Shown in pieces: positions 1-30,358 of a DNA stretch of 30,358 bases (the stretch's first letter is position 1; the number at the start of each line of letters is the position of its first letter). The notes under the pieces were generated by a model. It ran no database searches. It saw only the letters and a list, made by a program, of their open reading frames with translations, and was not told the DNA's origin. Position numbers and translations under genes: made by a program. This stretch comes from a virus (lineage: Duplodnaviria > Heunggongvirae > Uroviricota > Caudoviricetes): IMG/VR virus record IMGVR_UViG_3300029267_003506; one strand, written 5' to 3'.

Positions 1-2
1 CA

Positions 3-260
3 GAAGATGCCCAATTCGCCCTCAATGAAGCACGGGCAATTTGTGAAGACCTGGCAGACAGTGAACTCGACCAAGTGTGGGCGGCGGAAGACTGGCTGGC
101 AGATTGGTCAACCGAACTCACCGGGCGCGAGACAGACGAGGAACTGTCCCGGCTGGCTGACAAAATCCAAGACGACGCCAGTTCGGACAGAGCCAGAGTC
201 CGCGACCTGCTTTCGCACCTTGAGTCGTTGCGGGACGAAGCCAAAGAAAAGGGAGAATAG
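3..260 (+). CDS. 5'-truncated acidic helical hypothetical protein (EDAQFALNEARAICEDLADSELDQVWAAEDWL...)
   Basis: Frame 3 is open from the window edge to TAG at 258-260. The track's 75..260 ORF is its distal part. It is followed after 3 nt by the next ATG, with an overlapping GGAG RBS. Confidence 0.6.
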   Translation, partial: EDAQFALNEARAICEDLADSELDQVWAAEDWLADWSTELTGRETDEELSRLADKIQDDASSDRARVRDLLSHLESLRDEAKEKGE

Positions 261-263
261 GCG

Positions 264-632
264 ATGAAAGAACTCTCCAACGGCGCTCTTCAGGACACGG
301 TAGCCGATTTTCTATCCGATGAAAACCTGGCACAATCCAAAGATGTTCTGAAACGTCAGATGCTCAAACTCATCCAGGACGTCAAAGCAGCCACTGAGAA
401 AGCGTCCCAGGCTGTTCTAAGCCAACAAGACATCGAACAAGTCACCATTTTCGAGCGTAGAAGCGGCACCGACAAGGTTTTTGTCACAACTAATCTCCCG
501 TCCCCGTACACCTATGAAGGAGGAGGTGCCCTTCGATTATCCTTTGACGCCACCAAAGGATACGGAAGAGAATACGCGAAAAAGCATTTCAAAGGCATTG
601 AAATCGAGACTGTACAAGACTCCCACCAGTAG
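264..632 (+). CDS. Hypothetical protein, 122 aa
   Basis: ATG with GGAG just upstream and protein-like composition; no recognisable motif. Confidence 0.8.
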   Translation: MKELSNGALQDTVADFLSDENLAQSKDVLKRQMLKLIQDVKAATEKASQAVLSQQDIEQVTIFERRSGTDKVFVTTNLPSPYTYEGGGALRLSFDATKGYGREYAKKHFKGIEIETVQDSHQ

Positions 633-703
633 AAAAACATACTGCGGGACGGCACTGGATTCGTCGTTGGGATTTTCGACGACAAAGAAGGAGTCTGGTT
701 CTG

Positions 704-736
704 AAAAACTGGTTCAGGCGCGTCTCCGAACCAGTT
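704..736 (-). terminator. Rho-independent terminator
   Basis: AACTGGTTC/GAACCAGTT 9-bp stem (736-728/715-707) running into TTTTT on the minus strand. Confidence 0.65.
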
Positions 737-852
737 CTTGCCATGTGGGGGCGATGCTCACCGCCTTGCTTATCCCCGGCATGGTTCAGATGCTGTTGAG
801 GTGAGCACAGCATCCTGGCGGCATTACGGACGCTCGCTTGTGGCCGCGTGTC
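704..852 (-). ncRNA. Candidate ~150-nt structured small RNA (two hairpins with complementary loops plus terminator)
   Basis: Lies between TGGTATAAT (867-859) and a hairpin+T-run (736-704). Stems are 789-796/807-814 and 741-755/772-784, and loops GCTCACC (806-800) and GGTGAGC (762-756) are complementary. No RBS-led ORF. Confidence 0.45.
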
Positions 853-858
853 AGTCTC

Positions 859-867
859 ATTATACCA
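859..867 (-). promoter_or_regulatory. Extended -10 promoter TGGTATAAT
   Basis: Exact TGnTATAAT; member of a recurring (C/T)GGTATAAT motif in this window. Confidence 0.55.
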
Positions 868-890
868 GGATAGGCTCTGAATTTGACACG

Positions 891-982
891 AAAAAGGGCA
901 CCCGCTGCGTCCAGGGGTGCCCGATAGGCCGTACCACGCCATCGAGGGGCTTACAGGAGGGCCTCGTATGGTGGGTCAGTGC
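891..982 (-). terminator. Conserved 3' structured element plus intrinsic terminator (copy 1)
   Basis: GGGCACCC/GGGTGCCC stem followed by TTTTT, with an upstream AGGCC/GGCCT stem. The paralogous copy at 19700-19792 has compensatory changes. Confidence 0.75.
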
Positions 983-1873
983 TTATCCGTACTTCCTGAC
1001 TTGGTTCCTGGCAACGCGCTGCCATGCCTTTAGTGCCTTCAGCAACTCCCACATGACCTTCGACACCTGCATGCTCTGCCTCAGATTGCTGCTCTGGATA
1101 CGGTCATCAGGGGGAACGGACTGCGACGCTGACTCCAATTGTGCCTCCAGCCCTTTTGCCATACCCCATGCCTTGGTGATGTCGGCCTCCATCGCCTTTA
1201 GCGACGGAATAAGGGACTCGTCATCCAGTATGACCTTGTCAGCAGCCGTGCGCTCGCTGGCCCCCACAAGCTCCTTGGCGACCTTCCACTGCTTGGTCAG
1301 GTCAACACCGGCAGCCCTCTCGTCGGCCAATGCTTTGAGGGTACTGTTGACCACCTTCTTCGCCTCCGCAATGGTCTTGAGCTGCCTCTTGAACTTGAGG
1401 GCCTCCCCGTCAGGCATCGCAAGCATGATGCGATAGAGCGGCTGACCTGGACCCTCAATCTCGACAACATGGCCCCCGTATTCCCCCAAGATGGCGGTCC
1501 AGCGATGCCCCTTGGAATCATCCCTCTCTGTCCACTTCACCGACGCTGCGCTCAGTTCCCTGGCCGACCTCTCGCTTCTCTTGACAACCTTCTCGATGAC
1601 CCTTTCTGGGCTCTTTTCGCTGTAGTGTCTGTTCCCAAAACTCGCCCACCACTCGGGGGCCTTGAGCGCGTGGTCATGTTGGATAAGCACTGTTTCGGTT
1701 GTGTTCTGGTTGACCAGTTTGATGACACCGCCCTCTGGAGCGCCGAAGTCATCATACGTTAGGGGGACGTATGATGTGACAGCCCAGTCGCCGTATCTCT
1801 TTCCCTTCGTAATGCGGGCCGTCAGTTCCTTGGCCAGCCTCACAAGCCTCTCGGCCACTTGTCTCTCATCCAT
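983..1873 (-). CDS. MDER-leader family protein, 296 aa (possible virion/internal protein)
   Basis: Start trimmed to MDERQVAERLVRLAKELTA (RBS AAAGGGA upstream). Shares the N-terminal motif with 5994, 6378, 6987 and 19793. Confidence 0.85.
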   Translation of the reverse strand: MDERQVAERLVRLAKELTARITKGKRYGDWAVTSYVPLTYDDFGAPEGGVIKLVNQNTTETVLIQHDHALKAPEWWASFGNRHYSEKSPERVIEKVVKRSERSARELSAASVKWTERDDSKGHRWTAILGEYGGHVVEIEGPGQPLYRIMLAMPDGEALKFKRQLKTIAEAKKVVNSTLKALADERAAGVDLTKQWKVAKELVGASERTAADKVILDDESLIPSLKAMEADITKAWGMAKGLEAQLESASQSVPPDDRIQSSNLRQSMQVSKVMWELLKALKAWQRVARNQVRKYG

Positions 1874-1957
1874 CTCTGTGTTCCCTTTCAACGCGCCATG
1901 GGGCAAACGGCCTCAGCATCCTTCAACGCCTCTACAACGTATTTTACCTGCTTCAGC

Positions 1958-2090
1958 CCATCTCAAATCCCCTGTGCAAATCTCTCAGAAAAGCCCACAC
2001 AAGGCTTTACATTACCACGGATATAAAGAAATTGTGCAGGTGTGCCGCTATTTTGCCCCTGCGCAGCCAGAGAAGGCCGCTGTGCAACGC
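1958..2090. repeat. 133-bp upstream block, copy 1 (copy 2 at 7346-7478)
   Basis: Ungapped alignment with 9 mismatches in 133 by manual comparison. Both copies lie 5' of MDER-family genes. Confidence 0.95.
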
Positions 2091-2146
2091 CGGTGAGACA
2101 CCCCGTACCCTAAGACCCCCGCGAATCCCAAGCCCTCAGAACGCCC

Positions 2147-2329
2147 CTACCGCCCCCAAATGCCGTAAACATACTCGAAGTCGCCATCAACGCAGCCCCT
2201 ATCCAGCGCCTGCATCATGTACTGACTACCTTCAACCCGGAATATCCTGTCGCCATGTTGATTCAAGACCTCATATCCCCTGTCCAGCAACATCCTTACG
2301 GACTCTTTCACCTCTGGGTCATCCATCAT
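2147..2329 (-). CDS. Small hypothetical protein, 60 aa
   Basis: Strong GGAGGT RBS 6 nt before ATG. Confidence 0.7.
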   Translation of the reverse strand: MMDDPEVKESVRMLLDRGYEVLNQHGDRIFRVEGSQYMMQALDRGCVDGDFEYVYGIWGR

Positions 2330-2374
2330 CCCGCCACCTCCGATGAAACCATCTGCTCGACATGGTACAAGCCA

Positions 2375-2632
2375 CTAGGCAGTATCCCCCCGCTCCGGCA
2401 ACGTGAATACCTGACCGCCCATGACCGGTTTTCCGTTCAATCCCTGTAGATATGTCCCCCACCACCGTTTACACTCGGCTCGGATATCCTCTACCACCCG
2501 CTCCTCAATCCACCTGCAGCCTTCCTGATATATCGCCGCAACCTCCTCGCTGTAATAAAGGGCGTCCATGCTATAGCCTACCAAATGCCCCTTCACTTTC
2601 TCGACGTCACCGCAGTCCTCGCATCTGACCAT
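2375..2632 (-). CDS. Hypothetical protein with N-terminal CxxC, 85 aa
   Basis: MVRCEDCG; 4 nt from the upstream gene in an operon-like run. Confidence 0.7.
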   Translation of the reverse strand: MVRCEDCGDVEKVKGHLVGYSMDALYYSEEVAAIYQEGCRWIEERVVEDIRAECKRWWGTYLQGLNGKPVMGGQVFTLPERGDTA

Positions 2633-2636
2633 CTCT

Positions 2637-2873
2637 CTACCTTTCCCGTTCCACCATCGCTTGGCTGGGGACCGCCCAACCTTGCACCTTCAAAGCCGTC
2701 AGTATCTTCCGATTCTCACACCACGGAGGAGGATACGGACTGATTATCGTCACGCCTAATTCAATGGGACACTTCAACGCCTTGCCCCCGCTGCAATGCT
2801 TCGTCCACCCAGTTTTGCTCCACGTCGCTCCGTGTTTCTCGTAGCATCCCTTGCATATCAACCTCGGCGTCAT
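2637..2873 (-). CDS. Divergent member of the small Cys-rich family
   Basis: ICKGC...W..W..C...C...PPPWC pattern parallels the family motif. Confidence 0.7.
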   Translation of the reverse strand: MTPRLICKGCYEKHGATWSKTGWTKHCSGGKALKCPIELGVTIISPYPPPWCENRKILTALKVQGWAVPSQAMVERER

Positions 2874-2876
2874 GCT

Positions 2877-3077
2877 CTACCTCCCAGTCGGCGGAAGCCC
2901 GGGGGGTGGCGGACACACAAACCGCAACAACCGCCGATAAGACGGAACACTCTCAAACAACCACGCCTCTTTTCTCACTTCCTCTTCCCACTCGTCAAGG
3001 TCCTCAATCCCATACACGCGCCGCCGAGCCCTCTTCAATAATTCCTTATACGGCGGCTCCGTAACATGATACAGCAT
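2877..3077 (-). CDS. Hypothetical protein, 66 aa
   Basis: ATG overlaps the upstream TGA (TGATG); 3 nt from the next gene. Confidence 0.65.
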   Translation of the reverse strand: MLYHVTEPPYKELLKRARRRVYGIEDLDEWEEEVRKEAWLFESVPSYRRLLRFVCPPPPGLPPTGR

Positions 3078-3312
3078 CAGATTCCCCCCGCCAACATCAG
3101 ATGCTCAAGCCGAAAAGGACACTCTCTCGTTTCCACCTTAACCGCCGGATTCCCCTCTTCCAGTTCCTCCTGCACATCCCAACGCCCCAGCAAATCATTG
3201 ACTTCCTCTTGATTCAACCAGCGCCTTCCCCGGCAGCCACGATTTTACCCAGTCTGCAGCGCCGGCACAAATCCAGTCGTCTCTCTGCTACTGCTTTTCT
3301 ACGCCCGAACAC
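3077..3312 (-). pseudogene. Frameshifted Cys-rich family gene (not in ORF track)
   Basis: GTG start with AAGGA RBS gives MFGRRKAVAERRLDLCRRCRLGK. The -1 frame after GGTAAAAT continues NRGCRGRRW...ECPFRLEHLMLAGGI* and ends in TGATG coupling to 3077. Confidence 0.6.
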
Positions 3313-3688
3313 CTTTCGCTTCCTTGTCTATCTCTTCACTGCGACTCTCTGCCCACCAGGTATGTATCGTACTCGTCGCCACCAGTGCCCCATGCCTCTT
3401 TATCAGTAATTCCCTCACTTTGGCTAGCGTAAACCCCTGACTGTACAAATTCACCGCCAGCCACCGTACCTCGTCTGTGTACTGCCGACCGCGCGCCGCA
3501 TACGGTACCCCCACGCTGAAATACCGCCCACAATTACTGCAATAGTGTTTGCTGTAACGAACTTCTACAACAGCGTCAGACCCAAGATCCTTCAGCCGGC
3601 GACGACCTATCGAATGCCGCTTACACAACTGCTGACAACCTGGGCAAGCCGCCAAACTCTTAACCTTGCTTCTTTTTAGCACCTTCAT
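3299..3688 (-). CDS. ISL3-transposase-like N-terminal Zn-finger + HTH protein lacking the DDE domain, 129 aa
   Basis: CPGC..RHSIGRRRLKDL..YSKHYCSNCGRYF..RGRQYT..STIHTW resembles the zf-ISL3/HTH region. It stops where the catalytic domain would begin. Confidence 0.65.
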   Translation of the reverse strand: MKVLKRSKVKSLAACPGCQQLCKRHSIGRRRLKDLGSDAVVEVRYSKHYCSNCGRYFSVGVPYAARGRQYTDEVRWLAVNLYSQGFTLAKVRELLIKRHGALVATSTIHTWWAESRSEEIDKEAKGVRA

Positions 3689-3887
3689 TCTGATTATCCC
3701 TTCCCTTCCTGGCTTTCTCTCGACTGGCAAAAATCTCCGGCCAATCAATCTCCACAGCATCCCTGATTGCAACTACCAACCTCTTAGGCACCACATCCGC
3801 ATTTACGCGCCTCAATCTAATCGCTAAATTGTATGCGTCCTGCCATCGCTCCTCCTCAACAAGCCTTTCCAAATCCACCAAGGACAT
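3660..3887 (-). CDS. Hypothetical protein, 75 aa
   Basis: Start MSLVDLERL with GAGG RBS; operon context. Confidence 0.65.
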   Translation of the reverse strand: MSLVDLERLVEEERWQDAYNLAIRLRRVNADVVPKRLVVAIRDAVEIDWPEIFASREKARKGRDNQNEGAKKKQG

Positions 3888-3894
3888 AACCGCC

Positions 3895-4197
3895 TCACTC
3901 TTCCCAATCCGGACACTCAACAGTCTGCCCGGATAACTCGTGATGACAGTCCAGACAAAACATAATCATCCCGTCCCGCAAAAACAAATGACAACGGCTC
4001 GCCTCTTCGTGACTGTTGACCAAGAGAGACGGTCTGAATGTCGGCTTCTCCACATCACCATTAAACCACCACACCGGATGAACCCTGCCCATCTTGTCCG
4101 TGTGTGGCTTTGTCCGAAACGAATGACCGTAACCACACCCGGGACAATGAAAAACATACACCCCGGCTTTCTCGTCGATCAGGTGTATCTTCGGCAT
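3895..4197 (-). CDS. DUF6527-like Cys/His protein, 100 aa
   Basis: FHCPGCGYGH..W.FNGDVEKPTFRPSLL..CHLFLRDG.I.FC.DCHHELSGQT pattern recalled from DUF6527-type proteins; start MPKIH. Confidence 0.65.
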   Translation of the reverse strand: MPKIHLIDEKAGVYVFHCPGCGYGHSFRTKPHTDKMGRVHPVWWFNGDVEKPTFRPSLLVNSHEEASRCHLFLRDGMIMFCLDCHHELSGQTVECPDWEE

Positions 4198-4711
4198 CCT
4201 GTTTCTCCTCGCGCGTTGCCTTTTCCACATATTCCAGAAACAGCCCCTTCTCGAAGCCACCACGCCTGACGCGCTTTTCTTTGCGCCTCGACTCTACCTC
4301 GTCCCTACTGCTTCCCATTCGCTCTGCTAAAGCCCCCAACACTTCCATAATATCGGCTACCTTCTCAATGCTGGCTGCTTCCTCAAGTTCCGCAACTTCG
4401 TCACGTAACTTCGCCAAAAGACACGCGCCAATATCTTCCTCCGCCAATACTCGAACCTTACACCGTTTCCCGGCAGCAGCAATTATCTCCGGAATCTTGT
4501 CCCGAACCAACTCATCGCACACTTCCACACCCGCACTTATTACGTGTTCAAGGTGGTAAAAACACCATGACGGAGGCGGTCCATCAACAGGAATGCTCAA
4601 CGTCTTAAAGAGACACGACGCCTTTCCCTCTTCCCATTTACGGTAAAACCATTCCGAAGGCTCCTGACCTTTACTACGCCAACACTTCACACACGCCTTC
4701 TGACTCAACAC
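4061..4711 (-). CDS. Fusion of the small Cys-rich domain with a MazG-like (PRA-PH/COG4997-type) NTP pyrophosphohydrolase domain
   Basis: N-terminal MLSQKACVKC..PPPSWCFYHLEH, then LVRDKIPEII..KLRDEVAE..EKVADIMEVL..RGGFEKGLFL. The C-terminal tail overlaps the next gene by 137 nt. Confidence 0.8.
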   Translation of the reverse strand: MLSQKACVKCWRSKGQEPSEWFYRKWEEGKASCLFKTLSIPVDGPPPSWCFYHLEHVISAGVEVCDELVRDKIPEIIAAAGKRCKVRVLAEEDIGACLLAKLRDEVAELEEAASIEKVADIMEVLGALAERMGSSRDEVESRRKEKRVRRGGFEKGLFLEYVEKATREEKQDAEDTPDRRESRGVCFSLSRVWLRSFVSDKATHGQDGQGSSGVVV

Positions 4712-4713
4712 GT

Positions 4714-5259
4714 CTACGTCTCCTCGCGTTCCAGTGCCTCTTTTACCACCCCCATTGCAAGACGTAAATCAGCCTCTCCCTTACAAGCAGGGGAAACCGC
4801 ACCAACTATCTTGCCACACCTGTCGACCACCGCAGCAATGGTCGCCGCATCCCACGAAGTAGCACACAGCATGAACAGTGGACTATTCATCAACTCCGTC
4901 ATGCCCTTGTCAAGACATTGCACTATTCGCCGATTCTCAGTCACCGCAATCAACACCTCCGGCTCCGCCAAACGCAACCGAGTGTCTACCAGTCTTCCCC
5001 CCGTTGCACCAAGATGACGACGCGGAATTATTTTGTCCGTGATTTGAGGTATCCCACTCTCCCGATACCCTTCACGCCTCTCCCACCAAAACCTCTCGCC
5101 AGCCGCAATAGACGCATTGACTTTCCCGTTTGAAGTCCGAAAATGCTCCCCAAAAACCGCCACGCTCAATGCCCACCCCATGTCAGTTACCCAGTCCCCA
5201 TCCGAAAAGACACACCCACTCGATATCGGCAGCCATATCCTCTTCTTCCTCACGCTCAT
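4714..5259 (-). CDS. Hypothetical protein, 181 aa
   Basis: First gene after the minus-strand promoter at 5299-5311; GAGGGGG RBS. Confidence 0.75.
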   Translation of the reverse strand: MSVRKKRIWLPISSGCVFSDGDWVTDMGWALSVAVFGEHFRTSNGKVNASIAAGERFWWERREGYRESGIPQITDKIIPRRHLGATGGRLVDTRLRLAEPEVLIAVTENRRIVQCLDKGMTELMNSPLFMLCATSWDAATIAAVVDRCGKIVGAVSPACKGEADLRLAMGVVKEALEREET

Positions 5260-5298
5260 GTCCCCCTCAATGACACAAAATAACTCTCGACCAATCCA

Positions 5299-5406
5299 AT
5301 TATACCGTTTTGGCTGAAAATTGAATTATTTTTCGTGGGTCTTTTCCAAAAAACCTCTCAATCTGTCAAAAAATCTTGTCGAAAAAACCAACCCAAACGG
5401 TATAAT
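5299..5406. promoter_or_regulatory. Back-to-back divergent promoters AAACGGTATAAT
   Basis: CCAAAACGGTATAATT on minus (TATAAT at 5304-5299) and CCAAACGGTATAATT on plus (TATAAT at 5401-5406), in a divergent intergenic region. Confidence 0.65.
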
Positions 5407-5411
5407 TAGGC

Positions 5412-5600
5412 TTAGAACGAAACCAAGCGGCGGCCTACTCACGACGCGGAGGAAGCTCATGAGTTGAAACTGGCGTGACGAGCCTAATTCGTGGTTGGTC
5501 GTCGTGGCTGCCGGGGCGTCCTCCAACGCCTGAACGATGGCGACGACCAGCATCTTCACGCCCAGTCCCTTAACGCCAGTCTTGCAGGGGCTGGGCATTT
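5412..5600 (+). ncRNA. Candidate structured RNA or long 5' leader with an 8-bp pseudoknot
   Basis: Stems 5496-5504/5541-5549, 5515-5519/5526-5530 and 5560-5570/5586-5596. Loop ACGCCAGT (5573-5580) is complementary to ACTGGCGT (5469-5476). Confidence 0.35.
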
Positions 5601-5615
5601 GAACCCGGAGAAAAC

Positions 5616-5900
5616 ATGCTCGGTGAGATGCCACAAATCTTCAATAGATACCTGAGAAAAGCACGCAAACAACACCTCTGCTGTGAGTGTCGTAAGCCGA
5701 TAAAAACAGGCGATACTTACTGGTTCGCGCGCGGCTTGTGGGACCATCGCTGGGGCACATACAAAGTCTGCGTCCCTTGTGAAAAACTGCGGGCACAAAT
5801 ACACAAAGAATGTGATTTTGCGTCAGATGAGGCAATTGCTTTTGAACATCTGTCCGAGGCTGCCGGCGAGTACGAATACCCGATGCCCGGACAAACATGA
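5616..5900 (+). CDS. Phage-type 4-Cys Zn-finger protein, 94 aa
   Basis: RKARKQHLCCECRKPIKTGDTY..G.WD..YKVCVPC pattern; GGAG RBS. Confidence 0.8.
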   Translation: MLGEMPQIFNRYLRKARKQHLCCECRKPIKTGDTYWFARGLWDHRWGTYKVCVPCEKLRAQIHKECDFASDEAIAFEHLSEAAGEYEYPMPGQT

Positions 5901-5993
5901 TGACGACTGGTAGTTCTCAGAGACTAAAGCAACCAACGAGGAAGGTTGATATCACCAATCCCGGATATTCCACTCTTCTTTTGGTGATTGTGC

Positions 5994-6365
5994 TCAGTCT
6001 TCCAGTTCATTCCCAAAGGCGATTGCTGCGTCCCTGAGCTGCTTCGCTGCGGCTTCCATTTCCTTGATGTATTTGAGCATCTTGGTTGGAAGTGCTCTTC
6101 TGCCGATAGCACGATTCAAAGCACGGAGTCCATCCTCGCCCTCGTATCCGGCGTTGATGATGACCCCAAGAGCCTTGTTGGCATCACTCTTGACATCTTC
6201 CCACGGTAACCTCTGGGCTGTGCGAGATGAATTTTCCTCGTCGTCGCTCTTTTCCTTCTTCTTCTCGCAGTTGTCGCGCATCGGACCTTCCGGCAATTTC
6301 TCACAACCTGCCGCGAGCCCCTTCGCCAACCTCACCAGTTCCGCAGCTACTCGTCTCTCGTCCAT
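5994..6365 (-). CDS. MDER-leader family protein, 123 aa
   Basis: MDERRVAAELVRLAKGLAA; GAGGAG RBS. Confidence 0.85.
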   Translation of the reverse strand: MDERRVAAELVRLAKGLAAGCEKLPEGPMRDNCEKKKEKSDDEENSSRTAQRLPWEDVKSDANKALGVIINAGYEGEDGLRALNRAIGRRALPTKMLKYIKEMEAAAKQLRDAAIAFGNELED

Positions 6366-6377
6366 CAGCCGTTCTCC

Positions 6378-6668
6378 TCAAATATTCACGTACCATGTGC
6401 CGCGATGAATGTTTTTGCTCTCACCAATGTCATGCCACTTCGACCGGTACCTGTGCGCAATACGATACGCACCAAGTTCCGTCGTGAAAACCGTCCACCG
6501 TCCTTTGATTTTCATTGCAGTGACAACAGGCTCGCCGCCCGTGTGCTTCCTAAATTCCGCTATTGCCCTGTCTCTCCCAACATCGGCGTCTTCGTCCTCG
6601 TTCCACTCCCGGGCATTCAACTGCTTCGCCAACTTCACCAACTCCGCAGCTACTCGTCTCTCGTTCAT
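6378..6668 (-). CDS. MDER-leader family protein, 96 aa
   Basis: MNERRVAAELVKLAKQLNA; its RBS and leader DNA nearly match those of 5994..6365. Confidence 0.85.
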   Translation of the reverse strand: MNERRVAAELVKLAKQLNAREWNEDEDADVGRDRAIAEFRKHTGGEPVVTAMKIKGRWTVFTTELGAYRIAHRYRSKWHDIGESKNIHRGTWYVNI

Positions 6669-6681
6669 CAGCCGTTCTCCC

Positions 6682-6960
6682 TCATTTCTCTTTTTTCGCT
6701 TCCTTGTCGAGTAGTTTTTTGAGACTCCGGAACAAGCCGTCCAACACCTTCATGGTGGTGTCAATGTTCTTGGCTCGCGCATATGCTTTCTGAATACGTC
6801 GCTGAATGGCTTCCGGCTCAGTGACTTTCCCCTCTGCAATAGGTCCAATGGCATGCAGAATCTCACCCAGAGAATGATGCTTGATGGCGCTATCCCACTC
6901 GCGCTCGATTTTTGACCCAACACCGCCAGCCGTAAGTTCCTTTGCCAGTTTCCTCGCCAT
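6682..6960 (-). CDS. MDER-family protein with eroded leader, 92 aa
   Basis: MARKLAKELTA; an out-of-frame relic ACG-GAC-GAA-CGA-AGA (T-D-E-R-R) sits at 6979-6965 behind a GGGGAG RBS. Confidence 0.7.
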   Translation of the reverse strand: MARKLAKELTAGGVGSKIEREWDSAIKHHSLGEILHAIGPIAEGKVTEPEAIQRRIQKAYARAKNIDTTMKVLDGLFRSLKKLLDKEAKKEK

Positions 6961-6986
6961 CTGTTCTTCGTTCGTCCGTGCTCCCC

Positions 6987-7349
6987 TTACAGATAAAGGT
7001 CTTTCCGAACATTGTTGCCGTTGATGACAGCCTTGGTCAAGAGCCGCGTGATACTTTTCTTCGCCTGTTCATCAAGTTCCTCAGGCATGTTTTTGAGCCA
7101 CGTGAGAGCATTCCCGACATTCACATCATACTCGTCCAATGCCCCAATTGCTCTCATGCGCTCTGCACGTAAACGATTGGCTGCCTTCCCCGCACGCATC
7201 ACAGCATCAATGGCATCGTTCGGATTCTGCTTGCGAAGAAATCTTGCCGCAATAGAAAGCTCACGGTCAAGTTCGTCCAAAGCGCTGCCACCACCATTCA
7301 ATCGCTTCGCCAACTTCACCAATTCCGCAGCTACCTTCCGCTTGTCCAT
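6987..7349 (-). CDS. MDER-leader family protein, 120 aa
   Basis: Start trimmed to MDKRKVAAELVKLAKRL; AGGGGA RBS lies within the 133-bp repeat. Confidence 0.85.
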   Translation of the reverse strand: MDKRKVAAELVKLAKRLNGGGSALDELDRELSIAARFLRKQNPNDAIDAVMRAGKAANRLRAERMRAIGALDEYDVNVGNALTWLKNMPEELDEQAKKSITRLLTKAVINGNNVRKDLYL

Positions 7350-7478
7350 CTCAAATCCCCTATGTAAATCTCTCAGAAAAGCCCACACAAGGCTTTACAT
7401 TACCAGGGATATAAAGAAATTGTGCAGGTGTGCCGCTATTTTGCCCGTACACAGCCAGAAAGAGCCGCTGTGCAACGC
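7346..7478. repeat. 133-bp upstream block, copy 2
   Basis: About 93% identical to 1958-2090. Confidence 0.95.
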
Positions 7479-7524
7479 TAACCACATGACCAGTACCTCA
7501 AACCCCTCAAACCCCAGGAGCCCC

Positions 7525-8877
7525 TCAAGACGCCCCCACAGCCACCGCTTTGAATTCCTCACTCAACTTCCAATATTCCCTCAATGCCACAGAACCACAC
7601 CGATTCTGAAACTGAGCAGCACTCTCCCCTTCCCCCTCGGCAACCAACCGCTCAATATGCTCCGGACAGTCAGCCAAAATACGCTCCGCTAAAAGACGAC
7701 GCTCACGCTCGCCCAAAATCGTCAAACGAACCGAAAAATCAATCCGACCAGGACGCGTGCAACCGTCCTGCCCCCTAATCGGAGCACCCAACGCAGCATC
7801 CAAAAATTCCACATGATTCGTCGTCACAATAGTCAAAATCCCATCACTCACCTCAATGCCGTCAATCGTGTTCAAAAACACATCAAACGAAAGAGGCTTC
7901 CCCATCGTCGACTCCGCCCCAACATGCGTCCGCCCATGAAAAACACCATCAATATCCTCAATCAAAGCAATGCACGGCACCATCCGCTTCAACCCCATCC
8001 ACCCCTCCTGAAACTCGCGGTCAGTAAAAGACCCAAGCGCAAAAGAAACAATCGGTAAATCCAAATGCCTCCCTATTGCCCGAACCAACGACGTCTTCCC
8101 CGTCCCCGGAGGACCATAAAAAAGAGCCCCACGCTTCCAAGGAATCCCCCTCTCCTTGTACCACCCCTCCGAGTTCTTCCAGTGCTCCAGCATCTTCACC
8201 GCATCCATCACCGAAGCAGGAAAAACCAACGACTCAAAAGGATTCCCATCTGTCGCACCTTCCTCTCCAAGTTGGTCCGGAACCCAATGAATAAGACGCT
8301 TGTCCCATAAATCGAGGTCTGATTCCACCTCCTCGTCCACGCATTCTTTGGAATTCTCCTGTCCTCCATTCGAAACCTCTCCAAATGTCCCAAACGCGCG
8401 CCGGATAAAAAAACGCTTCTCCCGAAAACCAACGTATTTGACCCGATTGTAAATCTCAATCGCCTCAAATACAAATTTGTCAATGTCAAGAGTCCCACGG
8501 ATGAAACTCAACCTGAACGTGCCATCGTAATCGCCAGATGAATCCCTCTCAGCCCGACTAAAGAAAATCGGTATCCACCCATAGAAAAATAACAAGCCAG
8601 AATGCGCAATGTCCTCGTAAACCACACTCTGGTTGCGATTCCGAGGACGCACAAAATACCTGCCCGCCCTGAAATACCGGTCCCCAATCCGAACCCGACG
8701 CATTTTCTTCCAACAAAAATACGAAATGGCTAACCCAAGTGAACCGTTGCGAATCATCACGTTAACCACAAATAGACTACGGACCTTCGCCAAAAAACCC
8801 CTGATCTGACCCCAAAAAGCAACCAGACCAGCAACCACAGGACCACCAATCAATAAACCACTGACACCATCCAACAT
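7525..8877 (-). CDS. BCS1-like AAA+ ATPase with N-terminal hydrophobic segment, 450 aa
   Basis: Walker A GPPGTGKTS, Walker B IALIEDIDG, FLNTIDG, SRH TTNHVEFLDAAL..RPGRID, and a W..RGIPWKRG pre-Walker motif. Start at MLDGVSG (GGAG RBS, TGATG coupling). Confidence 0.85.
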   Translation of the reverse strand: MLDGVSGLLIGGPVVAGLVAFWGQIRGFLAKVRSLFVVNVMIRNGSLGLAISYFCWKKMRRVRIGDRYFRAGRYFVRPRNRNQSVVYEDIAHSGLLFFYGWIPIFFSRAERDSSGDYDGTFRLSFIRGTLDIDKFVFEAIEIYNRVKYVGFREKRFFIRRAFGTFGEVSNGGQENSKECVDEEVESDLDLWDKRLIHWVPDQLGEEGATDGNPFESLVFPASVMDAVKMLEHWKNSEGWYKERGIPWKRGALFYGPPGTGKTSLVRAIGRHLDLPIVSFALGSFTDREFQEGWMGLKRMVPCIALIEDIDGVFHGRTHVGAESTMGKPLSFDVFLNTIDGIEVSDGILTIVTTNHVEFLDAALGAPIRGQDGCTRPGRIDFSVRLTILGERERRLLAERILADCPEHIERLVAEGEGESAAQFQNRCGSVALREYWKLSEEFKAVAVGAS

Positions 8878-9097
8878 CAGCCAATCTCCCCAAACCCACA
8901 CAAAAGCGCCGCCTGCTGCTTCCTGAACGGACACCCAAAAGGAACCTCCCGTAATTCCTCCAACATCGTCCCCACTACCAACCAAGGCGTCTCAATACCC
9001 CCCCCACCCTGCGCTTCGCCATATGACAATACCCCTCCGTCCCCGCTAATGAGAGATAATGCCCACACCGCTCACATATGCCCCGGTTCACCACCAC
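8877..9097 (-). pseudogene. Cys-rich family gene split at a G8 tract
   Basis: GTG..NRGICERCGH..CHMAKRRVGG in one frame. The -1 frame after G8 (8998-9005) gives IETPW..REVPFGCPFRKQQ..* and is coupled by TGATG to the ATPase. Confidence 0.6.
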
Positions 9098-9170
9098 TTT
9101 CGTAAAAACCCCCTCTTGAGTTCCGTTTTTTGAATTTTTACCCCCATTGCCTGAATTCGAAAATATTTGC

Positions 9171-9782
9171 TCAAATCACCTCTAACCCACGACATACGTT
9201 CGCCAAAGAACCATCAACATTCTTCACCCAAACAAAATGCCCATAAGCCGCCGCATCAGTCCCCTTCGGCCGACGAGGGTCAAACGCAGGACGACGACTG
9301 TGGACAAAAATGTAACTCGGCATGTACCCTCCCCGCCACCAATCCCGCCGCTTCTGACTCTCTAAAAAACTCAAACGTAATAAAAACGCCACCCGCCCAC
9401 CAGGAATAACATCATGAAGCGCCTTCTCAATAAACTCCCGCGCATGCTTGAACGGTGGATTGGAAATAATCACGTCCGGCTTCGCTAAACTCTTTCGCTG
9501 ACTAATATCCGTCCCTAAATAATCACCCGTAAACTCCGCCGGTGAATCACCCCGAATGTCCATAGTCCTCACCTGACCACTAGGAATCATGCGCCCCTGA
9601 ATCAATACCTCCGGATATGGCATCGAATATGACCCCGCTAACCCACCTGCACATGGGTCAAAATAACGAAACTTGCACGAAATAATAGCCGGATACGCAT
9701 CAAAAAAATCAGTAATCGTACCCAGCGGAGTAACGTAATGGTCGTCCTTCAAACGGTCATGATTCTTATTTGCCCTGCTCAT
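9171..9782 (-). CDS. SAM-dependent amino-(N6-adenine/N4-cytosine) DNA methyltransferase, 203 aa
   Basis: D.Y.TP, motif I FDPCAG, motif IV IISNPPF, and VAFLLRLSFLES..R typical of solitary phage MTases. Confidence 0.85.
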   Translation of the reverse strand: MSRANKNHDRLKDDHYVTPLGTITDFFDAYPAIISCKFRYFDPCAGGLAGSYSMPYPEVLIQGRMIPSGQVRTMDIRGDSPAEFTGDYLGTDISQRKSLAKPDVIISNPPFKHAREFIEKALHDVIPGGRVAFLLRLSFLESQKRRDWWRGGYMPSYIFVHSRRPAFDPRRPKGTDAAAYGHFVWVKNVDGSLANVCRGLEVI

Positions 9783-9869
9783 TGGTCCCCCTCACCCGCC
9801 TTGCAATTTTTTCCAGAGATAACCACTCACAATTCCCAGTCGTCGCACTATACTCAGCCAACCCCCGCC

Positions 9870-9965
9870 TCACATCAAAACGATTCGGTCTCCTGTCAGA
9901 ACCCCTCCTATTACCCCTGCCAAAATCCCCAACATAAATACCTTGTCCTTGCTGCTATTCATCAT
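9870..9965 (-). CDS. Possible 31-aa membrane microprotein (MMNSSKDKVFMLGILAGVIGGVLTGDRIVLM)
   Basis: GGAGGGG RBS and one hydrophobic stretch; below the ORF-track cutoff. Confidence 0.45.
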   Translation of the reverse strand: MMNSSKDKVFMLGILAGVIGGVLTGDRIVLM

Positions 9966-10055
9966 ACCCCTCCCTCAAAATATCAAGTGCTCCAGCCACG
10001 TCGTCTCATAAGCACATGAACGGAAACACCTGCAATAAATCACCCACCGCTTCCT

Positions 10056-10253
10056 CTATGGCTTCTCTCGACTGTCCCTAAAATCACAATCCCCATAATC
10101 ACTATACCCCGTGTCCTCTAACTCCCAATCCGGCCACAACTGCTCCGTATCACAACTCCAACACCGAAAACCATCATAATCATACCTCTCCGATAACGTC
10201 ACCCAACACCGCCTCCCACACGCCATACAATCAGCATCCACTATCGTCGTCAT
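10056..10253 (-). CDS. Small 4-Cys Zn-binding protein, 65 aa
   Basis: CMAC..CWSC; GGGGG RBS. Confidence 0.7.
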   Translation of the reverse strand: MTTIVDADCMACGRRCWVTLSERYDYDGFRCWSCDTEQLWPDWELEDTGYSDYGDCDFRDSREKP

Positions 10254-10300
10254 ACCCCCACTCTCTCTTTTCCGATTTTTTCAGCGCGTAATTCAGCCCT

Positions 10301-10607
10301 TTTCGTTTCAAATACGTTCCAAAAAAAGAGTTCCCGAATTTTTTCCAGCACCAGGGATACCGCGCCCGACACTACCCCAGAACCATAACCGACCTATTTT
10401 CCGCCCCATGTATCGCCCCCATATCGCTACATGAATTCGTCCTTTTCGTTCCAAATGCACTCAAAAAAAGGATTCTCGGCTCGCCATCTTCCGTCCTTCA
10501 CAACCTTTTTTCGTTCCAAACGCACTCAAAAAAAGGATTCTCGGATTTTTTCTAGCGAACCGGTAACATAGCCATAGGACCCCTTGAAATGATAACCGAC
10601 CTATTTT
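10301..10607. repeat. Intergenic repeat cluster: 3x TTTCGTT(C/T)CAAA..A7..TTC(T/C)CG and 2x ATAACCGACCTATTTT
   Basis: A-tract units at 10301-10349, 10443-10479 and 10507-10556; 16-mers at 10385-10400 and 10592-10607. Confidence 0.85.
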
Positions 10608-10937
10608 TTCCATGGGCACCCTCCAACCACCCCACCATCCAGGGAGGGGTAGGAGAGTCCCCCGTTGATTCTTTCACTAGAGAGAATCAACACATGGTCA
10701 ATCAGGTTGTAATAAAAGTCGCCCAGGTAGTCGGGCAGGCACAGGATAGTTCGCTCAGAGTTGGCACAGTATCAGCCTATGGAATGATTGTACGACTGGG
10801 TCTGGGATTTGGTCTATGAATTCTGGGAGACATCGTGTATTCAGTCCCAAAGAAAATTTGTGTTTTTCGACGGCTTTTGTTTTTTGGGGTCGGTTATATC
10901 AACGAGAAGACAGGAATATTTGATGATAGGAGGAATG

Positions 10938-11198
10938 ATGAAGATAGAACAAGCCATGGCAGTATGGAACAGTGGAGTCTCTGTGGAAGAAGCCGTCGCA
11001 CGATATGGGTCGGAGATGGCAGACTTCTTTGCTGACTTCGAGCAGGCTGTCGGCTGTCGCTCCTTCACAGTGCATGAACTGCTGAGTGGGCATATTGGAG
11101 CCGTGGCGAGTCCCAAAGAGCTATCAGAGGAATATGCTCGGTGGAAGGGCATCATTGGACCTGGGAAACTCTTGCGTGAGATAATTTCCCAGGGATGA
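10938..11198 (+). CDS. Hypothetical protein, 86 aa (MKIEQAMAVW...)
   Basis: GGAGG RBS at 10929-10933; the track's 10788 start lacks support. Confidence 0.7.
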   Translation: MKIEQAMAVWNSGVSVEEAVARYGSEMADFFADFEQAVGCRSFTVHELLSGHIGAVASPKELSEEYARWKGIIGPGKLLREIISQG

Positions 11199-11212
11199 AT
11201 ATTGCTGTTTTT

Positions 11213-11398
11213 TCAAGAGGCTTTTTCATTGAGCAAGTGTTCTGGGGGCTTATCGTCAGTTCGTCTTCTTGCAGAGCCCCGGGGATGACCATAGGGACAC
11301 CAGATAGTTTTTTCACGGCACCATACGATATCTGCCGTGGTGAAGTCTTGGTGTAGAACTCTTTCGTAACAGCGTTGGCAGATGGCTTTGGTCAGCAT
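11213..11398 (-). CDS. Cys-rich family protein with an internal deletion of the CPYxLEH segment
   Basis: MLTKAICQRC..W..IWCP..KPPEHLL. Confidence 0.7.
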   Translation of the reverse strand: MLTKAICQRCYERVLHQDFTTADIVWCREKTIWCPYGHPRGSARRRTDDKPPEHLLNEKAS

Positions 11399-11484
11399 GA
11401 GTTTTCTGCCGGTTTAAGAATGTGGTGAAACCCAGGGACAATTCTCTAAAACAGCCTGAATTTGGTCGTTTAAGAGCCGCTGTG

Positions 11485-11691
11485 CTATGTTTGGGGCTTT
11501 GGTGATTTCCTAGCCGCCAGGATTGCTTTGTGCCCCTGGAAATGGAACTGAGGGGGTGTCTTGTCATTCTTCTTGGGTTTGGGATGGGGTTCACGCAGTT
11601 TTGATTTCATGGGTCTACGGCAATTCATCAGGACGTGTTCGACATGGTAAGGACAGTCATGGGGGATATGGCTCATCTCTTCCACGGGCAT
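11485..11691 (-). pseudogene. C-terminal fragment of a Cys-rich family gene
   Basis: IPHDCPYHVEHVL is present, but no in-frame CxxC N-terminus (stops upstream). Confidence 0.4.
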
Positions 11692-11786
11692 ATGGGGAAG
11701 GCAACGTGAGATTCCAAGAGAATATGGAGGTTACTGTGGCGCTCATGTTGACTTCCTTGGCTGAAAAGGGCACCCGGTAGAGGTTT

Positions 11787-12536
11787 CTAAAAGCCTGTTT
11801 TTCTCTCGGTCTTACGGTAGTCTTCGAATCTGGCTTTAGCGATGGTTTGTCGGTCTGTGCTTCGGAGTACAATGCCTTCTGGGGTACCTGTTGCGGTTTT
11901 GTCGATGGCTGCTTGGGTGTTGGGGAGTTTCTCTTTCATGAATTCCAGCATTTCTCTTCGGTCGGTGGGGAGTTCACTTGGCTCACATTGGAAGAGACTG
12001 GGGACGAGGGGGAGTTTGAGGCTAGTGGCTTCTTCTTGCAGTGTTGGGAGGGGGAGGTAGGTTTGTCCTCCTGATTCACGCCAGGATGAGATGCGTTCGA
12101 TGTCTTCGCTGAAAAGGCGCGTTGCTTCTTGAACAGTGAACGTAGCGATATCGAAGAGCCTGACCGAGACGGCTCTTTTACTGTACGCTTTGGTGTGGAT
12201 GCCGTAAGTTTCGAAGTAGTAGACGGTCAGCGATTGGTGTGGCTTTTCATATACGATGCGTTCTGCGGTTTCTCTCAGGGCGTCGACGATACCTTGGGAC
12301 GGGTTATAGAGCATATCGTTACAGAAGCAGAGGAGTTCGTTTCTGCTGCCGATGAAGTAGGTGCCATAAGGGAGGATAATGATACGGCTGTTGGTGCCGT
12401 CTATTTTCTCAGTGGCGTAAATGGTGTCTTGGAATTGTATTATGTCTTCTGTGAGGCAGCCATTGGAGGGGTTGAGGGCGTGGTAGGTGGGGATACTCGG
12501 GTATTTGGTCATTGAGTTGAATTTAGCGAGGTTCAT
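11787..12536 (-). CDS. RNA ligase family (Rnl2-like nucleotidyltransferase domain) protein, 249 aa
   Basis: KYPSI, motif I TEKIDGTN, YYFET, LFDI, EGIVLR and IAKARFEDY; TATAAT upstream at 12580-12575. Confidence 0.85.
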   Translation of the reverse strand: MNLAKFNSMTKYPSIPTYHALNPSNGCLTEDIIQFQDTIYATEKIDGTNSRIIILPYGTYFIGSRNELLCFCNDMLYNPSQGIVDALRETAERIVYEKPHQSLTVYYFETYGIHTKAYSKRAVSVRLFDIATFTVQEATRLFSEDIERISSWRESGGQTYLPLPTLQEEATSLKLPLVPSLFQCEPSELPTDRREMLEFMKEKLPNTQAAIDKTATGTPEGIVLRSTDRQTIAKARFEDYRKTERKTGF

Positions 12537-12675
12537 GATGGTTTTCTTTCTTGCGAGCAGTTTTTTGCAGATAGATTATACGAACAAGGGGGACATTTTT
12601 TTCATGGAATTTTACGGATTTTGGGCAATGGGAGCGGTTATACAAGAGGATTTCGTTTAGAGGAGGGCTTTTCAC

Positions 12676-12840
12676 ATGGCTTATATTGTCAAAGGTTGGG
12701 CTTTGTTTTATTCGTCTGATGATGGGGGCTACTACTGGCAGTCTGATGATGGTTGGGGCGATGAGACGAGCCGGCTTTATGAATCTAGGGAAGAAGCGTT
12801 GAAGGATATGGAGCGGGGCGAGGTAAAGAGCGATGACTAG
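12676..12840 (+). CDS. Small acidic protein, 54 aa (MAYIVKGWALFYSSDDGGYYWQ...)
   Basis: AGGAGG RBS; stop overlaps the next start; below the track cutoff. Confidence 0.7.
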   Translation: MAYIVKGWALFYSSDDGGYYWQSDDGWGDETSRLYESREEALKDMERGEVKSDD

Positions 12841-13084
12841 GGAGCATCCGATTTGTCTTCGGTGTGGCTATCCTATTTGCGTTTCTCTTGAGCACATGAG
12901 GGGCGTGACTGGTTGTCGGGAGTGTCTTTCTACTGACGAGGTAGAGCGGCTTCAGGGTGTTTTTCCGGTTGATGAGGGGAGGTTCTGGGAGGTTTTGGTG
13001 GTTGAGGTTGATGGGGGAATAACGACGGCGCGAGCGAGACGCGGGGGTCTTGAGCGTGTTTTTGTGTTGGCGAATTTCAAGTGA
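12833..13084 (+). CDS. 4-Cys Zn-finger protein, 83 aa
   Basis: CLRC..CREC; coupled to the upstream ORF. Confidence 0.7.
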   Translation: MTREHPICLRCGYPICVSLEHMRGVTGCRECLSTDEVERLQGVFPVDEGRFWEVLVVEVDGGITTARARRGGLERVFVLANFK

Positions 13085-13095
13085 GGTTTTGGTGG

Positions 13096-13258
13096 TTATT
13101 GAGAGTTTGCCAGTTTCTCTTCAGAAAGCAGTCGTGGTATTGCCTTTGCTGCTTGTGCGCTACTTCGGGTTGACCCTTTTCCGATTGTCTTGCCATTATG
13201 TTGAACGACCCACGGGATGCCTTTAGGGGTTTCTTGGCTTTTAATTTCAATTCAGCAT
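13096..13258 (-). pseudogene. Possible frameshifted small gene ML-[fs]-IEIKSQETPKGIPWVVQHNGKTIGKG...
   Basis: The coupled ATG CTG AAT TGA stops at once; removing one A joins it to an open 51-codon frame. Confidence 0.4.
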
Positions 13259-13446
13259 TGGTTTCTCATCAGGTGCTCAAGACAGTATGGGCAGTGTTTG
13301 GGGGGTTTTTCATGTACACTTATCCAATCACCTTCTGCGGCCATTTTGCACCAGATGTGTCCTTGTTGCCATATTCTTTCTGTCGGTCGTCCCCAGGTCC
13401 ATCCTTTTTGTTCGAGGCATTTTCTGCAGACGGTTTTGTCCAGCAT
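13252..13446 (-). CDS. Small Cys-rich family protein, 64 aa
   Basis: MLDKTVCRKC..W.W..IWC..PPKHCPYCLEHL; directly downstream of the MORN array. Confidence 0.85.
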   Translation of the reverse strand: MLDKTVCRKCLEQKGWTWGRPTERIWQQGHIWCKMAAEGDWISVHEKPPKHCPYCLEHLMRNQC

Positions 13447-13470
13447 TTCCCGTTGTCCTCATTTACGGCT

Positions 13471-14202
13471 TTAGTCCTCATCTACCCAGTCCTCTGAAGT
13501 CTCGATGCTGATAAGGGCTCCATTGTCGAAAACCTGAGCAAGCCAGGAGCCATCTGCTTTGACTTGCTCTGCTGTGCCATGGGGTTTGCCGTCTTTCCAG
13601 TGGCTAACAATCCAAGAACCGTCTGCTTTGACTTGCTCTGCTGTGCCATGGGGTTTATCATCTTTCCAGTAGTCAACACACCAGGAGTCATCGGAATTTA
13701 CCTGCTCACATCTACCGTGGAGTTTGCCCTCTTTCCAAATACTAATTTCCCAGGAACCGTCTGAGTTTACCCGTTCACGTCTGCCGTGGAGTTTGCCCTC
13801 TTTCCAAATGCTAATTTCCCAGAAACCGTCTGAGAATACCCATTCACGTTTGCCGTGGAGATTGCCGTTCTTCAGATTTTCAACACGCCAAGAAGAGCCG
13901 TCTGAGTTTACCCACTCGCATTTGCCATGACGTTTGCCATTTTTCCAGTTTTCAACATACCAGGAGCCATCTGCTTTTACCCGTTCTCGTTTGCCATGGC
14001 ACTTGTCATCTTTCCAGTTATCAACACGCCAAGAGCCGTCTGAGTTTACTTGTTCACATTTGCCATGTTTCTGACCGTATTTCCAGTTTTCAACATACCA
14101 AAAACCGTCTGAATATACTCGTTCTCGTCTGCCGTGGAGTTTGCCGTTCTCCCGGTTTTCAACAAGCCAAGAACCGTCGTCATTCACGGTCTCAGTCTTC
14201 AT
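13471..14202 (-). CDS. MORN-variant repeat protein (YwqK-like), 9 repeats, 243 aa
   Basis: 23-aa GSWxVxxWKxGKxHGxxExVxxD repeats with constant MKTETVNDD and ..ETSEDWVDED caps. Confidence 0.92.
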   Translation of the reverse strand: MKTETVNDDGSWLVENRENGKLHGRRERVYSDGFWYVENWKYGQKHGKCEQVNSDGSWRVDNWKDDKCHGKRERVKADGSWYVENWKNGKRHGKCEWVNSDGSSWRVENLKNGNLHGKREWVFSDGFWEISIWKEGKLHGRRERVNSDGSWEISIWKEGKLHGRCEQVNSDDSWCVDYWKDDKPHGTAEQVKADGSWIVSHWKDGKPHGTAEQVKADGSWLAQVFDNGALISIETSEDWVDED

Positions 14203-15058
14203 CTATCCAGTCCTCTGAAGTCTCGATGCTGATAAGGTCTCCATTGTCGAAAGTCTGAGCAAGCCAGGAGCCATCCGCTTTGACTTGCTCTGCTGTGCCA
14301 TGGGGTTTATCATCTTTCCAACAGTCAACATACCAGGAGCCGTCTGAATTTACCTGCTCACATCTACCGTGAAGTTTGCCGTCCTCGTAGTTGTCAAGAA
14401 ACCAAGTGCCGTCTGAATTTACCTGTTCCAGTTTACCGTGGAGTTTGCCATCCTTGTAGTTTTCAACAAACCAAGAATCATCTGAGAATACTCGTTCTCG
14501 TCTACCGTGGAGTTTGCCATTCTTCCAGGTTTCAACATACCATGAACTGTCTGCTTTTATCCCTTCTCGCCTGCCGTGTTTTTTGCCGTCTTTCCAGTGA
14601 CTGACTTCCCAGGAGCCGTCTGAGTTTACATATTCTGCTTTGCCGTGGAGGTTGTCGTCTTTCCGGGTTTCAACAAGCCAAGAGCCATCTGCTTTTACCC
14701 GTTCTTGTTTGCCGTGGGGCTTGCCGTCTTTCCAGTTGTCAACAAGCCAAGAACCGTCTGAGCCTATCCACTCGCACTTGCCATGACGTTTGCCGTCTTT
14801 GCGGGTTTCAACATACCAGGAGCCATCTGCTTTTACCCGTTCTCGTTTGCCATGGCACTTGTCATCTCTCCAGTTGCTAACAACCCAGGAGCCGTCTGAA
14901 TATACTCGTTCTTGTTTGCCGTGGAGTTTGCCATCCCTCCAGTGACTGACAATCCAGGAACCGTCTGAGTTTACGCATTCCCATTTGCCGTGGAGGTTGC
15001 CGTCTTTGCGGGTTTCAACACACCAAGAACCGTCGTCATTCACGGTCTCAGTCTTCAT
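14192..15058 (-). CDS. MORN-variant repeat protein, 11 repeats, 288 aa
   Basis: Length 35+23x11; 11-nt overlap with neighbours. Confidence 0.92.
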   Translation of the reverse strand: MKTETVNDDGSWCVETRKDGNLHGKWECVNSDGSWIVSHWRDGKLHGKQERVYSDGSWVVSNWRDDKCHGKRERVKADGSWYVETRKDGKRHGKCEWIGSDGSWLVDNWKDGKPHGKQERVKADGSWLVETRKDDNLHGKAEYVNSDGSWEVSHWKDGKKHGRREGIKADSSWYVETWKNGKLHGRRERVFSDDSWFVENYKDGKLHGKLEQVNSDGTWFLDNYEDGKLHGRCEQVNSDGSWYVDCWKDDKPHGTAEQVKADGSWLAQTFDNGDLISIETSEDWIDED

Positions 15059-15569
15059 CTACCCAGTCCTCTGAAGTCTCAATGCTGATAAGGACTCCAT
15101 TGTCGAAAACCTGAGTGAGCCAAGAACCGTCTGCTTTGACTTGCTCTGCTGTGCCATGGGGTTTATCATCTTTCCAATTTTCAACAAACCAGGAGCCGTC
15201 TGAATTTACCTGTTCCCATTTGCCGTGTTTTTTGCCGTCTTTCCAGTGGGCGACATGGCAAGAGCTGTCTAAGAACACCCATTTCCATTTGCCATGGGGT
15301 TTGCCATCCTTGTAGTTTTCAACAAACCAAGAATCATCTGAGAATACTCGTTCTCGTCTACCGTGGAGGTTGCCGTCTTTCCAATTTTCAACAAACCAGG
15401 AGCCGTCTGACTTGACTTGTTCGTATTTGCCGTGTCTTTTGTCATTTTTCCAGTGGCTAACACGCCAGGAACCGTCTGAATATACCTGTTCTCGTCTGCC
15501 ATGGAGTTTGCCGTTCTCCCGGTTTTCAACACGCCAGGAACCGTCATCGTTTATGGTTTCAGTTTTCAT
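15048..15569 (-). CDS. MORN-variant repeat protein, 6 repeats, 173 aa
   Basis: Length 35+23x6. Confidence 0.92.
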   Translation of the reverse strand: MKTETINDDGSWRVENRENGKLHGRREQVYSDGSWRVSHWKNDKRHGKYEQVKSDGSWFVENWKDGNLHGRRERVFSDDSWFVENYKDGKPHGKWKWVFLDSSCHVAHWKDGKKHGKWEQVNSDGSWFVENWKDDKPHGTAEQVKADGSWLTQVFDNGVLISIETSEDWVDED

Positions 15570-16149
15570 CTACCCAGTCCTCTGAAGTCTCGATGCTGAT
15601 AAGGACTCCATTGTCGAAAACCTGAGTGAGCCAAGAACCGTCTGCTTTGACTTGTTCTGCTTTACCGTGAGGTTTATCATCTTTCCAACAGTCAACATAC
15701 CAGGAGCCGTTTGAAAATACCCACTCCTGCTTGCCGTGTTTTTTGCCGTCTTTCCAGTGGGCGACATGGCAAGAGCTGTCTAAGAACACCCATTTCCATT
15801 TGCCATGGGGTTTGCCATCTTTCCGATTTTCGACAACCCAAGAGCCGTCTGAGTTTACTTGTTCGTATCTACCGTGGAGTTTGCCATCCTTGTAGTTTTC
15901 AACAAACCAAGAATCATCTGAGAATACTCGTTCTCGTCTACCGTGGAGTTTGCCATCCTTGTAGTTTTCAACATGCCAGGAGCCGTTTGACTTGACTTGT
16001 TCGTATTTGCCATGTCTTTTGTCATTTTTCCAGTGGCTAACAATCCAAGAACCGTCTGAATATACCTGTTCTCGTCTGCCATGGAGTTTGCCGTTCTCCC
16101 GGTTTTCAACAAGCCAAGAACCGTCGTCATTCACGGTTTCAGTTTTCAT
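15559..16149 (-). CDS. MORN-variant repeat protein, 7 repeats, 196 aa
   Basis: Length 35+23x7. Confidence 0.92.
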   Translation of the reverse strand: MKTETVNDDGSWLVENRENGKLHGRREQVYSDGSWIVSHWKNDKRHGKYEQVKSNGSWHVENYKDGKLHGRRERVFSDDSWFVENYKDGKLHGRYEQVNSDGSWVVENRKDGKPHGKWKWVFLDSSCHVAHWKDGKKHGKQEWVFSNGSWYVDCWKDDKPHGKAEQVKADGSWLTQVFDNGVLISIETSEDWVDEN

Positions 16150-17005
16150 CTACCCAGTCCTCTGAAGTCTCGATGCTGATAAGGTCTCCATTGTCGAAAG
16201 TCTGAGCAAGCCAGGAGCCGTCTGCTTTGACTTGTTCTGCCTTACCATGAGGTTTGCCGTCTTTCCAGTTCTCAGCATACCAAGAACAGTCTGAGTTTAC
16301 GCATTCCCATTTGCCGTGAGGATTGCCGTCTTTCCAACAGTCAACATACCAAGAGCCGCCCGGGAATACTCGTTCTCGTCTACCGTGGAGTTTGCCATCC
16401 TTGTAGTTTTCAACAAACCAAGAATCATCTGAACATGGCCGTTCTCGTTTGCCGTGGAGTTTGCCGTCTTTCCAGTGGCTAATAATCCAAGAACCGTCTG
16501 AATATACCTGTTCGTATTTGCCGTGTCTTTTGCCCTCTTTCCAGTGGCTAACAATCCAAGAACCGTCTGAATATACCTGTTCCTGTCTGCCGTGGAGTTT
16601 GCCGTTCTCGTAGTTGTCAAGAAACCAAGAACCGTCTGAATTTACCTGTTCCCATTTGCCGTGTCTTTTGCCGTTCTCGTAGTTGTCAACAAACCAGGAG
16701 CCGTCTGAATATACCTGTTCCTGTTTGCCGTGTCTTTTGCCATCTTTCCAGTGACTGACTTCCCAGGAACCGTCTGGATATACCTGTTCGTATTTGCCGT
16801 GTTTTTTGCCGTCTTTCCAGTGGCTAACAAACCAAGAATCATCTGAACATAGCCGTTCCCATTTGCCATGTTTCTGACCGTATTTCCAGTTTTCAACATA
16901 CCAAAAACCGTCTGGATATACCTGTTCCTGTCTGCCGTGGAGGTTGCCGTTCTTCCAGGTTTCAACATACCAAGAGCCATCAGAGTTTACGGTTTCAGTC
17001 CTCAT
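16139..17005 (-). CDS. MORN-variant repeat protein, 11 repeats, 288 aa
   Basis: Length 35+23x11. Confidence 0.92.
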   Translation of the reverse strand: MRTETVNSDGSWYVETWKNGNLHGRQEQVYPDGFWYVENWKYGQKHGKWERLCSDDSWFVSHWKDGKKHGKYEQVYPDGSWEVSHWKDGKRHGKQEQVYSDGSWFVDNYENGKRHGKWEQVNSDGSWFLDNYENGKLHGRQEQVYSDGSWIVSHWKEGKRHGKYEQVYSDGSWIISHWKDGKLHGKRERPCSDDSWFVENYKDGKLHGRRERVFPGGSWYVDCWKDGNPHGKWECVNSDCSWYAENWKDGKPHGKAEQVKADGSWLAQTFDNGDLISIETSEDWVDEN

Positions 17006-17516
17006 CTACCCAATCCTCCGAGGTTTCTATGCTGATAAGATCTCCATTGTCGAAAGTCTGAACGAGCCAGGAGCCGTCTGCTTTGACTTGTTCTGCCTTA
17101 CCATGAGGTTTACCGTCTTTCCAACAGTCAACATACCAAGAGCCGTCTGAATATACCTGTTCTCGTCTGCCATGGAGTTTGCCGTTCTCCCGGTTTTCAA
17201 CACGCCAGGAACCGTCTGAAAATACCCACTCACGCTCGCCGTGGAGTTTGCCGTCTTTCCAATTTTCAACAAACCAAGAATCATCTGAACATAGCCATTC
17301 CCATTTGCCGTGTTTTTTACCGTCTTTCCAGTTTTCAACATACCAAAAACCGTCTGAATATACCTGTTCTCGTCTGCCATGGAGTTTGCCGTTCTCCCGG
17401 TTTTCAACATACCAAAAACCGTCTGAAAATACCCACTCACGCTCGCCGTGGAGTTTGCCGTTCTCCCGGTTTTCAACAAGCCAAGAACCGTCGTCATTCA
17501 CGGTCTCAGTCTTCAT
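16995..17516 (-). CDS. MORN-variant repeat protein, 6 repeats, 173 aa
   Basis: Length 35+23x6. Confidence 0.92.
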   Translation of the reverse strand: MKTETVNDDGSWLVENRENGKLHGEREWVFSDGFWYVENRENGKLHGRREQVYSDGFWYVENWKDGKKHGKWEWLCSDDSWFVENWKDGKLHGEREWVFSDGSWRVENRENGKLHGRREQVYSDGSWYVDCWKDGKPHGKAEQVKADGSWLVQTFDNGDLISIETSEDWVDED

Positions 17517-18045
17517 CTATCCAGTCCTCTGAAGTCTCGACACTGATGAGAACTCCATTGTCAAAAGTCTGAACGAGCCAGGAGCCGTCTGCTTTGACTT
17601 GTTCTGCTCTACCGTGAGGCTTACCGTCTTTCCAACAGTCAACATACCAAGAGCCGTCTGAGTTTACGCATTCCTGTTTGCCGTGAGGATTGCCGTCTTT
17701 CCAGTGGCTAACATACCAAGAGCCGTCTGAGGATACGCATTCCTGTTTGCCGTGTCTTTTGCCGTTCTCGTAGTTGTCAAGAAACCAAGAGCCGTCTGAG
17801 GATACGCATTCCCATTTGCCGTGTCTTTTGCCGTTCTCCCGGTTTTCAACAAGCCAAGAACCGTCTGAAAATACCCACTCACGCTCGCCGTGGAGTTTGT
17901 CATCTTTCCAGTTCTCAACAATCCAAGAGCCATTTGAATATACCTGTTCCTGTTTGCCGTGTCTTTTGACGTGTCTTTTGCCGTGTCTTTTGCCGTTCTC
18001 GTAGTTGTCAAGAAACCAAGAGCCATCGTCATTCACAGTCTTCAT
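17506..18045 (-). CDS. MORN-variant repeat protein, 6 repeats plus an 8-aa slippage insert, 179 aa
   Basis: MKTVNDD start; KRHG-KRHV-KRHG triplication. Confidence 0.92.
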   Translation of the reverse strand: MKTVNDDGSWFLDNYENGKRHGKRHVKRHGKQEQVYSNGSWIVENWKDDKLHGEREWVFSDGSWLVENRENGKRHGKWECVSSDGSWFLDNYENGKRHGKQECVSSDGSWYVSHWKDGNPHGKQECVNSDGSWYVDCWKDGKPHGRAEQVKADGSWLVQTFDNGVLISVETSEDWIDED

Positions 18046-18556
18046 CTACCCAATCCTCTAAAGTCTCGACACTGATGAGAACTCCATTGTCAAAAGTCTG
18101 AGTGAGCCAGGAACCGTCTGCCTTGACTTGTTCTGCTCTACCGTGAGGTTTACCGTCTTTCCAGTTGTCAACAAACCAGGAGCCGTCTGAATTTACCTGT
18201 TCCCATTTGCCGTGTCTTTTGCCGTCTTTCCAATTTTCAACAAACCAGGAGCCGTCTGAATATACCTGTTCCTGTTTGCCGTGTCTTTTGCCATCCTTGT
18301 AGTTTTCAACATACCAAGAGCCGTTTGAAAATACCCACTCCTGCTTGCCGTGGAGTTTGCCGTCTTTCCAATTTTCAACAAACCAAGAATCATCTGAACA
18401 TAGCCATTCCCATTTGCCGTGTTTCTGACCGTATTTCCAGTTTTCAACATACCAAAAACCGTCTGGATATACCTGTTCCTGTCTGCCGTGGAGTTTGCCG
18501 TTCTCCCGGTTTTCAACACGCCAGGAACCGTCATCGTTTATGGTTTCAGTCTTCAT
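18029..18556 (-). CDS. MORN-variant repeat protein, 6 repeats, 175 aa
   Basis: Ends DEDCE because the next gene lacks the 6-nt ET codons (17-nt overlap). Confidence 0.92.
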   Translation of the reverse strand: MKTETINDDGSWRVENRENGKLHGRQEQVYPDGFWYVENWKYGQKHGKWEWLCSDDSWFVENWKDGKLHGKQEWVFSNGSWYVENYKDGKRHGKQEQVYSDGSWFVENWKDGKRHGKWEQVNSDGSWFVDNWKDGKPHGRAEQVKADGSWLTQTFDNGVLISVETLEDWVDEDCE

Positions 18557-19274
18557 CTACCCAGTCCTCTGAAGTCTCGACACTGATGAGAACTCCATTG
18601 TCAAAAGTCTGAGTGAGCCAAGAACCGTCTGCTTTGACTTGCTCTGCTTTGCCGTGAGGCTTACCGTCTTTCCAACAGTCAACATACCAAGAGCCGTCTG
18701 AGTTTACGCATTCCTGTTTGCCGTGAGGATTGCCGTCTTTCCAGTGGCTAACATACCAAGAGCCGTTTGAAAATACCCACTCCTCCTTGCCGTGGAGTTT
18801 GCCGTCTTTCCAATTTTCAACAAACCAGGAGCCGTCTGAGTTTACGCATTCCCATTTGCCGTGTTTTTTGCTGTCTTTCCAGTGGCTAACATACCAGGAG
18901 CCATCTGCTTTTATCCCTTCTCGTCTGCCGTGGAGGTTGCCGTTCTCCCGGTTTTCAACAAACCAGGAACAGTCTGAAAATACCTGTTCTCGTCTGCCAT
19001 GGAGTTTGCCGTCTTTCCAATTTTCAACAAACCAGGAGCCGTCTGAATATACCTGTTCTCGTCTGCCATGGAGTTTGCCGTTCTCCCGGTTTTCAACACG
19101 CCAGGAACCGTCTGAAAATACCCACTCACGCTCGCCGTGGAGTTTGTCATCTTTCCAGTTCTCAACAATCCAAGAGCCATTTGAATATACCTGTTCCTGT
19201 TTGCCGTGTCTTTTGCCGTTCTCGTAGTTGTCAAGAAACCAAGAGCCATCGTCATTCACAGTCTCAGTCTTCAT
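18546..19274 (-). CDS. MORN-variant repeat protein, 9 repeats, 242 aa (first gene of array 1)
   Basis: Length 35+23x9; GAGGGG RBS; promoter at 19335-19347. Confidence 0.92.
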   Translation of the reverse strand: MKTETVNDDGSWFLDNYENGKRHGKQEQVYSNGSWIVENWKDDKLHGEREWVFSDGSWRVENRENGKLHGRREQVYSDGSWFVENWKDGKLHGRREQVFSDCSWFVENRENGNLHGRREGIKADGSWYVSHWKDSKKHGKWECVNSDGSWFVENWKDGKLHGKEEWVFSNGSWYVSHWKDGNPHGKQECVNSDGSWYVDCWKDGKPHGKAEQVKADGSWLTQTFDNGVLISVETSEDWVDED

Positions 19275-19334
19275 CCCTCAACACCTCGCCGGTAGCCCAT
19301 AGACATACGTGGTACTAAAAATCCACGTGTGCCC

Positions 19335-19347
19335 ATTATACCATTTT
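19335..19347 (-). promoter_or_regulatory. AAAATGGTATAAT extended -10 promoter for MORN array 1
   Basis: TGnTATAAT about 60 nt upstream of the ATG at 19274. Confidence 0.6.
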
Positions 19348-19394
19348 AGTTGGCAAAATGAGAGAAATTCTTAGAGATATGGTTGCTGCCGGAC

Positions 19395-19676
19395 TTACTC
19401 AGCAGGGCGGGAGTAGTCTGAATCCGGGGTCCTAACCTCAAGGCGTTCCAAATTGCCCTTTTGAAACAGCTCGAAGGTGTTTTTGAAGTCTCCCAGCACG
19501 CACGCATCCCTTCTGCTATGTCTTGAAATAGCATAAGAGAAGGGCTCCTGGTGTTCAAATGGGCGCGCGCGGAAGATCATCCAACCGTCAGCATCAAGAA
19601 TAGTGTACCTGTTGTCCAGTATCGCTTTAACGACGGTTTTGATTACGTCTGAGGATAGTTCCGTTGCCTCATTCAT
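19395..19676 (-). CDS. Hypothetical protein, 93 aa (MNEATELSSD...)
   Basis: GAGG RBS; the track's 19748 start lies inside the terminator element. Confidence 0.7.
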   Translation of the reverse strand: MNEATELSSDVIKTVVKAILDNRYTILDADGWMIFRARPFEHQEPFSYAISRHSRRDACVLGDFKNTFELFQKGNLERLEVRTPDSDYSRPAE

Positions 19677-19699
19677 GATGTCTCGCCTCGAATCTGGGT

Positions 19700-19792
19700 A
19701 AAAAAGGGCACTCGCCGCGTCCAGAGAGTGCCCAATAGACCGGTCCACGCCATCGAGGGACTTACAGGAAGGTCTTGCATGTTCAGAGTGCT
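19700..19792 (-). terminator. Conserved 3' structured element plus intrinsic terminator (copy 2)
   Basis: GGGCACTC/GAGTGCCC stem followed by TTTTTT, with an AGACC/GGTCT stem; paralogous to 891-982. Confidence 0.75.
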
Positions 19793-20680
19793 TTACTTCA
19801 ACAAGCGGTTCAATTGAGCCATCGCTTCGCTGTGCTTGGAGTCCTTAAATTCTTGTTTTGCCAGCGTTCGGACTGTCTTCGTGACTGCCTCAGCGCATTT
19901 TATCAGGTAGGCGTCATGCAGCCAGCCAAGGTCATCAAACAGGTTGTCGTTACCCAGGAGGTCCACAAAAGCATCGGAGACGGACTTGCCCTCGATAGGA
20001 TTCTTGCCGGCTTTCATCCTCTGAACGTATTTAGCAATGGTCCGCACGTCTTTCTCATTCGTAGGTACTGCCCAGGTGCCGGCTGTCCGTTCTTCGCTGG
20101 CTTTGATGCCCTTCTTGGTGATTCTTGCGCTGGTGTTCTTGAGTAACCAGTCCACCTGCTCCTCGAAAGACGGTTTCTTGGACTTTACCCACATATTGAA
20201 GTCCACCTGCTTCTGCATCTGCTTTTCCTGGCGCGCGAGAGCACGAACAAACTCAGACTCTATGCTAGGCTGCTTCTTGAACGGAGCCGGGGACCTCTTG
20301 AATTGCTCCCAGGTCAATTCGTTAATGCTGCCGTCCTCCATCACCTCGGCTAAGGAATAGCGTCCTCCCTTGAACGGCGAGACGATTGCCTTATGTTTCA
20401 CCTTGGCTACCAGTTCTTTAGCCAGCCGCACCAACTCGATAGCCACATCCTCGTTCAGAGGGCACATTGGCGTCCCTCCGCGCGGACCAGTGCCATCCTG
20501 CGGTCCCCTGCGCAGATATCGCCGTCTACGTCTCGGTGCTATTGCAATTCCTTCCTCGTCAATCTCGGTCACAGGACACTCGGGAGCGCCGGCGTATGGA
20601 CCAGTGCCATCAGGAATACCAGGACCCATGATACTGCCTGCTAATTTCACCAGATCACCTGCAATCCGTCTCTCGTCCAT
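19793..20680 (-). CDS. MDER-leader family protein, 295 aa, with a second internal leader-like motif
   Basis: MDERRIAGDLVKLAG; internal VAIELVRLAKELVA; two DGTGP..G.P.CP repeats; AAGGAG RBS. Confidence 0.85.
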   Translation of the reverse strand: MDERRIAGDLVKLAGSIMGPGIPDGTGPYAGAPECPVTEIDEEGIAIAPRRRRRYLRRGPQDGTGPRGGTPMCPLNEDVAIELVRLAKELVAKVKHKAIVSPFKGGRYSLAEVMEDGSINELTWEQFKRSPAPFKKQPSIESEFVRALARQEKQMQKQVDFNMWVKSKKPSFEEQVDWLLKNTSARITKKGIKASEERTAGTWAVPTNEKDVRTIAKYVQRMKAGKNPIEGKSVSDAFVDLLGNDNLFDDLGWLHDAYLIKCAEAVTKTVRTLAKQEFKDSKHSEAMAQLNRLLK

Positions 20681-20746
20681 CTCAGTGCTCCCTTTTAGCC
20701 GCCTGTTCGATTGAAATTACGCATTCTGATCTCATTTCACCTCAGA

Positions 20747-20759
20747 ATATCAAAGAAAT
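20747..20759 (-). promoter_or_regulatory. ATTTCTTTGATAT motif upstream of an MDER gene (putative late promoter)
   Basis: Related motifs at 2021-2033, 7409-7421 and 25392-25406, each 52-67 nt before an ATG. Confidence 0.5.
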
Positions 20760-20933
20760 ATGAGATTTTGACCTCATTTGCGAATTGGGACCGATTACAC
20801 AAACAGAAGGGAGGACGCGCAAAGTGGCAAAACGGCGTAACCCACATTTGAGAAGCCACTTATGATTGATCGTGGCTTTTTTACGGGAGACTCAGTACTT
20901 TTCGTGCGCAAAGGTTCTTCAAAAACCCCAACG

Positions 20934-20946
20934 AAAACGGTATAAT
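20934..20946 (+). promoter_or_regulatory. AAAACGGTATAAT promoter for MORN array 2
   Basis: Same motif as the 5299/5401 pair. Confidence 0.6.
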
Positions 20947-21044
20947 GCAACCGCGAGGCGGCTTTTTGCAGAGGAAAGCCATGCAGAACACAAAAGAATG
21001 TCCCCCGGTGCGGGCTAGTTTTGACGGCGCGCGAGGCAGAGCTA

Positions 21045-21125
21045 ATGGATATTACTGACTGCCCGAAGTGTGGTTTGGCGGGGCACCCGATATTTAACGA
21101 AGAGGAGAGAGCGGAGGAGGAATAA
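21045..21125 (+). CDS. Possible 26-aa CxxC microprotein (MDITDCPKCGLAGHPIFNEEERAEEE)
   Basis: GAGG RBS; stop 1 nt before the next ATG. Confidence 0.45.
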   Translation: MDITDCPKCGLAGHPIFNEEERAEEE

Positions 21126-21126
21126 G

Positions 21127-21762
21127 ATGAGGATATCTATCTTCGTCCCCGGCATCCTTACGGTGCTGGGAGTTATATTCGTCATTGTGTCCTTTGCTGT
21201 CATCACGCCGTGGTTGTCTGTATTGTGGTTCGTTGCGTTCTTTTTGCTGCTGCATTGCGAGCGTTTTTGGGAAGCCATCTTTACAACGGAATTCATAACA
21301 ACCGCGAATGGTGTCGAACTTCGTGGCAGGCGAAAACGACTCTATCCAGGTGGCTCCTTGGTTGTCGAAAACTGGAAAGACGACAGATTCCACGGCAAAT
21401 ATGAGCGATTCAATCCAGATGGCTCTTACTACATCAGCCACTGGAAAAACGGCAAACTTCACGGCAAACGAGAATGGATTTACCCAGGTGGCTCCTTGGT
21501 TGTTGAAAATTGGAAAGACGATAAACTCCACGGCAAATATGAGCGATTCAATCCAGATGGCTCTTACTACATCAGCCACTGGAAAAACGGCAAACTTCAC
21601 GGCAAACGAGAATGGATTTACCCAGACGGTTCCTGGTTTGTTGAAAATTGGAAAGACGATAAACTCCACGGCAAATATGAACAGGTAAACTCAGATGGCT
21701 CCTGGGAAGTCAGAACCTACGACCACGGAACCCTCGTCAGTAGAGAAACTTCGGAGGACTGA
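21127..21762 (+). CDS. Membrane-anchored MORN-variant repeat protein, 211 aa
   Basis: GGAGG RBS; about 40 hydrophobic N-terminal residues, then repeats including a near-exact 46-aa duplication; ends ETSED. Confidence 0.88.
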   Translation: MRISIFVPGILTVLGVIFVIVSFAVITPWLSVLWFVAFFLLLHCERFWEAIFTTEFITTANGVELRGRRKRLYPGGSLVVENWKDDRFHGKYERFNPDGSYYISHWKNGKLHGKREWIYPGGSLVVENWKDDKLHGKYERFNPDGSYYISHWKNGKLHGKREWIYPDGSWFVENWKDDKLHGKYEQVNSDGSWEVRTYDHGTLVSRETSED

Positions 21763-21766
21763 AAAG

Positions 21767-22282
21767 ATGAAGACCACGACAACTGAAACCGTGAATGATG
21801 ATAGTTCTTGGTGTGTTGAAACCCGGAAGAACGGCAAACCCCACGGTAAACGGGAATGGGTATATTCAGACGGGTCCTGGGAAATTGAAACCTACAAAGA
21901 CGGCAAAAAACACGGCAAATGTGAACGAGTATATTCAGACGGGTCCTGGGAAATTGGCAACTACAAAGACAACAAACTCCATGGCAAATGTGAACGGGCA
22001 TATTCAGACGGGTCCTGGGAAATTGAAACCTACAAAGACAACAAACTCCATGGCAAATGTGAACGGGCATATTCAGACGGGTCCTGGGGAATTGGCAACT
22101 ACAAGGATGACAAATTTCACGGCAAATGGGAATTGGTAAACGCGGATGGCTCCTGGCTTGTTGAAAACTGGAGAGATGGTAAAAGACACGGTAAACATGA
22201 ACGGGTAAACTCAGACGGCTCCTGGGAAGTCAGAACCTACGACCACGGAACCCTCATCAGCAAAGAAACCTCGGAGGACTGA
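21767..22282 (+). CDS. MORN-variant repeat protein, 6 repeats, 171 aa
   Basis: MKTTTTETVNDD start; length 33+23x6. Confidence 0.92.
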   Translation: MKTTTTETVNDDSSWCVETRKNGKPHGKREWVYSDGSWEIETYKDGKKHGKCERVYSDGSWEIGNYKDNKLHGKCERAYSDGSWEIETYKDNKLHGKCERAYSDGSWGIGNYKDDKFHGKWELVNADGSWLVENWRDGKRHGKHERVNSDGSWEVRTYDHGTLISKETSED

Positions 22283-22286
22283 AAAA

Positions 22287-22802
22287 ATGAAGACCACGAC
22301 AACAGAAATCGTGAATGATGATGGTTCCTGGGTTGTTGAACACTGGAAAGACGATAAACTCCAGGGCAGACGAGAACGGGTATATTCAGACGGCTCCTGG
22401 ATTGTTAGCCACTGGAAAGACGGCAAAAAACACGGCAAATGGGAATGCGTAAACTCAGACGGCTCCTGGTTTGTTAGTCACTGGAAAGACGATAAACTCC
22501 ACGGTAGACGAGAACAGGTATATTCAAACGGCTCCTGGGTAGTCAGTCACCGGAAAGACGGCAAAAAACACGGCAAATGGGAATGCGTAAACTCAGACGG
22601 CTCCTGGTTTGTTGAAAATTGGAAAGACGGCAAACTTCACGGTAGATGTGAGCAGGTATTTTCAGACTGTTCTTGGTATGCTGATAACTGGAAAGACGAT
22701 AAACTCCACGGTAGACGAGAACAGGTATATTCAAACGGCTCCTGGGTACTTGAAATCTATGACGACGGAACCCTTGTCAGTAGAGAAACCTCGGAGGACT
22801 AA
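22287..22802 (+). CDS. MORN-variant repeat protein, 6 repeats, 171 aa
   Basis: Length 33+23x6; 4-nt spacer. Confidence 0.92.
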   Translation: MKTTTTEIVNDDGSWVVEHWKDDKLQGRRERVYSDGSWIVSHWKDGKKHGKWECVNSDGSWFVSHWKDDKLHGRREQVYSNGSWVVSHRKDGKKHGKWECVNSDGSWFVENWKDGKLHGRCEQVFSDCSWYADNWKDDKLHGRREQVYSNGSWVLEIYDDGTLVSRETSED

Positions 22803-22806
22803 GAAG

Positions 22807-23124
22807 ATGAAGACCACGACAACTGAAATCGTGAATGATGATGGTTCCTGGATTGTTAGCCACTGGAAAGAGGGCAATCTCCAGGGCAGGAGGGAACGGG
22901 TATATTCAGACGGCTCCTGGATTGTTAGCCACTGGAAAGAGGGCAAACTCCATGGCAGACGAGAACAGGTATATTCAGACGGTTCCTGGTATGTTAGTCA
23001 CTGGAAAGACGATAAACTCCACGGTAGACGAGAACGGGTATATTCAGATGGCTCTTGGGTACTTGAAATCTATGACGACGGAAACCTTGTCAGTAGAAGA
23101 AACCTCGGAGGACTAAGAAGATGA
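22807..23124 (+). CDS. MORN-variant repeat protein, 3 repeats, terminal +1 frameshift, 105 aa
   Basis: An extra A in AGTAGAAGAAACC changes SRETSED* to SRRNLGGLRR*, ending in an ATGA overlap. Confidence 0.85.
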   Translation: MKTTTTEIVNDDGSWIVSHWKEGNLQGRRERVYSDGSWIVSHWKEGKLHGRREQVYSDGSWYVSHWKDDKLHGRRERVYSDGSWVLEIYDDGNLVSRRNLGGLRR

Positions 23125-23567
23125 AGACCACGACAACTGAAACCGTGAATGATGATGGTTCCTGGGTTGTTGAACACTGGAAAGATGGCAATCTCCAGGG
23201 CAGGAGGGAACGGGTAAAAGCAGACGGCTCCTGGTTTGTTGAAAATTGGAAAGACGGCAAACTCCATGGCAGACGAGAACAGGTATTTTCAGACTGTTCC
23301 TGGTATGTTAGTCACTGGAAAGACGATAAACTCCACGGTAGACGAGAACAGGTATATTCAAACGGCTCCTGGGTAGTCAGTCACTGGAGAGACGGCAATC
23401 CTCACGGCAAACAGGAACAGGTATATTCAGACGGCTCTTGGTATGTTGACTGTTGGAAAGATGGCAAACTCCACGGCAGACGAGAACGAGTATATTCAGA
23501 CGGCTCCTGGGTACTTGAAATCTATGACGACGGAACCCTTGTCAGTAGAGAAACCTCGGAGGACTAA
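23121..23567 (+). CDS. MORN-variant repeat protein, 5 repeats, 148 aa
   Basis: Length 33+23x5. Confidence 0.92.
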   Translation: MKTTTTETVNDDGSWVVEHWKDGNLQGRRERVKADGSWFVENWKDGKLHGRREQVFSDCSWYVSHWKDDKLHGRREQVYSNGSWVVSHWRDGNPHGKQEQVYSDGSWYVDCWKDGKLHGRRERVYSDGSWVLEIYDDGTLVSRETSED

Positions 23568-23571
23568 GAAG

Positions 23572-23868
23572 ATGAGCCCAGTGACAACTGAGACCGTGAA
23601 TGACGATGGTTCCTGGTATGTTGAAACCTGGAAGAATGGCAAGCAGGAGTGGGTAAACTTAGACGGTTCGTGGTACGTCGAACACTTGAAAGACGGTCAG
23701 CCCCATGGCAAATGCGAGTGGGTTTACTCAGATGGTTCCTGGGGATACAACAATGTCAAAGACAACAAACTCCATGGCAAACATGAACGGGTAAACTCAG
23801 ACGGCTCCTGGGAAATTGAAACCTATAACAATGGAGTCCTTGTCAGCACACAAACCTCGGAAGATTGA
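23572..23868 (+). CDS. MORN-variant repeat protein, 3 repeats (one with a 4-aa deletion), 98 aa
   Basis: MSPVTTETVNDD start; ends QTSED. Confidence 0.88.
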   Translation: MSPVTTETVNDDGSWYVETWKNGKQEWVNLDGSWYVEHLKDGQPHGKCEWVYSDGSWGYNNVKDNKLHGKHERVNSDGSWEIETYNNGVLVSTQTSED

Positions 23869-23870
23869 CC

Positions 23871-23980
23871 CAAAAACCAAGAAAATTCGCATTTTCCAAC
23901 CGCTTTTCCTTTCTGAGACCGGTTATACAGTCAGAAAGGAGGACCATACAACCCAACGCGCGACTGAAACCCCGACCTGA
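23871..23980. repeat. ~110-bp direct repeat, copy 1
   Basis: Matches 24240-24349 except for 2 substitutions and A-run length; contains CGGTTATACA and AAAGGAGG. Confidence 0.95.
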
Positions 23981-24239
23981 AGCGCCGGGGGTCGCGAGGC
24001 TGGGCACACTCAGCCAGTGCCAGGGATACCACGAGCAACCCTGGAGCCGAGGTACGCCGGATTCTGCCCCAACCACCACAAAAAAACAGACAGACCTCCC
24101 CGTACCTCTGGTCCCGGGCTCGTTCCCCGCCTCTCTACCCTGTATAACCCGCCCCAAATTCCAAAAACCCCCGAAATCCAAGAATTTCTCCAAAAAACCG
24201 TCAGATATCCCCCCAGTCCCGCGTCATCCCTCAGAGTTC

Positions 24240-24349
24240 AAAAAACCAAGAAAATTCGTGTTTTCCAACCGCTTTTCCTTTCTGAGACCGGTTATACAGT
24301 CAGAAAGGAGGACCATACAACCCAACGCGCGACTGAAACCCCGACCTGA
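24240..24349. repeat. ~110-bp direct repeat, copy 2
   Basis: 369 bp downstream of copy 1. Confidence 0.95.
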
Positions 24350-24434
24350 CGTGCATAGCCAAAGAAACCCTCTCAATAGAAAGGACCCCCAGAAAAACCG
24401 TCCCACTTCACCCATAAACAAAGGAGCCCTGTCC

Positions 24435-24740
24435 ATGAAATTCGTCAATCTCACGCCCCACGCCATCACCCTCACCAATGGCACCACCTATCCACCCAGC
24501 GGTACCATAGCGCGCGTCACTAGCCAACATACCGAATTCGACCAAAACCAAATCTGCTCCGTTACCTTTGGCAACGTAGAAAACCTCCCCGACCCGCAAC
24601 CTGATACCACCTACATCACCAGCGCCATCGTGAAAACCGCCTGCAACCGCCCCGATGTCGTCTCCCCAGCCACCGGACACCCAGATTGCCAAAGAAACGA
24701 GAAAGGACATATCACCGCCGTCCCAGGCTTCGTGCGCTAA
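24435..24740 (+). CDS. Conserved NLTPH-motif phage protein of unknown function, 101 aa
   Basis: MKFVNLTPH..PPSG..ARV..LPDP..YITS..RPDV..R.EKGHI; AAGGAG RBS at 24421. Confidence 0.85.
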   Translation: MKFVNLTPHAITLTNGTTYPPSGTIARVTSQHTEFDQNQICSVTFGNVENLPDPQPDTTYITSAIVKTACNRPDVVSPATGHPDCQRNEKGHITAVPGFVR

Positions 24741-24761
24741 ACCAAGAAACCAAGGAAAACA

Positions 24762-24796
24762 AAGTGGGCTCCCGAAAAAACCCCGGGAGCCCACTT
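24762..24796. terminator. 13-bp GC-rich hairpin between convergent genes
   Basis: AAGTGGGCTCCCG/CGGGAGCCCACTT with a 9-nt loop; A-rich 5' flank. Confidence 0.7.
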
Positions 24797-24878
24797 AGCA
24801 AAATTCAGAAAAAAAACAAGGTCCTGGAGTTGTCACTTAAATGGCTGTCTCCAGGACCTTGTCGGGAAGGGTGTGCCT

Positions 24879-25340
24879 CTAACCACCAACTACTCTGTCC
24901 TTGACCTGCTTCTCCAGCCGGTCAAGATACCCCCGCACTTGCTTCACCCCAGAAAGCGCTCGCCGCCCCGCTCCCTGATTCTCATAACCACTCTTGACAA
25001 ATAAAGCCACATACAATTTCACCTTGCCAAGAGATTGAGCCGCTACGTTCACTACCTCCTCCGGGTCATCAAGTGGACCAGAAGCCTCCACTTGACCCGC
25101 CTTCACTTCCTTCCAAGCCTTGCGTTGAGATGTGTCTCCACCCTCGTCCCGGACTACCCAATGATCCTCACCATAATCATCTTCCACTAACCACTTCTCA
25201 CCACGCTTCTTCACGGCTCGGTCAATGTAAAAGAAATCCTCAGGTTCATGTAGCATCGAAGCCACATCACCCTCTCTCGGTTTCTCTGCCGCTTCCATCA
25301 TTCGAGCCGCTACCTTGCCGGCTATCTGTTCGCAATCCAT
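24879..25340 (-). CDS. Distant MDER-like protein, 153 aa (MDCEQIAGKVAARMMEAA...)
   Basis: GGAG RBS; ACAATTCTTTGATAT motif 52 nt upstream. Confidence 0.75.
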   Translation of the reverse strand: MDCEQIAGKVAARMMEAAEKPREGDVASMLHEPEDFFYIDRAVKKRGEKWLVEDDYGEDHWVVRDEGGDTSQRKAWKEVKAGQVEASGPLDDPEEVVNVAAQSLGKVKLYVALFVKSGYENQGAGRRALSGVKQVRGYLDRLEKQVKDRVVGG

Positions 25341-25391
25341 CTGTCTCTTCTCCCTTGCCAATCTCCTGAATGCTCTCTACCTCTTCAATAC

Positions 25392-25406
25392 ATATCAAAG
25401 AATTGT
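25392..25406 (-). promoter_or_regulatory. ACAATTCTTTGATAT motif (putative late promoter)
   Basis: Fourth instance of the motif upstream of MD-leader genes. Confidence 0.5.
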
Positions 25407-25897
25407 CATCGGAATCCTGATATACGCCCTTCAGTAGAGCCGCCTTCCCTCCCACTTGAAAAACCTGGCGGCTCTTTTCCCAGCCCAACTCAGTTTTCTT
25501 TTCTCGCACATTTTGCTAGCATCGAGATATCTTCAAACAATATCTGAGAACAATATCTTCAAACGGTATCACGGGAAAACGGCACTTTTTGCCGCACTCT
25601 TCGTTCAGATAACGTAAAAAATTGGTTTTCTTTCATCACATATTCGCAACATCTTGGGTGCCTATACGGAGGGCTCGTTATAGGCTCATTACGGGGGCTC
25701 TAGTGTCTTGTATGCTCATCTATTGGCTTAGGGGTATACGGGGGTGGGTCCTATGGTGCTCTTCACAGGGGGCATTACAGGGGCTCTATGGGGTTCTGCT
25801 CATGGTAGGTCATATGGCATTTCAGGGTGGGTCTTCCTTGGGTGTCTCAGATAAAGTGTCTCATGGGTATTTTGGGGGGTGATTTTCAGGGGGGTAG

Positions 25898-26290
25898 TTA
25901 ATCAGGGTGGTGACATTTTTTATCAGGGGTAATTAGTGCTGGGGCGAGTTGGTCATAGTGTGTGAAGAGGCGGGCTTTGATTTTTGGTTTTTTGAGGTAG
26001 AGGGCTTTAGTGAGTCTATGGTATCCGTCCATGAGTGAGAGGTCTGGGGCGAGGATGATGGCGAATCTGAGGTCTGCTTTAAGGGTAGTGGTCCAGTGGG
26101 GTTCGGTTTTAGTTTTGAGCAGTTGAGCGGGGGTAGGGTGATTGTTTCCCCACACGGGTTGATAGAGGTTTTTGGTTTTGAGGGTGGTAGTTTTTATCCA
26201 CTGTGTTTTTGGGGCGAGTTTCCAGAGGATTTTAACGTTATAGGTATATTTTCCATTGCTAAAGGTATGGAGGTCGGTGGTTTTTTTCAT
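25898..26290 (-). CDS. ParB/Srx-like N-terminal domain protein, 130 aa
   Basis: ADL.FAIIL....LMDGYHRLTKA...KIKA motif; AAAGGA RBS; TATAAT at 26322-26317. Confidence 0.75.
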   Translation of the reverse strand: MKKTTDLHTFSNGKYTYNVKILWKLAPKTQWIKTTTLKTKNLYQPVWGNNHPTPAQLLKTKTEPHWTTTLKADLRFAIILAPDLSLMDGYHRLTKALYLKKPKIKARLFTHYDQLAPALITPDKKCHHPD

Positions 26291-26372
26291 TTTTGGTGGT
26301 TCCTTTTCTGGGGGTGATTATAGTTTTTTGGGGGGTGGTATTGGGAAAAATTTTGAAGGCTTCGCGGGTTTT

Positions 26373-26597
26373 TTACGAAAGGGGGGCGTTTTGGGTGATG
26401 AGGTGTTCGAGGTAGTAGGGGCAGGTTTTTGGGGGTGGGGAGTTTCTGAGGGCACGAGGAAAGCAGCATGGGCAGAGCACGAGGTTTTCTCGACTCCAGA
26501 AGCGGTCATCAGCGACGCACCATCCCCACAGCGACGCATCAGGGAATCTAGTCGCGTAGTGATTACGGCATTTTCGACAGATTTCCTTATTCAGCAT
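26373..26597 (-). CDS. Small Cys-rich family protein, 74 aa
   Basis: MLNKEICRKC..W.W..W..VLCP..PPPKTCPYYLEHL. Confidence 0.88.
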   Translation of the reverse strand: MLNKEICRKCRNHYATRFPDASLWGWCVADDRFWSRENLVLCPCCFPRALRNSPPPKTCPYYLEHLITQNAPLS

Positions 26598-26948
26598 GTG
26601 GGTTTCTCTTGGGTAAAGAGGTGTTCAGCGCTGTAAGGACAAGATTCCGGGAAACTATCGGGGCACAAGAACACAATGCACTTTGAAAGAGGGAACCATC
26701 GTCGTTCACAGTCTTCATCTACCCAGTCCTCTGAGGTCTCTATGTTGATGAGAACTCCATTGTTGAAAATCTGGACAAGCCAAGAACCATCCGCTTTGAC
26801 TTGCTTTGCCATGAGGTTCACCGTCTTTCCAGTTATCAGCATACCAAGAGCCGTCTGAATTGACTCGTTCACATTTACCGTGGAGTTTGCCATCTTTCCG
26901 GTTTTCGACATGCCAGGAGCCATCGTCGTTTACGGTTTCAGTCTTCAT
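26591..26948 (-). pseudogene. Split MORN-variant gene (4-nt deletion) whose distal frame runs into a Cys-family C-terminus
   Basis: MKTETVNDD..HGKA shifts frame to KQVKADGSW..EDWVDED-CERRW..PESCPYSAEHLFTQEKPTC. Confidence 0.8.
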
Positions 26949-27199
26949 CTACCAAGCCCCGAGCAGTCCTTCAATCTTGTCCGGCATCTGATCTTTTCCC
27001 GAATTAAGAGGTGTTCGAGGTGGTAAGGGCAGTCTTTTGGTGGTTGGGAGTTTGTGAGAATCATAGAAAAGAAATGGTGCGGACAAACTACCAGATTTTC
27101 ACTATTCCAATGGTCTTCGTCCTTATCGTCCCAACTCCAATCGTCAAGGTTCTTTGTTTGCTGTTCATGGCATTTTTTGCAGACTTCTTTATTCAGCAT
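26945..27199 (-). CDS. Small Cys-rich family protein, 84 aa
   Basis: MLNKEVCKKC..PPKDCPYHLEHL..SGLGR*; stop overlaps the MORN start. Confidence 0.88.
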   Translation of the reverse strand: MLNKEVCKKCHEQQTKNLDDWSWDDKDEDHWNSENLVVCPHHFFSMILTNSQPPKDCPYHLEHLLIREKIRCRTRLKDCSGLGR

Positions 27200-27420
27200 G
27201 CGGATTCCTCTTGTTGAGTCAGGAGGTGTTCGAGGTAGTAGGGGCAGTCTTCTGGGGGTTGGGAGTTTATGTTGAGAGTCACGAAACAGCGTAGACAAAA
27301 CACGAGGTTTTCTTGATTCCAGCGGTCTTCATCATCGCTATTCCATACCCAATACCACGAACCTGGGAATTGTCTCGCGTGGTGTTTATGGCATTTTTTG
27401 CAGGCTTCTTTCCTCAGCAT
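27193..27420 (-). CDS. Small Cys-rich family protein, 75 aa
   Basis: MLRKEACKKC..PPEDCPYYLEHL; ATGCTGA overlaps. Confidence 0.88.
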   Translation of the reverse strand: MLRKEACKKCHKHHARQFPGSWYWVWNSDDEDRWNQENLVFCLRCFVTLNINSQPPEDCPYYLEHLLTQQEESAC

Positions 27421-27644
27421 GCGGATTCCTCTTGTTGAGTCAGGAGGTGTTCGAGGTAGTAGGGGCATCCTTTTGGGGGTGGTGATTTTGTGGAAATCAT
27501 AGAAAGGTAGTGGTGCGGACAGATTACCACGTTTTTTTGATTCCAGAATCTTTCGTCGAGGTTATCCCACTTACAAAACGACAATTCAGGAGTTTTGTTT
27601 GCGTGGCTGTTATGGCATTTTTTGCACGCTTGTTTGTTCAGCAT
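27414..27644 (-). CDS. Small Cys-rich family protein, 76 aa
   Basis: MLNKQACKKC..PPPKGCPYYLEHL. Confidence 0.88.
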   Translation of the reverse strand: MLNKQACKKCHNSHANKTPELSFCKWDNLDERFWNQKNVVICPHHYLSMISTKSPPPKGCPYYLEHLLTQQEESAC

Positions 27645-27871
27645 GTGGACTCCTCCTGTTGAGATAGGAGGTGTTCAACGTGGTAGGGGCATCCTTTTGG
27701 GGGTCGGGAGTTTATGTTGAGGGTTGCAAAAGAGTATGAGCACAACACGGTGTTTGCGTTGTTCCAGAGATTTTCATCATCGCTATTCCATTCCCCAGGC
27801 GACAAGATGGAGGCTTTTCTTTTCGTTACTAGATATTCGCGGCATTTTTGACAGACTTGTTTACTTAGCAT
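27638..27871 (-). CDS. Small Cys-rich family protein, 77 aa
   Basis: MLSKQVCQKC..PPKGCPYHVEHL. Confidence 0.88.
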   Translation of the reverse strand: MLSKQVCQKCREYLVTKRKASILSPGEWNSDDENLWNNANTVLCSYSFATLNINSRPPKGCPYHVEHLLSQQEESTC

Positions 27872-27987
27872 GTGGGTTTCTCTTGGGTAAAGAGGTGTTC
27901 AGCGCTGTAAGGACAAGATTCCGGGAAACTATCGGGGCGTAAGAACACAACGCACCTTGAAAAAGAAAGCCGCCGTCTTTCACAATT
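27865..27987 (-). pseudogene. Relic MORN-start/Cys-family C-terminus chimera
   Basis: PDSFPESCPYSAEHLFTQEKPTC* without a start; 27867-27938 is identical to 26593-26664. Confidence 0.7.
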
Positions 27988-28647
27988 TCAATCCTCATCT
28001 GTCCAATCCTCTGAAGTCTCTACAGTGTTGAGGTCTCCGTTGTTGAAGGTCTGAACGAGCCAAGAACCGTCTGCTTTGACTTGCTCTGCTTTACCATGAG
28101 GCTTACCGTCTTTCCAGTTATCAGCATACCAAGAACAGTCTGAATTTACGCATTCCTGTTTGCCATGGAGATTGCCGTCTTCCCGGTTTTCAAGAAGCCA
28201 AGAGCCGCCCGGGAATACTTGTTCTCGTCTTCCGTGAAGTCTGCCATCTTTCCAGTTTTCGACACACCAGAAACCGTCTGAATTTACCCATTGTCGTTTG
28301 CCGTGAGGCTTGTTGTCTTTCCAGTGACTGACTTCCCAAGAGCCGTCTGCATTTACCTGTTCCCATTTGCCGTGTTTTTTGCCGTCTTTCCAGTTTTCAA
28401 CAAACCAAGAACCGTCTGTTCTCAGCCGTTCCCATTTGCCGTGGAGGTTGCCGTCTTTCCAATTTTCAACAAACCAGGAGCCGTCTGCATTTACCTGTTC
28501 TCGTCTACCGTGGAGTTTGTCATCTCTCCAATGACTGACAATCCAAGAACCGTCTGTTCTCAGCCGTTCCCATTTGCCGTGTTTTTTGCCGTCTTTCCAA
28601 TTTTCAACAAACCAGGAGCCGTCGTCATTCACAGTTTCAGTCTTCAC
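27988..28647 (-). CDS. MORN-variant repeat protein, 8 repeats, 219 aa (GTG start)
   Basis: GTG-KTETVNDD; length 35+23x8; array-1 type caps. Confidence 0.9.
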   Translation of the reverse strand: MKTETVNDDGSWFVENWKDGKKHGKWERLRTDGSWIVSHWRDDKLHGRREQVNADGSWFVENWKDGNLHGKWERLRTDGSWFVENWKDGKKHGKWEQVNADGSWEVSHWKDNKPHGKRQWVNSDGFWCVENWKDGRLHGRREQVFPGGSWLLENREDGNLHGKQECVNSDCSWYADNWKDGKPHGKAEQVKADGSWLVQTFNNGDLNTVETSEDWTDED

Positions 28648-28796
28648 CTGCCGAGCCCCGAGCGGTCTTTCAGGTTTGTCCGACATTTGACTTCTTCCTG
28701 GATTAAAACGTGTTTGACAGGGCACAAGCCGCCGTGAATAAAACAGTGGCGCTCCTGCAGACTTCTTTGTTCAGCGCTTCTCTTCCCTTCAAGCAT
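28644..28796 (-). pseudogene. Collapsed Cys-rich family relic
   Basis: (A)LNKEVC in one frame and CPVKHVLIQEEVKC..SGLGR* in the ATG frame. Confidence 0.55.
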
Positions 28797-29070
28797 AGAG
28801 GATAAAGAGTGTGTTGCCGACCTGCTGAGACGAGGTGTTGTGATAAAAGCGATTGGGACAGTGAGCCGAAATGAATCCGGGACGCGTGATGGGAAGAACC
28901 TTGTAGGCTTTGGACGCTTCCTCCGGCTTTTGGCATTTGGGAATTTGGATACAGCAGTGAATGACCATACGCTTTTTCTCTGCGCGGTATTCTGTAGCGA
29001 TGTGATGTTGACACTTTGAGCAGAGGGACGGGTCAAAGTGACTAACCGGAGCAACTTCGATAGATTTCAT
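28789..29070 (-). CDS. Divergent Cys-rich family protein, 93 aa
   Basis: LCSKC..HCC..HCPNRFYH; AAAGGA RBS. Confidence 0.7.
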   Translation of the reverse strand: MKSIEVAPVSHFDPSLCSKCQHHIATEYRAEKKRMVIHCCIQIPKCQKPEEASKAYKVLPITRPGFISAHCPNRFYHNTSSQQVGNTLFILYA

Positions 29071-29082
29071 CTCTTGGTCCTT

Positions 29083-29334
29083 TCAGCGGGTGGTGAACGT
29101 TATTATCGTATGTTCGAGGTAGTAAGAGCACGAACCAGGGGGCTTACGGTCTGTAGGAGTATGGCAGAGCGGCGGAGCTGGCATCCTGAGGTTACGAGGG
29201 TCATACGGACAGAGAATCACGTGTTCGTCCTCCCAGAGTTCTTCATCTGTGTTATCCCACTTCCAAAACCACTGGTCGGGCGTACTGATTGCATGGTGTT
29301 TGTGGCATTTCTGACAGATTTCTTTATTCAGCAT
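29083..29334 (-). CDS. Small Cys-rich family protein, 83 aa
   Basis: MLNKEICQKC..W.W..VILCP..PPGSCSYYLEH. Confidence 0.88.
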   Translation of the reverse strand: MLNKEICQKCHKHHAISTPDQWFWKWDNTDEELWEDEHVILCPYDPRNLRMPAPPLCHTPTDRKPPGSCSYYLEHTIITFTTR

Positions 29335-29552
29335 GGCGTTTCTCTGTGGGTTAAGACGTGTTCGAGGTAATAAGGGCACACGTCCGGCGGTTCGGAGTCT
29401 CGAAAAGAGATGCGCTGGAAAGAGGGATAATGCCCGGTCGAGTTGGTCTTGAAGGATGACCGGCAAGAAATGCCTATGGTTTCCCACTCTTCGTCATCAC
29501 TTCTCAGCCACAGGTCACCCCAGCATTTCTGACAGATTTCTTTATTCAGCAT
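29328..29552 (-). CDS. Small Cys-rich family protein, 74 aa
   Basis: MLNKEICQKC..PPDVCPYYLEHV. Confidence 0.88.
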   Translation of the reverse strand: MLNKEICQKCWGDLWLRSDDEEWETIGISCRSSFKTNSTGHYPSFQRISFRDSEPPDVCPYYLEHVLTHRETPC

Positions 29553-30088
29553 GGCTTTTTATCCACGAGATGCGGACTAATTGTCTGCCGAACTTCTGCT
29601 GCCGTTTCAGGAGTACATCGCAGGCAGATTTCCCTATTCGGAAGGACAAGCGCCAGGAGAACAAGAATTGAAGCCTTCTGAGCGGGAATCCATTCATCCC
29701 GCACTTTGATAAAAGTGCCGTCGTTTTCTTTGTCACGAAAGTAGGCATAAATAGCATTTGCCATGCGCGCGCCAAGAATGGTTGCATCCCCGAAGGTGAT
29801 TATGATATCACAGGTTGATGGAGCCTGGGGCAAATCCGCTGAAGCCGTCTCTTGTGCAGCGCGGATTATGGTCGTGAGAAGTTGGTTGCTGACGGCGAAC
29901 ATTTGAGTCGCAGCGGCTTGGTGGGGTCCTTCTGCGAGCGTTCGGCGACACATGTTTGCCCAGTCGTTTAGCATTTGCGCTACCTTGGACGCGGGGACGA
30001 AGTGTCCAGTGTTATCCCCGGGAACGCTGCAGGAATAGGCAGGAGCGTTATGGACGTTGCAATCGAATCTGTAAACCTTCATCTGCAT
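29546..30088 (-). CDS. Hypothetical protein, 180 aa, with a possible HPr-like C-terminal domain lacking the His15 equivalent
   Basis: LGARMA ~ LHARPA, KASILVLLAL ~ KSILGLL.L, EICLRC; GAGG RBS; coupled to the next gene by ATGCTGA. Confidence 0.75.
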   Translation of the reverse strand: MQMKVYRFDCNVHNAPAYSCSVPGDNTGHFVPASKVAQMLNDWANMCRRTLAEGPHQAAATQMFAVSNQLLTTIIRAAQETASADLPQAPSTCDIIITFGDATILGARMANAIYAYFRDKENDGTFIKVRDEWIPAQKASILVLLALVLPNREICLRCTPETAAEVRQTISPHLVDKKPC

Positions 30089-30100
30089 TTCCTCTCTTGT

Positions 30101-30316
30101 TCAGATAGGGGGCTCCATGAGATGTTCAAGACAGTAAGGGCACTCAGGCGGGGCGTCATCGGTGATGTCGATGAAGTCGTGGGGCATCGGCACCGAACAG
30201 ACCACGCGGCCGTTTTCCCAGCGGTTCTCATCTTCCCTCCCCCAACCCCACAGAAAATCGTCACTGGCGCTTTGCTCATTTGTGCAGCGCTTGCAGATGT
30301 CCTTGTTAAGGCTCAC
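30101..30316 (-). CDS. Small Cys-rich family protein, 71 aa (GTG start)
   Basis: GGAGG RBS; SLNKDICKRC..W.W..VVC..APPECPYCLEHL. Confidence 0.85.
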   Translation of the reverse strand: MSLNKDICKRCTNEQSASDDFLWGWGREDENRWENGRVVCSVPMPHDFIDITDDAPPECPYCLEHLMEPPI

Positions 30317-30358
30317 GGTGCCTCCCAATCCACGACAGTGCAGTGCCATTTTACCATT

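Follow-up and report, generated by a model that had tools for sequence, protein, structure and literature searches.

The minus strand of a 350-nt gap between two convergent gene ends (positions 633–982) in a giant phage carries the anatomy of a compact non-coding transcription unit, which is likely to give rise to an RNA of about 147 nt that is transcribed on its own. The recurrent host-type extended -10 element of the phage, (T/C)GGTATAAT, would drive this RNA from near position 852 and transcription would stop at an intrinsic terminator (736–704), the predicted fold of the product being a 5' hairpin followed by two central hairpins and then the terminator. That the RNA is functional, as a lineage-specific base-pairing small RNA whose two central loops are a designed pair, is a quite possible reading of the sequence that is put forward here tentatively. 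Positions refer to the window, that is, the whole stretch of 30,358 nt that was analysed. An earlier note on this DNA had described a stand-alone, so far undescribed small RNA with its own promoter and terminator; the promoter class, the flanking terminators, the lack of a gene call and the absence of a match in Rfam support this description, in which the transcript itself is a prediction. The anatomy of the unit (Table 1), the promoter class, the terminators and the lack of a plausible open reading frame (ORF) are directly seen in the sequence, and it is from them that we infer the transcript.

Table 1. Features of the RNA unit, its flanking genes and the promoter class to which it belongs
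Feature	Position	Strand	Description
296-aa gene	983–1873	minus	upstream of the RNA unit, ends at 983
Terminator of the 296-aa gene (T895)	891–922	minus	hairpin 922–896, dG -21.2 kcal/mol, T5 at 895–891
Promoter	859–888	minus	-35-like TGTCAA 888–883, 18-nt spacer, extended -10 TGGTATAAT 867–859
Transcription start	about 852/851	minus	predicted, 7–8 nt past the -10 box
5' hairpin	847–818	minus	from folding; apex largely unpaired; absent from the earlier note
Hairpin 1	815–788	minus	8–9 bp stem, 10-nt loop GCUCACCUCA at 806–797
Hairpin 2	784–741	minus	outer 5-bp stem, inner G4/C4 stem, large apical loop 771–756
Terminator of the RNA (T708)	704–739	minus	stem 736–706, dG about -15 kcal/mol, T5 at 708–704
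122-aa gene	264–632	plus	from ORF list and gene calls; orphan, convergent, ends at 632
Class promoter sites, window	859–866, 5299–5306, 5399–5406, 12575–12580, 19335–19342, 20939–20946, 26317–26322		
Class promoter sites, beyond the window	L317 8488, 11947, 14505, 15659		

Genomic setting

The source of the window is a giant, uncultured phage, an assignment with which PHROG matches to phage proteins agree, and small RNAs are almost uncharted in phages of this kind. Identical DNA is found on contigs of up to 117–133 kb from several metagenomes, the genome being larger than 100 kb; the source sites comprise samples 3300017989, 3300029258, ERZ27256770 and SRR6963311 with its sister runs. The first of these samples (Ga0180432) also gave large contigs of the multi-subunit-RNA-polymerase phage lineage (PMC7481178).

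The gene for a 266-aa DUF8280 protein followed by the 122-aa gene forms a two-gene cassette (window 1–632 and L317:7035–8207) that is inverted within a long, co-directional, otherwise minus-strand array. Since the 122-aa gene is the last of this inverted cassette, the RNA has no same-strand gene after it, and the next 1.2 kb on the RNA strand is antisense to the 122-aa/DUF8280 cassette. No packaging genes were seen near the locus by protein annotation and gene calls, and neither tRNA nor tmRNA was detected by ARAGORN. Both genes of the cassette are orphans, with no close relatives in 5.8 billion proteins. The 296-aa protein has relatives at the domain level only, encoded on short contigs that are not syntenic, and no relatives of the 296-, 486- and 1018-aa proteins were found in IMG/VR. 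ERZ27256834 contains a relative of the neighbouring protein with 58% identity.

A recurrent promoter class

The -10 box TGGTATAAT named in the earlier note is present at its place on the minus strand, and its core recurs along the genome. The window contains five copies of GGTATAAT against 0.31 expected, a count reached in none of 100 shuffles, and all seven of its TATAAT sites, five of which read GGTATAAT, stand immediately before transcription units and are oriented toward them. In 99 kb, made up of the window and 69 kb walked beyond its start with the pieces joined, 22 TATAAT sites were found, 15 of them as GGTATAAT and about half as TGGTATAAT. An ORF led by a ribosome-binding site (RBS) begins within about 20–210 nt downstream of 21 of these sites; the single exception is the site at 864–859, downstream of which a terminator stands at +150 and no RBS-led ORF is found. 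The recurrence and the placement of the sites assign the 864–859 promoter, as judged from sequence, to the recurrent (T/C)GGTATAAT class of the phage, which is of the host sigma-70 type, and its being the sole one of the 22 without a protein gene makes the boundaries of the unit unusually clear.

The consensus of the class is roughly CAACC-N3-5-(C/T)GGTATAAT-G, often with A-tracts before it, and the 864–859 promoter is without the upstream CAACC/A-tract block common to the strongest members. General phage biology suggests that this class is active early and that the host polymerase transcribes from it. A separate AT-rich motif before other genes, pointed out in the earlier note, would fit a second, phage-specific promoter class. 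With a host-type promoter consensus now defined for this phage, annotation of the remaining genome is made easier.

Terminators and a duplicated 3'UTR element

A scan of the whole window for clean hairpins followed by T-runs yielded roughly eight clean terminators, among them T895, at the end of the 296-aa gene, and T708 (-15.1 kcal/mol), at the end of the RNA. The upstream operon ends at T895, 25 nt short of the promoter, so that the RNA unit is insulated. For T708, a 9-bp stem with a T-run had been described; the T-run is there, but the stem comprises 11–14 bp. The U-tract of T708 is placed on the strand of the RNA, and the plus-strand tail reads only TTCTTG, so that any termination toward the convergent 122-aa gene would be weak; judging from this tail, T708 may also act weakly in reverse for that gene. 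Elsewhere in the window, two very strong tandem intrinsic terminators (24816 and 24759, minus strand; -23.4 and -28.4 kcal/mol) are found about 60 nt apart downstream of the gene at 24879–25361.

The 3'UTR element of the 296-aa gene together with its terminator (982–891) is duplicated after another gene at 19792–19700, on the minus strand and with about 80% identity, and compensatory changes in two stems are seen in the alignment of the copies. The second copy also has a TGGTATAAT promoter, about 360 nt further on and past an intervening 93-aa gene. The duplication excludes the RNA body; comparison of the promoter-proximal region with the locus of the second element revealed no homology beyond the -10 box, and a search of IMG/VR with the pattern of the element gave no relatives.

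This duplication, with a TGGTATAAT promoter nearby in each case, keeps alive an explanation by modular recombination, according to which a modular promoter copy landed beside the duplicated 3'UTR-terminator element and the resulting unit is a by-product without a function of its own. T708 would then mainly end the convergent cassette and shield against antisense transcription, and the complementarity between the loops (see below) would be due to chance. The inversion of the flanking cassette in a co-directional array is in line with such an origin. The orientation of T708, with its U-tract on the strand of the RNA and a weak tail on the opposite one, argues against it, and so does the fact that no other promoter of the class is without an ORF. 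All in all, a unit of this kind appears rather unlikely, although it deserves serious consideration.

Predicted fold of the RNA

The best fold and the centroid both correspond to a linear row of four hairpins (Table 1). Hairpin 1 and its loop are present as listed in the earlier note, with stem pairing probabilities above 0.9 and a loop that is unpaired with a probability of about 0.98. Hairpin 2 is also present and its apical loop holds GGUGAGC (762–756), but the inner stem is weaker than had been described. In the best fold this heptamer is partly occluded (unpaired probability 0.33–0.97), the cost of opening it being 4.2 kcal/mol. The whole unit has a folding z of -2.48, most of which comes from the terminator; without it, the body (852–738) shows a z of -0.63, the same stability as shuffled sequence. 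Thermodynamic stability is therefore no argument for a structured RNA, and a body whose fold is not special counts in favor of a unit without a function of its own.

Complementarity between the two central loops

The segment GCUCACC in the loop of hairpin 1 (806–800) pairs with GGUGAGC in the loop of hairpin 2, with a duplex energy of -11.4 to -12.8 kcal/mol. The perfect 7-nt complement claimed in the earlier note exists, but its true extent is 8 nt (UGCUCACC/GGUGAGCA). It continues through one G-U pair and one mismatch into an alternative helix of 11 pairs (9+2), a nested arrangement that joins the 5' arm and loop of hairpin 1 to the loop and 3' arm of hairpin 2 in a fold only 2.5 kcal/mol above the best one. 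Shuffles of the loops that keep their composition reach seven Watson-Crick pairs with a P of about 0.005, and an accessible complement of at least 7 nt appeared in 2 of 600 dinucleotide shuffles of the whole body (0.3%). Among about 4,700 pairs of best-fold hairpin loops across the window, two other 7-nt cases were seen, both of them AU-rich, and complementarity alone would thus not single out the site; as promoter and terminator already delimit the unit without reference to the loops, the within-unit probability (about 0.003–0.005) is the more relevant figure. The loop complement is probably not accidental, and the rarity of an accessible complement of 7–8 nt stands against a by-product unit in which it arose by chance.

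Kissing complexes of 6–7 bp stack as a quasi-continuous helix. Hairpins 1 and 2 are spaced by only 3–4 nt, and with this geometry a full kiss within one molecule would seem to be under strain; reciprocal pairing in a dimer would be compatible with it, and so would the nested helix.

The nested helix could be part of a conformational switch or attenuator, with an exchange between the two-hairpin fold and the long helix tuning read-through of T708. Polymerases reading through would enter the cassette antisense and then the main-direction genes downstream. The small energy difference between the two folds and the reach of the complement (9+2 pairs) are consistent with such an exchange, as is a 59-nt gap, without a TATAAT promoter, before the next same-direction gene. 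However, the terminator is placed outside the alternative helix, so that no antiterminator is obvious, and no same-strand gene is found for 1.2 kb. Besides, Rfam gave no match to a riboswitch family, and neither a ligand nor a factor is indicated. A switch is improbable on these grounds.

The possibility raised in the earlier note is that of a self-assembling structural RNA in which loop 1 of one molecule would kiss loop 2 of another, giving dimers or rings like those of the phi29 pRNA, a molecule that multimerises by loop-loop pairs and whose multimerisation is driven by their complementarity (PMC2241910, PMC3753930). The candidate RNA resembles the pRNA in being phage-encoded, in its size (about 150–170 nt in the case of the pRNA) and in having two mutually complementary loops, and both the stability of the Watson-Crick complement and, by geometric reasoning, the short spacing that disfavors an intramolecular kiss would suit a reciprocal dimer. 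The pRNA, however, is built around a three-way junction, has a CE/D-loop pairing of 4 bp and occurs in small phages of the phi29 type, which possess a dedicated packaging motor, whereas the candidate RNA is a row of hairpins with a 7–8 nt complement and no predicted three-way junction, comes from a giant, non-phi29-like phage with no packaging genes seen nearby, and does not match the pRNA family of Rfam. Loop 2 is moreover partly occluded, and no conservation was found. The loop complementarity stands, but the alternative nested helix explains it nearly as well, which leaves complementarity as the only basis of the analogy. Self-assembly is accordingly very unlikely, and oligomerisation in the manner of the pRNA is unsupported speculation.

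A further property of the two loops is their resemblance to sequences of translation initiation. Loop 1 agrees with the anti-Shine-Dalgarno sequence at the 3' end of 16S rRNA at 8 of 10 positions, and loop 2 with the full Shine-Dalgarno complement at 10 of 12. Equally good matches occur 43 (loop 1) and 7 (loop 2) times per 99-kb strand, and at the length of the RNA the resemblance would arise by chance in roughly 6% and 1% of cases, respectively, figures that are non-independent. The resemblance is a lead, short of a result. An RNA built for self-pairing, be it through loop kissing into a structural homodimer or oligomer, or as a mimic of the RBS and its 16S partner that helps the phage redirect translation, has very little probability.

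For the preferred reading, a functional small RNA, base pairing would be the most likely mode of action. The exposed C/U-rich loop of hairpin 1, which resembles the anti-Shine-Dalgarno tail, would serve as the seed and the Shine-Dalgarno-like loop of hairpin 2 as its complementary internal partner. By forming the alternative helix this partner could mask the seed, or it could join two molecules in reciprocal pairing; targets, like self-pairing of whatever kind, belong to the predicted part of the scheme. Should the loop pairing be functional, the unit would supply a natural example of a compact RNA that pairs with itself; otherwise it adds one more orphan to the small RNAs of phages. Its clear boundaries would make the RNA easy to synthesise for assays of dimer formation, ribosome or mRNA binding, promoter and terminator.

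Relatives and candidate targets

A search of the whole window against Rfam 15 (cmscan, gathering scores) gave no matches, and in a scan of 550–1050 that admitted E values up to 10 the sole match was a spurious one to an lncRNA, on the other strand, in agreement with the description of the RNA as belonging to no known family. The earlier note had also proposed a homologue search; no relative was found in collections of phages and plasmids, in IMG/VR, in JGI metagenomes or in GTDB. In particular, blastn against INPHARED phages and PLSDB plasmids detected no homologue; exact and two-loop patterns gave 79 pattern matches in IMG/VR, none with the hairpin context or blast similarity, and the two-loop pattern gave 115 chance matches each in JGI metagenomes and GTDB genomes, again without hairpin context or similarity. 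No paralogue was found in the 99 kb of the same genome by blastn-short, and a covariance model found only the RNA itself. Finding neither conservation nor paralogues favors the by-product origin discussed above. The copies of the phage from several samples are identical across 633–982 and therefore offer no variation to analyse.

The seed of loop 1 was compared with 38 translation-start regions in the window, and the best interaction reached -17.2 kcal/mol, a value that 26% of shuffled seeds equalled. Over the 99 kb, the longest antisense complement is a perfect one of 13 nt, with an E value of about 0.18, near chance, between the apex of the 5' hairpin (about 839–827) and L325:18816–18828, which falls at +53 to +65 in the gene for a 117-aa protein (L325:18763–19116). 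Complements of 10 nt to loop 1 were found at four places on mRNA-sense DNA, all inside ORFs, and G-rich 8-mer complements of this loop are only 2–3 fold enriched on mRNAs. Three other resemblances were discarded: that of loop 2 to the translation start of the gene at 9782, for which 6% of shuffles score equally; that to a CRISPR type I-E repeat (GGGGAUAAG), in which inspection by eye showed no upstream half of the repeat hairpin; and a CsrA site (AGGAUG), located within a stem.

Comparison with known RNA systems

Stand-alone base-pairing small RNAs are known from phages and prophages, e.g. DicF, IpeX and the OOP RNA of lambda. The candidate RNA shares with them a sigma-70-type promoter of its own, a size of about 150 nt, stem-loops that include an exposed loop, a Rho-independent terminator with a U-tail and the lack of an ORF; that is, the sequence holds the promoter and Rho-independent terminator around a non-coding unit by which such RNAs are recognised. 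It differs from them in having no sequence or Rfam relationship and in being found in a single phage lineage only. The small phage RNA c4 of P1/P7 (RF01695) is similar in that its loops are complementary to sites in RNA of the same strand, one of them RBS-like. The target sites of c4 are, however, placed in the downstream icd-ant mRNA, whereas the complement of the candidate RNA is within itself, with no ORF after it and no Rfam match. The unit also recalls phage morons, since it is self-contained, with a terminator upstream and one of its own, between unrelated genes, but its cargo would be a non-coding RNA and not a protein gene.

Two further types of RNA fit poorly. The large self-assembling RNAs ROOL, GOLLD and OLE gave no Rfam match and have several hundred nucleotides, as against about 147 nt in the unit. 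A riboswitch or attenuator leader would call for a regulated same-strand gene downstream, where 1.2 kb antisense to the cassette is found instead.

Coding potential and other features of the genome

No gene was called in 633–982 in any of three independent assemblies, and the frames inside the transcript have only 7–22 codons and no RBS, which bears out the earlier observation that no RBS-led ORF is placed inside the unit. One long frame crosses the terminator into the antisense of the 122-aa gene. When the gap was compared by tblastx with the remainder of the window, no decayed coding remnant was detected. A small protein gene, using a 22-codon frame from AUG 782 or a 52-codon frame from AUG 744, is highly improbable: open frames do exist, in a phage with many tiny genes (42–46 aa), and loop 2 contains a Shine-Dalgarno-like run, but AUG 782 is without an RBS, AUG 744 is buried in a stem 12–13 nt past that run, with a frame that goes through the terminator, and neither frame is predicted by gene callers. 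The ribosome-binding sites of the phage's own genes are ordinary GGAG/GAGG.

At a larger scale, the plus strand between 2000 and 10000 has a GC skew of -0.33 to -0.41, a very strong asymmetry in which the coding strand is G-rich, and the sign of the skew flips near 11,000, in an ORF-poor stretch (about 9783–11786). A homologue of ribosomal protein L7/L12 (PF00542) is encoded at L320:15394–15741, on the minus strand of the locus, within a small inverted block of six genes.

What the first reader, a model, noticed from the sequence alone, without database searches (positions are those of the whole stretch)
13471..19274. Combinatorial MORN-repeat 'binder library': nine tandem genes assembled from shuffled 69-nt modules between constant caps
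Seen in sequence: nine genes have length about 35+23n aa (n = 9,6,6,6,11,7,6,11,9 in transcription order; 71 repeats), with a fixed MKTETVNDD start and a fixed AEQVKADGSWLxQxFDNGxLIS(I/V)ETSEDW(V/I)DE(D/N) cap. Identical modules recur in different genes at different repeat positions: GFWYVENWKYGQKHGK (13471, 16139, 18029), RRERVFSDDSWFVENYKDGK (14192, 15048, 15559), KWKWVFLDSSCHVAHWKDGKKHGK (15048, 15559), RREGIKAD (14192, 18546) and WLCSDDSWFVENWKDGKLHG (16995, 18029). Variation concentrates at the residue after GSW, the xxW triplet and the GKxExV strand, while G/W/H/D scaffold positions stay fixed. The canonical MORN YxGx(W/F) glycine is replaced by VEN/VSH. Established: MORN repeats form extended beta-hairpin sheets that bind protein partners, and YwqK-type MORN-variant proteins act as toxin immunity proteins. 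Inference: this is a recombination-driven repertoire of binding proteins, analogous in logic to lamprey VLR LRR shuffling or TALE arrays, possibly neutralising diverse host toxins or defence proteins.
Basis: partly seen in the sequence, partly recalled or inferred. Interest (0 to 1): 0.9.

Follow-up and report, generated by a model that had tools for sequence, protein, structure and literature searches.

The report
Phage MORN-repeat gene family, groove-variable
A large uncultured sediment/seawater phage carries nine back-to-back genes (16 in the window) for small MORN-type beta-hairpin repeat proteins. Their variable residues sit where solved MORN proteins bind partners, and the copies have swapped short DNA patches, so this looks like an ordinary recombining gene family of probable binding proteins, not a programmed "library" system.

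Summary
Nine minus-strand genes (19274 to 13471) each consist of an MKTETVNDD start, n x 23-aa (69-nt) units (n = 9,6,6,6,11,7,6,11,9) and a constant C-cap.

- **Fold:** MORN (AlphaFold2 pLDDT 95; best Foldseek matches MORN1, junctophilin, MORN4).
- **Variable sites:** positions 2,4,6,12,14,16 align to the groove-lining residues of canonical MORN, the face that binds a peptide in junctophilin. Scaffold residues are under purifying selection.
- **Mosaicism:** exact tracts of 45-115 nt lie in a background of about 71% identity, often 1-5 units out of register (P<=0.0005). N-cap and C-cap relationships disagree.
- **Not free shuffling:** 39 of 70 units are unique at 90% identity and shared modules keep their order. 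No A-biased, DGR-type mismatch signature was seen. The array is identical in other assemblies.
- **Family size:** six more genes on the + strand, one more on the - strand and a decayed copy. Differences between assemblies concentrate in these genes.

Best reading: a germline multigene family of groove-variable binders that diversifies by unit gain/loss and gene conversion. Targets are unknown, and an anti-toxin or anti-defence role is untested. This scan has noted similar phage MORN-like arrays on other DNA.

The parts
18546..19274 (-). g1, 242 aa, 9 units; first gene of the operon
   Evidence: Pfam MORN 23.7 bits; identical in L002 and L011
18029..18556 (-). g2, 175 aa, 6 units. Its stop is pushed 6 nt downstream (DEDCE) because g3 has a 6-nt deletion in its N-cap, giving a 17-nt overlap
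17506..18045 (-). g3, 179 aa, 6 units plus an 8-aa KRHVKRHG stub from a 12-nt microsatellite (17953-17996)
16995..17516 (-). g4, 173 aa, 6 units, with an internal 3-unit duplication; the protein that was modelled
16139..17005 (-). g5, 288 aa, 11 units
   Evidence: exact protein in JGI 3300017989
15559..16149 (-). g6, 196 aa, 7 units
15048..15569 (-). g7, 173 aa, 6 units
14192..15058 (-). g8, 288 aa, 11 units
13471..14202 (-). g9, 243 aa, 9 units (one unit of 24 aa)
13320..13481 (-). Tenth start using the same overlapping junction (MRTKAVNED...), 53 aa, without repeats; probably the decayed edge of the duplication
19284..19343 (-). Candidate start signals for g1: extended -10 TGGTATAAT (19343-19335) and GAGG (19287-19284) 9 nt before the ATG
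   Evidence: read from the sequence; the consensus scan gave no enrichment
21127..23868 (+). Array B: six further paralogues (211, 171, 171, 105, 148, 98 aa) with cap ...LVSRETSED, separated by 4 nt. The first has a membrane-helix N-terminus and the fourth has a frameshifted cap
27988..28725 (-). Array C gene, 245 aa, with an array-A-type cap (ETSEDWTDED)
26591..26923 (-). Decayed copy that keeps only the C-cap in frame

Best explanation
This is a germline multigene family of small, probably cytoplasmic MORN-fold proteins in a large uncultured phage.

- **Structure.** Each protein is a single twisted beta-sheet of 6-11 hairpins between a half-repeat N-cap and a constant C-cap that ends in a disordered acidic tail.
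- **Expression (inferred).** The nine genes form one operon and are translationally coupled. The last codons of each gene (S-E-D-W-V-D-E-D-stop) also carry the next gene's Shine-Dalgarno GAGGA and its ATG.
- **Diversification.** The family changes by gain and loss of whole 69-nt units and by short, often out-of-register gene-conversion or unequal-crossover tracts, within and between the three arrays.
- **Variable face.** Amino-acid change is concentrated on the groove face of the sheet. In solved MORN complexes that face holds the partner.
- **Inferred function.** The family most likely provides a panel of binders with different specificities, probably for host proteins.

Shown: gene structure, fold, mosaicism, position-specific variability, purifying selection on the scaffold. 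Inferred: coupling, binding, targets.
For: - **Anatomy and junctions:**
- **Family and fold:** MORN Pfam hit above the cut-off in 7 of 9 genes. AlphaFold2 pLDDT 95.2, all hairpins. Foldseek top hits are Tg/Tb/Pf MORN1 at E about 1e-11, then radial-spoke proteins, junctophilin and MORN4.
- **Groove mapping:** HMMER alignment to MORN1 places our positions 2,4,6,12,14,16 on G3, L5, Y7, Y13, G15, W17. Sajko et al. 2020 (PMC7725318) describe the YEGEW and LxY residues among these (L5, Y7, Y13, W17) as lining the longitudinal groove, with G3 kept small to make room for them; the junctophilin paper describes the G3/G14 'glycine valley' walled by Y1 and W5, and a CaV1.1 peptide binds the concave groove side (PMC8916002).
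- **Variability by face:** mean entropy is 2.04 bits on the groove positions against 0.79 on the opposite face. Arrays B and C show the same pattern. In 23 independent close unit pairs pN is 0.154 for groove, 0.038 for convex and 0.051 for loop positions.
- **Purifying selection:** H22, G23, E3, D8 and K17 have high synonymous and almost no nonsynonymous diversity.
- **Mosaicism:** exact tracts of 45-115 nt at shifts of 1-5 units, each with P<=0.0005. N-cap and C-cap nearest neighbours disagree. Exact tracts of up to 84 nt are shared with the inverted array B.
- **Recent change confined to the family:** all 35 differences between L004 and the window lie within 348 nt of the array-C gene, with 0 in 1,895 nt of flank. 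There is a 2-unit indel in the first array-B gene. Elsewhere, more than 20 kb of comparisons show 0-3 differences.
Against: - No binding partner, expression data or host is known.
- dN/dS on the groove positions is 0.64, below 1, so diversifying selection is not shown and relaxed constraint would fit as well.
- Array A itself shows no variation between the concordant assemblies, so rapid turnover is demonstrated only for arrays B and C.
Confidence: 0.6

Rival explanations
1. One reading: a recombination-driven combinatorial 'binder library' built from a pool of 69-nt modules (VLR/TALE-like logic), which neutralises diverse host toxins or defence proteins.
For: Short identical tracts recur at different unit positions. 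Variable residues lie on one face. Alleles of the array-C gene differ by patches, part of which are unit swaps.
Against: 39 of 70 units are singletons at 90% identity, and the 11 shared module types are collinear in all genes. No donor cassette pool was seen. No reverse transcriptase or recombinase was found among the larger ORFs that were scanned, and the mismatch spectrum is transition-dominated without A bias. Array A is base-identical in JGI 3300029258, JGI 3300017989 and ENA contigs. There is no YwqK/MORN_2 family hit and no toxin neighbour.
Confidence: 0.1
2. These are structural or scaffolding proteins. Like MORN1 they would oligomerise through their constant caps into a mesh or a virion/assembly scaffold. 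Variation on the groove would then be tolerated drift plus concerted evolution, not diversified specificity.
For: The best structural matches are MORN1 proteins, which dimerise tail to tail and form higher-order assemblies (PMC7725318). The caps are constant. Groove dN/dS is below 1. Translationally coupled neighbours are often made in fixed ratios.
Against: In canonical MORN proteins the groove residues are the conserved structural core, yet here they are the most variable positions. Nine to sixteen diverged copies of different lengths are not needed for a homotypic scaffold.
Confidence: 0.15
3. Gene-dosage or 'accordion' expansion of a single function: the copies are redundant and their differences have no functional meaning.
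For: Tandem arrays with unit and gene copy-number changes are typical of accordion expansions in large viruses.
Against: Paralogues are old (about 71% nt identity between units), all nine are intact, and scaffold residues are under purifying selection. Amino-acid change is 3-4 times enriched on one face.
Confidence: 0.1
4. Assembly artefact: the order of units and genes in array A is a chimera made by a short-read assembler.
For: Several ENA contigs break at or inside the array (L002, L003, L013). L013, L015 and L009 switch between paralogues exactly at shared tracts; L015 fuses g5 to g9 into a 450-aa gene. Logan unitigs cover the array only in pieces of 345 nt or less.
Against: The longest exact repeat in the array is 115 nt, short enough that a read longer than this (for example 150 nt) could span every repeat. 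A 19.5-kb JGI contig is identical to window 23556-12506, which covers the whole array (it may share the window's source). Two contigs of a second JGI sample, overlapping by 123 nt, cover 19146-9898 with 1 mismatch inside the array and 1 outside. ENA L008 matches 15188-4192 exactly.
Confidence: 0.04

Closest known systems
Canonical MORN repeat proteins (Pfam PF02493; TbMORN1/TgMORN1/PfMORN1, junctophilin-1/2, MORN4, radial-spoke RSPH1)
   Same: 23-residue period; one hairpin per repeat forming a single twisted beta-sheet; conserved G10-equivalent, W17-equivalent and H-G; incomplete first repeat acting as a cap. Best sequence and fold matches.
   Different: The groove-lining signature (second G of GxG, LxY, and the Y and G of YEGEW) is not conserved and is in fact the hypervariable set. 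A new conserved stripe (E3, V5, W11, V13) lies on the other face. The proteins are small, stand alone and are encoded in tandem arrays in a phage.
MORN_2 / YwqK-type proteins (PF07661; YwqK, annotated as the antitoxin of the YwqJK module) and the Fusobacterium MORN2 expansion (10.1101/534297)
   Same: Bacterial-type short MORN-variant proteins that are expanded into families of 20-40 genes per genome with unknown function. The C-cap F-D-N-G-x-L-I resembles the (Y/F)xNGxL ends of MORN_2 hits P0002 and P0006.
   Different: No PF07661 or NCBIfam YwqK hit at E<=0.01. No toxin gene lies beside them. According to the Fusobacterium paper most MORN2 proteins have signal peptides; the nine genes here begin directly with a half-repeat, and none was tested with a signal-peptide predictor.
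Repeat-protein multigene families of giant viruses (ANK, FNIP, MORN, LRR; PMC5753266)
   Same: Large viruses multiply repeat-domain protein genes in clusters, presumed to be protein-protein interaction modules directed at the host.
   Different: Those are eukaryotic viruses with canonical MORN units. The weak IMG/VR matches L001 and L006 are of that kind at 31-39% identity. Here the genes show prokaryotic organisation, with overlapping, SD-coupled starts.
phrog_7324 (phage protein family of unknown function)
   Same: All five paralogues tested match it at E 1e-8 to 2e-15.
   Different: The match covers repeats only. Just one GenBank phage (BK070118, 25% identity) matches g5 by tblastn, so the capped subfamily is not represented among deposited phages.
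TALE, LRR and ankyrin arrays that evolve by unequal recombination
   Same: A constant scaffold with a few specificity positions per repeat; changes in repeat number and patchy conversion.
   Different: Only an analogy in logic. There is no evidence of DNA binding or of any dedicated diversification machinery.

Membership tests
MORN repeat (PF02493 and MORN fold) | Tandem 23-residue repeats | tested here: met
   71 units of 23 aa / 69 nt
MORN repeat (PF02493 and MORN fold) | Pfam model score above the gathering cut-off (22.5 bits) | tested here: met
   7 of 9 genes score 22.9-43.1 bits; g6 scores 21.3 and g4 has no hit
MORN repeat (PF02493 and MORN fold) | Single-layer beta-hairpin sheet resembling solved MORN proteins | tested here: met
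   pLDDT 95.2; 6t69, 6t68, 6t6q at E 1e-11, TM 0.5-0.66; junctophilin and MORN4 also match
MORN repeat (PF02493 and MORN fold) | Conserved GxG and YEGEW/LxY groove motif (Sajko et al. 2020) | tested here: not met
   Only the first G and, mostly, the W are kept. G3, L5, Y7, Y13 and G15 equivalents are the most variable positions. This makes it a divergent variant, not a canonical member
MORN_2 / YwqK antitoxin family | Match to PF07661 or the NCBIfam YwqK model | tested here: not met
   No hit at E<=0.01
MORN_2 / YwqK antitoxin family | Adjacent cognate toxin gene (LXG/YwqJ-type) | tested here: not met
   Neighbours that were scanned are a 295-aa protein and a small Cys protein (no family hit) and, further off, an RNA ligase. 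Smaller neighbouring ORFs were not scanned
Diversity-generating retroelement target | Reverse transcriptase plus template/variable repeat pair differing at adenines | tested here: not met
   Mismatches between near-identical units are 69% transitions with no A bias. No RT was found among the larger ORFs scanned. Small ORFs and the rest of the genome were not scanned
VLR-like programmed cassette assembly | Incomplete germline gene flanked by donor cassettes, with assembled forms that differ between molecules | tested here: not met
   All nine genes are complete. The array is identical in concordant assemblies of other samples. Read-level heterogeneity could not be tested with unitigs

The most novel reading that the evidence does not exclude
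Large phages may keep a recombining repertoire of groove-variable MORN mini-binders. In this reading three arrays exchange short tracts, so that different strains carry different specificities, and the panel is used to bind and disarm variable host proteins such as defence effectors or toxins. That would be a phage counterpart of the host-targeting repeat-protein families of poxviruses and giant viruses.
Probability: 0.2. Interest if true: 0.8.

Novelty: new variant of a known kind. Interest (0 to 1): 0.55.

Why it matters
MORN repeats are a common protein-binding scaffold that remains poorly understood. Here evolution appears to have freed the normally conserved groove for variation while moving the conserved stripe to the other face. 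That offers a natural set of 16 related scaffolds for asking what the MORN groove recognises.

For phage biology, such arrays are hard to assemble from short reads: MORN repeats were 37 times more frequent in long-read marine viral data than in assemblies (PMC9238414). They may therefore be an under-counted class of host-interaction genes in large phages. The dual-coding junction, where the cap codons double as the next gene's RBS and start, also shows how a tandem array can duplicate as a self-contained expression unit.

Tried and rejected
- **Homodimer prediction for g4**: no verdict.
- **RNA runs:** no RNA holder was listed, so expression could not be assessed.
- **Logan unitigs of four runs**: they cover the array at 99% or more but in pieces of 345 nt or less, so they cannot confirm or refute connectivity. 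The 'loose end' at 15083 is simply the end of array B gene 6.
- **GenBank phage DNA searches**: no match.
- **Relatives of the flanking 295-aa and RNA-ligase genes in IMG/VR**: none found.
- **GTDB genomes**: only one 30% match.
- **The two IMG/VR MORN matches** (L001, L006): their gene content looks like eukaryotic giant viruses, and their MORN units are canonical.
- **Consensus promoter and terminator scan**: no enrichment.
not found upstream of array A.
- **Donors for the variant tracts of the L004 allele**: only partly found inside the window.
- **+1 ribosomal frameshift at GAC-UGA-A fusing neighbouring genes:** considered from the sequence and rejected. The next frame would read on as a repeat, but the site is not slippery and each gene has its own SD and ATG.
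- **Positive selection on the groove**: not shown; dN/dS is 0.64.
- **Model coordinates:** not available, so side-chain directions could not be measured.
Full report
**Observation.** The window holds nine consecutive minus-strand ORFs from 19274 down to 13471, of 242, 175, 179, 173, 288, 196, 173, 288 and 243 aa. Cutting each protein after every H-G gives strictly 23-residue units between an MKTETVNDD start and a 34-residue C-cap. The unit counts are 9, 6, 6, 6, 11, 7, 6, 11 and 9. The only irregularities are an 8-residue stub in g3, caused by a 12-nt microsatellite, and one 24-residue unit in g9. Tandem Repeats Finder reports the 69-nt period in every gene. Four of the five occur at different unit indices in different genes; GFWYVENWKYGQKHGK is at unit 1 in all three genes.

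**Gene junctions.** Neighbouring genes overlap by 11 nt (GATGAAGACTGA), and the next gene is in the +1 frame. The codons S-E-D-W of each cap contain GAGGA 8 nt before the next ATG. Where g3 lost 6 nt from its N-cap, the stop of g2 moved 6 nt downstream, which shows the dual coding directly. In front of g1 there is TGGTATAAT and a GAGG 9 nt before the ATG. After g9 the same junction starts a 53-codon ORF without repeats. I read this as one translationally coupled operon. That is an inference from sequence. A generic promoter/terminator scan was uninformative.

**What the proteins are.**
- Pfam MORN (PF02493) scores above its cut-off in seven of the nine genes.
- An AlphaFold2 model of g4 has mean pLDDT 95.2 and is a chain of hairpins with a disordered acidic tail.
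- Its best Foldseek matches are Toxoplasma, Trypanosoma and Plasmodium MORN1 at E about 1e-11, followed by radial-spoke MORN proteins, junctophilins and MORN4.
- A profile of the nine genes finds the same PDB chains by sequence.
- There is no hit to MORN_2/YwqK models or to anti-phage defence models.
- PHROGs has a matching family of unknown function, phrog_7324.

**Where the variation lies.**
- Per-position entropy over 56 distinct units is high at positions 2, 4, 6, 12, 14, 15, 16 and 21. It is near zero at E3, W11, H22 and G23, and low at V5, D8, G9, S10, V13, K17, G19 and K20.
- Arrays B and C show the same pattern.
- The HMMER alignment to TbMORN1 places our 2, 4, 6, 12, 14 and 16 on G3, L5, Y7, Y13, G15 and W17 of the structure-based MORN consensus.
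- According to Sajko et al. 2020, the YEGEW and LxY residues among these (L5, Y7, Y13, W17) stack and line the longitudinal groove, with G3 kept small to accommodate them (PMC7725318). In junctophilin the Y1/W5 walls and the G3/G14 'glycine valley' belong to the concave, groove-forming side, where the CaV1.1 peptide binds (PMC8916002).
- So the partner-binding face of canonical MORN proteins is the variable face here, and the conserved stripe (E3, V5, W11, V13) is on the opposite face.
- This mapping is by alignment plus strand alternation.

**Selection.** Invariant residues carry abundant synonymous differences (for example E3, D8, K17, H22) and almost no nonsynonymous ones. Overall pN/pS is 0.43. 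These are therefore functional proteins. In 23 independent close unit pairs, pN is 0.154 for groove positions, 0.038 for the convex face and 0.051 for loops. The corresponding dN/dS values are 0.64, 0.38 and 0.19. Amino-acid change is enriched 3-4 fold on the groove, but positive selection is not demonstrated.

**Shuffling or ordinary family evolution?**
- Units average 71.5% nt identity, yet five unit pairs are 100% identical.
- Paralogues share exact tracts of 45-115 nt, often displaced by 1-5 units: g1 units 1.8-3.4 equal g4 units 3.8-5.4, and g6 units 2.75-4.0 equal g8 units 7.75-9.0.
- Each of the 14 longest tracts exceeds all 2,000 phase-preserving permutations.
- N-cap relationships (g4=g9, g2~g7, g1~g3) disagree with C-cap relationships, which follow physical neighbours.
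- Exact tracts of up to 84 nt are shared even with the inverted array B.

The family is therefore a recombination mosaic, but it is not a free combinatorial assembly. At 90% identity, 39 of 70 units are unique. The 11 shared module types give this map:

| gene | module map |
|---|---|
| g1 | .FB.....G |
| g2 | ACH... |
| g3 | .FB..G |
| g4 | ABCHB. |
| g5 | .C....E.D.. |
| g6 | AE.D.I. |
| g7 | AE.DI. |
| g8 | ...J....D.K |
| g9 | AC.J...K. |

Order is always preserved, and only B is duplicated, within g4. Mismatches between near-identical units are 69% transitions without A bias, which argues against a DGR. Tract ends simply coincide with variable codons. This is what unequal crossing-over and gene conversion in a tandem repeat family produce.

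**The family is larger than the finding.**
- Array B (+ strand, 21127-23868) has six more genes with cap ...LVSRETSED. The first has a hydrophobic N-terminus and the fourth has a frameshifted cap.
- Array C is a 245-aa gene at 27988-28725.
- A decayed copy lies at 26591-26923.
- A small Cys-rich protein gene of one paralogous family lies downstream of array A and of the decayed copy, with further members around the array-C gene.

**Context.** The surroundings look like phage: AAA ATPase, DNA methyltransferase and RNA ligase. No whole genome is held. One matching contig is 116.7 kb long. The DNA occurs in sediment and seawater metagenomes.

**Assembly and population evidence.**

Concordant assemblies:
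- A 19.5-kb JGI contig (3300029258) is identical to window 23556-12506, which includes the whole array. It may share the window's source.
- Two contigs of another JGI sample (3300017989) overlap by 123 nt and together cover 19146-9898. They show one mismatch in g2 and one outside the array.
- ENA contig L008 equals 15188-4192.
- The longest exact repeat is 115 nt, so reads longer than that could resolve the array.

Discordant or variant contigs:
- Three ENA contigs switch paralogue exactly at shared tracts. L013 joins the g7 cap to g2. L015 skips from g3 to the end of g4 and from g5 into g9, giving a 450-aa gene. L009 loops g8 back on itself. These may be chimeras or minority recombinants, and unitigs cannot decide.
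- The JGI allele of the array-C gene (L004) differs from the window at 35 positions, all within 348 nt of units 1-5, against none in 1,895 nt of flank. Part of this is an intragenic unit swap.
- The first array-B gene has two extra units in the window and in JGI 3300029258, relative to the ENA contigs (165-aa P0001).
- Outside the MORN genes the same comparisons show only 0-3 differences.

**Relatives.** The capped subfamily appears restricted to this phage lineage.
- Apart from the same phage in other assemblies, the nearest protein in the collections searched is from another metagenome contig at 48% identity, again at a contig end.
- A profile search finds 15,221 MORN proteins, but the top ones are long canonical GxG/YxGxW proteins.
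- Only one GenBank phage matches, at 25% identity.
- Literature searches found no description of phage MORN arrays.
- They did find the Fusobacterium MORN2 expansion, giant-virus repeat families that include MORN, and the note that MORN repeats are 37-fold under-recovered in assembled marine viromes.
- Earlier notes of this scan report similar MORN-like arrays in other large phages, so this kind of locus has been found before on other DNA.

**Verdict.** It overreaches in proposing a programmed module library, and the YwqK/anti-toxin link fails the family tests. The most likely mechanism is a germline family of groove-variable MORN binders that evolves by unit indels and gene conversion. Its targets are unknown.

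Noticed in passing
window 21127-23868 (+), 27988-28725 (-), 26591-26923 (-): Seven more paralogues of the same MORN family in two further arrays, plus one decayed copy. The first array-B gene has a membrane-helix N-terminus, and the fourth (22807-23124) has a frameshifted C-cap.
   Followed up: partly
window 13252-13446, 26945-27298, 27193-27468, 29083-29487 (all -): A paralogous family of small Cys/His proteins (MLxKxxCxxC ... CPYxLEHL). One member lies downstream of array A and others lie downstream of the decayed copy and around the array-C gene, so the MORN genes and this gene type may have duplicated together.
   Followed up: no
L004 1603-1950 = window 28618-28271: An allele of the array-C gene from another JGI metagenome differs at 35 positions within 348 nt, while 1,895 nt of flank are identical. 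Part of the difference is a swap of units within the gene.
   Followed up: yes
window about 21455-21563; L002, L003: A two-unit (138-nt) length polymorphism in the first array-B gene: 211 aa in the window and JGI 3300029258, 165 aa in two ENA assemblies. The two copies are only about 91% alike, so an assembly collapse seems unlikely.
   Followed up: partly
L015 1-5650; L013 1-141; L009: ENA short-read contigs give discordant paths through array A, including a g5/g9 fusion of 450 aa and a g7-cap-to-g2 join whose g7 part is exactly 141 nt, the same number as the k141 label in the contig names. These may be chimeras or minority recombinants.
   Followed up: partly
window 17953-17996: A 12-nt microsatellite (TTTGCCGTGTCT x 3.7) inside g3 adds the KRHVKRHG stub. 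This is slippage on a smaller scale than the 69-nt unit.
   Followed up: no
window 23865-24740: A direct repeat of about 370 nt, seen as the peptide KPRKF(A/V)FSNRFSFLRPVIQSERRTIQPNARLKPRP occurring twice.
   Followed up: partly
window 19793-20680 (-): The 295-aa protein upstream of g1 has no family match. It carries two copies of a DGTGP-x-G-x-P-x-CP motif near its N-terminus.
   Followed up: no
window 7525-8985 (-): The AAA ATPase weakly matches the PADLOC IetA models (E 7e-12 over about 65 residues), probably through the P-loop region only.
   Followed up: no
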